In this document: positions 1 to 64,000 of the stretch, in pieces | Layout of the letters: each line of letters begins with the position of its first letter | Numbering within the stretch: position 1 is the first letter of the stretch | Origin: Leptonemataceae bacterium | Lineage (GTDB): Bacteria; Spirochaetota; Leptospiria; Leptospirales; Leptonemataceae | Direction: 5' to 3' | Length of the DNA stretch: 64,000 bases | Assembly (NCBI GenBank): GCA_965227295.1 | Contig: OZ245742.1 | Coordinates: 4,832,001-4,896,000 of the forward strand | Program-made: the position numbers and the translations under genes | The notes under the pieces: model-generated | What the model was told of the DNA's origin: nothing | What the model saw: the letters and a program-made list of their open reading frames with translations, nothing else | Databases searched by the model: none

Positions 1-890
1 AAAGTACTGATCCACGCGATGATCCGGGGGATGATGTCTAACTTTTTTTCGTACAACTTTAAGACGCGCAGCGGATCGCTGAAGCTTACCGTGCGCACCT
101 TCGTGCCGGAGCCGCGGCGGTACTGGCCGTGCTCGGTATTGTAGGCGATGATGCGCAAAGTACAGTTCTTCGCGGCGGAAAACGTAAAGCCCTCGAAGAG
201 ATCGGACGCGCGAAGTTTCGTATCGCGGCGAATCGGTTCGTCGAGACGTTTGAGTTTTAGGTTCACGTAGGCGGCGAGTAAATGCCGCATGTAGCTGTAC
301 GCGAGAGCGGTCAGGAACAGTCCGACCGCGGTACCGAAGATGCCGAGCTGGATCACGCCCGACTTGAGGTTCAGCAAAACAAGCACCAGCGCGCCCCAGC
401 CGAGCAGCACCGCACCGCCGACGGCGAAGATCACGTAACGATTCTTCGCGGGAACGGCCTTAATGTTCTTGAGAAAGTCGAAGGCGTCGTGCGGATCGAT
501 CAGGTCGGGCGAGTCGAAAGGTCCGGGCGGCCGCAGGCCAAGCGCGATTTCCTGGGGCTCCGAAATCGTGGTGTCGAAGATCAGCGCGTCGTCAATGACG
601 AGCTTCGTGTGGATGAGCATGTTGATGCGTTTGCCGGCGTAGCTGTAGTGCGGCACGCGGACCCGCGGAATGCGAATCTCCCGGTCCAGGCCTTCGATCA
701 CGAAGTCCTCGCGAAAGAGCTCCTCGCTCTCGTTGACGGGGCGGCTGTCGCGGACCTCGGTCTCCACCGAGAGCGTTACGTAAGCTTCTTTTCCGCGTAC
801 GTTAGTGTCCCGAAAGTGCAGCCGCAACACGAAGTACTCCGGGTCCGCCGCGCTATCGAGGACGAGTTCCGCCGTGCGTGCGTTATCCAT
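1..890 (-). CDS. Hypothetical membrane protein, 3' end beyond window start
   Basis: Own translation from ATG at 890 (MDNARTAELVLDSAADPEYF...) is open to the window edge. Two hydrophobic segments (YVIFAVGGAVLLGWGALVLVLL; LGIFGTAVGLFLTALAYSY). Follows the cyclase stop at 907 in the same orientation. Confidence 0.75.
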   Translation of the reverse strand, partial: MDNARTAELVLDSAADPEYFVLRLHFRDTNVRGKEAYVTLSVETEVRDSRPVNESEELFREDFVIEGLDREIRIPRVRVPHYSYAGKRINMLIHTKLVIDDALIFDTTISEPQEIALGLRPPGPFDSPDLIDPHDAFDFLKNIKAVPAKNRYVIFAVGGAVLLGWGALVLVLLNLKSGVIQLGIFGTAVGLFLTALAYSYMRHLLAAYVNLKLKRLDEPIRRDTKLRASDLFEGFTFSAAKNCTLRIIAYNTEHGQYRRGSGTKVRTVSFSDPLRVLKLYEKKLDIIPRIIAWIST

Positions 891-906
891 GCCGGCAACC
901 CCGCGC

Positions 907-1548
907 TCAGTCCAGTTTATACACCACGCGATACGCCGCATCGGCGCCCGGCGGCGTCTCCGCGATCGCTTCGAACGATACGCCGATCTCCGGGAAGCGT
1001 TCCTCGGCCCGCTCTTTCACGGCGCCGGTGACGAGAATCTCCCAGGCGTTCGCCGTATCTTCGCCGAGTTTACTCGCCGCGTTCACCTCGGCACCGAAGA
1101 CGTCACTGTCGCCGATCTTCAAGACATAACCGAAGCCCAGGCCCACGCACAACAGGATCTGCTCTTCGTCGGATTTGCCGACGTTGTACTCTTTCAACAC
1201 GCGCTGCATGTGAATGGCGCACTGCATGGCCTTCTGCACGTTGCGGAAGATCACCAAAAAGGAATCGCCCTCGACTTTTAACAGGATGCCGTCGTTCTCG
1301 TCGATGAGCGGAATCAGCACACGCTCGGATTCGTGAATCGTCTGTAGAAAATGAATGATGCCGAACTTCGCGACACCGCGCGAAAATCCGGAGAGATCCG
1401 TAAACATGATGCACCATTCTTCGCCGAAGAGGTCCCAGATGCGCTGGTCGATGGTGTCTTTGTCGGCGCCGGGTTTGAGCCGGGCCTCGATGAGTTTGCT
1501 CATTCGATCTTCGGAGGCGCTGGTGGCCACTCTTTGTGTGTGTCGCAT
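907..1548 (-). CDS. Class III adenylate/guanylate cyclase domain protein
   Basis: Motifs IMFTDLSGFS, LKVEGDSFLVIF, VGLGFG, DVFGAEVNAASKL. Start taken at MRHTQ (1548); the ORF extends further upstream. Confidence 0.9.
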   Translation of the reverse strand: MRHTQRVATSASEDRMSKLIEARLKPGADKDTIDQRIWDLFGEEWCIMFTDLSGFSRGVAKFGIIHFLQTIHESERVLIPLIDENDGILLKVEGDSFLVIFRNVQKAMQCAIHMQRVLKEYNVGKSDEEQILLCVGLGFGYVLKIGDSDVFGAEVNAASKLGEDTANAWEILVTGAVKERAEERFPEIGVSFEAIAETPPGADAAYRVVYKLD

Positions 1549-1691
1549 GGACGATGATATGACTGCGCTTCGGGAACGGGCAAGTGAAAAACACGAGAAT
1601 ATACACAATCCAGACGATACGGCGAGCGACGTTTCCTTCACTCTATTTCTGAAACTGCTTGCATTTATTTAACATCTATCGAGAGTACGGT

Positions 1692-2786
1692 ATGGAAATC
1701 GTGAACCGCGTCCTCGGTCTGGTGGCCGCCATCATGGAAAGTCTCGGGCGGAAGAGCATCAACTTCATCCCGCTCAATCTCGTCCTCATGTTCGGCGCGC
1801 TCATCGGTGCCCTCGTCGCCGGAACCGGAGCGGAAACGCTCTACAAGAATCTGCAACGCAACAGCGACGAACCGCGCAAACTCAGCCTCGCCGAACTCCT
1901 GGACCATGAAAAAAACGCGATCCCCATCGATGAACCCATCGTCGTCGAGGGCAGCTTCGTGCCGCGCTACGGCATGCAGTACGGCCGGCAAAAGAAGGAC
2001 AGCCCGGAACTGGACGTTACCGACGCCTGGGTTCCGCTGGTGGACTGGCGTGGTCGCCGGGGCATTTTCGTGGAACTGGCCGATGCAGACGAGGACCTGT
2101 CCGGCCGTCCGCGGCAACGCACGTTCACCGGCTGGTTAACCTCTATCGATTCGGAGTTACGTAAGGAACTCGAATCCGTCGGCGGCAAAGTCGAGGGCAT
2201 CGCCATGGATACGGCCGTGCAACTCCACGAGGGTGTGCCCATGACCCTCGAAGCATCGCGCAGTGGTTTTATTGTACTCGTCTCACTGTCGGCGGGGCTC
2301 GGCCTCCTGGGAGGTCTGTGTCTGATTACGATGTTCCGATCCTACATCATCTTCGGTCGCAAATCCTTCGAACCAGGATCGGCAGCCCTGAGCGCGCCGG
2401 CTGGAGATGAGTTACCGAATGCAAAGATCTCGGGTCACTTCAAACTCAACGATCACGGCAAGGTATTTCACAATGTCCCGGTCGCGTGGGGCCTCTCCGA
2501 AGAAGGCGAACTCGTCTTTCTTTCGAACATCGACGCCTCTTCCAGGTTCATGGGATTTACGACATCCAATCGCGCCGGCATCTGGGCTCTGGTCATTCCC
2601 CCGGCGAAGATCGAGTGGGTGCAGTACGGTCGGCACTACTGGGGCGGCCGTGCAAAACCGGCGCTGCGCATCAAAGGTCCGGGCGCGACACCGTCGGTGA
2701 TGATCTTCAAGGACGAGAACACGTTGCAGAAAGCGCTGGGTTATCTACGCGCGAACGGCGGGCCGGCGTTTGCAAAAATAGCGTGA
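1692..2786 (+). CDS. Hypothetical membrane protein
   Basis: Long ORF with two hydrophobic stretches; ATG at 1692 preceded by GAGAG; no recognised family. Confidence 0.7.
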   Translation: MEIVNRVLGLVAAIMESLGRKSINFIPLNLVLMFGALIGALVAGTGAETLYKNLQRNSDEPRKLSLAELLDHEKNAIPIDEPIVVEGSFVPRYGMQYGRQKKDSPELDVTDAWVPLVDWRGRRGIFVELADADEDLSGRPRQRTFTGWLTSIDSELRKELESVGGKVEGIAMDTAVQLHEGVPMTLEASRSGFIVLVSLSAGLGLLGGLCLITMFRSYIIFGRKSFEPGSAALSAPAGDELPNAKISGHFKLNDHGKVFHNVPVAWGLSEEGELVFLSNIDASSRFMGFTTSNRAGIWALVIPPAKIEWVQYGRHYWGGRAKPALRIKGPGATPSVMIFKDENTLQKALGYLRANGGPAFAKIA

Positions 2787-2827
2787 TGATTTTCGACAGC
2801 GCACTGTAAGATCCAATTTCTTCTCCC

Positions 2828-2854
2828 CCTCTGTGCCCTCTGTGCCTCTGTGGC
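2828..2854. repeat. Short tandem repeat (C)CTCTGTG x3
   Basis: CCTCTGTGCCCTCTGTGCCTCTGTGGC read directly, just upstream of the ABC-F start. Confidence 0.6.
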
Positions 2855-2860
2855 CAAAAC

Positions 2861-4789
2861 ATGCCCTCCGAAAACATCCTGTCCGCCGATCGCATCAGCA
2901 AGAGCCACGGCGACCGCAATCTCTTCACCGAACTCACGTTCGGCATCGACGCCGGCGATAAGATCGGCCTCATTGGACCGAACGGCGCCGGCAAGAGTAC
3001 ACTCTTTCGCGGACTCGCCGGGCGCGAGCCGCTGGACGACGGCCGCCTGGCGCTTCGCCGCGGCACGCGCATCGCCTATCTCGAACAGCTTCCGGAGTAC
3101 AATCCCGACGACGACCTGCGCACGCACATTTACAAAAGCGAAAGCGAGTTGGTGCGACTCATTCACGCTTACGAGTCGGCGGCGGAACGCGCGAGTCGGC
3201 ATCAGCAAGATGCGCCGGCCCTGGCCGAACTCGACCGGCTCACGAACGCCATGCACGAGCACGACGCCTGGACCTACGAGGCGGAGATCAAAAGCATCTT
3301 AAGCGAACTGGGACTGGACGATCTGAGCGTAACGATGTCGTCGCTCTCCGGCGGCATGTTGAAAAAAGTCGCGCTCGCCCATACGTTGATCGAGGACGCC
3401 GACCTCTTGTTCCTCGACGAACCCACGAACCACCTGGACGTCGAAAGCATCGTGTGGCTCGAAAAGTATCTGCGCGAAACAAAAAAGGCCGTCTTCTTAA
3501 TAACGCACGATCGTTACTTTCTCGAACGTATTACGAACCGCATCTTCGAACTGGAGCCGCCGGAGTTGCATCGCTACGAGGGCAACTACGAAACCTATCT
3601 CACCAAAAAGGCCGAGCGTGACGAACAGTTCGAACGCAGCGAGGCGAAGGCGCGCAACTTTCTGCGCACGGAGCTGGAGTGGTTGCGACGCCAGCCGAAG
3701 GCGCGCGGCACGAAACAAAAGGCCCGCATCGATCGCATCGACGTCGTGCAGAACCGCAAACAACGCAGCCAGGCCGAAGCGGCGGAGTTTCGCGTGGCCG
3801 GGCGCCGCCAGGGAAAAAAGATCCTGGAGGTCGAGAACATCGGCAAATCGTTCCCGGATGCCGACGGAAACACGCGCACCCTCTTCGAAAACTTCAGCCA
3901 CGTCTTCGGTCCCGGCGAACGCATCGGCGTGGTCGGTCCGAACGGCTCCGGCAAGTCCACGTTTCTAAAGATCCTCACGGGTAAACTCAAGCCGGACGCG
4001 GGCAACATCGACACCGGAACGAACACGCACTTCGGCTACTTCGATCAACAGAGCGATCTTTTCGCCGCCCCGGCGGACGGCGAGCGCCGGCTTATCGAAT
4101 TCGTGAAACGCGAGGCCGGAGAATTCATAAGCACCGCCGACGGCGACCGCATCGACGCCGCGCGTTTGCTGGAACGTTTCGGCTTCGACGGTCGCCTGCA
4201 ACACGGTTTTCTCAAGAATCTCAGCGGCGGCGAACGACGGCGATTGCACCTGGTCTTCGTGCTGCTCGGCAATCCGAACTTTCTGATCCTCGACGAACCC
4301 ACGAACGATCTGGACATCCAGACCCTCTCGCGTCTCGAGGATTTTCTCGGCGGCTTTGCCGGTTGCGTCCTCGTAGTTTCGCACGATCGTTACTTTATGG
4401 ATCGCATCGCCGATCGTCTGTTCGCCTTTACGAAGGACGGCCTGGTGCAATACACCGGCAGTTACTCCGACTACCTGGCCGAGCAGGAGTCGACGTCGCG
4501 CGAGCAAAACAGTGTGCCCGTTACGGAGCAGGAGAAACCGCAGACGCCGGCAAAGGCACCGGGCAAAAAACGCAGGCTATCGAACAAGGAACGGCGCGAG
4601 TACGATTCGCTCCAGGCCGAGATCGAAAAACTCGAAGCGGAGCGCTCGGAATTGGAGACGTTACTCGGTTCCGGCGAGTCGGATCACACCAAACTTGCGG
4701 CGTGGGGAGATCGGCATACGGAACTCGGTGCTTTGATTGAAGAAAAGTATGCGCGCTGGTCGGAGTTGGAAGAGTTCGCGGGAAATTGA
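2861..4789 (+). CDS. uup: ABC-F family ATPase, Uup/YfmR-like
   Basis: Two ABC cassettes (GPNGAGKST, LSGG, LDEPTNHLD; GPNGSGKST, LSGGERRR, LDEPTNDLD), no transmembrane segments, linker WLRRQPKARGTK and a C-terminal coiled-coil domain. Confidence 0.88.
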   Translation: MPSENILSADRISKSHGDRNLFTELTFGIDAGDKIGLIGPNGAGKSTLFRGLAGREPLDDGRLALRRGTRIAYLEQLPEYNPDDDLRTHIYKSESELVRLIHAYESAAERASRHQQDAPALAELDRLTNAMHEHDAWTYEAEIKSILSELGLDDLSVTMSSLSGGMLKKVALAHTLIEDADLLFLDEPTNHLDVESIVWLEKYLRETKKAVFLITHDRYFLERITNRIFELEPPELHRYEGNYETYLTKKAERDEQFERSEAKARNFLRTELEWLRRQPKARGTKQKARIDRIDVVQNRKQRSQAEAAEFRVAGRRQGKKILEVENIGKSFPDADGNTRTLFENFSHVFGPGERIGVVGPNGSGKSTFLKILTGKLKPDAGNIDTGTNTHFGYFDQQSDLFAAPADGERRLIEFVKREAGEFISTADGDRIDAARLLERFGFDGRLQHGFLKNLSGGERRRLHLVFVLLGNPNFLILDEPTNDLDIQTLSRLEDFLGGFAGCVLVVSHDRYFMDRIADRLFAFTKDGLVQYTGSYSDYLAEQESTSREQNSVPVTEQEKPQTPAKAPGKKRRLSNKERREYDSLQAEIEKLEAERSELETLLGSGESDHTKLAAWGDRHTELGALIEEKYARWSELEEFAGN

Positions 4790-4790
4790 T

Positions 4791-5231
4791 CTATTTGGAC
4801 TCATCCGATTTCTTTTTGTAATACAGTAAGGAACTAACTAAAACTCCTAAACTGGAGAAGAGGGAAGCGAAACCCGAAATTTCCTTTCCAAGAAATACCA
4901 GATAAAGTCCGCCGAGCATCCCTGTCATTATGATCGCAAATCCTAAACCTAAAGATAGGATTCGAATCCTCAGTTCATACTTCGTTTTTCCGATCTCCGC
5001 ATCGTTCGCTTTTTCGGCCATACGAAGAATGCGGTCCGCCGCTCCAGGCAAAACGTTTTCATATTTTGCAAATTGCTCGGCCGGGGGAATCGGCGCATCG
5101 TAGCTTGTCGAGATGATGTGGCGTAGAGCAGCGCGGACTTCCTGGCGCGCCTCCTCCGGAGGAACGACCTCCGGCTCTACGTTCTTTTTCGCTTGCGACT
5201 TTTTTCCTGATCTCGACTTCTTTTTGGCCAT
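4791..5231 (-). CDS. DUF2335-like small membrane protein
   Basis: PIPPAEQFAKYENVLPGAADRILRMAEK motif followed by two transmembrane helices. Confidence 0.8.
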   Translation of the reverse strand: MAKKKSRSGKKSQAKKNVEPEVVPPEEARQEVRAALRHIISTSYDAPIPPAEQFAKYENVLPGAADRILRMAEKANDAEIGKTKYELRIRILSLGLGFAIIMTGMLGGLYLVFLGKEISGFASLFSSLGVLVSSLLYYKKKSDESK

Positions 5232-5626
5232 ACGATCGACTCTTCCCAGGACTGCATTGCCAGCCTTAGATGTTTCCCCGTGTTCATGAATGCATCGCTC
5301 ATGCGTTTCTTTACATTAGTCGCAATATCCGCATCGCGAGACTGAATTAGATCATCAATAATACCGGCGACGTCTACGGCGCGTCCGAGTTCAATCGGCA
5401 CGAATTTGTAGGTATCCGCGAGCGCCTCGCGAAGCAGCCGCGCCGAGGAAGATACTTGTTCGCCGGAAGTAGTTTCCGGGGATGCATCCTGTCTTCCCGC
5501 CAGCATATTACGTAACTCTGCACAAATCAGTTCCGAATAATATTCGATTAAACGCAGATCTTCGTCTGAAACATCCTTACCAGCAACCTCGAAAGGGTCT
5601 GACTTTTTCTTGCTTGCGGAAACCAT
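5177..5626 (-). CDS. Hypothetical protein upstream of and overlapping the DUF2335-like gene
   Basis: 149-aa ORF in a lower-GC segment with a sigma70-like promoter directly upstream. Confidence 0.6.
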   Translation of the reverse strand: MVSASKKKSDPFEVAGKDVSDEDLRLIEYYSELICAELRNMLAGRQDASPETTSGEQVSSSARLLREALADTYKFVPIELGRAVDVAGIIDDLIQSRDADIATNVKKRMSDAFMNTGKHLRLAMQSWEESIVWPKRSRDQEKSRKRKRT

Positions 5627-5640
5627 AAAACCTACAATCT

Positions 5641-5670
5641 ACTATACAAAAAACGTCATACCCCTGTCAA
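5641..5670 (-). promoter_or_regulatory. Sigma70-like promoter, TTGACA-18 nt-TATAGT
   Basis: Minus strand reads TTGACA (5670-5665) ggggtatgacgttttttg TATAGT (5646-5641), 14 nt before ATG 5626. Confidence 0.55.
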
Positions 5671-5711
5671 CTCCCAACTTACACCAAATGGTGAAAATTA
5701 GCAAGGCACGC

Positions 5712-6596
5712 TCACAACCCCGCCATTTCCCGCAACTCCGCGGCGGTTTTCCCCTCGTCCATCAACTTCCGCAGCGCCAGGGAATCGTGGCGTTTGGCCA
5801 GGCGCCGGCCGTCCGCGTCGCGCAGCAGTTCGCAGTGAAAAAACGCCGGCGGTGCAAAACCCAGCGCGCGGTACAGCAACAACTGCCGCGCGGTAGACAG
5901 CAGCAGGTCCGCGCCGCGCACCACTTCGCTGACCCGCATCAACGCGTCGTCGACGACAACGGCGAACTCGTAGGCCGGCGCGTCGACGTCCCGGCGCCAC
6001 ACCAGGAAATCCCCGAAGTCCGCACCGGCCGTAAACTGCACCTTACCGAAACTTAAGTCTGCAAACGCGATCGTCTCACCGTCCGGTACACGAAAGCGCC
6101 AGTTTACACCGCCAGGATCATCCAGGGAAAAACCCGGCACCACGACAGCCGCGCTTTGAAATTCCGGCGGGCGCAGCTCCGGCGGGAACACCGGCTCCCA
6201 CCCTTCGCGGTCCGGCAGCGTACCGTCGTGTTGTTCCAGCAGGCGCGCCTGGATTTCTTTGCGCGAACGTTTGCACGGATAGATCCAGCCGCCCGCGTGC
6301 AGCCTGCGCCACTGCTTTTGATAGATCCCACATGCCAGGCGTTCGCTCTGCGTATACGGCGCAAACTCGCCGCCGACGTCAGGCCCCTCATCCCAATCCA
6401 GGCCGAAGCGTTTTAGATCTTTGACGGCGGCCGCGGCGAACTCGGGCTTGCAACGTTTGCGATCCAGGTCCTCGTCGCGATAGACAAGCGTGCCGTTCCT
6501 TTCGCGGCAGCGATCATACGCGACAGCAAAGGTCCGCGCGTGACCGAGGTGTAAGTATCCCGTAGGTGATGGTGCAACTCTGCCGCGGTAGTTCAT
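5712..6596 (-). CDS. gluQ: Glutamyl-queuosine tRNA(Asp) synthetase
   Basis: YRGRVAPSPTGYLHLGH, EDLD, YEFAVVVDD, VVRGADLL, RLAKR; GluRS catalytic domain only (~294 aa), no anticodon-binding domain. Confidence 0.88.
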   Translation of the reverse strand: MNYRGRVAPSPTGYLHLGHARTFAVAYDRCRERNGTLVYRDEDLDRKRCKPEFAAAAVKDLKRFGLDWDEGPDVGGEFAPYTQSERLACGIYQKQWRRLHAGGWIYPCKRSRKEIQARLLEQHDGTLPDREGWEPVFPPELRPPEFQSAAVVVPGFSLDDPGGVNWRFRVPDGETIAFADLSFGKVQFTAGADFGDFLVWRRDVDAPAYEFAVVVDDALMRVSEVVRGADLLLSTARQLLLYRALGFAPPAFFHCELLRDADGRRLAKRHDSLALRKLMDEGKTAAELREMAGL

Positions 6597-6653
6597 GAGA
6601 TGATGTGTTGTACGGGCACGGCCCGAGACAACAAGGTAGTATGTCAGCAAATC

Positions 6654-6780
6654 TTTTGGGCGTCTGCCCCGCCGCGCCGCGGAGGCGGCGGGGCACCGCG
6701 CTGCTCCGGGCTCCGCTTCGCTGCGGTCCGCGCTACACGCGGACTGGCCTTCGGCCACCCTGCACATCGCTGACGCGAAG
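6654..6780 (+). repeat. ~125-bp REP-like structured repeat, copy 1
   Basis: TTTTGGGCGT-hairpin-CCGCGCT...CTCCGCTTCGCT.CGGTC...GGCCTTCGGCC...ATCGCTGACGCGAAG, shared with 19313-19435 and 20787-20913. Confidence 0.85.
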
Positions 6781-6791
6781 AAGACTCATCT

Positions 6792-6901
6792 CTTCGCGCG
6801 AGGGATACGCAGGGTCGCGAAGCGAGTCTTTGCGCAGCAAAGACCGAAGCCGAAGGCGGAGCCCGTAGTAGCCCGGTCGGCGCGCAGCGCCGACGCGCCC
6901 A
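6792..6901 (-). repeat. ~125-bp REP-like structured repeat, inverted divergent copy 2
   Basis: Reverse complement reads GGGCGCGTCGGCGCTGCGCGCCGA-CCGGGCTACTACGGGCTCCGCCTTCGGCTTCGGTC...CCCTGCGTATCCCTCGCGCGAAG, the same block order as copy 1. Confidence 0.75.
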
Positions 6902-6963
6902 TACAAACATCCATCCGTTCAAACTTAAGCCGCGAGGCATGTCGGCGTACGGATCGGTTCGTC

Positions 6964-7749
6964 TTACTTATCCAGAAGATTGTCTTCGTTCTGCAATTGC
7001 GATTCCACGAACCAGTAGACGCGGCGTTCCACCAGACGCAGGGCGTCCACGTACCGACGCAGTTGTTCAATGCGACGGCGCGGCTCTCGCACGTCGAGCA
7101 CGGGGATGGCCTGGGTCTCTTCCCCGCCGCGGGGCAGATCAACGGGCACGCCGGGCGGCAGGCCGGGATCGGCGGGCTGATCCAGCTCCCGGGAATCGCG
7201 GCCGGAAAAGAAACGGTAATTATAAAAGTACGTATACAACGAACCCTTGCGCTCACCGGCCACGATGTTTACCATGAGGCCGTCAAACGGCGCGGGTTCG
7301 GCCGGGGCCGGTTCCGCATTCGCCTGTACATTCACCTCACGAACGAACCAGAACTTACGTAACAGATACGTCGTGCCGCGCTGGGCCGTGCGTTCTTCGA
7401 GAATCACATATTCAATGCGCGGTCCGTTCCATTGTAAGTAAGAGGTTTCGGTGAGGATCTTCTGCTCCGGCGAACCGTAACGGGATACGACCTCGGACCG
7501 GAGCGGAATGCGCGAACGTTCCTGTTCGTCGATGAGGTTGCTGCGTTCCAGATAACCGCGATAGGTCTCGATGCGGCGCATGAGATTATACACCTGACGC
7601 TCAAGATATACTATCTGCTCTTTCTGGTCGGCATCCGGCGGAACGTAGGTCCCCACCTGGTCGAGGGGCTGGGCTTCGAGCGCCACGCCGGCGCAGACCG
7701 CGAGCGCAAACGACATGACAAAAGACGACCTGAAACGAACGCGGGACAT
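6964..7749 (-). CDS. Hypothetical exported protein
   Basis: 261-aa ORF with a signal-peptide-like N-terminus (FALAVCAGVALEA-QP). Confidence 0.7.
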   Translation of the reverse strand: MSRVRFRSSFVMSFALAVCAGVALEAQPLDQVGTYVPPDADQKEQIVYLERQVYNLMRRIETYRGYLERSNLIDEQERSRIPLRSEVVSRYGSPEQKILTETSYLQWNGPRIEYVILEERTAQRGTTYLLRKFWFVREVNVQANAEPAPAEPAPFDGLMVNIVAGERKGSLYTYFYNYRFFSGRDSRELDQPADPGLPPGVPVDLPRGGEETQAIPVLDVREPRRRIEQLRRYVDALRLVERRVYWFVESQLQNEDNLLDK

Positions 7750-7807
7750 AAGGTTCCTTCATAGAATCGGTTGAATCGGCGCAGGTCTCCGCAAAAATCC
7801 GTCCCCA

Positions 7808-8647
7808 ATGCTCAAGAAAATCGCCCTCCGGTCTTTGCTGTTCATCGCCGGTCTCCTCCTGGCCGGCCTGATCGTCGTGTTGATCCTGCGCGTCAGCCGG
7901 GACGATCCGGAACCGGCCCGGCGGCCGTTCCTGGAAAATCTGCCGCGCCCGGCCATCTTCGCGCACCGGGGCGCCTCCGGGGACGCCGCCGAAAACACCC
8001 TGAACGCCTTCGCCCTGGCCCTCCGCCAGGGAGCGCACGTCCTGGAACTGGACGTGCATCGCAGCCGGGACGGCCACATCGTCGTCAGCCACGACCGGAC
8101 CCTCGAACGCACCCACGGCGATCCGCGGTCCATTGCGGACCTGAGCCTCGCGGAACTCCAGGAGATTGCCCCGGAGATTCCGTCGCTACGCTCCGTTTTC
8201 GCTCGCTTCCCCGGCATTCCCATCAACATCGAAATCAAGTCCCGCCACGACGAGGCCGCCCTGGATCTCTGGAAGCTGATCCTGGCCAACAATCGCCAGG
8301 ACACGGTCCTGGTGGCCAGCGGCAGCGATGCGATGATTCAACGATTCCGTGAGGTCAGCGGCGGCGCCACCGCCACCAGCGCCGGCCTCTTCGAGGCCCT
8401 GACGTTCTACGGCTGTTTCCTCGTGGACGTGCCGTGCCGGCCCGCCTTCGACGCCCTCCAGATTCCCTTCCGTCCGTTTGCGGGCATCCAGCCGGCGGAC
8501 CCGGCGTTCATTGAGTTCGCTCATCGTCACGGCCGGCCGGTCCACTACTGGACCGTCAACGAAAGTACGGACATGCAACGCCTCATCGAAGCGGGCGCGG
8601 ACGCGATCATGACCGACTACCCCGTCCGGTTTCCGACGGAAAAGTAA
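7808..8647 (+). CDS. Glycerophosphodiester phosphodiesterase
   Basis: IFAHRGASG..ENTL, LELDVH, VVSHD, NIEIK, HYWTVN, IMTDYP; N-terminal membrane anchor. Confidence 0.92.
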   Translation: MLKKIALRSLLFIAGLLLAGLIVVLILRVSRDDPEPARRPFLENLPRPAIFAHRGASGDAAENTLNAFALALRQGAHVLELDVHRSRDGHIVVSHDRTLERTHGDPRSIADLSLAELQEIAPEIPSLRSVFARFPGIPINIEIKSRHDEAALDLWKLILANNRQDTVLVASGSDAMIQRFREVSGGATATSAGLFEALTFYGCFLVDVPCRPAFDALQIPFRPFAGIQPADPAFIEFAHRHGRPVHYWTVNESTDMQRLIEAGADAIMTDYPVRFPTEK

Positions 8648-8765
8648 ACTGTCGCCATTGGACGGCCTCAACCCTTCTAACATTCTTTTACGAAACCTTA
8701 ACACTCCCGCTACGGGAAAGTCAGTTTTTGATTGATTTTGCCAGCCGCCGTGTTACATTGCGGAG

Positions 8766-10048
8766 ATGGGCGCGCCTGCCGTGATCGATTCTCCCGGGAC
8801 TTCCACGCGACTCCGCGACGTTCTGGTCGTGGACGACGATCCCATGACCGCACGACTCATTGCGCACATTCTGCGCGAGACGTGCACGGTGCGCTCCGCT
8901 GAGAACGGCAGCGAGGGCCTCCGTCACATGCGGCATCGGCGTCCGGAACTTATCCTCTGCGATCTCATGATGCCGGGCATGAACGGTCAGGAGTTCTTCG
9001 CCGCCGTCAAGAATCGGCCCGAATGGCGTCAGTGCCGCTCATCTTTCTCACGGCCCGCTCGGATCCCGAGGATCGCGCTGACGGTCTGGAGTTCGGCGCG
9101 GACGACTACATCGTAAAACCATTCTACCCCCGGGAGCTCCGGGCCCGGGTACACTCGCTCTTAAAGTTACGCGAGTATCAGTTAGCCGTCGCCGATCGCA
9201 ATCGGATCATCGAGGAGGAGCTGGACATTGCCGGGCGCATCATGCAGGAACGCATCCTGCCCACCAAAATGCCGGCGTTGCCGTGCATGCGCGCGCATCC
9301 CATCTACCGCCCCATGGACAAGATCGGCGGGGACTTTTACGACGTCATCGACTTCGGTGAACGCCGCGGCCTCATTATTGCCGACGTCTCCGGCCACGGC
9401 ATCCCCGGTGCGTTCATCGCCGCGCTGACGCAAATGGCCTTTCGCCTGTGCACGTCCCGGGGCGGAGAGCCGCATGAAATCTTACAACGAATCAACGAGG
9501 AATTGCTGCAACGCTGCCTGGAAGAATTCTTCGTCACCGCCATTTATCTCGAGTACGATCCCCGGCAACGAACCATCCGCTATTGCAACGCCGGCCATCA
9601 GTGCCGGCCGGTTTTGTACCGCAACGGTGAAGTCCACGTATGGGACGGCGCATCGAGTTATCCTCTGGCCATCGTGGAGGAACTGGATGGGACGACGGAA
9701 ATCGAACAGGTTCAGCCCGGCGATCGATTGTTCTTGTACACCGACGGCATCATCGAGTGCGATGACGGCGAAGAAGTCTACGGCGACGAGCGCTTTCACG
9801 CCTTTCTTCGAGACGAGGGCCACACATCGCCCGAGGATCTTGAAGACCGCCTGCTCGGCGAGTTGCGTAAATACAGCGGCAAGGATTCCTTCTCGGACGA
9901 TCTGACCATGTTGATCCTGGAGTTTCTCGAACGCCCGGCCGGAATCAGGCCCGGCAACACAACGGGAGCGGAGTCGCACAACCAGCGTCCGGGTCCGATT
10001 GAATCACGGCCAAACCTTCACAGCCGCCCCGGACCGCAGGGTAAGTGA
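8766..10048 (+). pseudogene. Response regulator receiver + SpoIIE/PP2C phosphatase fusion (RsbU-like), split by a 1-nt frameshift at ~9025 (pseudogene or sequencing error)
   Basis: Receiver ([20 protein letters not shown]) in one frame continues as SVPLIFLTA...DDYIVKPF and PP2C ([25 protein letters not shown]) in another; one extra G in GAATGGCGTCA restores E-W-A-S-V-P. Confidence 0.85.
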
Positions 10049-10815
10049 CGGCCAGTGCAGCCACAGCTCTTGAACTACGGTATCGTTTTGTTCGTTCGAA
10101 CACGCCCCGAATCGTGGTGTAAGTCGCGGCCAGTGTATATTAAGATCATTTTGGTTACAACTGATTCCAGCTGACGAACGGAGGTCATGCCGGGGGATGT
10201 GGTAAGGCGGACCGGAACGGCGTCTTCATCGTAAAGATCCAGCAAGCGAATCCGCACCCCGGAGCCCCGCTCTATTCGCGGGGCGGAGCGGGTGCGGATT
10301 CGCGCCTTGCAAAACGAATCACCACAACTCCGAAGAGCCGTAGCAAAAATAATCCCTTCATGATTGCACAACTTACTTTACGTTTCTCACGATAGACGCC
10401 GCGAACCACAGCTCTTGAACTACGGTATCGTTTTAGTCGTTCGAACACGCCCCGAATCGAGGTGTAAGTAACGTCCAGTGTACATTAAGCTTTTTTTGGT
10501 TACAACTGATTCCAGGGGCAAGGCCACGCTTGTCGTGGCCGCGGCAGTTGTTCCCCTCCCACGGAGGTCATGCCGGGGAAATGTGGGGTGCGCACCGGAA
10601 CGGCGTCTTCGTCGCAGGAAACGTTACGATAGTTGAGTCGCAAACCGACGCCCGGGTCGACTCCGGCGTGCTTTGCAAAACGAATCACCACAACTCCGAA
10701 GAGCCGTAGCAAAAAAAAATCCCTTCATGATTGCACAACTTACCTTACGTTTCTCACGGTAGACGCCGCGAACAAGGCGCACCGGAACGGCGTCTTCGTC
10801 GCAGGAAACGTTACG
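9968..10815 (-). repeat. Tandem array 1 of the ~329-bp structured repeat family (2 full units plus fragments)
   Basis: CCACAGCTCTTGAACTACGGTATCG starts at 10061 and 10406; 10777-10815 re-copies 10589-10627; 9971-9995 is the exact reverse complement of 24627-24651. Confidence 0.9.
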
Positions 10816-10878
10816 GAAACGGTTCCCATGCTCCGCTTGGGACTTGACACGCGTCCGGTTCTTCACGATCTTTCCCGT

Positions 10879-11544
10879 ATGCTCGCGCGCCACATCATCG
10901 TCACCGCCCCGCTGATCATCGCCCTGCTCTGGTCCTGCGGTGACGTCGAAGCTCCGCAAGAAAACACGGCCCTCACTGAAACCGACGATCGCCCCGCCAT
11001 CGTTTTTCTCGGCGACAGTCTAACGGCCGGCCGCGGCCTCGCCGCGTCGGAGAGTGCGCCAGCGCTCATCCAGGAAAAAATCGACGCGGCCGATCTGGAG
11101 TATCGCGTCATCAACGCCGGTCGCTCCGGCGATACGACGGCAGGCGGGCTCGCGCGATTGCCCTGGTACCTGCGCCCCGAGGTGAATCCGAAAAAGGTCG
11201 TCATCGGCCTGGGTTCGAACGACGCCATGCGCGGCCTGTCGGTCTCCGAAATCGAAGCCAACCTGCGCAAAATCGTCCAGGCGATTCGAGAGTACGACGC
11301 ATCCATCGACATCTTCCTGTATCAAATGTACATCTTCCCGAACATGGGACCGGAGTACTCCGACAACTACGAGAGCGCGTTTCAAAACGTGGCGCGGGCC
11401 GAGGACATCACCCTGCTGCCCTTCCCGCTGGAAAACGTCGGCGGCGTGGCGGAGCTGAATCAGGACGACGGCATTCACCCGAATGTCGAAGGCACGCAGA
11501 TCGTGGCCGAGAACATCTGGAAGGCCCTGCGCCCGCATCTGTAA
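10879..11544 (+). CDS. SGNH/GDSL arylesterase (TesA-like), probable lipoprotein
   Basis: FLGDSLTAG, NAGRSGDTT, LGSND, DGIHPN; LLWSC lipobox-like signal. The longer ORF start lies inside the repeat array. Confidence 0.9.
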   Translation: MLARHIIVTAPLIIALLWSCGDVEAPQENTALTETDDRPAIVFLGDSLTAGRGLAASESAPALIQEKIDAADLEYRVINAGRSGDTTAGGLARLPWYLRPEVNPKKVVIGLGSNDAMRGLSVSEIEANLRKIVQAIREYDASIDIFLYQMYIFPNMGPEYSDNYESAFQNVARAEDITLLPFPLENVGGVAELNQDDGIHPNVEGTQIVAENIWKALRPHL

Positions 11545-11626
11545 AAAAATTGCATCGGAGCGTTACGTTCGATCGTCTTTTCGACGATGGAAGAAATAAC
11601 GCTCTCCATTTAAGGAAGGTACCGGT

Positions 11627-12352
11627 ATGCGCGCATCTCTCCGGCTCTCCATAATATCCCTGGCATTGATTGCGGCCCTGGCCGTCAGCGCCTGTAATTC
11701 CGCGGACGAACGCGATCAACCGTCCGAACCGCGGCCCGTGGTCCTGGTAACCCCCGGCCACACCGACTCCGGCAGCAAAACAGTCGTCCCGGACGACGGC
11801 CCGTACAAAACCTACACCGACGCCGGCACCCGCGAAGAGCTGGCCGCGCAATTGGCCGCCGCCAATGAATACGTGCGTGAACATCTGCCGGACGGCTGGG
11901 AGGCCGAGTACGATTTCTTCAAAGACCGCCTCCCCTATCAATGGCACGGCAACGAGGGCATCGGCATTCGCGTGCGTTTTTATCGGCCCGGGGACGCGCG
12001 CCGCACTCCGCAGATGACGCGGTACCTCTACTATCGTCTGGACGGCGGCTTCGAACAGGGCAAGGACCGTTACATTCGCCCGGACCGCGTCTACGGCATT
12101 ACCAGAGACTTCGTGGTGATCAAACCGTCCTCCGCCACGAGCGACGCGGACTACCAGAGTGAAAGCATCGCCCCGATCTTCGACGAGGCCTTCGGCATCA
12201 ACGACGCGAACACCCAACGTTACAGCGTGCGCATGAAACAGCGTCCCGATCCGCGCTCGCTACGTTCGGCATATCCGCACAGCAAGGCCGCGGTGGCCAG
12301 CGATACGGATCAGAACGCGCGCTATTGGTTGTGGGTGAAAACGTTGCGGTAA
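11627..12352 (+). CDS. Hypothetical lipoprotein
   Basis: AAGGAAGG RBS; signal peptide ending LAVSAC. Confidence 0.75.
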   Translation: MRASLRLSIISLALIAALAVSACNSADERDQPSEPRPVVLVTPGHTDSGSKTVVPDDGPYKTYTDAGTREELAAQLAAANEYVREHLPDGWEAEYDFFKDRLPYQWHGNEGIGIRVRFYRPGDARRTPQMTRYLYYRLDGGFEQGKDRYIRPDRVYGITRDFVVIKPSSATSDADYQSESIAPIFDEAFGINDANTQRYSVRMKQRPDPRSLRSAYPHSKAAVASDTDQNARYWLWVKTLR

Positions 12353-12368
12353 ATTGCAAACGCGGCCA

Positions 12369-13154
12369 TTAATCACGGCGGCCGGGCTGCGATTCGGAGC
12401 CCCGGCGATGCTTCGCAAACATTTCCTGAATATAGGTTACGGCCTGGTGATCCTGCCAGCGATCCAACCAGGTGCGCGCGCCTTCGGAAAGCGGCTGCGG
12501 TAATTGTGAGCCGGCCTCTTTCGGAAACGTCACCGGAAAAAAGAGTGCCGCCACGCTTAGATCGGCGGCGGTGAACCGGTCGCCGACCAGGTAACCCGTG
12601 CCGTTCTTTTGAACGGTCTCGGCGATCCAGTCCAGGGCCTCCACGCTGCGCTCCCGGCCCACGGCAGCATCGCGCTCGTTGATCTTCATGTCGAAACACA
12701 TCATCTGTTTAATGATCGGGAACGAAAACTTAAGCCAGGCCTGAGCGCGCTTCGGCGCGATGCTGTCTTCGAGCATGCAGCGCAGCAGGTAACGACTGTC
12801 GCCGACGATGTCCAGAAAGAACGCGCGCCGCGCCTCCGGGCCGTAGTGATCGTCGAAGCGTGCCTGGATTTCCAGCACGCGCGCGCGGGCCGCCGCGTCC
12901 GCGGGCAGGAGCCGCGGTTCCGGAATCTCTTCTTCGCACCAGGCGAGGATGTTCGCCGAACCGCTCAGGACTTTCCCGTCCCCGGAACGCAGGACCGGCA
13001 CGCTCTTCTGACCGCTCAGGGCAAGCATCTTCGGAATGTGCGTGCCCGGCAGGATTTCCCGGTCCACGTACTCCATGCCTTTGTAGTCCAGGACCCAGCG
13101 GATCTTTTCGGAGTACGTGGAGAATCGAAAATGAAACAGTTCCGGCGCCGGCAT
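12369..13154 (-). CDS. Glutathione S-transferase family protein
   Basis: STYSEKIRWVLDYKG, SVPVL, YLVGDRFTAADLSVAALF. Confidence 0.88.
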   Translation of the reverse strand: MPAPELFHFRFSTYSEKIRWVLDYKGMEYVDREILPGTHIPKMLALSGQKSVPVLRSGDGKVLSGSANILAWCEEEIPEPRLLPADAAARARVLEIQARFDDHYGPEARRAFFLDIVGDSRYLLRCMLEDSIAPKRAQAWLKFSFPIIKQMMCFDMKINERDAAVGRERSVEALDWIAETVQKNGTGYLVGDRFTAADLSVAALFFPVTFPKEAGSQLPQPLSEGARTWLDRWQDHQAVTYIQEMFAKHRRGSESQPGRRD

Positions 13155-13253
13155 ACGTTCCTGTGTCCGCCGGACGCATAACCGGCAACATTTTTCCGAA
13201 TCCGCGGCAAAAATTTATTTATCTCATTGGTTAAATATTTTTTCGTGGTGCGC

Positions 13254-13916
13254 ATGCAAACCGATACCCTCACCTTCCTGAGTCAACTCCGGGAACACAA
13301 CGACCGCGATTGGTTCCAGGCCCACCGCAAAGACTACGAGGCCGCCGCCGCGGACTTCCGCGAATTCGCGGCACGGCTCATCACCGAGGTGAGCCGGTTC
13401 GATGAGAGCGTGAAGACGCTCACACCGAAGGACGTGGTCTTTCGCATCAACCGTGACGTGCGTTTCTCGAAGGATAAGTCGCCGTACAAAACGCACTTCG
13501 GCGCCTTCCTCGCCCCGGAAGGCCGGACCTCGGGCTACGCCGGTTATTACTTTCATCTCGAACCCGGCGGCAACAGCATGATCGCCGGCGGACTGCACGT
13601 CCCACCGACGCCGGCGCTCTCGAAAATTCGCGCCGCCATCGACGAAAATCCGGAAGCATTAGCAAAGATCATCGGCGCGGCGGCGTTTCGTAAGAGATTT
13701 ACGGCCTTCGAAGGAGCCGAAAGACTGAAGACGGTGCCCCGGGGCTACGCGAAAGATCACCCCGCGGCGGAGTTGCTGCGACTGAAAAGCTTTACTGTAC
13801 GGCAAAATGTTGAAGACAGCGACATCATAAAGAGCGGTTTTCTAAAACAGGCCGTCAAAGACTTCCGCATCATCCAACCCTTCATCGATTTCATCAACAC
13901 GGCGCTGCGCAAATGA
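13254..13916 (+). CDS. DUF2461 / TIGR02453 family protein
   Basis: FLSQLREHNDRDWF, FRINRDVRFSKDKSPYK, LKTVPRGY. Confidence 0.9.
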   Translation: MQTDTLTFLSQLREHNDRDWFQAHRKDYEAAAADFREFAARLITEVSRFDESVKTLTPKDVVFRINRDVRFSKDKSPYKTHFGAFLAPEGRTSGYAGYYFHLEPGGNSMIAGGLHVPPTPALSKIRAAIDENPEALAKIIGAAAFRKRFTAFEGAERLKTVPRGYAKDHPAAELLRLKSFTVRQNVEDSDIIKSGFLKQAVKDFRIIQPFIDFINTALRK

Positions 13917-13983
13917 ACGCCAGTCGTTTGTTTGACTTTTATCTTGACACGGCTCTTTCGAGAGCAACACATCACAGACAAAC

Positions 13984-14376
13984 ATGAGCCGTGTAACGAC
14001 GAAATCCCGAAGACTCGATGCCACGTTCGCGGCCCTGGCCGATCCCACCCGCCGCTCCATTCTCGCGCGCCTGGGCAAAGGCGCAGCCACCGTCGGTGAA
14101 CTCGCCGATCCCTTTGACATGTCGCTCCCGGCCATATCAAAACACATCAAGGTTCTGGAAAGCGCGGGGCTCATCAGCCGCACGCGTTCGGGACGCAACT
14201 ATCATTGCCGTTTGCGCGGCGACTCCATGAAAGAAGCGGCCGAGTGGATCGCCGCGTATCGCGACTTCTGGGATCGCAACCTGCGCGCCCTGGACGAGTA
14301 CCTCCAGGAAAACTACGGTCCGGCGCGGACCGCTTCGAAGAAAAAATCTCCGCGTACCAAAAAAAAGAAACGCTGA
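13984..14376 (+). CDS. ArsR/SmtB family transcriptional regulator
   Basis: FAALADPTRRSIL...PAISKHIKVLESAGLI; Lys-rich tail. Confidence 0.92.
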   Translation: MSRVTTKSRRLDATFAALADPTRRSILARLGKGAATVGELADPFDMSLPAISKHIKVLESAGLISRTRSGRNYHCRLRGDSMKEAAEWIAAYRDFWDRNLRALDEYLQENYGPARTASKKKSPRTKKKKR

Positions 14377-14386
14377 GGGACGGGCT

Positions 14387-14812
14387 GTGAAAGTTGAGTT
14401 GAGCGAAACTTACGCCTATCCCCGGGACCTGGTCTTCACCGCCTTCGCGGAGGCCGGCGCCATCGAACGCTGGCTCGGACCCTCGGATGCATTCACCACC
14501 ATCGTTCACGAGCTCGAAGTAAGTCCCGGCGGTCGCTATCGCATCGAGTTCGTCGATCCCGACGGCAATCACAGCATGCTTGTGGGCACGTATCGCGAGG
14601 TGACGCCGCCGGAACGCCTCGTCTTTACCTGGCGTTGGGAGGACAATCCGGAGTTTCCGGACGAAGAGACGTTGGTTCGCGTGGAGTTCCTGGATCAAAA
14701 CGACACCACGCAGGTCGTGCTCGTTCACGAGGGTCTCAGCACACCGCACGCGCGCGAACGCCACACCGCCGGCTGGGGCGGCGCCTTCGAGCGCCTGGGC
14801 CGCTATCTGTGA
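14387..14812 (+). CDS. SRPBCC (AHSA1-like) domain protein
   Basis: VFTAF, GGRYRI, YREVTPPERLVFTW, HTAGWG; typical ArsR-SRPBCC pair. Confidence 0.88.
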   Translation: MKVELSETYAYPRDLVFTAFAEAGAIERWLGPSDAFTTIVHELEVSPGGRYRIEFVDPDGNHSMLVGTYREVTPPERLVFTWRWEDNPEFPDEETLVRVEFLDQNDTTQVVLVHEGLSTPHARERHTAGWGGAFERLGRYL

Positions 14813-14934
14813 TCCTCGGCAACCCGCGCGGCTCCAGAGAAAACGCCCGTGCCCTCCGCCGCAAAAAGTGAACCGCGCAAAAAGATCGTCCTCTAACTCC
14901 GTGAATGCTCAGGACAAGAGCGAGGCTGATCGTT

Positions 14935-15594
14935 ATGAAACTACACCGCATCCTTTTGCTCTCGTTGTTGCCCGTGTTGCTCGCCGGCACCGCATGCCGC
15001 AGCAATCCGGTCGCGCCGGTCGCCGATGCCGGCGTCGTGGGCGTCGGAGTCACGTTGCATCCGCCGTTTTATCCGGGGGATTACTTCGGCAAGACGCCGG
15101 ACGAGGTATACTTCATTCGCCTCAGCGACGAAAGCGACGGCGGCGACTTCGGCTCCCTCGATCTCATGAACCCCGAGAAGGTTTACGTATCCGGGCGCCG
15201 GGACAACGGTCGCCTCTACTTAACCGATGTTCCGCCGGGACGATACGCCGCCGTGGCCGCGCGCTACGAACGTCGACGCAATCCGGGCATCGGCGGGCGG
15301 CCGTCGTCCGGGAGCGGCATGGGCATCGGCCTGGGCCTTCGTTTCGGAACGCCGCCGAACTACACGGTCTTCTTTTCGGAAAACATTGTCCGTTCTTCGG
15401 TACGCACGGTGCGTCGCGGGGAGATCAGCGACCTCGGTTCGTTCGAGATCGACATGGTGGGTGAGATGCAGGAGGCGGACGATGTTCAACGTCATTACAT
15501 GAATCTCATCGCCCCGCAAAAAGAAGGCAACTTCTTCATCAGCACACATCGATTCCTGGGTGTGAGCGAAAAGGTAACGGGTACGTATTCGTAA
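14935..15594 (+). CDS. Hypothetical lipoprotein
   Basis: MKLHRILLLSLLPVLLAGTAC signal with Cys. Confidence 0.7.
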   Translation: MKLHRILLLSLLPVLLAGTACRSNPVAPVADAGVVGVGVTLHPPFYPGDYFGKTPDEVYFIRLSDESDGGDFGSLDLMNPEKVYVSGRRDNGRLYLTDVPPGRYAAVAARYERRRNPGIGGRPSSGSGMGIGLGLRFGTPPNYTVFFSENIVRSSVRTVRRGEISDLGSFEIDMVGEMQEADDVQRHYMNLIAPQKEGNFFISTHRFLGVSEKVTGTYS

Positions 15595-15600
15595 GAGTTT

Positions 15601-15776
15601 GACACCGAGGACCGAGGGGGCGAGGGTTTGGGGAGAGGTTACGTGATTGCGCGTCTTTTGCGCATGAACTGCTTTTATTTTCTGACTTCGCCATGCAAAA
15701 ATAGGCGCGCATGCGCCCGCAGACAATAAGCTTACGCACAGCCTCCACAAACCCCGGCTCCTCGGTCCTCGGTGTC
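15601..15776. repeat. 176-bp inverted-repeat (MITE-like / long hairpin) element
   Basis: 17-bp perfect terminal inverted repeat GACACCGAGGACCGAGG / CCTCGGTCCTCGGTGTC, extending imperfectly inward; lies between convergent genes. Confidence 0.75.
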
Positions 15777-15796
15777 CGTCTTAATCCCGACTCAGC

Positions 15797-18448
15797 TTAA
15801 CCCGGGTCTCGCAGCACGTGCAACGGCGCGGTGCGGGCGACATCACGGCTGATGAACAAACCGATGGCCGTGTTCAACACCACCACGCCGGCGATCGTGA
15901 GCAGCACCGGCAAATACGGCACCACCGGCGACGCCTCGAAGAACTGCGCGAGCATGGGCCGATTCACCGCCTCGGCGAGCAACCAGCCGCAGAGACAACC
16001 CAGCACCGCTAAGATCGCGTACTCGGCGATTAAGATCTTGCGCAGGTCTCCCCGCGCGGCGCCCAGAACTTTCAGCAGCATCATCTCCCGCAGGCGCGCG
16101 AAACGACCCGCCGCCACCGCCCCGCCGAGAATGACGACGCCGTTCAAAAGCGTAATCACCGCGAGAATGCGGACAATCAACGAAATACGATCCAGGATCA
16201 GGCGAAAGTTCGCCGCGGCCTCGGTAACATCGATTACGCTCAAGTTAGGGAACTGCTTCACCAGGCGTGTTTGAAAGCGGGTGCGCTCTTCCTCGCCGGC
16301 AATGCGAAAGCTCGACACGAAGATACGCGGGGCGTTTTCGATCAAGCCCGGACTGAGAATCAGAATGGAGTTCGGTCGCATGGCCTGCCAGTGAATCTTA
16401 CGAAAGCTCGTAACCCTGGCCGTGAGTGGAATGCCCTGGATGTCCAGCGTCACCCGATCACCCAGGTCGACGTTCATGCGATCGGCCCACTCATCACTCA
16501 CGCTGACCTCCTGCTCGCGGGCGCCGCCCTCCCACCATTCACCGGCGACCAGGTCCTCGGAATCCAATAGTTCGTCGCGGTACGAAACGAAGTACTCCCG
16601 CGTACGCAGGCGATCGTCCCAGGTCCGCTGGACCGCCGATTGTTCGATGTTGCGCCGCTCGATGGCCTGACCGTTGATCGACGCGATGCGCGCGCTCACC
16701 AGCGGCACCAGCGTTACATTTTCCACCGCCTGGTTTTCGATTTGTTTCTGAAAATCAGCGAGCTGGGAAGGCTGCAAGTCCACGACGAACATGTTCGGCA
16801 GATCGGCGCGGTCCTCGACGGCGATCTCGCTCTGGATCGACGCTTCCAGGATCAAGACGCTGGCCACGAGCAACACACCGATGCCCACGGCGGTGATCAC
16901 CGCGGCGGTCTGGTTGCCCGGGCGATACAGATTCGCGATGCCCTGGCGTAGATGATAGTTGCGAATGTGCGGCAGCAGGCGGCGCGTGCCGTAGATCACC
17001 AGGCGGGCCGCGAGAGCCAGGACCAGGATCGCACCGGCGATGGATCCCGTAAATGCGAACGCCATGAACACTGAGTTCGTTTGCGTGACGGTTAACAAAA
17101 GGACGAAACCGAAGATCAGCGCCGCGGCCCCGCCGAAGACGAGAGCGTCACGCCAGTCAAAGCGCGCGAAGGCGCTCTCGGTTTCGTCCACGCGGCGCAG
17201 GACCCGCAGCGGCGAAACCCCGCGAATGCGATACACGGGAAAGAGCGTAAACAACAGCGTCGCCACGATACCCGCCGTGAACCCCTGCACGCACGCGAGC
17301 CAGGAAAAGCCGATGTCCAGTTCGATCGGCAAGAACTCGCCGCCGAGTTCCGACGCTGCGAACTTCGCGCCGAGGACCGGCAGCGCCGAACCGGGAATCA
17401 CGCCGATCAGACTGCCCGCGGCCCCGAGCACCAGAGCGAGCATTAAGTACAATTGAAAGACCTGGCCGGGCCGCATGCCCAGGCTGCGGAGAACGGCGGC
17501 GTGGTCGAGCTTCTCGCGAATGAACACGGTCATGGCGCTGCCGATGCCCAGGCCGCCGAGCAGGAGCGTGATGAGTCCCGCCATCGTAAGAAAGTGCGAG
17601 AGCCGGTACAGAAAACGCTGCACCCGATCGGCGCTTTCGCGAAACGTTTGAATGGTCACGCCGGCATCGATGGCGTCTTCGAAGCTCTGCGTCTTGAGTT
17701 CCTCGGGATCGATCTCCGGAGGCAACGCGAACAATCGCTGGTAACGCACGCGGCTGCCGAAGCCCACGAGTCCGGTGGCGTCCAGGTGATTCGCGTGAAT
17801 GTAGACGGCCGGGGCGAAACCGAAACCCGAGGCGGGACTGCCCGGTTTCTTGAGGAACGCGGCGGCGATCGTAAACTTCTGGCCACCCAATGTTACGGCA
17901 TCGCCGGCCTTCAGGTCCATCATCGACAGCAGCACCGTGTCGGCGATCATGAGCGGCCGTGTGCCTTTCGCGAGTTCCTGCCAGTGATCGGCGGGTTCGG
18001 TTTCGATCTCGCCGTAAAACGGAAAGCCGCCGCCCACCGCCCGCACACGAACCAGGCGCGTGCGTTCATCTTCATCGTTGGCGCTCTCCCCGGCACCGAC
18101 TGCTCCACCCGCCGTTTCGCCGGCGGTGTCGGCGGTCGTGCCGTCGCTGTACAACATGGAATAGAATTCCACGAGCTCGGCCGACTCCGCGCCGGCTTCG
18201 TTTTTCCAGCGTTCGCTCAGTTCGGCGGCGATGCCCTCGTCGAGACTGCGTGACGAGCGCATCATCAAATCCGCGCCCATGAGGTTGCGCGCCTGCTTCT
18301 GGATGCCGTCCTCCAGGCCGAGGACCGCGGTACGCACGGCCGTCAAAGAGGCCACGCCCACGGCGATGGAGAAGATGCAGAACATCAACTTACCACCGGA
18401 GCGACGCGTCTCGGCGAGGGCCAATCGAAACATCGCCGTCAAACTCAT
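15797..18448 (-). CDS. ABC transporter permease, FtsX-like (YbbP type)
   Basis: Two FtsX-type transmembrane blocks; IAVGVASL, LMGADL, PNMFVVDLQPSQ. Confidence 0.9.
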   Translation of the reverse strand: MSLTAMFRLALAETRRSGGKLMFCIFSIAVGVASLTAVRTAVLGLEDGIQKQARNLMGADLMMRSSRSLDEGIAAELSERWKNEAGAESAELVEFYSMLYSDGTTADTAGETAGGAVGAGESANDEDERTRLVRVRAVGGGFPFYGEIETEPADHWQELAKGTRPLMIADTVLLSMMDLKAGDAVTLGGQKFTIAAAFLKKPGSPASGFGFAPAVYIHANHLDATGLVGFGSRVRYQRLFALPPEIDPEELKTQSFEDAIDAGVTIQTFRESADRVQRFLYRLSHFLTMAGLITLLLGGLGIGSAMTVFIREKLDHAAVLRSLGMRPGQVFQLYLMLALVLGAAGSLIGVIPGSALPVLGAKFAASELGGEFLPIELDIGFSWLACVQGFTAGIVATLLFTLFPVYRIRGVSPLRVLRRVDETESAFARFDWRDALVFGGAAALIFGFVLLLTVTQTNSVFMAFAFTGSIAGAILVLALAARLVIYGTRRLLPHIRNYHLRQGIANLYRPGNQTAAVITAVGIGVLLVASVLILEASIQSEIAVEDRADLPNMFVVDLQPSQLADFQKQIENQAVENVTLVPLVSARIASINGQAIERRNIEQSAVQRTWDDRLRTREYFVSYRDELLDSEDLVAGEWWEGGAREQEVSVSDEWADRMNVDLGDRVTLDIQGIPLTARVTSFRKIHWQAMRPNSILILSPGLIENAPRIFVSSFRIAGEEERTRFQTRLVKQFPNLSVIDVTEAAANFRLILDRISLIVRILAVITLLNGVVILGGAVAAGRFARLREMMLLKVLGAARGDLRKILIAEYAILAVLGCLCGWLLAEAVNRPMLAQFFEASPVVPYLPVLLTIAGVVVLNTAIGLFISRDVARTAPLHVLRDPG

Positions 18449-19224
18449 GCGCGCGCTCCCCGCGTTGCTTTTGCGCGGCGTTTGCCCTTGCCGGCAGGCC
18501 CGGTCTTTGATTTCGGCTTTGCTCCGGATTTCGATTTTGGTTTTGATTTTGATTTAGGCTTATGTTTCACGATCTCTTCCACGCGGCCGTCTTTCAAACG
18601 CACTTCGCGCGCGGCCATGCCCGCGAGCTGGGGGTTGTGCGTGACGAGCACCAGCGTGCAGGTCTTGTTCATTTCGAGTAAGATGTCCATGACCAGATCG
18701 CCGTTGGAGGAATCCAGGTTGCCGGTGGGTTCGTCGGCGAAGAGGATCTTCGGCCGGGTCACCGACGCCCGGGCGATGGCGACGCGTTGTTGTTCACCGC
18801 CGGAAAGCTGGGACGGGTAATGCCCCTGGCGATCGCCCAGGCCGACCCGTTCCAGCAGTTCCGGCGCGCGGTCGGCCGCGGCGAAGTCGCCGAGGATCTC
18901 CGCCGGCACGCGAACGTTTTCCAGGGCGGTGAGCGTCGGCAGCAACTGGAACGACTGGAAGACAAAACCCATCTCCCGGCCCCGTAGCTCGGAGAGGTCG
19001 TCCTCGGAAAGCGCCGTGATGTCGGTACCGGCGACGAGGATGCGCCCTCGGGTCGGCCGATCCAGGCCGGCGAGCAGGCCCAGCAGGGTCGACTTCCCGC
19101 TCCCGGACTGCCCGGTGATGGCCACGAATTCGTTTTCGGCGATGGTCAGATGGATGTCATTCAGGACGGTGAGCCGCGCGTCACCTTTCACAAAATCGCG
19201 GCCGAGGGATTCTATTTCGATCAT
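18445..19224 (-). CDS. ABC transporter ATP-binding protein (YbbA/LolD type)
   Basis: GQSGSGKST, LSGGEQQRVAIAR, ADEPTGNLD; ATGA overlap with the permease; Lys-rich tail. Confidence 0.93.
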   Translation of the reverse strand: MIEIESLGRDFVKGDARLTVLNDIHLTIAENEFVAITGQSGSGKSTLLGLLAGLDRPTRGRILVAGTDITALSEDDLSELRGREMGFVFQSFQLLPTLTALENVRVPAEILGDFAAADRAPELLERVGLGDRQGHYPSQLSGGEQQRVAIARASVTRPKILFADEPTGNLDSSNGDLVMDILLEMNKTCTLVLVTHNPQLAGMAAREVRLKDGRVEEIVKHKPKSKSKPKSKSGAKPKSKTGPAGKGKRRAKATRGARA

Positions 19225-19312
19225 AGGAGTTCCTACAAAAGTAACCAGCGCCGGGGCAATCAGCCACTACTGTACGTTCGGGATCATGGTTCTGAGATGG
19301 AGGCGGTTTCTA

Positions 19313-19435
19313 TTTGGGCGTCTCGGAAGGCGCCAGGCCCAGGCGCCTTCCGACCGCGCTCCTCCGGGCTCCGCTATCGCTTCGGTCGCGCCAGGCGCGA
19401 CGGCCTTCGGCCCCCTCCGGATCGCTGACGCGAAG
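19313..19435 (+). repeat. ~125-bp REP-like structured repeat, copy 3, followed by further hairpins to ~19610
   Basis: TTTGGGCGT...CCGCGCTCCTCCGGGCTCCGCTATCGCTTCGGTC...GGCCTTCGGCC...ATCGCTGACGCGAAG. Confidence 0.85.
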
Positions 19436-19711
19436 AGCTGAGACAGGAGACACCGAGGGGGTGGCGGAGAACCGCGAGCACGCCGAAAGGGCTGCCCGGA
19501 GGGTGGCCCGGTCGCGCGCAGCGCGATTCGGCGTGCGTTCGCGTAGCGACGCGGGTCGGAGCCAGGGGGGCCCTGCCCCCCTCCTGAGAGCCTGCTCTCC
19601 TTTCCGGGACTCTCCAGTTTGCCTCTTTCCTCCGTCCCCGCCGCATTTTTTTGCAACAAATCCAGGGCCAGGGCGTTCGTATTACGCAAATCACTGAAAA
19701 GCGGATATTTC

Positions 19712-20692
19712 ATGCAAGTCACTGAAAGCACACAAGCACCGAAAAAACCCTGGTACGTGATCGTTCAAAACGAGCACGGCACCATCAGCCTGAGCGCGCT
19801 GCCGTTCCTGCTTCTGCAGGCGTCCGTGCTGCTCGTCCTCACCACGCACTTCTCGTGGGCCGGCCTCGGCCTCTGCCTCGTGTCGTGGATTGTACGCCAG
19901 TGGGGCATCACCGGCGGCTATCATCGTTATTTCTCCCACAAGACCTACAAAATGGGTCGGGTCATGCAGTTCATTGTCGCGTTCATCGGCGCGGCGTCCG
20001 TCCAGAAGGGACCGCTCTGGTGGGCCGCCCATCACCGGCAACACCACGCTCACAGCGATACCGAAAAGGATCTGCACACGCCGAAGAAGGGCTGGTGGCA
20101 CTCGCACTGGACCTGGTTCCTCTACGATGAAACCAAGGACTGCGACTATCAGAAGATCGTCGACTTCAGCAAGTATCCGGAACTGCGCTTCCTCGATAAC
20201 TGGTGGATCATTCCCGTGGTTTCCTGGGCCGTGGTCTGCTTCGCCTTCGGTTACTTCACCGGCACGGGCGCCTATCACATGCTCGTCTGGGGCTTCTTCG
20301 TTTCGACGTTCATTTTGCAGAACGCCACGTATATGATCAACTCCCTGGCGCACATCTGGGGCAAGCGTCGCTATCACACCGGCGATACGTCACGGAACAA
20401 CTGGGTCCTCGCGTTCTTCCTGCTCGGCGAAGGCTGGCACAATAATCACCACAAGTACCAGCAGGCCGCGCGCAACGGTTTCTACTGGTATGAGTACGAT
20501 TTCACCTTCTACGGCATCAAGCTTCTGAGCTGGCTCGGCCTCGCCTGGGATCTCAAACCGGTTCCGGAAAAGATTCTGGAAGAAGGCCGCCGCAACGATC
20601 GGGCCCGCAAGCTGGCGCGCCGCCGCGGCGAATCCTGGCTGCCGCCGGTGCCGGCGCCGCGGAGTGTAACTCCGGCTATGGCCGGGAAGTAA
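19712..20692 (+). CDS. Membrane fatty acid (acyl-CoA delta-9-type) desaturase
   Basis: His boxes GYHRYFSH, HHRQHH, EGWHNNHH. Confidence 0.92.
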   Translation: MQVTESTQAPKKPWYVIVQNEHGTISLSALPFLLLQASVLLVLTTHFSWAGLGLCLVSWIVRQWGITGGYHRYFSHKTYKMGRVMQFIVAFIGAASVQKGPLWWAAHHRQHHAHSDTEKDLHTPKKGWWHSHWTWFLYDETKDCDYQKIVDFSKYPELRFLDNWWIIPVVSWAVVCFAFGYFTGTGAYHMLVWGFFVSTFILQNATYMINSLAHIWGKRRYHTGDTSRNNWVLAFFLLGEGWHNNHHKYQQAARNGFYWYEYDFTFYGIKLLSWLGLAWDLKPVPEKILEEGRRNDRARKLARRRGESWLPPVPAPRSVTPAMAGK

Positions 20693-20712
20693 CATCCGTT
20701 AAGTTACAGTTA

Positions 20713-20759
20713 ACACAAAAACGCCTCGCTGCGAAGATCGTAGCGGGGCGTTTTTGTGT
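20713..20759. terminator. Probable bidirectional intrinsic terminator
   Basis: ACACAAAAACGCCTCGCTGCGA-AGA-TCGTAGCGGGGCGTTTTTGTGT hairpin between convergent genes. Confidence 0.8.
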
Positions 20760-20786
20760 ACGGAGGATGAAGTGGATGTGAGATTC

Positions 20787-20913
20787 TTTTGGGCGTCTGC
20801 CCGGCCGCGCCGCGGTTGCGGCCGGGCACCGCGCTTTCCGCGACTCCGCTTCGCTCCGGTCCGCGCTCCGCGCAGACTGGCCTGCGGCCATCGCTCCAAT
20901 CGCTGACGCGAAG
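20787..20913 (+). repeat. ~125-bp REP-like structured repeat, copy 4
   Basis: Colinear with 6654-6780. Confidence 0.85.
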
Positions 20914-20941
20914 AATAAACCTCTCGACCTCCCGGCGGGCT

Positions 20942-21913
20942 TCACCCCCGCCCGTGCGGGATGCTGAAGTCAATCTCCGGCCCCACCGGTACGATGCCCG
21001 TGGGATTCACCGACTCGTGGCTTTGGTAGTAGTGATCCTTGATGTGATCCAGGAACACCGTCTCCGCAACACCGGGCGTTTGATAGATGTCCCGCAAGAA
21101 CGGCCACAGGTTTTCGTAATCGACGATGCGACGAATGTTGCACTTGAAGTGCGAATAATAGACCGCGTCGAAACGCACCAGCGTCGTGAACATACAGACG
21201 TCCGCCTCGGTCATGCGGTCGCCGCACAGATAGCGCTGTTTGCCGAGCACGGCGTCCCAGTGGTCCAGGGCGTCGAAGAGTTCGCGCACGGCCTTTTCGT
21301 AGGCCTGCTGCGTGGTGGCGAAGCCGGAACGATACACGCCGTTGTTGATGGGTTCGTAAACGGCGTCCAGCGCCGCCTCGACGTCCGTCTTAAGATCGTC
21401 CGGGCATAAGTTAACGTCCGGATGCGCGGCAACGGCGTCGAACTCGTGATCCAGCATGCGAATGATTTCCCGGGACTCGTTGTTTACAATCGTGGATTGT
21501 TCTTTGTCCCACAGTACCGGGACCGTCACCCGTCCCGTAAACTTCGCATCCGCCGCTTTGTAGACCTCGCGCATGTACTCCGCGCCGTGGATGGGATCTT
21601 GCGTCGCTCCCGGGTATTCGTCGCCGGGGCCCGGGAAGTGCCAGCCCCCTTCTCCCATGTACGGATGCACCACCGACACGCCGATGACATTTTCCAGGCC
21701 TTTGAGTTGGCGCAGAATCAACGTGCGGTGCGCCCAGGGACAGGCGTAGGATACATACAGATGATAACGATCCTTCGCGGCGGGATGATCACCGGAGCCG
21801 TCGGCAGTAACGCTGTTGCGAAACGTGGTGGGCGGTCGAACGAACGCTCCATCGGTATCCTCGTTCTTACGCTTCGTGCGCCATTCTCCGTCGATCATCA
21901 TTCCCAGGGCCAT
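20942..21913 (-). CDS. Glutathionyl-hydroquinone reductase (YqjG/ECM4-like GST)
   Basis: RYHLYVSYACPWAHR, VTVPVLWDK, IVNNES, INNGVY, HIKDHYY. Confidence 0.93.
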   Translation of the reverse strand: MALGMMIDGEWRTKRKNEDTDGAFVRPPTTFRNSVTADGSGDHPAAKDRYHLYVSYACPWAHRTLILRQLKGLENVIGVSVVHPYMGEGGWHFPGPGDEYPGATQDPIHGAEYMREVYKAADAKFTGRVTVPVLWDKEQSTIVNNESREIIRMLDHEFDAVAAHPDVNLCPDDLKTDVEAALDAVYEPINNGVYRSGFATTQQAYEKAVRELFDALDHWDAVLGKQRYLCGDRMTEADVCMFTTLVRFDAVYYSHFKCNIRRIVDYENLWPFLRDIYQTPGVAETVFLDHIKDHYYQSHESVNPTGIVPVGPEIDFSIPHGRG

Positions 21914-22006
21914 AACTCATCTCTCCTTAACATTCTCTGTGTAAAAAATATTGACGACACGGCCCCGCGCCCGTTACAAAAGTCCTTCTCGCCGCGCACC
22001 GCATTC

Positions 22007-22345
22007 ATGGAAATCCTCGAAGAACACAAGCGGGATGCCGTCATCCTGCGACTCGTCGGCGATCTCGACATCTACGAGGCGCCGCTGCTCAAGGCGAAAC
22101 TCATGGTACTGCTCGGCGAAGATCCGGTGCCGGACCGTATCGTCCTCGTACTGAAACAGGTGAAGTACCTCGATAGCTCCGGTCTGGGGACCATCATCGA
22201 CGGACACCGGCGCTTCGCCCGCATTCACTCACGTCTCATTCTTTCCGACGTCCCCGCCAACATTCACGAAGTCTTCCGCTCCTCGCGCTTGCTGAGCTAC
22301 CTGAACATAGCGAAAAGCGAGAACGAGGCCCTCACCGTAAAGTAG
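22007..22345 (+). CDS. STAS-domain anti-sigma-factor antagonist
   Basis: LVGDLDIY, VKYLDSSGLG. Confidence 0.88.
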   Translation: MEILEEHKRDAVILRLVGDLDIYEAPLLKAKLMVLLGEDPVPDRIVLVLKQVKYLDSSGLGTIIDGHRRFARIHSRLILSDVPANIHEVFRSSRLLSYLNIAKSENEALTVK

Positions 22346-22424
22346 CCGGGCTCACCGGCAACACACGACACGCACGCGAAAGAATTGCTGGTCGTGCCGG
22401 CGTGCGGGATGAGCATGGCCTTCC

Positions 22425-23066
22425 ATGCAACGAACTCTAACCAGATTTCTGCCTGGCCTGGCCGTCGCCGGAATGCTCTGCGTACTCGCGTGCGGGCCGG
22501 ACGCGCGGGCGGAAAGCGACGATGTCGGTCAACCATCGTCCGAACCATCTTCAACCACTCAGGAGGACAACATGCAAGAAGTTGCCGTAATGCAGACCCC
22601 GCACGGCGAAATCGTCATCAAATTCTTTCCGGACCTCGCGCCGAAGCATGTCGAGAGTTTTAAGAAACTCGCCAAAGACGGCTTCTACGACGGCACCGCC
22701 TTCCACCGGGTCATCCCCGGATTCATGATCCAGGGCGGGGATCCGAATTCCAAAAACGCCGATGCCCGGCACAGCCACGGTACGGGCGGCCCCGGCTACT
22801 CCATCCCGGCGGAATTTTCCGATCGCAAACACACCCGCGGCACTCTTTCCGCGGCACGCTCCCAGGATCCCAACAGCGCCGGCTCGCAGTTCTTTCTCTG
22901 CGTCGCCGATTCTCCCTGGCTCGACGGCCAGTACTCCATCTTCGGTGAGGTCGTCTCCGGCATGGAGGCGGCGGACAAAATCGTCGCCGAACCGCGCGAT
23001 GCCCGGGACAATCCGAACAATCGCATGGAAATCACGGTGCGCATCGAAGAACGCGAAGTGAACTGA
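22425..23066 (+). CDS. Cyclophilin-type peptidyl-prolyl isomerase, probable lipoprotein
   Basis: FHRVIPGFMIQGGDP, SAGSQFF, LDGQYSIFGEV; VLAC lipobox-like signal; alternative start at 22572. Confidence 0.92.
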   Translation: MQRTLTRFLPGLAVAGMLCVLACGPDARAESDDVGQPSSEPSSTTQEDNMQEVAVMQTPHGEIVIKFFPDLAPKHVESFKKLAKDGFYDGTAFHRVIPGFMIQGGDPNSKNADARHSHGTGGPGYSIPAEFSDRKHTRGTLSAARSQDPNSAGSQFFLCVADSPWLDGQYSIFGEVVSGMEAADKIVAEPRDARDNPNNRMEITVRIEEREVN

Positions 23067-23109
23067 GAAACGAAGCGCCGGGCGGCGGTCTTTCCCGTAT
23101 GTTAACAGC

Positions 23110-24561
23110 GTGAAGACCGTCGCCATCGCCGGCGCGGGCGGTTTCATCGGCCGCACGCTCATCGACAAAGCCCTGCGGGCTAAGTTCCACATCGTCGGGC
23201 TCAGTCGCAGCGCCCCGCCCGGCCACACCGACACCAGCGGCATTGAATGGCGCCGCTGCGACCTCTATTCCCTCCTCGATGCCGAAGCCGCGCTAGAGGG
23301 CGTGGACTACGCCGTGTATCTCGTGCACTCCATGCTGCCGAGCGCGCGGCTCATTCAGGGAAACTTCGCGGATACGGATCTGATCCTCGCCGACAATTTC
23401 GCCCGCGCGGCCCGCAAGAACAAACTGAAACACATCGTATATTTAGGCGGGATCATTCCGAACGAGGGCGAAGCCGAAGATGAAACGAAGTTAAGCGAAC
23501 ACCTGCGCTCGCGACTGGAAGTGGAACGCACGCTGGGCGGCCGCGGGACGCCCCTCACCGCGGTGCGCGCCGGTCTCGTGGTGGGTCCGGGCGGTTCCTC
23601 GTTTTCGATTCTGGAAAAACTGGTGCAACGCCTGCCCATGATGATCTGTCCGGCCTGGACGAACACGCGGTCCCAACCGGTGGCGCTGGAAGATGTGATC
23701 ACCGCCATCGATTACTGCATCGGCCGCAAAGCGAGCTACGGCCGCAGCCTGGATGTCGCCGGCCCGGACGTCCTCACGTACCGCGAAATGATGGAGATTA
23801 CCGCGAAGAGCATGGGACTCCGCCGGTTCTTGTTGACCGTGCCGTTCTTTTCACCGCGTCTTTCAAAACTCTGGGTCTCTTTGTTTTCCGGCGCTTCGAT
23901 GAACCTGGTCTCACCGCTCATCGAAAGCCTGAAGCACGAGATGGTGGCGCGCCCCGATCCTTTAACCGAAAAGATGCCGCTGAAACGAATCGGTTTTCGC
24001 GAGGCCGTGCAGGAATCGGTGCACGCACCGCAAAACAATCCGTCGCCGTTTCGCATCAAACGTCTGCTTCAGAATCGTTATCGCGTTACCAAGTTCGTGC
24101 GTTCTATTCAACGCCTGCCACGTCCGGCCGGTCGCGACGCGCTCTGGATTGCCAGGGAGTACGGACGCTGGCTCCCGCGATTCCTCTGGCCTTTTTTGCG
24201 CGTAACGACGAACGACAACGGGGACTGTGCGTTTTTTATTCGCGGCCTGCCGTTTTCGTTGCTGGAGCTGGAACTCTCGTCGGAACGCAGCAGCCCGGAC
24301 CGTCAGCTCTACTACATTACCGGCGGTATCCTGGCGGAACAAACCCGGCGCGGGCGTCTGGAATTTCGCATTGTGCCCGACGGCGAAAGCGTGCTTGCGG
24401 CCATCCACGACTTCGCTCCGGCTTTGCCGTGGTTCGTGTACAACTACACCCAGGCCCTGGTCCATCTTATGGTCATGCGCCACTTCGGCCGCCACCTGGA
24501 TAAACTGGACCGGCTCGCGGCCGTTACCGTGAAGAAAAGAGAGTATGTCGTGAAACAGTGA
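23110..24561 (+). CDS. NAD(P)-binding atypical SDR / epimerase (YbjT-like)
   Basis: GAGGFIG, AVYLVHSM, IVYLGG, LSEHLRSR, VVGPGGSSF. Confidence 0.85.
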   Translation: MKTVAIAGAGGFIGRTLIDKALRAKFHIVGLSRSAPPGHTDTSGIEWRRCDLYSLLDAEAALEGVDYAVYLVHSMLPSARLIQGNFADTDLILADNFARAARKNKLKHIVYLGGIIPNEGEAEDETKLSEHLRSRLEVERTLGGRGTPLTAVRAGLVVGPGGSSFSILEKLVQRLPMMICPAWTNTRSQPVALEDVITAIDYCIGRKASYGRSLDVAGPDVLTYREMMEITAKSMGLRRFLLTVPFFSPRLSKLWVSLFSGASMNLVSPLIESLKHEMVARPDPLTEKMPLKRIGFREAVQESVHAPQNNPSPFRIKRLLQNRYRVTKFVRSIQRLPRPAGRDALWIAREYGRWLPRFLWPFLRVTTNDNGDCAFFIRGLPFSLLELELSSERSSPDRQLYYITGGILAEQTRRGRLEFRIVPDGESVLAAIHDFAPALPWFVYNYTQALVHLMVMRHFGRHLDKLDRLAAVTVKKREYVVKQ

Positions 24562-25919
24562 AGGGTCTTTTTTGGCTACGGCTCGCGGGAGTTGTGGAGT
24601 TTCGTTTTGTTAAGAACGCTTACTTCGACCCGGACGCTGGTTGTGCGACTCAGCTACGATAGCGATTCTTGCGGCAAAGACGCCGGGGACTTATGCTTTC
24701 CGCTGATGCGGAAAGCCGGCGGTTCAGAACTCTCGCTGAAGCGAGAATTCTGCCGGTGCGCCTTACCACATTCCCCGGCATGACCTCCGTGCGTCAGCTG
24801 GAACCAGTTGTACCCGAAAAGGGCTTAATTTACGTTGGCCGCTACTTACATCACGATTCGGGGCGTGTTCGAACGAATCAAACGTTTCCGGTAGTTCAAG
24901 AGCCGCGGTTCGTTCACGTTGCCGTGAGAAACAGAAGGTATGTTGCACAATGTTGAAGGGGTTGATTTCGCTACGGCTCGCGGGAGTTGTGGAATTTCGT
25001 TTTGTTAAGAACACTGCGTTCGACCCGGACGTCGGTTTGCGAGTCAGCTACCGCAGCGTTTCTTACGGCGAAGACGCCGTTCCGGTGCGCGCCCCACATA
25101 TCCCCGGCACAACCTCCGTGGTCGCCTGGAACCAGTTGTGACCATAAAAGTCTTAATCCAGATTGGCCTTAACTTACACCACGAGTCGGGGCGTGCTCGA
25201 ACAAATAAAAACGTTTCCGGTAGCTCAAGAGCTGTGTCTCGCGACGTTTGCCGTGAGACACACAAGGTAAGTTCCGCAATGGTGAAGGGATTGATTTGGC
25301 TACGGCTCTTCGGAGTTGTGGAGTTTCGTTTTACAAAGAACGTTTGCTTCGACCCGGACGTCGGTTTGCGAGTCAGCTACCGCAGCGTTTCTTACGGCGA
25401 AGACGCCGTTCCGGTGCGCGCCCCACATATCCCCGGCACAACCTCCGTGGTCGCCTGGAACCAGTTGTGACCATAAAAGTCTTAATCCAGATTGGCCTTA
25501 ACTTACACCACGAGTCGGGGCGTGCTCGAACAAATAAAAACGTTTCCGGTAGCTCAAGAGTCGCGGTTCGTAGCGGTTGCCGCGAGAAGCATGAAGTACA
25601 TTGCGCAACCGTGAAAGGCCTTTTTTGGCTACAGCGAAGCGGGAGTTGTGGTATGTCGTTTTGCTAAGAACGCGGCATTCGACCCGGACGCTGGTTTGCG
25701 ACTCAGCTACCGCCGGTGTCTCTTGCGGCGAAGACGCCGGGGACTTATGCTTTCCGCCGATGCGGAAAGCCGGCGGTTCAGAACTCTCGCTGAAGCGAGA
25801 ATTCTGCCGGTCCGCCTTACCACATTCCCCGGCATGACCTCCGCCAGTGGGGAACCAACTGCCGCGGCCCCAACAAGCGGGGCCTTGCCGACACCGGACG
25901 TTGGTTTGCGACTCAGCTT
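24512..25919 (+). repeat. Tandem array 2 of the ~329-bp structured repeat family (about 4 units)
   Basis: Anchor GCTAC(G/A)G at 24575, 24970, 25299, 25628 (spacings 395, 329, 329); 25019-25231 reads identical to 25348-25560. Confidence 0.93.
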
Positions 25920-25932
25920 CCCCCGATGAAAC

Positions 25933-26715
25933 TCAGCGCGCGATCACTTCGCACCAGGCCTGGTGAAAGACGGCATCTTCCTGTCGCGCCCAACGTCGCA
26001 ATGCATCGGCGGAGCGCTTTAAATCATCCGGACTCGCGCCGACCGTTTGGCCGTCCGCCGTTTCGATGCCCCGCGCCAGATAGTCGGCAATGTAGGGCGT
26101 ACGCGCGTACGTTTCGTAACCGGCACCGGGACGAACATAAGCAAAACCCGCACGGCGGACGAGCACGTGCAGCGACTTGCCGCGGGACGTCGCGCCGCCG
26201 TTCGTATCCTGCATGTGCCGGTAGAGAGTGATCGCCCGCGCCGCACCGGCATCGAAGGGCGCCAGTAAAAAACCGTCCCAGTCCGGCAGACGCAAGGCCA
26301 ACACGCCGCCCGGCCGCAGGACACGGCGCAGTTCCCGCAGCGCGGCCTCGGGATCCGCAAGATGTTCGAAGAGCGCGTGGGAAAAGATCGCGTCGAAGGC
26401 GTCGTCCGGAAAAGGCAGGGCATAGACCGATGCGCATTGGGCGACGGCGTTTGCGATACCGCGTGCTTCGAAATACGCCCGGGCCGCGGCGACCTGCGAC
26501 GGTTCGAGGTCCACGGCCGTGAGTCTACCCGGCGCGCACCGCGGCGCAATCCCGGCACTGATCGTTCCCGGCCCGCAACCCGCGTCCAGCACGTCCATAC
26601 CCGGCAGCACGTGCGGTAAAAAAAACGCGGCGCAGGTAAACGCCGTTCGTTCGCCCATGAAGGCCACGGCGTGCTCTCCGTGGCCGGGGGTGTAGTATTC
26701 AGGTACTTGACGCAT
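25933..26715 (-). CDS. Class I SAM-dependent methyltransferase
   Basis: VLDAGCGPG, LPFPDDAFDAI, RVLRPGG. Confidence 0.9.
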   Translation of the reverse strand: MRQVPEYYTPGHGEHAVAFMGERTAFTCAAFFLPHVLPGMDVLDAGCGPGTISAGIAPRCAPGRLTAVDLEPSQVAAARAYFEARGIANAVAQCASVYALPFPDDAFDAIFSHALFEHLADPEAALRELRRVLRPGGVLALRLPDWDGFLLAPFDAGAARAITLYRHMQDTNGGATSRGKSLHVLVRRAGFAYVRPGAGYETYARTPYIADYLARGIETADGQTVGASPDDLKRSADALRRWARQEDAVFHQAWCEVIAR

Positions 26716-26777
26716 AATAGCTTAATGATCATACTGTCTATTATCGCGCAAGCCCGACGCGTCGCACTGAATGCCCT

Positions 26778-27458
26778 ATGAATCCCGTGTCCGATAATAG
26801 ACGGGCGTCTAAAAAGAACGTCGAAGACCGCCGCATCGTACGCACGCGGAACTTGCTGCACGAGGCGTTGATGGATCTCCTCGACGAAACGGACTACGAT
26901 CGCATCTCCGTCCGCGACATCGTGGAGCGCGCGGACGTGGCGCGACCCACGTTCTATCTGCACTTCCGGGACAAACACGAGCTCCTGTGGTCCTGCATGG
27001 AACACGAGTTCGATCGCCTGCGCGAACGCATGGGCCGGCTTTCCGGAGACAGCCTGCTCGTGGACGGTAAGCCCCTCACGTACATCCTCTTCGATCACGT
27101 GCAAAACAACGCGCCGTTCTACCGGACCATGATCAGCGAACGCGGGGCGGCGGAGTTCCTGGTCCGCTTCCTGAAGTACATGGCCCAGGCGTTTCACCAG
27201 AAACACGAGGCCCTGCGCAAACGCGCCACCCGCCGGGATCTGCCCCATGCCATGATGACGCATCATCTCGCCGGTTCGCTATTGGGGTTGATTCTCTGGT
27301 GGCTGGAGAACGATTGCCGGGAGCCCGCGGAAAACATGGCCCACGCCTTCACACGCCTGTGCGCCCCCGGGGTTCTGGGCGCCCTGGGCCTGGAAGATCT
27401 CCTGGGTGACGTGCCGCCCATCGCACAAACTTTTACCGAAGCAGAGTTAAAAGAATGA
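26778..27458 (+). CDS. TetR/AcrR family transcriptional regulator
   Basis: DRRIVRTR...ISVRDIVERADVARPTFYLHFRDKHELL. Confidence 0.92.
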   Translation: MNPVSDNRRASKKNVEDRRIVRTRNLLHEALMDLLDETDYDRISVRDIVERADVARPTFYLHFRDKHELLWSCMEHEFDRLRERMGRLSGDSLLVDGKPLTYILFDHVQNNAPFYRTMISERGAAEFLVRFLKYMAQAFHQKHEALRKRATRRDLPHAMMTHHLAGSLLGLILWWLENDCREPAENMAHAFTRLCAPGVLGALGLEDLLGDVPPIAQTFTEAELKE

Positions 27459-28171
27459 GTCTGATGTTCGAACGCCGGCGCTTCGCCTCGCTGGATTGCA
27501 TCTATCTTCCGGGAGACCCGTCCGCCGAACAGCGGCGACTCATGGTCATGCTCCACGGCTACGGCGCCAACGCCGCCGATCTTGCCGGCCTGGCAAAAGA
27601 ACTTCAGGGGCCGCCGGGTACACACTGGGTTTTTCCCGAAGGCATTTTGTTTCTCGGCGGGACTCGCGACATGCCGGCCCGGGCCTGGTGGCAAATCGAT
27701 CACGAGGCGCTGGAGCGGGCCATGGCCACCGGAGCGTATCGCGAAATGCGTTCGTTCGTGGTACCCGGAGAACCGCGCGAGGCGATCCGCGAACTTCTTG
27801 AGGCCTGTCACGCGGAGTTCGGCGTCGACTTTTCCGAAACCGTACTCGGCGGCTTCAGCCAGGGCGCCATGCTCGCCACGGACGTGAGCCTGCGTTCCGA
27901 AACTTCGCCCCGGGCCCTGCTCGTTCTATCCGGAACGCTGCTCGACGCGGAACACTGGCGGTTGCTGAGTGCGAATCACGCGGGGCTTCGATATTTCATG
28001 AGTCACGGCCGGGCCGATCCGCTGCTCGACTTTCAGCGCGCGCAGGATCTTAAACACATTTTCGATGCGGCCGGCCTGAACGGAGAGTGGCATGCCTTCG
28101 AAGGTGAACACGAAATTCCGGCATCGCTGCTCGGCCCCCTGCAGGAATTCTTAAACGAGCGGCTGGCATGA
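27455..28171 (+). CDS. Phospholipase/carboxylesterase (alpha/beta hydrolase)
   Basis: LHGYGA, GGFSQGAM, HGRADP, GEHEI. Confidence 0.9.
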   Translation: MSLMFERRRFASLDCIYLPGDPSAEQRRLMVMLHGYGANAADLAGLAKELQGPPGTHWVFPEGILFLGGTRDMPARAWWQIDHEALERAMATGAYREMRSFVVPGEPREAIRELLEACHAEFGVDFSETVLGGFSQGAMLATDVSLRSETSPRALLVLSGTLLDAEHWRLLSANHAGLRYFMSHGRADPLLDFQRAQDLKHIFDAAGLNGEWHAFEGEHEIPASLLGPLQEFLNERLA

Positions 28172-28695
28172 ACTCCTGGATTCTCTTAATATTCGGCGGC
28201 CTATTCTTAGTGACCCTGCTGCTTTTGCCCGTGGTGGTTCGGGAATGGTCTCCGAAGGCCGCGCCGAAGAAGCAGCGCCGTATCTCCGAACGTAGAAAAT
28301 CGGGACCGACCAAAGCGGAAAAACCCGCCGCCCTTCCCCGGGCCGCCGGAGATCGGGTGGCACTGCCGGAGTTGCGCTTTGCCGTGAACTCTCCCCGCCT
28401 GGATCCGGAGTCCTCGGAACAACTGGCGCCCCTGGCCGGTTCGCTGAAAGAAGACCCGGCCATGCGCATTCGCATTGAAGGGCATACGGACGACTTCGGC
28501 TCGCCGGAGGCGAACCTGTGGCTCTCGGAGCGCCGGGCCGAGGCCGTGCGGGATATGCTCATCGAAGTATTTTCGATTGAAGCGCAGCGCATTACGGCCG
28601 TGGGTTTCGGGGCGACGCAGCCTGTACTGCCCAATACCAGCCCCGAGGCGCGCGCCCGGAATCGTCGGGTGGAAATCGTCCGCCTGGACGGTTAG
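28168..28695 (+). CDS. OmpA/MotB-type peptidoglycan-binding membrane protein
   Basis: IEGHTD, NLWLSERRAEAV, RARNRRVEI; N-terminal transmembrane segment. Confidence 0.9.
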   Translation: MNSWILLIFGGLFLVTLLLLPVVVREWSPKAAPKKQRRISERRKSGPTKAEKPAALPRAAGDRVALPELRFAVNSPRLDPESSEQLAPLAGSLKEDPAMRIRIEGHTDDFGSPEANLWLSERRAEAVRDMLIEVFSIEAQRITAVGFGATQPVLPNTSPEARARNRRVEIVRLDG

Positions 28696-28720
28696 GACTG
28701 CAAATACGGAGTAACTTACG

Positions 28721-30187
<1,467 letters not shown>

Positions 30188-30206
30188 CAATGACCGACGC
30201 ACCGGG

Positions 30207-31262
30207 GTGTTTCTACTAACATTCACGGCGTTGTTATTAACGACAAACCTGTACGCCGGGCCGAAGGCCGGACCGGGTTTCAAGGACTTCGAACGCGCCT
30301 ATGCACTGGAACAAGAGAATCCCGCCGACGCCCTGAAGCTGTACAAACGTGCGCTGCGTCGCGGCCTCGCCCGGGACCTGCGCGAAACCGCCCGGTGGCG
30401 CATGTTCTATCTGTACCGCCGTGAGCAGGATTATCTGCCCGCCCTGCAATTGTTGCCGAAGATTGCAAAGGGCAAGGCCGGGCGGCAATTAACAAAAGAC
30501 TTTCACGAAGAGGTGCGTCGCGCCTACGCCATCGATGCAGACAGCCTGGACGAGGTTCGCCGCGGTCTCGCGACCGTCTCCGTGCCGGAGGCGAAAGGCG
30601 AGTCTTACTATCTTCACCTGGAGAATGCGCTCCGAAAACATCCGGGCAATTTGAAGTTGCTGGATGCCCTGGTTGCGTATCTCGTCGCCCACGATCGTAG
30701 CGCCTTTGCCCTCCGACTTGTGAATGCCTTTCCGGGAACCGATGCCGCCCTGGCCGGCCGTCGCGCCGCCCTGCTCATCGACCTCGGGCGGCCGCGGGAA
30801 GCCCTCGCCCTGCTCGAAGAAAGTGAATCGCAGATCCGGCCCGCGTGTCTGCTCTGGCCCGTCCGCGAGCCGGAAGATCGCAAACATCTGGCCGTCGTAC
30901 ATTACCAGAAAGGCCGCGCGTACCGGGAACTGGACCGGGAGGACGCGGCCGTCGATGAATTCCTGGAAGCAGCGGAGTACGGCGAACGGGTGCGAAACAT
31001 CGCCCTGGCGGCCTACGTCCTCTATCGCTCCGGTCGCGACGAGGATGCGCGGTCGGTATTGCGCCGGCTGAATGCAAGGGAACTGCGCTCTTCGTGCAAC
31101 GCGGGTGCCCTGCACGGCATTTTGCGCTCCCGGCTCCCGAACGAAGCGGCGGCGGCCCGGCAGGAATTGCAGACCTATGTGATTCCAGAGATCCGTGCCG
31201 GAGCCTGCTCGGGCTATCTCGCCGGGGAAGTGCGTAAGGTTCTGCAAGAGAAACGCCGATAA
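30207..31262 (+). CDS. Exported TPR-like helical repeat protein
   Basis: Signal-like N-terminus from GTG 30207 (start uncertain); helical TPR-like patterns (HYQKGRAYREL...AVDEFLEA). Confidence 0.65.
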   Translation: MFLLTFTALLLTTNLYAGPKAGPGFKDFERAYALEQENPADALKLYKRALRRGLARDLRETARWRMFYLYRREQDYLPALQLLPKIAKGKAGRQLTKDFHEEVRRAYAIDADSLDEVRRGLATVSVPEAKGESYYLHLENALRKHPGNLKLLDALVAYLVAHDRSAFALRLVNAFPGTDAALAGRRAALLIDLGRPREALALLEESESQIRPACLLWPVREPEDRKHLAVVHYQKGRAYRELDREDAAVDEFLEAAEYGERVRNIALAAYVLYRSGRDEDARSVLRRLNARELRSSCNAGALHGILRSRLPNEAAAARQELQTYVIPEIRAGACSGYLAGEVRKVLQEKRR

Positions 31263-31318
31263 AATCATTGACGATTCGTCGGCGTACTGCTTGCGTGTCT
31301 GCATAGAAGGAGCACCGC

Positions 31319-31432
31319 ATGTTCCCCGCAACATCACATACTCACGGCCCGCGCTTCCGCGCATCCTCTCTCCGCACTCCCGGCGGCCTGAGCCTTCTGC
31401 TACTACCCCTCGCCTTCCTATCACTACTATAA
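31319..31432 (+). CDS. Leucine-rich leader peptide (leuL-like) upstream of leuA
   Basis: GAAGGAG RBS; MFPATSHTHGPRFRASSLRTPGGLSLLLLPLAFLSLL*, 9 Leu in the last 14 codons, five of them CTA. Confidence 0.8.
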   Translation: MFPATSHTHGPRFRASSLRTPGGLSLLLLPLAFLSLL

Positions 31433-31536
31433 TTCACCGTAACAACGCGTGAATCCTTAACATTTTTCGGGCGTAAACTACGTCCGGCCGGTCTCTGCAT
31501 ACGCCGGCGCAATTTCACATACCCAGGAGTCTTATC

Positions 31537-33237
31537 ATGAAAGCGCATCACAAATACCGTCCTTACCGTCCCGTCCAGCTCACCGACCGCACCTGGCCGG
31601 ATCGTGGCATTCATCACGCCCCGCGCTGGTGCAGCGTGGATCTGCGCGACGGCAACCAGGCCCTGCCCGTCCCCATGAACCCGGACGAGAAACTGGAACT
31701 CTTTCGCACGCTCACGGCGATCGGCTTTGAGGAGATCGAGGCGGGTTTTCCCTCGGCCTCACAGATGGACTTCGAGTTTATTCGGCGTTTGTTCCAGGGG
31801 CGCGATGAAAACGATGCGCCGCTGTGTCCGGAGCACGTTACGATCCAGGTCATTTCCCAGGCGCGGGAGGCGTTGATTCGGCGCACCTTCGAGGCGTTGC
31901 CCGGTTGCCGACGGGCCATCTTTCATCTTTACAATTCGACGAATCCGGAGCAGCGACGACAGGTCTTTCGCCTGGATCGAGCGGGCATCGTCGACATTGC
32001 CGTGCGACATACGCGGCTCGTTCGCGAACTTGCACGGCAACTCTACGAAGAAGACGGTTCGCGGATCGTACTTCAGTACTCGCCGGAGTCATTCTCTTCC
32101 ACGGAGCCGGACTTCGCCGTGGAGATCTGCGCTGCGGTGATGGAGACCTGGCAACCCACCGCGGAGGAGCCGATCATTCTGAATCTTCCGGCGACGGTGG
32201 AACGCAGCGGCCCGCACATCTTCGCCGACCAAATCGAGTACTTTCATCGCAACCTCCCCGATCGCGAGCGCGCGGTGATCAGCATTCATCCGCACAACGA
32301 CCGCGGTTGCGCCGTGGCCGCGGCGGAGTTCGGCATCCAGGCCGGAGGCGAACGCATTGAAGGTACGCTTTTCGGCAACGGCGAACGCACCGGCAACGTC
32401 GATCTGGTAACGCTGGCGTTGAACCTGCACTCCCAGGGAGTGGATCCGCGCCTGGACTTTTCGAACATCGATGCCGTGCGCGAAACGTATGAGCGTTGCA
32501 CCCGCATGCGCGTACACGAACGCCATCCCTACGCCGGGGACCTGGTCTATACGGCCTTCTCCGGTTCGCACCAGGACGCCATCCGCAAGGGCTTCACCTA
32601 CCGCAAAGAACAGCTCACAGCGGCGGAACGTGCGGCGACCTGGGAGGTCCCGTACCTGCCCGTGGACCCGGCGGATGTCGGCCGTTCGTACGAGGCGGTG
32701 GTGCGCGTAAATTCTCAGTCCGGCAAGGGCGGCGCCGCTTTTCTGCTGGAACGCGATTACGGCTTAAGTTTACCTAAAATGATGTTACCGGTTTTCGGGC
32801 GAAACATCCAGGCCCGGGTAGACGCGGAAGAACGAGAACTCTCGGCCGCGGAAATCCATGCCGTCTTCGAAGAAGACTTTCTGGCGAAGGGAGGAAATGT
32901 GCGCATCCTGGAGATCGCCCAGGACGAGCGGAGTTGCTCCGTGCGTTTCACGCTGCAAGACTCCCGGACATACTCCGGCAGCGGGGCCGGTCCCATCGAG
33001 GCCTGCCGGGATGCTCTGCGAGACGTTCTTCCGGAGTTCGAAGTCGTCCACTACTCCGAAAGCGCCCGGGGCTCCGGCACCGCGGCGGAGGCCGTGGCGT
33101 ATGTCGCCGTGCGTTTCGGAAACGAGGGCGAACTCCATTGGGGCGCCGGGATGGATCGCAGCATCACCACGGCGTCGCTGCGCGCGCTGTTCTCCGCGGT
33201 GCCGGTGATCTCTAAAGATACGCTGAGTGTTGGTTAG
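31537..33237 (+). CDS. leuA: 2-isopropylmalate synthase
   Basis: WCSVDLRDGNQAL, YSPESF, HPHNDRG, GNGERTGN, AFSGSHQDAI, VNSQSGKGG. Confidence 0.95.
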   Translation: MKAHHKYRPYRPVQLTDRTWPDRGIHHAPRWCSVDLRDGNQALPVPMNPDEKLELFRTLTAIGFEEIEAGFPSASQMDFEFIRRLFQGRDENDAPLCPEHVTIQVISQAREALIRRTFEALPGCRRAIFHLYNSTNPEQRRQVFRLDRAGIVDIAVRHTRLVRELARQLYEEDGSRIVLQYSPESFSSTEPDFAVEICAAVMETWQPTAEEPIILNLPATVERSGPHIFADQIEYFHRNLPDRERAVISIHPHNDRGCAVAAAEFGIQAGGERIEGTLFGNGERTGNVDLVTLALNLHSQGVDPRLDFSNIDAVRETYERCTRMRVHERHPYAGDLVYTAFSGSHQDAIRKGFTYRKEQLTAAERAATWEVPYLPVDPADVGRSYEAVVRVNSQSGKGGAAFLLERDYGLSLPKMMLPVFGRNIQARVDAEERELSAAEIHAVFEEDFLAKGGNVRILEIAQDERSCSVRFTLQDSRTYSGSGAGPIEACRDALRDVLPEFEVVHYSESARGSGTAAEAVAYVAVRFGNEGELHWGAGMDRSITTASLRALFSAVPVISKDTLSVG

Positions 33238-34607
33238 TATTTCATGGGCAGGCTGATGCTCTGACCGGCGTCCAGGTCGAGGGGGACGAGAATATCAAAA
33301 CGCGTCCCCTGGCCCGGCATGGAGGTGATCTTAACGGTTCCCTCCATGTCGTCGACCCGGCGGCGGATGTTGTCCAGGCCGAAGCCGCGCAATTTGAGGC
33401 GTACCGCCTCCGGGGAAAAGCCGCGGCCGTCGTCTTCCAGCCTCAAGCTTACACGATCTCCCTGGTTCGCCAGGTGCAGACTCACCCGATCGGCGCCGGA
33501 GTGTTTGACGACGTTCGTGAAGAGTTCCTGCACGATGCGAAATAAATGCGTTTCCACCGTGCGTCCCGGCTTGGACTCGAGCTCGATCTCCAGGTCCACG
33601 TCGATGCCCTTCACGTCCAGGAAGTGTTTGGAGTACCAGCGGATCGCCGCTTCCAGGCCCAGATCGTTGAGCACCGAAGGATAGAGCCGCGTGTACAGAT
33701 CGCGTAATTCTTTGCTGGCCCGATCGATGAGATCCAGTCCGGCGCTGAACCGTTCCTTCATCTGCTCCGGATTCTTTTCGTACGACGTGAAGTTCAACTT
33801 CGCGGCGAGGATCGTCTGGCCCACCCCGTCGTGTAATTCCCGGGCGACCACCTGGCGCTCCCGCTCCTGCAAATGCAGCAGGCGCGAGTGCAGGGCCGTA
33901 ACTTTCTCTTCGAGTTTCTTAATGCGACTGATGTCTTTCAGAATCGCGCCGATCTGCGAACCGAAACGAAAGATGGTGTAACCGAACACCCGCTCGCCGG
34001 CCCGAAACTCGCAGTTCTCCACGACGGTGTGCTCCGATTCCTCGACGTTGGCCCGAAAGTCTTCTTCGTCCTTGCGGCTCATGGAGAGGACCTCGAATAC
34101 GGAGCGGTCTTCGACGCGGTCCCTGGAAATCCCGAACTCCCGCTCGAAGGTACGATTCACGAATCGAATGTGATAGTCACCGTCCATGGTGAGGATCGGC
34201 GAGATGTTGGAGACGATGCTGTCGAAGTGCGCGTGAATGCGCCGGGCTTCCCGGGCGGCGCCGGAGATACCCGTGAGGTCCACGACGATGCACTGGACCT
34301 CGTCACCGTAGAGGGGCTGAATGTAATAACGAACGTAAACGCTGTCGTCGTTGGCGGTGACGCAACCGCCCTCGGAGACAATGGGACGATCCTCCGCGAA
34401 GGAGCGGTCGAGGTAATCCGTGAGGCCGCAGTCCCGAAACGGCGCAAACTCCATGAGCGAACGCCCGGCACAGGCTTCCGGGGACGGCAGGTCCAACAGG
34501 GCGACCAGCACGGGATTGATTTCGATGATGCTTCCCTCCCGGCGAGCCCGCAACAAACCGATGGGGACGGAAGAGAATAACGTCTGGTACAGCTTCTCTT
34601 CGGACAC
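33234..34607 (-). CDS. PAS-domain sensor histidine kinase (HisKA_3, NarX/UhpB type)
   Basis: QERERQVVARELHDGVGQ, ELFTNVVKHS, EDDGRGF, GFGLDNI; two N-terminal PAS-like regions. Confidence 0.9.
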   Translation of the reverse strand: MSEEKLYQTLFSSVPIGLLRARREGSIIEINPVLVALLDLPSPEACAGRSLMEFAPFRDCGLTDYLDRSFAEDRPIVSEGGCVTANDDSVYVRYYIQPLYGDEVQCIVVDLTGISGAAREARRIHAHFDSIVSNISPILTMDGDYHIRFVNRTFEREFGISRDRVEDRSVFEVLSMSRKDEEDFRANVEESEHTVVENCEFRAGERVFGYTIFRFGSQIGAILKDISRIKKLEEKVTALHSRLLHLQERERQVVARELHDGVGQTILAAKLNFTSYEKNPEQMKERFSAGLDLIDRASKELRDLYTRLYPSVLNDLGLEAAIRWYSKHFLDVKGIDVDLEIELESKPGRTVETHLFRIVQELFTNVVKHSGADRVSLHLANQGDRVSLRLEDDGRGFSPEAVRLKLRGFGLDNIRRRVDDMEGTVKITSMPGQGTRFDILVPLDLDAGQSISLPMKY

Positions 34608-34648
34608 GTTTCAGGTTTAGTTCAAAAGACGAAAAAAATAAAGCAAAT

Positions 34649-35437
34649 TTATCTCAAATGATCGATCACCCGGGTCAGTTCCGCGTTCAGCGCGGCCAGT
34701 GTAGGGGTGGGATTGTCCCGAAGGAAGAAATGGGCACCGGGAATCATGTGCAGTCGAAAATCCGCGGACGTGTGAATGCGCCAGGCCTGAAGCTCGGACC
34801 GAATCGCGCGCTCATCTTCATCCCCCCCGAAGACTACGAGGGGTACCGGCAGGGGCGGCTCCGACCGATACTCATGAGATTCAAATACGGTAAAATCCGC
34901 ACGCAGCAACGGTACGAATATATCCAAAAGCTCACGATCTTCCAGCACGGCCCGGGGCGTACCGCCGTAGCTTTCCAGGCTTTTGATAAAATCCGGTTCC
35001 GCCAGCGTGTGCATAATCGGAAAACGCTCGGGTGTCTGTGGGGCCTTGCGCCCGGAAACAATCAGCAGTTCCGGGAGGCGGCGTCCTTCCCGGCGCAATC
35101 TGCGGGTAATCTCAAAGGAAATCAGGCCACCCATGCTGTGACCGAAAAGCACGAACGGTCCTCCGACGGCTTCCAGAACGGGCACAAACTCATCGATGAT
35201 GCGGTTCAAATCAGGAATCGGCGATTCCTTGATCCGCGTCTGACGCCCGGGTAGTTCCACTGCCAGGACTTCTACTTCCGGAGGCATGCTGTCATGCCAG
35301 GATCGATAGAGAGTAGAGTTGCCGCCGGCAGGCGGAAAACAGAACAGGCGTACAAGCGCCTCAGGCCGTTCCTGATTACAAACAATCCACGGACTCTTCA
35401 TCGGCGACAGCCTTACTGCCGCCGATGAGGTGTGCAT
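34649..35437 (-). CDS. Type II thioesterase (GrsT-like)
   Basis: LFCFPPAGG, GHSMGG, LLRADF, PGAHFF; start may be 35401. Confidence 0.92.
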   Translation of the reverse strand: MHTSSAAVRLSPMKSPWIVCNQERPEALVRLFCFPPAGGNSTLYRSWHDSMPPEVEVLAVELPGRQTRIKESPIPDLNRIIDEFVPVLEAVGGPFVLFGHSMGGLISFEITRRLRREGRRLPELLIVSGRKAPQTPERFPIMHTLAEPDFIKSLESYGGTPRAVLEDRELLDIFVPLLRADFTVFESHEYRSEPPLPVPLVVFGGDEDERAIRSELQAWRIHTSADFRLHMIPGAHFFLRDNPTPTLAALNAELTRVIDHLR

Positions 35438-35443
35438 CCGTTT

Positions 35444-36949
35444 TTACGCGGCAGCCTCGGATTTTGTCCGGCGATTGCCCGAACGTTTCCTCTTCCGCTG
35501 CTTGTCGGACTCGCGCAGTTTTTCCATAACGCCTTCACCGGGCTCCAGGGGGCGATACTGAGTTTCCGGACTCGGCATCGGCCCACGAAGCAGGCCGAAA
35601 GTATAACCCAGGATACGGAAAAACACGGAGGGACGGAAGAGTCCGACCGGCGTGTGAATGAAATGCAGCACCCGGAAGAACTCATCGTAAACGGCGGAGT
35701 ATTGGGCGGAGAGTTTGTGAACCGCACCGACATACCAGTGCAGGATTGGAAGATAGAAGGGACGCTTGCCCTCCGTCTCCTTATAGCGGAAATCTTCCGC
35801 GGTGGCCAGAACCCACGGGATCATCGAGACGGTCCACGAGGCCCGACGAAAAAAGCGTTTCGTAATATTCTTCAGGCCACGGTTCAAGGAACGATCCAAT
35901 GCTCGCACGGCCATCGATCCCACACTCATGCCCTGACCGTAGATGGGGTTAAACGAGCAAAGTGCGTCCCCTACGGCGACAAAGCCGTTGGGCAGCCTGC
36001 ACTTATCGTAACGCATACGCCTGGAGGCGGGCATTTTATATGAGGCAAATCCTGTGATAGGCTTCGCTTTTTTGATGGTTTCGTAGATATCCGGTCGGGC
36101 AAGGGACTTCGCGTGCTCAAGATAGCTTTCCTCGGTCATGGAAGCGTGCGCGCCGTGGTAGCCGGTCATGGTGACAATCCAACGCTTCCGTCCCTCGGGG
36201 CCCGGCTCGATGTGATAGATATAACCGAGGCGGCAATCCGGTGATTTCGGATAGATCATCATGGCCGCCCAGTCGCGCTCGGATTTCGCCGGCTGCTCGT
36301 ACAGGCGGGTCGTATAACCGATGTCGATGCGTACGCGATCTTCTCCAGGATGTTGATAACCGAGATCCTCAAGCCAGCGCGGGAATTTGGAACCGCGACC
36401 GGAGGCATCGACCACGAGATCAGCATGCACTTGTTCTTCGCGCATGGGGTTGTGAGACCGAATCGTGACCCCGCTAATGTTCTTTCGCTGCGCATCAACA
36501 ATCAAATTCATGACGTCGTGTTCGTAGAGAATGCGTACGTTCGCGCAATCCTGGTTCAGTCGCTTGCGAACCATCCACTCTACGAGCGGGCGGCTTTGGA
36601 GATAGAAGTACATATGGTTCGGCTTGCGTAACTTCCACACACCATGGTGATACCAGGCAAGATCCGCCGCCGTATCAGCCCGAACCGCGCCCGCAGCTTC
36701 CATTTCATCGAAAATTCCAGGGAAGTAATCCTGGACGATCTCCCGCCCTTTATCAAGCATAACATGGACATGCCAGCCTTGGGGAGCGCCCCGGCGGGGA
36801 AACGGCCCCTCCGGCGCATGGTCTCGCTCTACAACTATGACTTCGTCGAAGCGAGGCGAGAGGGCCCTGGCTGCCAGGAGGCCGATCATACTACCGCCAA
36901 CAACGATGGCTCGATCTCCGAGGCGTTTACCGTTTTTATTCTGAATCAT
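35444..36949 (-). CDS. FAD-dependent monooxygenase/oxidoreductase (LasC/MonCI-like family)
   Basis: AIVVGGSMIGLLAAR, RRGAPQGWHVH, DLVVDASGRGS, VGDALCSFNPIYGQGMS; GGAGG RBS. Confidence 0.85.
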   Translation of the reverse strand: MIQNKNGKRLGDRAIVVGGSMIGLLAARALSPRFDEVIVVERDHAPEGPFPRRGAPQGWHVHVMLDKGREIVQDYFPGIFDEMEAAGAVRADTAADLAWYHHGVWKLRKPNHMYFYLQSRPLVEWMVRKRLNQDCANVRILYEHDVMNLIVDAQRKNISGVTIRSHNPMREEQVHADLVVDASGRGSKFPRWLEDLGYQHPGEDRVRIDIGYTTRLYEQPAKSERDWAAMMIYPKSPDCRLGYIYHIEPGPEGRKRWIVTMTGYHGAHASMTEESYLEHAKSLARPDIYETIKKAKPITGFASYKMPASRRMRYDKCRLPNGFVAVGDALCSFNPIYGQGMSVGSMAVRALDRSLNRGLKNITKRFFRRASWTVSMIPWVLATAEDFRYKETEGKRPFYLPILHWYVGAVHKLSAQYSAVYDEFFRVLHFIHTPVGLFRPSVFFRILGYTFGLLRGPMPSPETQYRPLEPGEGVMEKLRESDKQRKRKRSGNRRTKSEAAA

Positions 36950-37145
36950 GTGTTACCTCCGCACCGTCACTTAAGCCGATTCAACTACAAACCGGCACTA
37001 AGCTATTATTATGACGATTTTTTAGTTAATAGTACCGAAAATAAAGAAAATAATTTCCTTTTTTCGACACTTAAGGCGGAAGTTAGTCGAGCCTCATACT
37101 CGCAGAGATCTGAAATAGTACGAAAGCACTAGAAGGTCACGAGCA

Positions 37146-37508
37146 TCAATCCCCGACTTTTGCCAGGACACTTTTGACGGGGGCGGGAATCGGCGCCGGC
37201 TGATGAAATTCAACGCCGACCAGATAGGCGTCCTGCTTGCCGACGGTCCCCATGCTCTGCCAGGCAACCCGTGCCACAAAGTGCATCTTTTCCTCAAGGT
37301 CCTTGCCGAGGAGGACACCTTCGATGTCGGCCCCGATTTCCGTGTGAAGGACAGCGCCTTTACTTACGGGAACCACAGCACAAAGGCCGGTCTCGGAGAT
37401 ATCACCGAGCATGGCGAAGAATTCTTCACCGGCAATGTTTAAGTTCAGTTCCAGCTTGAACTTGTTCAGGGCGTTGGCATAAACGCGCGGGCTTCGCATG
37501 CGTAACAT
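37146..37508 (-). CDS. Stand-alone PilZ domain protein
   Basis: GGAGG RBS; MLRMRSPRV, DISETG, ARVAW, VGVEF. Confidence 0.82.
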   Translation of the reverse strand: MLRMRSPRVYANALNKFKLELNLNIAGEEFFAMLGDISETGLCAVVPVSKGAVLHTEIGADIEGVLLGKDLEEKMHFVARVAWQSMGTVGKQDAYLVGVEFHQPAPIPAPVKSVLAKVGD

Positions 37509-37598
37509 GGGGCACCTCCGGTCGCCATGGCGTCGGCCCCGACTTGAAAACGCCACAAAAAACTGGACTGGAATCCGGAATCCCATGATTCCGGATTC

Positions 37599-38393
37599 AT
37601 GCGCGTAAATCCCGACCGCTCCGCCTACATCGTCTTGGACTCCGTAGATTCTACCAATCAGTATCTTATGCAGGCGGGGGTTCCCTCCGGGACCGTCTGT
37701 GTGGCGCGAACGCAGACCGCGGGCCGGGGACGACGGGGGAGACACTGGCATGCGCGCCCCGGAACGGCCGTTCTCTTCTCCACACTGCTGGTGCTGGAAT
37801 CCGACGTGTACCGGAACCTCGGCCCTCGCGTCGTCTGGTTTCCGTTGCTGGCCGGTCTCGCGGTCCTAAGAGTCGCTGAGCGAATTCTTACGGAATCCAC
37901 ATCCGCACGCAAACCGGATCTCTGGTTGAAATGGCCGAACGACCTCTATGCTGTTCGCGACGGCGTTCCCGGCAAGGCTGCCGGCATTCTGGTGGAGTCT
38001 TCGATCGGAAAAACTGAGAGTATGCGAGTCGTGATCGGCGCGGGTATTAACTTCAGCGACGTTCCTGAGGACGTGCCGGATGCGACGGTGCCGCCGGCGG
38101 CTTTGCTTTCCGAAAGCAGGGCGGAACAGCAAGAACCTTTTGAAATCTTCGTACCGCTCTACATTGCCGAATTCAACGCGCGACTGAGCCAGCTCTCCGG
38201 CGACACAAAGGTACTCCCGGACTTTCTCCGGGAGATCCGCGCCAGGGATTACCTCCGGAATCGCCTGGTTCGCACTGGTGGAGAAACGTTTGCCGCACGC
38301 GGGATCTCCGACACCGGGCGGCTGATCCTGGAAAAAGACGGAGTGCGCACGGAAACGGATGACGCCCCGGATCTTGAGATCCTGCCGGACTAA
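37599..38393 (+). CDS. birA: Biotin--protein ligase (no DNA-binding domain)
   Basis: DSTNQYL, QTAGRGRRGRHW, LKWPNDL, KAAGILVE, GAGIN. Confidence 0.92.
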   Translation: MRVNPDRSAYIVLDSVDSTNQYLMQAGVPSGTVCVARTQTAGRGRRGRHWHARPGTAVLFSTLLVLESDVYRNLGPRVVWFPLLAGLAVLRVAERILTESTSARKPDLWLKWPNDLYAVRDGVPGKAAGILVESSIGKTESMRVVIGAGINFSDVPEDVPDATVPPAALLSESRAEQQEPFEIFVPLYIAEFNARLSQLSGDTKVLPDFLREIRARDYLRNRLVRTGGETFAARGISDTGRLILEKDGVRTETDDAPDLEILPD

Positions 38394-38399
38394 TAGATA

Positions 38400-41300
38400 C
38401 TACGAGCCGGGATCGTCGGCACCAAAGGCCAGCTGATGTGAGTGTATGGCCTGCTCCATGCCTTTCACGACGGACGCCCGCAATTCTGTGACATCACTGA
38501 TGCCGATGTCCAACAGACCGGATTCCTGCGCATCATGGTCGGCGCGGGACTTTCGATTGAAGTCTTCCATAAACTTCCGGTGATTCTCACGAGCGCCGTC
38601 CTCGTCCCCGTTTGCAAGAAGTTCACCATGCTTGCGACCTTCAAAAAGGTCGTATGCGGCCTGTCCGCCCATCACAGCAACCAGTGAGGAATTCAAGGCG
38701 ACATACGCAATGCCCGGTCGCAGAAACTTACTGAACGCATGAATCTGCCGTCCGCCATAGTTCTGATGGAGGACCACAGACACCACAGGAACGCGCCCCA
38801 GGATATTTACATCCAGCGACTCGGCACCAATAGCCTGAATACGCAAACGCTCCTGCCGCGTCCCGGGTACGAAGCCCGGGGCATTCGAAAGCATCACCAC
38901 CGGTAGCCCGCGGCGGTTCACCAGCTCCATGAACACACGGAACTTCTCGGTACCGGGTGCATCCGGGGCTCCTCCCATGATCTGCGGCTGATCCGCGAGT
39001 ATCGCCACCACGCGACCGTCGAGTCGGCCGAGGCCGGTTACCAACGCCGGCCCCGCCGCAGGGTCATTCATCTCCCGGTACATTTCAATGAAACTGCCGT
39101 TGTCGCAAATCGCTTCGATCACCGAACCAACGATGTCGTAGGCTTGATTGACCTCGACCGGAATGTTCGCCGGACCGGCCGGTCCGACAGGAGACCGACT
39201 TCCCAGGGGAGAAAGCAGGGCAATCAGGTTCTGAGCGTAGTCAAAAGCTCCGGCAAAAGACGAGGCGATAAATGCGGCGTACTGCCTTACGGCCTGGAGC
39301 TGTTCTCGCGTTTCGTTACCGGAGCGAACATACACCAGTGCATCCGCAGATGCATTCAGCTCCACGCGATGCAAGCCGTCGGGATGCGTCAGAATATTAA
39401 TGTGCACGCCGCGCGTATCGCGCAGAGTGTTCAGAAAATCCATGCGCGCTCTGAGCCCGGCACGATCCTCGAAGCGGTCCGGAGGGCCCATTTCCTGAAA
39501 CCAACGGCGACCGAATATTAAGATTCGCGCCGACTTTGTACGAGCGGCGATCTTCAACAACTCCCGCGCCCTGATTGCCGTGGCACTGGAGCGCACACCA
39601 AAACGACTGCGAGTTCCCAGTAAGAGCGTTCGTCGGCCTCCCAGGCGGGCAAAACCCCCGACCACCGCGCCGGCAGCGAAGTACTCATCCTTAAGAGACC
39701 AGAAATCGCCATCATCAACGTTTTGCTGGAGAATGCGCTCGTTGACGACAGATCGGCCGCGCAGGGCCGTGCGGGTATAAACCTCATCCGATTCCGCGGC
39801 GCCTCCCTTGCGCTCGATTCGATCGCGTTCCCGTTCAGCACCGAACAGGCGGTGAATGCGCCGGACGATGGCGATTAAATGTATCTTGTCTCGTGCAATG
39901 AAATCCGCAATGCCGGTCCACTTGCCCATGATCTTCGCGCCGCCGATTTCGTAGTTCGTCAGATCTTCTCCCGTGACTGAGCGAATGACGTTGGAACCGG
40001 TGAGGACGCGATACGATTCCGGTGAGTCCAGCAGTACCTGCAAGGTAGCCTGACTTGATCCGTAGACATCCAGGCCGGCGGAAGAGCCGATCCCCACTGC
40101 TACGGTGAAAAGCGGAGGCCGGTCCTCTGCGATGAACTCCGGAAATTGAAATTGCCGGCCAATTTCCGCGAGCATGTTCCGCAACGTTTCGTCGGCATTG
40201 CGCTCGGTATAACGCGCGAAAGTCTCCGCGTCCACGTTCTCGGCCAACAGAGTATTCATCATGAATCCCTGCGCCGCGCGATTCAGGGAGATGACTCCTT
40301 CACGAATGTTCGCTCCGGCCCCGTCGTTCCAGACGTAAAGAGGTCGTCCCAGGCGATACGCGATGTAGGCCGCCGCAACGTATTTCAGTCCCTCAAGATT
40401 TCCGGTGGCGCCGCCGCGCACGCGACTGTCTTTCATAAAGAAGATTGCCGGCAGGCCATCGATCTGGCCTTCAAAGATTGAGGCGCCCACGACCAGCCTC
40501 TGCTTCGCGCCGGTCTCAGGATTCACGACCTGCTGGTCGTCAATCGAAGGGACCAGGATCTCCTGCACGGAATCCACATCGTCGAAGCACTCGCGAACCC
40601 AGAAATCAATGGGCCATTTGTCCCGGGCTAACATTCGCTCAACCCGTGGGTCCTCGGGCGCAGGTAACCCGGAGTAGGGATTGCGAAAATCCACATCCAG
40701 AAGATGAAAACGGATCGTCTCGCCGTCCCCATGAAAACCAATCATGCGTCGGGAGTAGGTCCCGCTGGCCCGGGCGTGTACATCCAGGTGCAGGATGCTC
40801 GCCTCAATCTGAGTAATTTTCAGGAAGGGAAAATGCTCCGTAAGCTCACGATTCAGCTCCCAGTAATCAAAATCGCCACCGAAGCCGCTGAAGTCGAAGC
40901 GGGAATCGCCGACGTGCGTTAGAATCTCGACGCGATGACCGTTTTCTCTGGGAATTTCCAGGGGTGGATTCTTGGCGATAAAGCGGGCCGCAAAGAGTAC
41001 CTGCACCGCATCCATAATCGCTTTCCAGATCCGTCGGGCGAAGGGGGTTTCTGCGCCCTGCTCGGAAGCCGCGTCCACAGCCGCAAAGGAAACCAGGCGA
41101 CGATCGTCCCCATTCGCCAGAACGTAGAGATAGACGGTCTCCAGAGGCGAATAGAGCCGGCGGACCCGAGAAGATTGCTTCAGAAATTTTAACTTACTCT
41201 CCAGTTCACTTTGTACCCAGGCCGGCGCTTCCGACGGGATCAACTCGCCCGTCTCGTCCGACTCCAGGGATTCACTGAATCCCGTAACGAGAGACATGAC

Positions 41301-44300
41301 GTCTTCCACGTCGAATACGAGCAGAGGATGTAGTTTATCGAGTGCTTCTTTGTAGAGATCCGCGCCGGAGGTTTCATCGTCTTCCGCAAAGAGCTCCAGG
41401 GTCCGCATCTCCGCCACGTCATCCGGAATGCGATGTACCAGAGGACGCACATACTCCACGAGAGACTCGTCCAGCTCGGTCATCTCTTGCTGCATCAAGG
41501 CGGAAAGACATTCCCGGATTTCGGCGCCCTGCTCTCGGGATCGCGCGAGCATATGTACCAGGCACCGCGTAATGGCCCGCCGGGCTTTATCGTTTACATT
41601 CGCGAGATGTAGATAGAGATATGCGTGGGATAGAACAATGCGCTGGTCCTCCTGATCACGGACGTGCTTGCGATAATTATAGGCATCGAGGACCGGGGAG
41701 ATTACGTCCTGGAAATTCTGCGAAGGCTTGTAATCTCCCAATCGCTTTTGCGCCATGAACAGTTGGAGTTCGGCACGGTACGAGATATCCGCCACGACAA
41801 TCGGCGAGAACAGTCTACGCATTCGGGTATAGAACGAAAGGATCTGGATTGCCTGCTTTCGTAAGACAGAGCGCACCTCGTACTCATAGCGATCTTCGAT
41901 GATGTTCTCCAGGATTTCCAGAAAGCCGTCCGGCAAAGACGATGTCGGGATGTAACCGCGAATAACGGAGTCCATGATCTTCAGGCAACGCGAAAGGTTT
42001 CGCTGCGGGTATTCCGCGAAGATGCTCTCGATGTCCTTTTGGTATAAGGTCTCAACGAGACTGGTTGCCCGACGTCGACGCCGGCCGACTGCAGGCTGTT
42101 CCGTGACCGCAACAGCGTCAAAATCCTCCTCATCCTCCGGGTCCACAATAGCGAGGACCTCGCCTTCGGAAATACTGCGGCCCAGAATCCTGCCGTCGGA
42201 AGTCTTTCCGAGTTGAAGCTTCGAAATGTCGCCGTTCTCCAGGAGATAGGTCAGGCGACCGTCGCGGCCGGCGTAGATTGTCGTCTCCATCTTCATGGCA
42301 GAAACTACAATGAGCGGATCGCCTTTCCGGACTTCCGTTCCCACTGCGAGTTCTCCACCGGATGCCGAGCCGGCGAATTTTACGAAAGTCGCCTGAAATG
42401 GTGCGCGCACCAGGTCGAGGTTGTCTTCATCTCCGTCACCACCCTCGGCGCGAATCTTCATGCGATAGTAGTGAATCTTGTCGTCACTGTCTTTGATGCG
42501 CAGAACGGTGTATGAGGGTTTATCATCGGTGCGAATGCGCAGTGAGCGGTTCCCGAAACGAACCAGGTATTCGTCCTCCGCATCCGCGATGCGTCCCAGA
42601 CCGATGCGACCACTGTATTCGTCATTAATATAGACGAAGAAGTTACTCATGGAACGCTGAACGAAACGCACACGGTAGTGCGATGAACCGTATTCGACAA
42701 GAAAGACCTGTCGGACTTCTTCCTTGATGGGGAGTTGATCCGCCTGCTCCGGATCATGGCGCCGGGCTATTTCCCCTGCGCGCTCGCGGATACTACGCAC
42801 GTATTCCGTAAAGGCCCCGAAACGCACGGCCATAATCCGACGCCGATCATAGTCGCCGGGGTCCGATTCCTGGCCGCTTTCCAGTTCCGGATAGTCGCCG
42901 AGCAGGCGATTCGTATAGTCCGGCTCGCGAAACGCATCGTGCCGGACGATTCTTAGCAATTGGGCAACGTTTGTTAATGTGCCCTTGATATAGAGTTCCT
43001 GCAAAGCGCGCTCCAGGCGCATTAAGGCCTGGGCCCGATCACTGCCCCGGACGATCACCTTGCCGATCATAGGATCGTAGTACGGTAGAACTCGATCCCC
43101 CTGTCGAAAACCGAAATCGCAACGCACGCCGTTAAACGTAGGGAGGTCTAACCGGACAATCTTGCCGGGGGCCGGGGCATATCCATTCTCCGGATCCTCG
43201 GCGTAGATACGGCATTCAATAGCATGATCGATCCGGTCGAATTGAAAGCGCCGCTCGCGGATAACTTCCACCGGTAGATCACATCCGCGCCCGTCGAAAT
43301 AGCGCACCTGCCAGGAAGCCAGATCCACGCCCAGGGACTGGTCCGTTACGGCATATTCCACCTGAAGGCGAGTGTTCATTTCGAGGAAACCAAACTCCCC
43401 GGTGTCCGCGTCGTAGAGGAATTCCACGGTACCGGCTCCGCCACCCTCTGAATAACCGGAAATGTCCGCCATGTTCTCCGCGGCCTCGAGAAGAAGCCGG
43501 GAGCGATCGGGCTCCAGGAAGGAGTGTCCGCTTTCTTCTATGATCTTCTGGTTGCGGCGCTGCACGGCGCACTTACGGATTCCCACCGCGAGATTATTGA
43601 AAATCTGCACTTCGATGTGCACCGGCCGGGTGATCAGCTTTTCAAGATAATAGTCGTCGTTATCGTAGAGGTCGTTGCCGATGCGCTGGGCCGATTCCAC
43701 CGCCGCCGTCAGCTCCGACTCCCGAAAGACCGGTTGCATGCCTTTGCCACCCCCGCCCTGGTCCAGCTTGATCAATACCGGATATCCAATGCGCGCCGCC
43801 TCCTGTGCGGCGTGCTCAAGATCCCGGATTTTTTCGCTGCCTTCAAAAACAGGAACGTTGTTCTGCTTCGCGAGCGCGCGCGCATCGAGCTTGTTGCCAA
43901 CCTTGCGCATCACGGAGGCCGGCGGTCCCATGAACATGATATCTCGCTGAAATTCGCGGGAACACACTCCGAGAGCATCTACGAAATCGACATTCTCCGA
44001 CAGAAAACCGTATCCGGGATAAACGGCATTCGCACCAGAGAGAACGGCGGCCGCCGCAATCGTGGGAATGTGGGTGTAGTTGTTGGCATCGCCGATGAGC
44101 ACCGTCTCGTCGGCAAACTCGTACCAGGATTGGCCGATGTCGGGCTCCGTGACAACCGCCACGGAGGGAATCCCCTCTTCGTGCAATGCGAGAAAGAAGC
44201 GTTTCGCGATTTCGCCGCGGTTGGCGACCAGGACCTTGCTAAGCTTATGATCACGCCCACCGTCATCGTGACGGCGGCGCTCCCGCGTACGCCGGTTTAA

Positions 44301-44384
44301 CTTTCTCAGAGCAGCAGTCGCATCTCGAACTTGCTTCAGCAAGGGCGCGTCGGCAATGGGCGCTTCGCTCTGGTAGTGACTCAT
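38400..44384 (-). CDS. Single-chain multidomain biotin-dependent acyl-CoA carboxylase (BC-BCCP-central region-CT)
   Basis: ANRGEIA, YPGYGFLSEN, GGGGKG, EMNTRLQVE, ECRIYAEDP (BC); SAMKME (biotinyl Lys); RGGATG, NAPGFVPG, NYGG (CT). Confidence 0.9.
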   Translation of the reverse strand: MSHYQSEAPIADAPLLKQVRDATAALRKLNRRTRERRRHDDGGRDHKLSKVLVANRGEIAKRFFLALHEEGIPSVAVVTEPDIGQSWYEFADETVLIGDANNYTHIPTIAAAAVLSGANAVYPGYGFLSENVDFVDALGVCSREFQRDIMFMGPPASVMRKVGNKLDARALAKQNNVPVFEGSEKIRDLEHAAQEAARIGYPVLIKLDQGGGGKGMQPVFRESELTAAVESAQRIGNDLYDNDDYYLEKLITRPVHIEVQIFNNLAVGIRKCAVQRRNQKIIEESGHSFLEPDRSRLLLEAAENMADISGYSEGGGAGTVEFLYDADTGEFGFLEMNTRLQVEYAVTDQSLGVDLASWQVRYFDGRGCDLPVEVIRERRFQFDRIDHAIECRIYAEDPENGYAPAPGKIVRLDLPTFNGVRCDFGFRQGDRVLPYYDPMIGKVIVRGSDRAQALMRLERALQELYIKGTLTNVAQLLRIVRHDAFREPDYTNRLLGDYPELESGQESDPGDYDRRRIMAVRFGAFTEYVRSIRERAGEIARRHDPEQADQLPIKEEVRQVFLVEYGSSHYRVRFVQRSMSNFFVYINDEYSGRIGLGRIADAEDEYLVRFGNRSLRIRTDDKPSYTVLRIKDSDDKIHYYRMKIRAEGGDGDEDNLDLVRAPFQATFVKFAGSASGGELAVGTEVRKGDPLIVVSAMKMETTIYAGRDGRLTYLLENGDISKLQLGKTSDGRILGRSISEGEVLAIVDPEDEEDFDAVAVTEQPAVGRRRRRATSLVETLYQKDIESIFAEYPQRNLSRCLKIMDSVIRGYIPTSSLPDGFLEILENIIEDRYEYEVRSVLRKQAIQILSFYTRMRRLFSPIVVADISYRAELQLFMAQKRLGDYKPSQNFQDVISPVLDAYNYRKHVRDQEDQRIVLSHAYLYLHLANVNDKARRAITRCLVHMLARSREQGAEIRECLSALMQQEMTELDESLVEYVRPLVHRIPDDVAEMRTLELFAEDDETSGADLYKEALDKLHPLLVFDVEDVMSLVTGFSESLESDETGELIPSEAPAWVQSELESKLKFLKQSSRVRRLYSPLETVYLYVLANGDDRRLVSFAAVDAASEQGAETPFARRIWKAIMDAVQVLFAARFIAKNPPLEIPRENGHRVEILTHVGDSRFDFSGFGGDFDYWELNRELTEHFPFLKITQIEASILHLDVHARASGTYSRRMIGFHGDGETIRFHLLDVDFRNPYSGLPAPEDPRVERMLARDKWPIDFWVRECFDDVDSVQEILVPSIDDQQVVNPETGAKQRLVVGASIFEGQIDGLPAIFFMKDSRVRGGATGNLEGLKYVAAAYIAYRLGRPLYVWNDGAGANIREGVISLNRAAQGFMMNTLLAENVDAETFARYTERNADETLRNMLAEIGRQFQFPEFIAEDRPPLFTVAVGIGSSAGLDVYGSSQATLQVLLDSPESYRVLTGSNVIRSVTGEDLTNYEIGGAKIMGKWTGIADFIARDKIHLIAIVRRIHRLFGAERERDRIERKGGAAESDEVYTRTALRGRSVVNERILQQNVDDGDFWSLKDEYFAAGAVVGGFARLGGRRTLLLGTRSRFGVRSSATAIRARELLKIAARTKSARILIFGRRWFQEMGPPDRFEDRAGLRARMDFLNTLRDTRGVHINILTHPDGLHRVELNASADALVYVRSGNETREQLQAVRQYAAFIASSFAGAFDYAQNLIALLSPLGSRSPVGPAGPANIPVEVNQAYDIVGSVIEAICDNGSFIEMYREMNDPAAGPALVTGLGRLDGRVVAILADQPQIMGGAPDAPGTEKFRVFMELVNRRGLPVVMLSNAPGFVPGTRQERLRIQAIGAESLDVNILGRVPVVSVVLHQNYGGRQIHAFSKFLRPGIAYVALNSSLVAVMGGQAAYDLFEGRKHGELLANGDEDGARENHRKFMEDFNRKSRADHDAQESGLLDIGISDVTELRASVVKGMEQAIHSHQLAFGADDPGS

Positions 44385-44561
44385 AGACGGCTCGGCTCTT
44401 ACAGTTTTTACGGTATTAGTCTTACCTACAAAACCATAAGAACTCGGGCTTTATACGCAGACTGACTCACCTCCCCTATTCCGATGCCGGAAGAGAGTCA
44501 ACCTGTTTCGCCGACTTTTAGTGAATCTGAGTAGAAAATAGCAGGCTTAACTTAATTTAGC

Positions 44562-47500
44562 TCACTTCTTTTCCATCAGGAAAAGTGTTACGTCGTCATC
44601 CTGCCGCGACATGAATTTGAAGCATGCTTCGACAATCCGATCGCGAACCGTTTCGATTCCATGTTCCGCATTAGTTTCGATGACTTCAATGAGGCGCGGC
44701 GTATCGAACTGTTCGTTTGACTCATTCCGGCATTCAATGACGCCGTCGGTGTAGAGAATGATGAAGTCTCCAGGAGCCAGGTGAAACTGCGCCTTACTGA
44801 TCATGCGCTCGTCCACCGTCGGCACGATGCCCATCCAGACGCCGTCAGATTGAATGACTTCCACCTTGCCCGTCGACTTACGCCAGACCAAAATATCCTC
44901 ATGCTTGCCGACGTGTTCAAAATTGCCCTCGGCATCCGCTTTGAGCGCAGTGAACGTCATGTACAGATTCTGCTTGGTGCGGTTCGCCATATTCTCGTGC
45001 AGCGTCTTGTTCAGGGCGGAGAACAGCTGCAGGGTATCCGGCTCCGGCGATGAGTTCAGATACGCACTGAATCCCGTTTGCGCCATAAGCATGAGCAGAC
45101 CGGAGTTCAGACCGTGCCCGGTCACGTCGCCAATGGCAATCCAGCGATGCCCGTCTAACCGATAGTAGTCGTAGTAGTCCCCCCCGACTTGCTCGGCCGG
45201 AGTCATGTGAGCCGCGATGTTGTAATCGTCGTCTTCGAGGGCGTTCGGCAAAATCGACATCTGCACATGCTTCGCCATTTCCATTTCTTTCTGGAGTTTC
45301 TGGCGTTCCGTTTCTTCCGCAACCAAACGAGAGTTTTCGAGGGAGATCGCCGCCTGAGAACCGAGAATTCCGAGAACCTCCAGACGATCCGGCGTGAATG
45401 CGCCGGTCGCCAGGTCGTTCTCCAGATACATAATGCCGACCAATCGTCCCTGTTTCGTGATCACGTGGGAAATCAGCGATTTGGTCTTCTTGGCCGCGAT
45501 GTAATCATCGCGCGTGAACCGGCCTTCGACGGCGGCGTTCTCCAGCACCACGTCCTGCCCTGTCCGCAAGGAATACTGCATGACCGAAGTGGGCACGTTA
45601 GCATCTGAAAGCGGAATGGATTTGAGAATGGAGGGTTGCGCACTGGTATCCGTTGTATCCTCCGCCTCAAGAAACAGAGCTCCGTCCTTTTCAAGAAGCA
45701 GACAGGCTCGCTGAGCCCCGGCGTTCTCGATTACGTTTTTCATTAAGTTTGAGAGAAGATTCTCCAGCTTGATCTCCCCGGAAATTGCCTGAGTGGCCTT
45801 AACGACCGTTGACATATCGAGGCCGCCCCCGCCGCCCGTGGACGTGGCCGTGGCCGCCGTTGTCGTGGCCGAAATCGTGGTGGTATCTCCGGACGAACCG
45901 CCGCGCCCGACCGAGAACCGTGAGAGCCGCAGTTCAGGGTGTTTCTGCTCCAGGTCGCGAACCTTGGCAACGGCGCCCCAACGCGCCCAATGGCGGTGGG
46001 CCTCATGCAGATACATCGATGAAATACGATCTTTGCCCTGTTCAGCGAAACAACGGGCCGCCAGTTCGTTGCCGAGACACAGCATGATCGGGTATCCGGC
46101 CTCTTCCGCCTCCTGGATCGCCGTATCGTAGAGGCGGCCGGCCTTTTCCCACTTACGTTTGTACCGGGCTTCTTCCGCGAGAACGAGGCTGTAATGTACC
46201 TGAAAGTTCTCAGGCATATTCTTCGCGGCATGTCGGAGGAGGAATCGGTTGAGGCGATATGCAACGCCGACGAAGAAACCCGTCGATTTCTTCCGGCTCT
46301 GGGCGAGAACGGACAGCATGAAGTAGAAGCGCTCGGCCTGGTCCAGGAGCAATCCGAGAACTTCAAGTACGATCTTGAAGCTATCCTTTGCGTATTTAAG
46401 GGCTTCTTCATATTGCTCGAAGGTATAGGCTTCGATCATCTTAAAAGTGAAGAAGTATGTTCGTACGGCAAAGTTGCCGGGGGTCCGCATTTCCTTCTCG
46501 AACATCTCCTCCGAGTAATCGTACATATCGGGGACATCGTCCATGTTCATGCCCCGCAATTTGCGAATAAAACCGATCAGGAAATATTGATTTAACGTTA
46601 CCTCGCGGTCTCGGAGGCGGTAGTGGTCATCGTAGAACCGCACGTTCTCTTCGTCGATCTCCGGGAGGGTCTTGTTGTAAAAGAGGATGCTCTGAGTGCG
46701 ACTAAAGGCAACCGCGTAGTTCCGCCAGTGAAGGTTTCCCGTATCCCGAAAACACTGCCGCGCAATCTGCATGTGTTCTACGTGATTCATAACCGGTTTC
46801 GTCCAGTGGCCGGTGAAACCGTTCTCCGTGAAGTGCACGCGTCCCTTTACGTCTACGTCGGGATTCTTTTCGTTGAGATCCATGGCCAGTTGCATGAACT
46901 GTGCGGATGTCTTGTATTCTTTCGTAACACCGGCCTGAACCAGCGCAATCATGGCATACGCGAAGGCCGAGTACATGGAGTTACCGTACCTCAGACACAG
47001 GCGGGCCATGTAGACGCAGATGTACCCCATGGTATCCGGCTGCGCGATGTAGGCCGAAGGAACCATGTCGTATAGAATCTTACAGATGTTCAGGACGCGG
47101 GCGTTTTGAATTTCTTTCAGATTTTTCAGGGACGCCGCTTTTCGGAAACCAAGCCGCAAACGGAACAGCACATATTGAAGACCGACGTTGACTTTGCCGA
47201 TTTTTTTCGGCAGACTTACACCGAGTTTGCGGAGCGCTTCGCGCGCACGATCCACACCGTCCTCGTGGCGGTTGAGCTGAAACAACACGGCCAGGTAGAT
47301 TTGATAGAGGCGAACCCTTTCATCGTCTGTTTCGCATCGATCGAGGGCATAGAGAATATCTCTTTCGCTCTCTTCGAACATGGTGCAACTGAACTCAGCT
47401 GAAGCCCGGTCCGCATAAATGTTCCAGATGAGGTCATGATTCTCGTCCCAGGCCCGATCCGCATCAAGGTAAGTGCTGGCGATGTTAAGGTACTCGACCG

Positions 47501-49817
47501 TCGATTCGAAAGCGGACGACTTAGATGCCTTCGCCGCGGCTCTCCAGTTGTACTCAGCGAGTTGATTGCGTTCCGCCGGGTCCGTAACGTAGTCACGCCC
47601 TTCATTGTATTGATTTACGATGTCAAAGAGGCGGTCCTCGACGTGTTCGGCCGTAACGCTCTTCAGCAAGAGGTTACCGATCCGCAAATGGATTTGCTTG
47701 CGTTCCTGTTCGTCGATCAGCCCGTAGCTCGCCTGCTGGACCCGGTCGTGGGCGAAACGAAAACCCGGGTTCGTACCTTTCTGCAATTCGGCGTCGCCGG
47801 CCACCTCCGCTTTAATATCGCGAAAGGATTCATCCATGGGCAGGATCATCTCTTCCTCGATCGCGGGCCAGAGATCTTCCAGGGTATCATGCATGTTCTT
47901 TTCATGAATGACGGCGAGCGTACGCAAGTCGAACTTGTTGCCGATGCACGCCGCGAATTGCAGCACACCTTGCGCCTCGGGGCTGAGGCGCGTCAGTTTC
48001 TGGGTCATGAGTTCGACAACGTTGTCTTGAATACCGAGTTTGGAGATGTAGGCAACATCCCACGTCCAGCCCTGGTCATAGTCGAATCTCAAGTGACCGT
48101 TTTCGTAGAGGTCCTTTAAGAGTTCCGCGGTGAAGAACGCGTTCCCCTGCGTCTTGGAAAAAATAAGACCCGCCAGTTCCTGGCTTCGAGTCGAATCGGA
48201 CTGAAGCGCGTCGCTGACCAACTGAGTCACGTCTTCCAGCGCCAGGTTGGATACCGCAATTTCGTGGGAGATGACATCGCTATCTTTGCGGAGCGATTCG
48301 ACCATCGACATCAGCGGATGGGAGGCATCCACCTCATTGTCGCGATAGGCGCCGATAAACAGGAAGTGACTGTTATCTTCGTCGGCCACCAGGGCCTTTA
48401 GCAAGGCCAGGGAGGCGTTATCCGCCCACTGGAGGTCGTCGATAAAGAGGACGAGCGGATGCTCCGCCCGAGAGATTGCCCGCAAAAAACCCTGAAAGAC
48501 GCGGATGAATCGGTTCTGAGATTCCTGAGGCCCCAGTTCCGGTACGGCGGGTTGCGAACCGATCACATGCTCCAGCCCGGGAATCAGCTCGACCAGGACC
48601 TGGCCGTTGTCACCGACTGCATCCAGGATCTTTTGTTTCCACTCATCCAGCCGATCCGCGCTCTCCGTCAGCAAAAGCTGGCAAAGGTCTTCGAAGGCCT
48701 GGGAAATTGCATAGTACGGAATACCCTTCTGTAACTGGTCGAATTTACCGGCGATGAAATTGCCGCGCTTTTCCGTAATGGGACGATGGACCTCGTTCAC
48801 CAGAGCGGACTTCCCGACGCCGGAGAATCCTTTGACCAGGACCATCTCGCATCGTCCGGTCGCCGCGCGCTCGAATGCGCTCATCAGAGCGGTGAGCTGA
48901 TTGTCCCGTCCGTAGAGCTTTTCCGGAACCTTGAAGGTGCCCGAAAAATCTTTGGTGCCGAGATCGAAAGTTTCGATCTCCCCATCCTTCAATCGTTCGA
49001 GACACTCGTCCAGGTCATTGCGCAGTCCGATGGCAGACTGATAACGATCCTCGGCATTCTTGGCCATAAGGCGAGTAACAATGTCGGACAGAATTCTTGG
49101 AACCTTGGGGTTCACCTCATGCACGGGCTCAGGTACCCGGGCGATGTGACAGTGCACGAGTTCCATGCTGTCCCGGGTCTCAAACGGAAGGCGTCCGGTC
49201 AGAATTTCGTAAAAGGTCACGCCCAGGGAGTACAGATCACTGCGCGAATCTACAATCCGGTTCATCCGCCCCGTTTGTTCCGGAGAAATATACGCCAGAG
49301 TCCCTTCCAGGGTTTCCGGGTTTCCCAGGTGCTGGTTCTTGAGGTTGATCCGAGTGGAGATACCGAAGTCGATGAACTTAACCGTGTTGGTATCCGGGTT
49401 TACCAGAATATTGGCCGGCTTGATGTCCTTGTGAATGATGCCTGCGCCGTGTATTGTCGCCAGATGCGAAGCGAGAATTCGGGCGATCTTAAGAAACGAA
49501 CGTACCGCCAGGCGCCCGCGCCCGATCAATTCCTTCAAAGACATGCCGCCGAAATCTTCGAGGATGAGGGCAACACCGGAGGACGATTCTTGCAGCATCA
49601 GCGGTCGCACGGCCGCATCTTCTGCGAGGGCCTTGCCGAACTCAAACTCCTGCTGAAGCTTGGCCATCTCTCGTAAGCCTGGATCCCGATTTCGCGGGAC
49701 CTTTACAATAACCTGCTCACCGGAGTCCAGGGTCGCACGATAGACCACCGTTGATTGCCCCTGATGTACGACATCTCCGAGGCTATATTCGAGTTTCTTT
49801 TCCGTCTGTTCGGCCAT
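44562..49817 (-). CDS. Ser/Thr kinase - P-loop ATPase - GAF - SpoIIE/PP2C phosphatase multidomain regulator
   Basis: HKDIKPAN, DFG, YISPEQTGR; GFSGVGKS, FIDDLQWAD; GAF (YLENDLATGAF); VGGDYY, GDVTGHG, YTDGV, DDVT. Confidence 0.92.
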   Translation of the reverse strand: MAEQTEKKLEYSLGDVVHQGQSTVVYRATLDSGEQVIVKVPRNRDPGLREMAKLQQEFEFGKALAEDAAVRPLMLQESSSGVALILEDFGGMSLKELIGRGRLAVRSFLKIARILASHLATIHGAGIIHKDIKPANILVNPDTNTVKFIDFGISTRINLKNQHLGNPETLEGTLAYISPEQTGRMNRIVDSRSDLYSLGVTFYEILTGRLPFETRDSMELVHCHIARVPEPVHEVNPKVPRILSDIVTRLMAKNAEDRYQSAIGLRNDLDECLERLKDGEIETFDLGTKDFSGTFKVPEKLYGRDNQLTALMSAFERAATGRCEMVLVKGFSGVGKSALVNEVHRPITEKRGNFIAGKFDQLQKGIPYYAISQAFEDLCQLLLTESADRLDEWKQKILDAVGDNGQVLVELIPGLEHVIGSQPAVPELGPQESQNRFIRVFQGFLRAISRAEHPLVLFIDDLQWADNASLALLKALVADEDNSHFLFIGAYRDNEVDASHPLMSMVESLRKDSDVISHEIAVSNLALEDVTQLVSDALQSDSTRSQELAGLIFSKTQGNAFFTAELLKDLYENGHLRFDYDQGWTWDVAYISKLGIQDNVVELMTQKLTRLSPEAQGVLQFAACIGNKFDLRTLAVIHEKNMHDTLEDLWPAIEEEMILPMDESFRDIKAEVAGDAELQKGTNPGFRFAHDRVQQASYGLIDEQERKQIHLRIGNLLLKSVTAEHVEDRLFDIVNQYNEGRDYVTDPAERNQLAEYNWRAAAKASKSSAFESTVEYLNIASTYLDADRAWDENHDLIWNIYADRASAEFSCTMFEESERDILYALDRCETDDERVRLYQIYLAVLFQLNRHEDGVDRAREALRKLGVSLPKKIGKVNVGLQYVLFRLRLGFRKAASLKNLKEIQNARVLNICKILYDMVPSAYIAQPDTMGYICVYMARLCLRYGNSMYSAFAYAMIALVQAGVTKEYKTSAQFMQLAMDLNEKNPDVDVKGRVHFTENGFTGHWTKPVMNHVEHMQIARQCFRDTGNLHWRNYAVAFSRTQSILFYNKTLPEIDEENVRFYDDHYRLRDREVTLNQYFLIGFIRKLRGMNMDDVPDMYDYSEEMFEKEMRTPGNFAVRTYFFTFKMIEAYTFEQYEEALKYAKDSFKIVLEVLGLLLDQAERFYFMLSVLAQSRKKSTGFFVGVAYRLNRFLLRHAAKNMPENFQVHYSLVLAEEARYKRKWEKAGRLYDTAIQEAEEAGYPIMLCLGNELAARCFAEQGKDRISSMYLHEAHRHWARWGAVAKVRDLEQKHPELRLSRFSVGRGGSSGDTTTISATTTAATATSTGGGGGLDMSTVVKATQAISGEIKLENLLSNLMKNVIENAGAQRACLLLEKDGALFLEAEDTTDTSAQPSILKSIPLSDANVPTSVMQYSLRTGQDVVLENAAVEGRFTRDDYIAAKKTKSLISHVITKQGRLVGIMYLENDLATGAFTPDRLEVLGILGSQAAISLENSRLVAEETERQKLQKEMEMAKHVQMSILPNALEDDDYNIAAHMTPAEQVGGDYYDYYRLDGHRWIAIGDVTGHGLNSGLLMLMAQTGFSAYLNSSPEPDTLQLFSALNKTLHENMANRTKQNLYMTFTALKADAEGNFEHVGKHEDILVWRKSTGKVEVIQSDGVWMGIVPTVDERMISKAQFHLAPGDFIILYTDGVIECRNESNEQFDTPRLIEVIETNAEHGIETVRDRIVEACFKFMSRQDDDVTLFLMEKK

Positions 49818-50030
49818 AGTCTTCCTGGTGTTGGTTCGATAGGATGCGGTACGCTGATATTTGCCGCCCTATCCACCGATCGTCAACTCCTTTCCACAAG
49901 AATCAGGAGAATTGATGAAATGATCGTGGGGCGGAGCGGATACCAGAGGCAGGGCAAAGGCGCCCGGTCTGAGGAATCGACCGGGCACCGCGGAAATAGG
50001 TGGGGAAGAATACCGGATCGGAGATTCCGG

Positions 50031-50498
50031 TCAATGGTCTTCGAGAAACTCTCCGATACAGGGAAGAATGCCCAGCGCCGTAAAAAACGTCTGGGTATCG
50101 AAATTATGCCAGTCCTCTTCTAAACGACCTTCGTCATCCATGCGCCAGACGCCGGTCCCGGTAAACAATACGCTTCGATTTGCCGGTTCAATCTGGAGAA
50201 ACTTGCCGGTATGCGTCCCGCTAATCCAGTACTGCGCCGCGACTCGGTTTTCACCAACGCAGAGGGATTCATCGATCAACTCAATGGTGAGATCCGGGAA
50301 TGCATCCCGGTAGATTTTCACGAGCTTGCGAATGCCCGCATGGCTCACAATGCCGGCAGCATATGGATCGTGCCGGACATAATTCGGCGAATACAGTTCC
50401 TCCAGCGCGTCCGGATTCTTGCCGCTCCATACATCGGCCAGGATTCTGCGTACTGTATTCACAAGTTCGGTGGATGTGTGACTCTGGGTGGTAATCAT
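50031..50498 (-). CDS. SnoaL-like ester cyclase (NTF2-like fold)
   Basis: YSPNYVRHD, AFPDL, GTHTGKF; AGGAG RBS before ATG 50498. Confidence 0.85.
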   Translation of the reverse strand: MITTQSHTSTELVNTVRRILADVWSGKNPDALEELYSPNYVRHDPYAAGIVSHAGIRKLVKIYRDAFPDLTIELIDESLCVGENRVAAQYWISGTHTGKFLQIEPANRSVLFTGTGVWRMDDEGRLEEDWHNFDTQTFFTALGILPCIGEFLEDH

Positions 50499-50526
50499 AA
50501 TCAGGTATCTCCTGGGGCCGGCGGCT

Positions 50527-51444
50527 TCAGCCTTTGACTCCGGCCAGTATTCGCATGAGCTGATCACCAAGAATACGCATGAGGTATTCCCGGTGTGTCT
50601 GCATATAGAAGTGGTTGCCGGGGAACATCGTTAAATCGTATTCTTTGGTAGTTTGCTTCTTCCATTCCTCGATCTCTTCGATGATCACCAGCTTGTCCTG
50701 GACCGCACCGAATGTAGAAATCGGGATATCCAGGGGAGCCTCGTCGATGTATTCGTACGCCCGTAGTAGATCCAGGTCGGCATCCATTACCACGCGCGCG
50801 AGGGTCATGAGTCCGAGGTTTTCCAGAACCTCCGGCGGCGTACCCCCGAGTTCTACAAAAAAGTCGTCCACCATCCCTTCCGGAATATTGAAAATCACCG
50901 AGCGACGCTGCGGCCGCGGAATATGGGGCCCGATAAACGACGAGATGAACATGTGCTCCGGTAGCCTGGCGCCCTGCCGACGAAGTTGCCGGGTGAGTTC
51001 GAAACTGGTCAACCCGCCCATGCAGTGACCAAAGAACGCGTAGGGTCTATCCAGAAACGGTGCGACGTTTTGCCCGAGTGCCTGAATCATCGGGAAAAAA
51101 TCCCGGTAGGGAGTTTCGTTCAGGCGATCCTCCCGGCCCGGAAGCTGGATCGCGCAAATCTCGACGTCCGCGGCCAGGGATTCGTGCCACGAGCGGTAGA
51201 GAGACCGTGCACCGCCGGCGTAGTGAAACGTGAAGAGTCGCATCTTCGCATTCGGCTTCTCTTCCGTTATGTGCACCCACGGATTGGCCTGTTGCGGTTT
51301 GGCCGCGGTCGTCGCGGCGGCGCCTCCGGCTGATGGACTCCGAGAAGCCGGTTGCCGGGCTGCCGGTCGTGCTCCATCGCCCTGCTGTGCAGGGCCACCG
51401 GAACGATTCTTAATTTTTGCGATTAGATCTTGTTTCTTACTCAT
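50527..51444 (-). CDS. Stand-alone thioesterase with Cys nucleophile motif (GHCMG)
   Basis: LFTFHYAGG, QLPGREDRL, GHCMGG, PGNHFY; its ATG overlaps the megasynthase stop (ATGAGTAA). Confidence 0.88.
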   Translation of the reverse strand: MSKKQDLIAKIKNRSGGPAQQGDGARPAARQPASRSPSAGGAAATTAAKPQQANPWVHITEEKPNAKMRLFTFHYAGGARSLYRSWHESLAADVEICAIQLPGREDRLNETPYRDFFPMIQALGQNVAPFLDRPYAFFGHCMGGLTSFELTRQLRRQGARLPEHMFISSFIGPHIPRPQRRSVIFNIPEGMVDDFFVELGGTPPEVLENLGLMTLARVVMDADLDLLRAYEYIDEAPLDIPISTFGAVQDKLVIIEEIEEWKKQTTKEYDLTMFPGNHFYMQTHREYLMRILGDQLMRILAGVKG

Positions 51445-54400
51445 TTTCCGCCTCGTCTTCCAGTAATTGACTCCGCACGATTTCCTTAAGGTCTTCCTGT
51501 GACATCTCTTCAAGCGCCATTAAGGCTTCATTCAACTCCAGGTCTTTCTCTTTCTGAGCCTTCTTTTGCAAGACAATTTTACCGAGTTCCGAAATAGAGG
51601 GCGCCAGATACACACTGCTGACCGGTAAGTCTATATCCATTTCTTCCGAAAGTCGCGCCGCCACAACGAAGGCAGTCAGAGAATCCCCCCCGAGGTCAAA
51701 AAAGTTGTTATAGATCCCGACCTCGCCGTACTCTCGCTGCAGGACATCGATCCACACAGTCTGAATTACGCCTTCGATGGAGGTTCGCGGACTGACAAAG
51801 CTCTGCTCGGTTTCAAAATACTTTTTGCCGTGCTCAGTCCCCTCGCTTTCCAGCGCTCCTGCACCGGATCCCGGAAAACGCAGCGCAGTCTCGTTGACCG
51901 AACCATCCGGCAATTCTGGAAGGGAGTCAAGGATTACAAAGTTCAATGGAATCAGAAAATACGGTAATCGACTCTGGAGAAAGGTGCGCAGTTGCGTAAT
52001 CGAAAGCTGCTGGTGTTCCTTGAAATGCAGTGTAAACTCCTGTAGCAATTCGAGAGTTGCTTCGTCAGGTTCAAAGTTGAATCCCGTACGATTTGTGTCA
52101 TCGCGCCAGGCAAGCCAGCACTCCAGCTTGAGGGGATCAATGATGCCGGGCAAAGACAGCAAGATCCGCATCCGCATATCTTTCTCCCAGGCGACCGGAG
52201 CATCCAGAATGCTAACCCCCGTCGTCGAAATCTCACCTGCGGTCATCTCAAACCGACGGCCATCTTCCATTTCCACGGTGCACCGCCGACGTATGGGAAT
52301 ACGCGGCATCTGGCTTTCGTGCGCCAGAGTGAACTGTTCCAGCTCCAGAAGATAGGCCAAACTCTTTTTCAGGAGGGAGGCCTCCACAGGCGAAGTCTGG
52401 AAACCCACTCCGGCCAGTCCGTCCTCAATCCAGCGGACTTCACCACCTACGCGAAACTCATCGAAGAAGCCGGGCAACAGAAGGGTAATCCTCAGATGCA
52501 TGCCGACTTTCCAGTCCGCCGGCACGCCCTGTAGACGCAGGCCACCGGGAGAAACATCCTGAGTCACCAGGGTGATTCGCTGACTATCGCCGTACTCCAC
52601 ATGACAGTGGATGGTAGTGATCAATCGATCCACGATGCGATCCGAGACGATGTAAGCAACCAGTCCGTTGCCGGCCAGCTCCTGGTTCTGCGTCACGTAT
52701 GCCTGGGTAATCGCAGGATGTTCTTCGATCGCCAGTTCCAGTTCACGCAGATTTATATCGCGGCCCTCGATTCCGGCCGTACGCTCTCGAGACCCCAGCA
52801 ATTGAATCTCCCCGGAAGCATTGTAGCGGGCCAGCAGACCGGTTCGAAAGAGCCGTGCGTCCTTAGCTTTCGAAAAAGGACTCTTAACGAATCGTTCCCC
52901 GGTCATCTTTTTCTCGTTTCGATAGCCGGAAGCCAGACCGGGACCGCCGACGTAGAGCTCGCCGACAAACTCCAGGGCAGCAGGCTGCATCTGATCGTCG
53001 AGGATGTAGGCTTCCATGTCGTCGATGGGCCGTCCGATCGGAGGATAGTCCGGCCAGTCGAGAGAACGAAAATCCTTGAGGCGATAAGCGGCAAAGAGAC
53101 CGGTCTCAAAGGTACCGAAACGATAGTTTACTTCGCAGTAGCCGAGCTTTTCCAACATCTCGACCAACTGCCTCGTAATCGAAATCCGGCTGCCGACCAG
53201 ATGAACCTCTCGGAGGTACTGCGGAACCAGATCTTGCTCATGCGCGACCCGGGCAATGCCGCGAAGTACACCCTGATCGGCGAAAATCCGTTCAACGAAA
53301 TGGTCCTTCAGAAACTTGACGAATTCCATATCCTGTCTGCTTTTCTGCGGCGCGATAACGACCGTCCCGCCGGTCGCCAGAGTGGCGAAGGCTTCATGAA
53401 ACAGAACGGAAGAGCTGACCGAGTTGTGCAGCAACGTCCTGGCTCCGAGGGAGAGAGGAGAATTCCGAATGGTATACATCAGCGAGTGGACAAAGCTCGC
53501 GTGGTCCACCTCCACCCCGAGCGGTTTCACCTGATCGTGAGCACGGTAAAACAAAAAAGCGGTGGGATTGGCGGGGACCTTTACGGATTTCGCTGTCTTC
53601 GCCGCCTTCTTTTTGGCCGCTTTTTTCTTTGAAGCCTTCTTTTTCCCCCTGGCAGCCTCCGCCACAACGAACTGACCCGTGCGTAGTTCCAAAACCATAC
53701 GCTGATTCGCAAAATCCTCCGGCCCGCGAATGTCTTGCTCGGCGAAGGTGATGAGCTTGAAAGGATCGGCATCGTGCATGAAGACACTCATGCGCGCCAC
53801 GGAGTATTCGGGGTCCAGGGGCAGAACCGTGCCGCCGACTTTGAGAATTCCAAGTACGGCAGCCAGGAAGGCAAAGGAGCGATCACCGGCCACGGCGACG
53901 ACAGCGCCGGCCGGAATACCCTGTTCCGTAAGATGATCCGCAACCTGTCCGGCTCGCTCGTCGAGATCCGCGTAGGTGAACTTCTGTTCCCCATCTACCG
54001 CGGCAATCGCCCCGGGCACCAGGCGGGCCATGTTCGCTACGAGTTCGTGAATCAGTACGCCCTTCGCCTCAAGGTCCGTCAACAGGCCGTGATGGGGAAC
54101 CGCTTCGGGTGCCGCCTCCCGTTGACGAACGGCTTGCAACTCCTCGCTCACCGGCACGGCGTGCAGGTTCAAGCCATCGACCGAGGTCTTCGGTGCCTGC
54201 CCGGCGCTTTTCAGAATTTCGGCATAGGAAGCCGCGAAGTGTTCCATCGTCGTACGTGCATAGAGTTCCGTCTTGTACCGCAGATCGATACGCAGACCAT
54301 CGTCGCCGCGTCGAATCATTACGACGATATCATCGAAGCCCGCAGTTCGATCGAGGTCGAGCACGTCTATATCCAGCCCGTCAGGAAGACTTCGGGATTC

Positions 54401-57400
54401 CTCTTCAAAGACAAAAGCAAACTGCACAAGCGGGGAACGCGAAGGATCACGCAGAGGATTCAATTCTCTGACGACCTGGAGGAACGGCACATTCGCGTGC
54501 GGTTCGATCCGTTGCAGGTCCTCTCGAATATTCTGCTGAAGGACGGAAATGCTCTGGTCGCCCGACACGCCGACTCGCAGGACAAACAGATTCGTGAGCG
54601 GACCAAGGGGTACATCGGGTTGTACGGGAGACATACGCCGATACACGCCGAGGGGTAGGTCCGTAAGACCGGTGACACGATGCAGGAGAGCAGCCGCGGC
54701 ACTGACGATGACTGGAAGCTCGTCTTTCGGCGCGCTTCCGGAGAACGCTTCCACCGGAACATCAAAGCCTACGGTTTCCGTCCGGAAATTGCGCAGCGGT
54801 GGAATACTCCTGGCAGTGGGCAGCCTTACCGCAGGAAGATCGCCCTGTAGATACTCCTTCCAGAATCTCAGGTTGGCGTCGGTCACCGTCCGGGCGGCCG
54901 CATACTCCCGGTACGGTGTCGGATAAGCAGCCGCGCCTGAATCAGTACCGGCCAGTAAATCAAGCAGTTCCTGTCCGAAAGCCCGGATAGCCGTTTCATC
55001 AAGGATGACGGTATGAGCGGCAATCAACAAGATACTTCCGGATGCGAGTGGAAACAGGCGAACGCGCACCAACGGAGAACGACTCACGGTAAAACCTTCC
55101 TGCGCCCGCGCGATCAATGAATCGAGAATTTCTTCTTCGGATAGTTCTTCGGTATCTACGATTTCGAAATCCGGTGCGGCACCGGAATAGATACGTTGAA
55201 CGGCAACACCGACTTTCGAGGCAACGGACGTCCGCAGGAATTCATAGCGTTTTGTTAATGTTTCAAGAGCTGAACTTACCTGGTTACCGCTGAGTTCGGC
55301 ACCGACAATGTAGGCCACGTGCACGTTCGTAATGTTCGCCCCGGGAGCGACCCGGTCCATAAAGTACGCACTCTCCTGCTCCGGAGACAACGGAAACTCC
55401 TCGAAGGTAAAACCACCGGCAGCCTCGGGGATATCCAGATTCTTGAGAATGTAAATGGAAAGCTGAGCAATACTGGAGCCGTCGGTAATGCGTCCGGCCG
55501 ACAGCTCATAGTCAAGGTCCCGACGCACCCGGCTTTGCAGTTCTACTCCCATGAGAGAATCGATGCCGATCTCTTTCAATGACCGTCCCGGTTCCAGGCG
55601 CGAAACGGGATAACGCATGATCTCTGCTACATTCTTCGCGATGTAGCCCTGCAGCATGGCTCCGCGTTGATCCTCCGGTGTTTTCGCCAGAACGGCCAGC
55701 GAGAAAGGCTGCCCGGAATCCAACTCCCGCGCCGAGGATTTCGCCGGTGCGACGCTGATCCGCGAAGCCAGGATATCTCGATACAACGGACTCGCCGCGG
55801 GCTCTTTCATCGTCGCCTGGAAACGATCCCAGTCGATCTTTATGGCGACGGGCACGGCTAACTGGTGGACAATAGATGCTTCGAGAACGGCCAGGCCGCG
55901 GCGCGAAGACAACGCATGGATGCCCCGGGACAGAAGATTCGCAATCATGCGACTTCCGGTGTCAGACTGCGCGGCAAAACCCGTGTCAGCCCAGGGACCC
56001 CAGACAATGCTCGTTGCCGGCAGCCCCAGAGAACGGCGATAGTGAGCCAGGGCATCCAGGAAAGCGTTACTGGCCGCGTAGTTGGCAAGTCCGTCCGCCA
56101 GCCCGGTGACCGCACCGGAGACGGAAGAGAACAGAACAAAAAAATCGAGTTCGGTATCGGCCAGACACTTATGGAGGACCCAGCCACCGTTCACCTTCGG
56201 ACGAAGAACTTTATGCAGTGCGTCTGCATCGAGATCCATCACCGACCGCCCTTCCAGGACTCCCGCCGAATGAATCACGCCGCGCAGCGGAGGATGGTTG
56301 GCATTGTACTCCTTAAGAAAGTCGTTGAAGCTGTCCTCGTCGGCCGTATCCACGGCGGCGGTGACGATTTCGATCTTTTCGCCGCCCAGGGATTCGCCCA
56401 GGCTTTCGAGGTGGCGCAGTGCCTGAATGCGATCTTTGACCGATTCCCGGTGATCGCCGTCCCAATCTTCCCGGGGCGGCAGCGGCGTGCGTCCGAGGAG
56501 GACCAGGTGCCGGGCCCCCTTCTCGATCAACCAGCGGGCAACCAGCAACCCGATCCCGGTCAGTCCGCCGGTCACCAGATAACCGGCGTCCGCGCGAACC
56601 TCCGCCGATGCCGGCTCCAGTCCCGTAATCGCATGCAGGCGTGCCACGTAACGATCGCCGCCGCGCAGAGCCACATAGTCTTCGTCATCATCGCTTTGTA
56701 ATTCGACAAAGAGCAACTCAGCGGCCTTCGCGGGATCGATCCCCGCTTCCAGATCGACGAGACCTCCCCAGATCAAGGAATGCTCCACCGCCACCGCCCG
56801 GGCAAATCCCCACACAGCCGATTCGATCAGGGATGAGGGTACTTCGTCGCCGATCCGCTGCGCGCCCTCGGTCACGAGGAAAACCCGAGGCCGGTGATCC
56901 GTCGGCACGGCATCCTGGGATTGGATGGCGTGAGTCGTACTCATGAGAACAAGATCATGCACGAGAGCGATCGTCTCCGGAGTGATGTCCTCAGGCGCCA
57001 GCGGGTCGAGGCCCCACAGATTGACCATCGTAAACGGCGTGTCCGGCTCTACCTGGATGAGATCGTCCCGGAGGCCGACGAAATCATCACGGCTGGCCGG
57101 GTTCAATTCGTACTGATCGCGATCGAGTTTCTGAAACTCTTCCCCCGGGAATACCAGGACGGCACGACCACCGGCTGCCTCTGCCAGCGTAGCCAGGGCC
57201 TTGCCGACCCCACGGCCGTCACACAGAATCAGCCAGTTCAGAATCGCCGCGCGATGCTCGCCTTCCCGGGCCTTCGACTGCCAGGTTGTTTCGTAGAGCC
57301 AATCTTTGATGCCCGGGCCGCGCTCTTCTTCCGCGCCCCCATCGTCAACAGGCAGTTGCAGATTGCGCCCCTCGGGCAGCAAACGCTCCCAACGAATATC

Positions 57401-60400
57401 GTAACCAGCGCAATGGATTCGCCCGAGGGCGGCGCGGGTCATGCGAAAATCGTCCACCTTGCGGCGCAGGGTCGGCACAGCGAGGCCGTCGAATCCGCCT
57501 TCCTGCAAGGTCTGCTCAATGGGCACGGTCAGTACGTTATGCGGCCCGATTTCGATAAAAAGATCCGACTCCTCCTCTGCCAGGGTCCGAATCGCCGGAG
57601 CAAAAGAAACAGCCTCGCGCATATTGCGCGGCCAGTAAGCGGCTCCAAAGTCGCCGGTAGCCGCAGCTTCGCCCGTCACCGTGGATACGATCGGCAGCAG
57701 GGGCTCGCTGACGGGCAGACCGCGCAGGGCTTCCTGTAACTCTTCTTTGAAAGATTCCATCTGCGGGCTGTGAAAGGCGTAGTTTACCGGGAGCATCATC
57801 TTGAACACTCCTTCGGGCAGACCGTCCACGACCGCCTGAACCGCTTCTTCTTCGCCGGAGAACACGACGGAGTTCGGGCTGTTGTGCGCGCCAACCGCGA
57901 TGCGATCTTCCTTGCCGGCGATCCGCCGTCGGGCTTCCTCCAGAGGAATTCCCGCTGCCGCCATACGGCCGAGCCCCGTAGCCTTTTGCATGACGCGCGA
58001 ACGATGGTAGATGACCCGCACCGCATCAGCCAGAGCCAGGACACCGGCAGCATGAGCGGCAGCAACCTCGCCGACACTGTGGCCGACCAGGGCATGCGGA
58101 CGCACGCCGTAATGCGCCAGGGTTTCTACGAGGCCGACCTGCAGGGCGAAGATGGCCGGCTGCGCTACCTCTGTTTCGCTCAGGCGCGACTCTTCGGCCG
58201 GGCGACGCAGTTCGTCAATGATGGACCAGCCTGTATGTTCGCGCAAGAGGCGGTCGATCTCTTCTACTTTCGCGCGAAAGACCGGCTCTTGTTCCAGCAA
58301 CGCCGTCCCCATGCCCGGCCACTGCGAACCCTGACCGGAGAAAGCGAAGACAACACGATGTTTGCCCGGTCGGACTTCGCCGCGGCTCACATACGGACTG
58401 GATGCTCCTTCCAGGGCTTCGGCAAGGTGCTCGCTGAGTTCATCGCCGGAATTACCAACGATGGTCATGCGAAACTGTTTCGGATCGCGCTTACGGGCGG
58501 CCGTGCAGCAGAGTTCCTCGAACGCGGCGGCATCGTTGCGGCCCTGCAACCACTGGCGATACAGTGCTGCCTGCTTGTTCAGAGCTTTTGCATCCGGGGC
58601 GCTGAGGGCCAGAATACGCGGCACATCGGACTTGCCGGTCTTTGCATTGGGATTGGCCACAGCCTCATCCCAGGTCATAGTGCGACCGGCGTCCTTCTTG
58701 CGTGCCGTAGATTTGCGTTCGACATTCTCGCCGACAACGGCATCACGAAAGTCCACGTCGATCCAGTACCGATCCCTCGTCCAGGCATGCAGGGGGAGAT
58801 CCACGTGTCGGGCAAATCGGGGGAACAGGCCCGCCAGCTTTACAGGAGCGCCGGCTGCATGCAGCGCAGCAAGTGCATCCATCGCAGCCGCGGTGCAATG
58901 GGAACCAGCCAGGGAGAGGCCCACAGCCACGCCTGGCTGTTCCATTTTCGCGGCCTCTTCCGCGAGGACGGACTGATGGCCAGCGTCCGGCGATAGATCA
59001 ATGAAGAGATCGTGGCCGTCTTCGACTGCCTGACGGACCGAGTCGGTGAGTTCCTCGCCAGAAAGCCTCAGCTCGGACGGAGAAATCTTACCCGCGAACG
59101 AAAAGACTCCGTCGTCGTCGCCGTGATCCCGAACGAACTGTAATGCATCGTCCGGAGATGTCCCGCTGAGCGCCAGGGCGGCCCCCGCTCCCGCGGCCCC
59201 CTGCCCCATCATCATCAGAGGTTGCACTCCGGCCTGCCGGAGCACAGCTCCCAATGCTGCCTGGAGTGCAGCCACGGCGTAACGATCCAGATCGGGGTCC
59301 CGATCCGCGGGTGCGTTAGTACAGTAATTTAGAAGAGACTTCGAGTTATTGTTCAACAACTGCTGGAGCGAGATGTCCCATGCTTCGAGGGTTTCTCGCA
59401 GCACCGGCAGGGCCGCGAGGTCTTCCTCCCGGATGCCCGGCATTCCATTCACCGTGCTCGACAGGACGAACGCGGCCTTGCGTTTCCGGCGGGGATTCAC
59501 CTCACCGCTGTGGACGCCTGCTGCTTTGCCGTTCAGGAAGTCGTCGAGCAAATCGGCGAGGCCTTCTTTTGAAGTTCCGGCAATACATACGCGATGTAAA
59601 TGCTGGTCTCGACGCAATGTCGCATTGTAGGCAATCTCGTAGAGATCGTGGTTGGTTTCGCGGAGAAAATCCCGATACCGACCGGCCATAATCCGAAGAG
59701 CCTCGGAGTTGTGCGCGGTTACCGGCAAGAAGACAACATCCTCGCGTCGGATGAAAGCATCGGGCACATCGTCGTCGTGCTCAGGTTCTTCCGGAGCATC
59801 CGAAACGATGATGTGCGCATTGGTACCGCCGAGGCCGAAGGAGCTTACTCCCGCGTAACGCGGCGTGTCGCTTTGCTTCCATTCCCGGGTCTCGGTCGGA
59901 ATGATGTACTTCGATGTATCAAGGGTGATATGCGGATTAAGGTTCTCAAAGTGCAGGTTACGCGGAATCCGATTGTTTCGCAGGGAGAGCACGGTCTTCA
60001 TGAAGCCGGCCACACCCGCCGCGGTTTCCAGGTGGCCGATGTTCGTTTTTACCGCGCCCAGGACGAGGGGCTTCTCGGCCGTACGTCCCTGACCGTAAAC
60101 GGAGGTAATCGCATCCACCTCGATCGGATCGCCGAGTTCGGTTCCTGTTCCATGAGCCTCGACATAACCCACATCTGCCGGAGCAATGCCGGCGAAGCGA
60201 GACGCGCGGGTCAGCACGTCCTTTTGAGCCTGCATGTTGGGTTGGGTCAGGCCCACGCCGCGACCGTTTTGATTTACGGCGGATCCGAGAATCACGCCGA
60301 GCACTCGATCCCGGTCTGCCAGAGCGTCGGACAGACGCTTGAGCACGACGAGTCCGCAGCCTTCACCCCGCACGAATCCGTTCGCGCGGGAATCGAAGGT

Positions 60401-61180
60401 CATGCACCGGCCGTCGGGCGACAGAGCGCGGAGCCGTGAGATTCCCAGAGTCATCATCGGAGTGAGGTGCAGGTTCACTCCGCCGGCTACAGCCATATCG
60501 CATTCGCGAACCCGTAATGCCTGGCAACCGAAATGAATCGTCGCGAGGGATGATGCGCACGAGGAATTCACCCCGACACTCGGTCCCTTTAGATCAAAGG
60601 TAAACGATAGTCTGTTCGCGCCAAAGCCCGGAGCGTCGCCCGTGCTCGTGTAAGGATCAATTAAGTCAATGTTCGCATGCGTGAGCTGACCGTAATCCCT
60701 GGCGTAGACACCGACATAGACACCGGCTCGAACCCCCGCAATGCTCTCTCTCGTGTACCCGGCATTCTGAAAGGCTTCGTAGGCAACCTCGAGCACCAGG
60801 CGTTGCTGCGGATCGAGGTTGGTCGCCTCGCGCGGATTGATGCCGAAGAAACTCGCGTCGAACTGATCGACCTGATCCAGGAATCCGCCCCAGCGCGAGT
60901 AGATACGCCCGGGCGCGTTTTGATCGGGATCGAAGTAATCGTCGAGATCGTACCGGTCCTCCGGCACCTCACGAATGGCATCCACTCCGTCCTCAAGGAG
61001 TTTCCAGTAGTCGTCCGGCGACTCCACGCCGCCGGGCAAACGACACCCCATACCGACCACGGCGATGGGCTCCCGCTCCCGGGACTCCAGGTCTTCGATG
61101 CGCGCACGCATCTTCTGCATGGCGGCCAGGGCCCGCTTTACGGGAGATATCTCTTTTGACGATCCTTTGTTATCACTCAT
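51437..61180 (-). CDS. Hybrid type I PKS-NRPS: KS-AT(degenerate)-AT-KR-ACP-C(degenerate)-A(degenerate, 2 x PilZ-like insert)-PCP
   Basis: KS SSCASSL/HGTGT/NIGHLE; AT GHSVGE/YAFHS; KR GGLTGIG/YAASN; ACP GIDSL; C-like PLSPEQ, RDPSRSPLVQ; A-like FGTFET, PIGRPI, GELYVGG, FRTG; PCP FFDLGGDSL. Confidence 0.92.
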   Translation of the reverse strand: MSDNKGSSKEISPVKRALAAMQKMRARIEDLESREREPIAVVGMGCRLPGGVESPDDYWKLLEDGVDAIREVPEDRYDLDDYFDPDQNAPGRIYSRWGGFLDQVDQFDASFFGINPREATNLDPQQRLVLEVAYEAFQNAGYTRESIAGVRAGVYVGVYARDYGQLTHANIDLIDPYTSTGDAPGFGANRLSFTFDLKGPSVGVNSSCASSLATIHFGCQALRVRECDMAVAGGVNLHLTPMMTLGISRLRALSPDGRCMTFDSRANGFVRGEGCGLVVLKRLSDALADRDRVLGVILGSAVNQNGRGVGLTQPNMQAQKDVLTRASRFAGIAPADVGYVEAHGTGTELGDPIEVDAITSVYGQGRTAEKPLVLGAVKTNIGHLETAAGVAGFMKTVLSLRNNRIPRNLHFENLNPHITLDTSKYIIPTETREWKQSDTPRYAGVSSFGLGGTNAHIIVSDAPEEPEHDDDVPDAFIRREDVVFLPVTAHNSEALRIMAGRYRDFLRETNHDLYEIAYNATLRRDQHLHRVCIAGTSKEGLADLLDDFLNGKAAGVHSGEVNPRRKRKAAFVLSSTVNGMPGIREEDLAALPVLRETLEAWDISLQQLLNNNSKSLLNYCTNAPADRDPDLDRYAVAALQAALGAVLRQAGVQPLMMMGQGAAGAGAALALSGTSPDDALQFVRDHGDDDGVFSFAGKISPSELRLSGEELTDSVRQAVEDGHDLFIDLSPDAGHQSVLAEEAAKMEQPGVAVGLSLAGSHCTAAAMDALAALHAAGAPVKLAGLFPRFARHVDLPLHAWTRDRYWIDVDFRDAVVGENVERKSTARKKDAGRTMTWDEAVANPNAKTGKSDVPRILALSAPDAKALNKQAALYRQWLQGRNDAAAFEELCCTAARKRDPKQFRMTIVGNSGDELSEHLAEALEGASSPYVSRGEVRPGKHRVVFAFSGQGSQWPGMGTALLEQEPVFRAKVEEIDRLLREHTGWSIIDELRRPAEESRLSETEVAQPAIFALQVGLVETLAHYGVRPHALVGHSVGEVAAAHAAGVLALADAVRVIYHRSRVMQKATGLGRMAAAGIPLEEARRRIAGKEDRIAVGAHNSPNSVVFSGEEEAVQAVVDGLPEGVFKMMLPVNYAFHSPQMESFKEELQEALRGLPVSEPLLPIVSTVTGEAAATGDFGAAYWPRNMREAVSFAPAIRTLAEEESDLFIEIGPHNVLTVPIEQTLQEGGFDGLAVPTLRRKVDDFRMTRAALGRIHCAGYDIRWERLLPEGRNLQLPVDDGGAEEERGPGIKDWLYETTWQSKAREGEHRAAILNWLILCDGRGVGKALATLAEAAGGRAVLVFPGEEFQKLDRDQYELNPASRDDFVGLRDDLIQVEPDTPFTMVNLWGLDPLAPEDITPETIALVHDLVLMSTTHAIQSQDAVPTDHRPRVFLVTEGAQRIGDEVPSSLIESAVWGFARAVAVEHSLIWGGLVDLEAGIDPAKAAELLFVELQSDDDEDYVALRGGDRYVARLHAITGLEPASAEVRADAGYLVTGGLTGIGLLVARWLIEKGARHLVLLGRTPLPPREDWDGDHRESVKDRIQALRHLESLGESLGGEKIEIVTAAVDTADEDSFNDFLKEYNANHPPLRGVIHSAGVLEGRSVMDLDADALHKVLRPKVNGGWVLHKCLADTELDFFVLFSSVSGAVTGLADGLANYAASNAFLDALAHYRRSLGLPATSIVWGPWADTGFAAQSDTGSRMIANLLSRGIHALSSRRGLAVLEASIVHQLAVPVAIKIDWDRFQATMKEPAASPLYRDILASRISVAPAKSSARELDSGQPFSLAVLAKTPEDQRGAMLQGYIAKNVAEIMRYPVSRLEPGRSLKEIGIDSLMGVELQSRVRRDLDYELSAGRITDGSSIAQLSIYILKNLDIPEAAGGFTFEEFPLSPEQESAYFMDRVAPGANITNVHVAYIVGAELSGNQVSSALETLTKRYEFLRTSVASKVGVAVQRIYSGAAPDFEIVDTEELSEEEILDSLIARAQEGFTVSRSPLVRVRLFPLASGSILLIAAHTVILDETAIRAFGQELLDLLAGTDSGAAAYPTPYREYAAARTVTDANLRFWKEYLQGDLPAVRLPTARSIPPLRNFRTETVGFDVPVEAFSGSAPKDELPVIVSAAAALLHRVTGLTDLPLGVYRRMSPVQPDVPLGPLTNLFVLRVGVSGDQSISVLQQNIREDLQRIEPHANVPFLQVVRELNPLRDPSRSPLVQFAFVFEEESRSLPDGLDIDVLDLDRTAGFDDIVVMIRRGDDGLRIDLRYKTELYARTTMEHFAASYAEILKSAGQAPKTSVDGLNLHAVPVSEELQAVRQREAAPEAVPHHGLLTDLEAKGVLIHELVANMARLVPGAIAAVDGEQKFTYADLDERAGQVADHLTEQGIPAGAVVAVAGDRSFAFLAAVLGILKVGGTVLPLDPEYSVARMSVFMHDADPFKLITFAEQDIRGPEDFANQRMVLELRTGQFVVAEAARGKKKASKKKAAKKKAAKTAKSVKVPANPTAFLFYRAHDQVKPLGVEVDHASFVHSLMYTIRNSPLSLGARTLLHNSVSSSVLFHEAFATLATGGTVVIAPQKSRQDMEFVKFLKDHFVERIFADQGVLRGIARVAHEQDLVPQYLREVHLVGSRISITRQLVEMLEKLGYCEVNYRFGTFETGLFAAYRLKDFRSLDWPDYPPIGRPIDDMEAYILDDQMQPAALEFVGELYVGGPGLASGYRNEKKMTGERFVKSPFSKAKDARLFRTGLLARYNASGEIQLLGSRERTAGIEGRDINLRELELAIEEHPAITQAYVTQNQELAGNGLVAYIVSDRIVDRLITTIHCHVEYGDSQRITLVTQDVSPGGLRLQGVPADWKVGMHLRITLLLPGFFDEFRVGGEVRWIEDGLAGVGFQTSPVEASLLKKSLAYLLELEQFTLAHESQMPRIPIRRRCTVEMEDGRRFEMTAGEISTTGVSILDAPVAWEKDMRMRILLSLPGIIDPLKLECWLAWRDDTNRTGFNFEPDEATLELLQEFTLHFKEHQQLSITQLRTFLQSRLPYFLIPLNFVILDSLPELPDGSVNETALRFPGSGAGALESEGTEHGKKYFETEQSFVSPRTSIEGVIQTVWIDVLQREYGEVGIYNNFFDLGGDSLTAFVVAARLSEEMDIDLPVSSVYLAPSISELGKIVLQKKAQKEKDLELNEALMALEEMSQEDLKEIVRSQLLEDEAENE

Positions 61181-61190
61181 TCAGTACTTC

Positions 61191-64000
61191 TCAGTTCTCA
61201 AACATTTCGAGTTCTTTCTCGAGCAGGGCTTCCGCATCTTCATCGGAAAGAGAGTCCAGTTCGTTTTGATCCAGAACCTTCTCTGAGGAACCGGATGCGC
61301 GACGAGCCGCAACCGGTTCTTCCGTCGTTGGGGCCGTTACTTCGCCCGCCCCGTCGAGGGGAATGCCCATCTCCGATGCCAGGTGCGGCCCCATCAGCGC
61401 GATAGTAGGGTACGCCCAGGCCAGGGTGGCCGGCAGTGTAAGACCCGTAGCCGCCTGCAGGCGGTTACGCAATTCCAGCGCCATCAACGAATCCAGTCCG
61501 AAGGAACCCAGGGGTTGATTGACGTCGACGTCTTCGGGTGACAGGCGGAGCACCTGCGCCGTAATATTCTGCAGGTAACTCAAGATCAGCGTCACACGCT
61601 CTTTGCCGTCTTCTACGGCCATCAGCTCTTCCCGCAGGTTGACGCCTTCGCCTTCGCCGGCCACTGCTTCCGCCGTGATGTTTTCCTGCTTTGAGAGTTC
61701 GTCGTAAAGCGGAGTTTCCGCGGCACTCTTGTAGTTCTGAAACCACTTCTTCAGATTCAGCGGCATCACAACGGCGCGCGCTCGGTCGGCCTTCAGCAAG
61801 AAGTCGAGGGATTTCACCCCGGCCTTCAAAGAGAGCGGCGTGAGGCCACGGGCTTCCAGGCGATCGCCGCGCACGCCTTCGGCCGCGGCCAGGCCCACCT
61901 CCGCCCAGGTCCCCCAGTTCACACTGAGACCGGGACGTCCTTCCGAACGCATGCGGTTGGCGAGTGCGTCCATAAAGGCGTTCGAAGCCGCGTAGTTACC
62001 CTGACCGACGGTTCCGAGGATCGCTGAAGCCGAAGAAAACAGGACGAAAAAGTCGAGATTCACGTCCTTTGTCTTTTCGTATAACATCCAGGCGCCGCGG
62101 ACTTTAGGAGCCATGACGCTCTCAAAGTGTTTTGCGGTCATTTGCAGGAGCGTGCTGTCATCGAGTATGCCGGCAGAGTGAATGATACCTTTCAATTCCG
62201 GCAGAGACTTCAGCTCGCCAAACATACGATCCACATCGTCCGCCTGCGCGATGTCGCCCTTCGCGATCGTAACCTTCGCGCCGAAGCTTTCGATTTCGGA
62301 AATCTGCTCGCGCACTTCGGGCTTCGGATCGCTCCGTCCCGTCAGAACGATGTGACCGCCGCCGCTTTCGGCGATCCAGCGGGCGAAGGTCAGGCCGAGG
62401 CCGCCCATCCCGCCGGTGATCAAATACGTGCCGTTCTTCTTGAGTTCATACGGTCCGCGCGCGCTCTCCTGCTGAACCTTGTGTTTTGAAACTCGAATGA
62501 GGCGAGCACACAGCCGCTCCCGCCCCCGCAGGGCCACGCGATTCTCCGAAGAACCGGAGAGGAGTTCCCCGGCGAGGATACGGGCCTCCTGGGCATCCGC
62601 GTTGCCGAGGTCCACGGCGCTGCAATGAAATTCTTCGTGTTCGTTGATGGCTACGGAAACGAGCCCCCAGACCGCCGCCTGCTCGGGATGAATCTTTTCA
62701 TCCGATTTACCGGTCGCCTGGGCGTTGCGGGTCGCAACCCACAGTCGCGGCTGAAGACTGAAGCCGGCCTGCAGAAATGCCTGCATTACATAGACCACGC
62801 TCACGGTCGTCGCCGGTCGGGCGGCCTCAATCTCGGCCACGGTAGGCGCTTCGTAGGTGTGCGGCAGACTCCAGGCATGCAGCACGCCGACCGGGGGGCC
62901 ATCCGGAAAGGCTTCAGCGACCAGCTTCGCGAAATCCTCGGGGTTGGCCGGGTTCACGGTGTAGCCGTCGCCGTTTTTCGCATAGCCGTCTCCGGCCGTT
63001 ACCGTGACAACATCGGCACCGCGCTTCTCCATCTCCCCGCGTAAGACCGCATCAAACTCGTCTCCGTTTCCGAGGACCAGCCAGGTTCCCTTCACGGCCG
63101 CGGCCTTCTTCGGATCCTCCGCAAGTGTTACGGTTTCCCAGTCAAACTCGTAAACGATGTCGCCCAGTCTTTGTTCGGAACGCAGCAGGCCTTCCACCGG
63201 CGTACGCTTAAGGTTGAAGTCCTGCGCCTCCAACAGCACACGACCTTCATCGTTGAACATTACGAGATCGCCACCGAACAGTTCCTTGTTTTCCCTCGAA
63301 CCGGTTTTCAGCTTGTAGTAACACCAGATGCCTTCCGACGGCGGAACCTCATAGAACCGCAGGTTGCCGGCACTGAACGGAACGTATAGAACGCCTTCCT
63401 CTTTGATCCATGGAACGCCACCCGGAATACCGTTACACCCGTGCTGGAAAAGCGAGTCCATGAGACCAGGATGAATTTGGTACACTTCGAGGTCCGGGAT
63501 CGATTCAGGATTCTGAACCTTCAGTTTGCACAGTGCTTCGCCGTCCCGGCGCCACACATCATCGATCCATTCGAAGGACGGACCAAGTTCGTAGCGCGCG
63601 GCAAAGAACCAATCCTGGAACTCGCGGCCGGTCAATCGTTCACTGCATCGTTCTTTAATCGCGTCCAGATCGAGGCCGAAATCGGAGATGTGCTTACGTT
63701 CATCCGTATCTTCCAGACGGTAGGTGGCCATCGCATGATGAGTCCAGTCTCCCTCCGGCCCGTCTTCCTGCGAAATGCTGTAGATGTTCACGTTCCCGGC
63801 GTGGCTGCCTTCCGCTCCCGGCTCATAGATGAGATGGGTCATGCGGGTTTCGTCGAAACCAATGACATTCGCCTGCAAAAAGGAAATGTTGTTGAGCGTC
63901 ACAGTGTCGCGCCCAAATCCTTCGCGAATTCCGCTCAACATAAAGGAGATATTGCAGGCTCCCGGAACAACGAGCGCGCCACCGATGATGTGATCTCGAT
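61191..64000 (-). CDS. Type I modular PKS, C-terminal part (DH-KR-ACP), 5' end beyond window
   Basis: DH HIIGGALVVP (read at the window edge) and HPGLMD; KR GGMGGLG, ILDD (B-type), YAASN; ACP GLDSLMALEL; acidic C-terminal docking helix. Confidence 0.93.
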   Translation of the reverse strand, partial: RDHIIGGALVVPGACNISFMLSGIREGFGRDTVTLNNISFLQANVIGFDETRMTHLIYEPGAEGSHAGNVNIYSISQEDGPEGDWTHHAMATYRLEDTDERKHISDFGLDLDAIKERCSERLTGREFQDWFFAARYELGPSFEWIDDVWRRDGEALCKLKVQNPESIPDLEVYQIHPGLMDSLFQHGCNGIPGGVPWIKEEGVLYVPFSAGNLRFYEVPPSEGIWCYYKLKTGSRENKELFGGDLVMFNDEGRVLLEAQDFNLKRTPVEGLLRSEQRLGDIVYEFDWETVTLAEDPKKAAAVKGTWLVLGNGDEFDAVLRGEMEKRGADVVTVTAGDGYAKNGDGYTVNPANPEDFAKLVAEAFPDGPPVGVLHAWSLPHTYEAPTVAEIEAARPATTVSVVYVMQAFLQAGFSLQPRLWVATRNAQATGKSDEKIHPEQAAVWGLVSVAINEHEEFHCSAVDLGNADAQEARILAGELLSGSSENRVALRGRERLCARLIRVSKHKVQQESARGPYELKKNGTYLITGGMGGLGLTFARWIAESGGGHIVLTGRSDPKPEVREQISEIESFGAKVTIAKGDIAQADDVDRMFGELKSLPELKGIIHSAGILDDSTLLQMTAKHFESVMAPKVRGAWMLYEKTKDVNLDFFVLFSSASAILGTVGQGNYAASNAFMDALANRMRSEGRPGLSVNWGTWAEVGLAAAEGVRGDRLEARGLTPLSLKAGVKSLDFLLKADRARAVVMPLNLKKWFQNYKSAAETPLYDELSKQENITAEAVAGEGEGVNLREELMAVEDGKERVTLILSYLQNITAQVLRLSPEDVDVNQPLGSFGLDSLMALELRNRLQAATGLTLPATLAWAYPTIALMGPHLASEMGIPLDGAGEVTAPTTEEPVAARRASGSSEKVLDQNELDSLSDEDAEALLEKELEMFEN

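Follow-up and report, generated by a model that had tools for sequence, protein, structure and literature searches.

BIME-2 elements are extragenic and lineage specific and consist of alternating inverted units in tandem (PMC2817692). BIME-2 and atypical BIMEs of E. coli, Stenotrophomonas and Xanthomonas are described as tandem, alternately oriented Y and Z REPs with linkers (PMC2817692, PMC3333891), and tandem clusters of inverted doublets have been described for REPINs (PMC3116915). TnpA-REP cuts many sites, and has been proposed to make circles with variable ends and to add units (PMC3333891). REPs of the CGTC type are, according to PMC3733652, without a known transposase.

The stretch of DNA analysed here (the window, 64 000 nucleotides) belongs to a Leptonemataceae genome, G000, which was compared with those of two sister species of the same genus, G001 and G002. 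Two arrays of a repeat with a 330-nt unit lie in the window, and each unit is made of two diverged monomers, A and B, joined as an inverted doublet. The family is a variant of the known BIME-like kind. It shares with BIME-2 an extragenic location at more than 100 loci, two related unit types that alternate in orientation at regular spacing, lineage specificity, a variable number of units and use as a target by other mobile elements. It differs in having a non-palindromic core of ~62 nt within a monomer of ~165 nt, a period of 330, no conserved GTAG-footed stem-loop and no RAYT found. REPINs of Pseudomonas fluorescens SBW25 (PMC3116915) also form fold-back inverted doublets (as in the sister species here) and tandem doublet arrays, and persist within a lineage; in contrast, most cores of the sister species are singlets, with one doublet among 15 cores in G001 and one among 23 in G002, and the G000 doublet is too diverged to fold as a hairpin, has unfixed ends and is accompanied by no RAYT.

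The GTAG and CGTC superfamilies of REPs are likewise found downstream of genes, as dimers and in clusters, the CGTC families also without a known transposase as far as PMC3733652 describes them. Each tetranucleotide can be read on the reverse strand of the A core, but neither stands at the foot of a 6-13-bp stem, and the main B type does not keep them. MITEs (RUP, NEMIS/Correia, ERIC and Nezha, as defined in PMC3733652) are comparable in being non-coding, 70-300 bp long and located beside genes, and inverted termini can be drawn around either half-rotation of the present unit, which, unlike MITEs, has no fixed ends, no target duplication and no resident IS with matching ends. The family thus shows the high copy number, the extragenic location mostly behind genes and the regularly spaced alternating tandem units of REP/BIME elements; a 20-40-bp tagged palindrome with complementary stem changes and a repeat-flanked cognate RAYT were not found. 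REP/BIME elements are further characterised by binding of gyrase, IHF or Pol I and by Rho-dependent termination. Because the unit is no tagged short palindrome and no RAYT was found, the family was not filed as a REP/BIME member. A literature search, most subscription papers being outside its reach, found neither this family described nor any integrase with REP-type repeats as its attB.

Two arrays in the window

Array 1 (positions 24512-25919, plus strand) has the order A-B-A-B-A-B-A-(partial B), followed by a rearranged junction, a hairpin insert (P3, 25845-25887, unstranded) and an A-core stub. The four A cores lie on the plus strand at 24574-24635 (boxes 1, 2, 3 and 4 at 24574, 24588, 24602 and 24625; this core is known genus-wide), 24969-25030, 25298-25359 (the UUCG-loop allele) and 25627-25689. 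The B monomers, which are inverted diverged homologues of A, lie on the minus strand at 24677-24866, 25070-25194 and 25399-25523, with the partial copy at 25731-25843. The first B monomer contains a twin-hairpin insert, P2 (24686-24752, unstranded), which has 19 genomic copies, all in arrays; a second P2 insert (25740-25806) lies in the partial B monomer, which is 98% identical to the first copy over 123 nt.

A sequence-only reading of the window had claimed about four head-to-tail units at spacings of 395, 329 and 329 nt, and this was reproduced closely, as anchors at 24588, 24983, 25312 and 25642 give 395, 329 and 330 nt. The period of array 1 determined by TRF is 329, and the 395-nt spacing corresponds to 329 nt plus the 66 nt of the twin-hairpin insert P2. 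The same reading held that the period is not a multiple of 3 and that reading frames are broken; the consensus period, 330, is a multiple of 3, but lengths of 328-331 are all common and the frames are accordingly lost, in agreement with that reading. A 213-nt tract (25019-25231, plus strand) is repeated exactly 329 nt, or one unit, downstream, and its exact sharing by units 2 and 3 represents a recent local duplication or conversion.

Array 2 (9968-10815) belongs to the same family and was found on the minus strand where an inverted homologous array had been proposed. Its order is a partial B, an A core (10711-10650), a B (10610-10447) containing the hairpin insert P3b (10519-10556, unstranded), an A core with box 4 replaced by P1 (10345-10249), a B (10227-10102) and a rearranged stub. 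P1 (10249-10300, unstranded) is a long palindrome with 32 genomic copies, all in arrays.

On the upstream side of array 1 is a gene for an NAD-binding epimerase-like protein (23110-24561, plus strand), of which the last ~16 codons, together with the stop, belong to the array; the homologous genes of G001 and G002 are shorter at this end, and no core follows them. A methyltransferase gene (25933-26715, minus strand) is convergent, with its stop 13 nt past the array. The last ~27 codons of a SpoIIE-type phosphatase gene (9023-10048, plus strand) lie inside array 2, which is flanked on its other side by a GDSL lipase gene (10879-11544, plus strand); in the sister species the gap before the lipase orthologues is core-free. 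The neighbouring genes of the sister species differ from those of G000 at both window loci. No tRNA was detected in the window with ARAGORN and, as the earlier reading had stated for the vicinity of the arrays, no mobile-element gene was identified among the 37 window ORFs with Pfam.

An assembly artefact had been named as one possible source of the arrays. Contigs of sequencing run X1 extend out of the unique flanks into each of the four array ends; in the Logan contigs of this run, a contig within the 213-nt tract has a depth of 281, and repeat bins have a summed depth of 2,400-8,100, compared with ~150 in the flanks. Runs X1 and X2 may derive from the assembly's own source sample and no record spans a whole array, so these data are supportive and not independent proof. 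The arrays are real and, as far as testable, no assembly artefact.

Structure of the repeat unit

The elementary part of the family is a directional monomer, composed of a ~70-nt lead and the ~62-nt core, in which conserved boxes lie at fixed spacing. Alignment of half A with the reverse complement of half B scored 34.7, compared with 19.1 +/- 3.0 in shuffles (the best of 60 being 25.7). Four intermediate copies in G000, which are complete A-like monomers when the reverse strand is read, could be aligned with A (z 6.4-13.4) as well as with the main B type (z 6.4-17.9), and none of 200 shuffles scored as high. These copies prove that A and B are related. At the right end of the main B type the base-by-base mapping onto box 4 is ambiguous.

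Arrays with several cores mostly alternate A and B, with 174 A and 212 B cores in G000, and 24 of the 115 G000 loci were scored as having a single core. The conserved boxes account for 110 of the 330 unit columns (runs of at least 6 columns at 90% conservation or more; 31 expected). The ends of arrays gather in two broad junction zones and only 31 of 230 fall inside cores (39% expected); there are no fixed termini. No target duplication was detected at the arrays, the flank repeat being 4.74 nt compared with 4.81 nt in the control.

Distribution in the genome

A BLAST search with the unit gave 161 matches across G000, and a profile built from 60 units identified 349 pieces totalling 72.7 kb, or 1.2% of the 5.94-Mb genome. 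Merging of these, and removal of three reverse-strand echoes, left 115 arrays, two of which are halves of loci split by an inserted element. Their placement was assessed with purpose-made gene calling (4,896 genes). A gene 3' end is touched by 109 of the 115 arrays; 61 occupy convergent gaps, 48 co-directional gaps and six divergent gaps, while only 254 of 1,923 gaps of at least 100 nt are convergent in the genomic background. The neighbours, read by eye, are ordinary, unrelated genes without a common function. A strand bias was also observed and is not relied on here: with the origin and terminus placed by GC skew, 72 of the 115 arrays are on the side of the lagging strand (p 0.009). No promoter-like sites were found in the unit, and terminator-like sites occur at chance level. 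The location behind gene ends may for the most part be the placement that selection permits, and arrays there could incidentally affect transcript ends or relieve supercoils.

Units are 87.5% identical within arrays (21 pairs) and 79.3% identical between arrays (1,749 pairs), and the higher identity within arrays therefore points to local amplification. Neighbouring variable windows are nearly unlinked around the unit, the excess information being at most 0.074 of entropy over 21 window pairs; simulated clonal descent gave a linkage of 0.58-0.62, and a simulated star burst gave few shared 8-nt alleles. Multi-base alleles recur at 10-48 loci. The copies are patchworks, and frequent short-tract exchange is therefore needed to account for them.

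The core in the genus and beyond

A pattern of two boxes 15 nt apart matched 173 times in G000, 12 times in G002 and eight times in G001, and had no match in 153 other Leptospirales; a reversed-pattern control also had none. A sequence-only model of the core, built from 27 cores and applied to 150 candidates per genome, gave 15 matches in G001 and 23 in G002 at E <= 1e-4, of which seven and eight respectively are training rows. Sister-species cores keep boxes 1, 2 and 4 and nearly all are single. The spacer from box 2 to box 4 is 27-28 nt in 29 of 38 of these cores (some of the remainder being mis-scored), as it is in 165 of the 181 G000 A cores in which both boxes were found.

G001 and G002 each have one inverted A/B doublet, behind the same flagellar gene, which we take to be FliY/FliN-like from recognition of its sequence; the two doublets are in opposite order, and G000 has an array at this place. 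At four sites common to G001 and G002 the boxes are preserved and the spacers altered. These sites lie behind what are presumably motB, fliH and fliY/N-like genes and before rplU, FliH alone being named by Pfam. Among the matching gaps inspected in G000, one of 16 holds the family and two hold another repeat; one further G000 array corresponds to a weak G002 core. Sites thus turn over, yet some copies persist for long with their boxes kept. The core is older than the species of the window, and G001, G002 and G000 form a singlet-doublet-array series.

Outside the genus, the core model had no match in the 150 other genomes of a phylum sample and one marginal match (E 0.03) among 39 non-genus genomes of the family, where the few candidates scored per genome in such large searches mean that the core was not found, rather than that it is absent. 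The exact core pattern matched five stretches in a broad collection of genome contigs, all on G001/G002-like contigs; one match in metagenomes lacks the other boxes, and there was none in viral contigs. Plasmids and phages gave no match.

Coding capacity and RNA folding

The unit was assessed for evidence of a protein or an RNA product. Conservation of its columns shows no codon periodicity (p 0.17), and no purifying selection was detected in any frame (pN/pS 0.62-1.01; new stops arise in each of the six frames). That the unit is non-coding, unrecognised and possibly mobile, as the sequence-only reading supposed, is borne out. Its further proposal, an array of a long structured ncRNA, is not, as the base unit has neither a supported fold nor compensatory covariation.

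The hairpins and loop variants on which that proposal rested are present in the sequence. The C(UUCG)G loop exists but is a minority allele (31 of 175 matches), and in rows from the three species the A-U pair at the centre of the UUCG hairpin fails, without compensation, in 15 of 27. Over the four hairpins proposed and one more, 83.8% of cells are paired, compared with 83.5% in shuffles. The proposed hairpins consist mostly of invariant bases plus G-C/G-U flips. Double-sided changes in the five numbered 10, compared with 8.7 in shuffles (214 of 500 as high), and their covariation score was matched by 7 of 500 shuffles, a level that relatedness alone can give. Mutual information (148-237 observations per column) revealed long-range covarying columns, of which the top ones are not complementary. 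The consensus folds at -30.2, compared with -22.4 +/- 4.0 in 25 column shuffles, one of which was better, and at -22.6 on the other strand; the mean fold z of ten single units is ~-0.5 on both strands. An Rfam search of the window gave no match at the gathering threshold, and a search of nine loci gave one chance match (E 0.96), outside the repeats.

The sister-species A/B doublets fold as inverted doublets (z -5.5 and -7.7) and the G000 unit does not; any inverted repeat gives such folding. The optional inserted hairpins do fold (-17 to -37 kcal/mol; P1, 32 copies; P2, 19; P3, 16; P3b, 28; P4, 12). All but two copies of inserts P1-P4 are inside arrays, and variants of the inserts keep their stems, as is visible by eye. 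In all three species the core is interrupted by hairpin inserts of 20-65 nt, which are found between boxes 1 and 2. A CRISPR or guide array was considered and rejected, as the variable windows are 4-10 nt long and recur at many loci, with no effector in the flanks.

Search for a mobilising enzyme

A co-occurring HUH/RAYT transposase had been suggested as a partner to look for. None was found in the three genus genomes, which are 93-94% complete (Y1/RAYT models PF01797 and NF047646; controls positive), and the 42 genomes of the family gave one weak RAYT/Y1 match. A scan of predicted proteins for the HUH motif listed none. Genes lying between close arrays, read by eye, are ordinary, and no consistent nuclease family was seen near sister-species cores (39 of 70 listed ORFs scanned).

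Other elements of G000 were also rejected as partners. The ends of nine resident IS or intron copies are no better than shuffles, and the elements that we take, from their sequences, to be IS481, IS1595, IS3, IS5, IS1182 and group II introns have no similarity to the unit. The single IS110 copy lies within another repeat family and its ends are unrelated. ISL3, tried for resemblance of its ends, is represented by one fragment whose ends are likewise unrelated. One IS481 copy has landed in the repeat. By eye, no likeness to attC, dif or sigma-54 sites was seen.

G000 alone of the three genomes encodes two tyrosine integrases beyond the Xer-like pair. One stands at the start of a 12.7-kb island by which an A core is split; the split falls at a direct repeat of 11 bp, which overlaps box 2 and has inverted arms. 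Of the 134 copies of this 11-mer in the genome, 126 are in arrays. The second integrase, 33% identical to the first, interrupts another repeat family at a direct repeat of 7 bp. The 12.7-kb island uses one core as its attachment site and is probably a passenger, and our reading of both islands is that they are passengers that use abundant repeats as safe targets. The target site of the first island coincides with the site of the hairpin inserts in all three species.

Origin and maintenance of the arrays

The family is probably, though by no means certainly, an intergenic DNA repeat, non-autonomous and subject to recombination, whose way of working resembles that of BIME-2 and REPIN arrays. New sites would be seeded by a strand-transfer enzyme, possibly lost or unrecognised, that excises or copies a piece of an array with variable ends and inserts it beside a gene end, in the manner proposed for TnpA-REP. 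Slippage or unequal recombination would enlarge arrays locally, the variable windows would be shuffled through conversion of short tracts between the conserved boxes, and the boxes would be kept because a protein reads them. Neither an excision intermediate nor an exact empty allele was seen. A more specific proposal, which we put forward tentatively and think doubtful, is a REP/BIME-like replicator of new build, in which a 62-nt, non-palindromic protein-recognition core with fixed spacing spreads without an HUH transposase, passes through three stages in one genus and is shuffled a few bases at a time between loci, its reader being an enzyme or host protein not yet recognised.

The conservation of the boxes as primary sequence with a 27-28-nt spacer, the excess of arrays at convergent gaps and the four sites common to G001 and G002 could also be explained if the core were primarily a host-selected protein-binding site at gene ends (for gyrase, a nucleoid organiser or a termination factor), with amplification in G000 a by-product of recombination and no dedicated mobiliser. 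BIME-2 binds gyrase according to PMC2817692, and the four shared sites fit host selection as well as mobility. This explanation is compatible with the favoured one, but as the primary cause it is rather unlikely, since core copy number differs ~tenfold within the genus with most sites unshared, the neighbouring genes have no common function and the core is interrupted by hairpin inserts in all three species. That the monomer acts as RNA, as a 3'-UTR element or an array of processed ncRNA read in the sense of the preceding gene, appears improbable. Monomers do often begin just past a stop and in the gene's sense (of 28 measurable B ends, 14 are 1-12 nt beyond a stop), the interval between boxes 1 and 2 admits self-folding inserts, and the consensus folds better on one strand (-30.2 compared with -22.6). 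Against this, compensatory covariation is lacking in the base unit and its fold is inside the shuffle range, polarity to the neighbouring gene is weak (p 0.047 upstream, 0.13 downstream), and the unit has no promoter-like site, terminator-like sites at chance and no Rfam match.

It is very improbable that the arrays are fields of attachment sites for a tyrosine integrase, whose recombination at box 2 would excise and reinsert circles of the unit and insert the hairpins. The split A core, the concentration of the 11-mer in arrays, the presence of the integrase only in the genome with the expansion and the constant position of hairpin inserts in the three species agree with such a model, but the sister integrase splits another repeat family in the same way, so the islands look like parasites of abundant repeats; G001 and G002 have cores without this integrase, array ends avoid cores, and shuffling at box 2 is no stronger than elsewhere. 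The idea of a decayed repeat of a 110-residue protein domain, to which the consensus length of 330 and several insert sizes near multiples of 3 would lend themselves, is largely refuted and close to negligible: besides the missing codon periodicity and the pN/pS values with stops in six frames, units of 328, 329 and 331 are as common as those of 330, the unit has inverted internal symmetry, and the three chance ORFs over the arrays have no Pfam match.

Taken as a recombining DNA repeat, the family is an example of BIME-type architecture built from a unit that is no REP palindrome, in genomes without a detectable RAYT. There is therefore either a second route to this architecture, or turnover of the repeats continues after the enzyme has gone. 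The repeat rewrites the C-termini of proteins, an IS481 copy and an integrase island have landed in it, and the three genomes offer a natural series for how such arrays begin.

Integrative islands and insertion elements at intergenic repeats

Two integrative islands were located on contig C1 of G000, the genome carrying the window: L134, at G000:C1:2989216-3001925, and L135, at G000:C1:about 4208433-4226250. The islands are related to one another; their integrases share 33% identity, the second and third genes are common to both and a tail-fibre-like gene is present in L135. The two islands interrupt different families of intergenic repeats, the split falling in each case at a short direct repeat that has inverted arms; the target of L134 is an A core of the ~330-nt arrays. 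Distant relatives of the island integrases (25-29%) were detected in 4 of the 41 other genomes of the bacterial family.

Smaller elements were also found at repeats. An IS481-like element (G000:C1:1034815-1035969) interrupts box 1 of an A core and is accompanied by a 7-bp target duplication. A GC-rich hairpin family, the second repeat family in the window, was represented at 6652-6792, 19313-19415 and 20785-20925 (repeat families D6, D8 and D19), and a scan of the window generated no Rfam match to it at the gathering score. At a few sites, the P3 hairpin module is common to this family and the ~330-nt arrays. One copy ends where a single, intact IS110-family element sits, at locus L108 (L108:1225-2710; G000:C1 about 95250-96730), the element having a ~250-nt non-coding end upstream; IS1182-like copies are also hosted by the second family in G000. 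IS1595-like elements formed head-to-tail dimers at G000:C1:8754-11253 and 5924296-5926795, with 8 bp between the partners.

Other small repeats

A group II intron lies beside a perfect 14-nt tandem repeat of about 1 kb (G000:C1:about 4552310-4553330), as does an ISL3 fragment, and a run of short units resembling this repeat lies at 20360. The tandem repetition may be genuine or may have arisen in assembly. An intergenic gap at window 15601-15776 contains a pair of 28-bp inverted repeats, 120 nt apart (repeat listing I25), and a similar element is found at G000:C1:1218150-1218420; these possibly constitute a third small repeat family.

Large genes and flagellar neighbours

A Pfam scan of the window ORFs identified hybrid PKS-NRPS genes at 51437-63941 on the minus strand, in which a protein of 3,247 residues carries PilZ domains downstream of the adenylation domain. 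Pfam also identified a single-chain biotin carboxylase/carrier/carboxyltransferase of 1,994 residues at 38400-44384, also on the minus strand, the gene for which adjoins a biotin-ligase-like gene. In the two sister species, G001 and G002, flagellar genes precede three of the four core sites common to both (L059/L048, L098/L102 and L050/L060).
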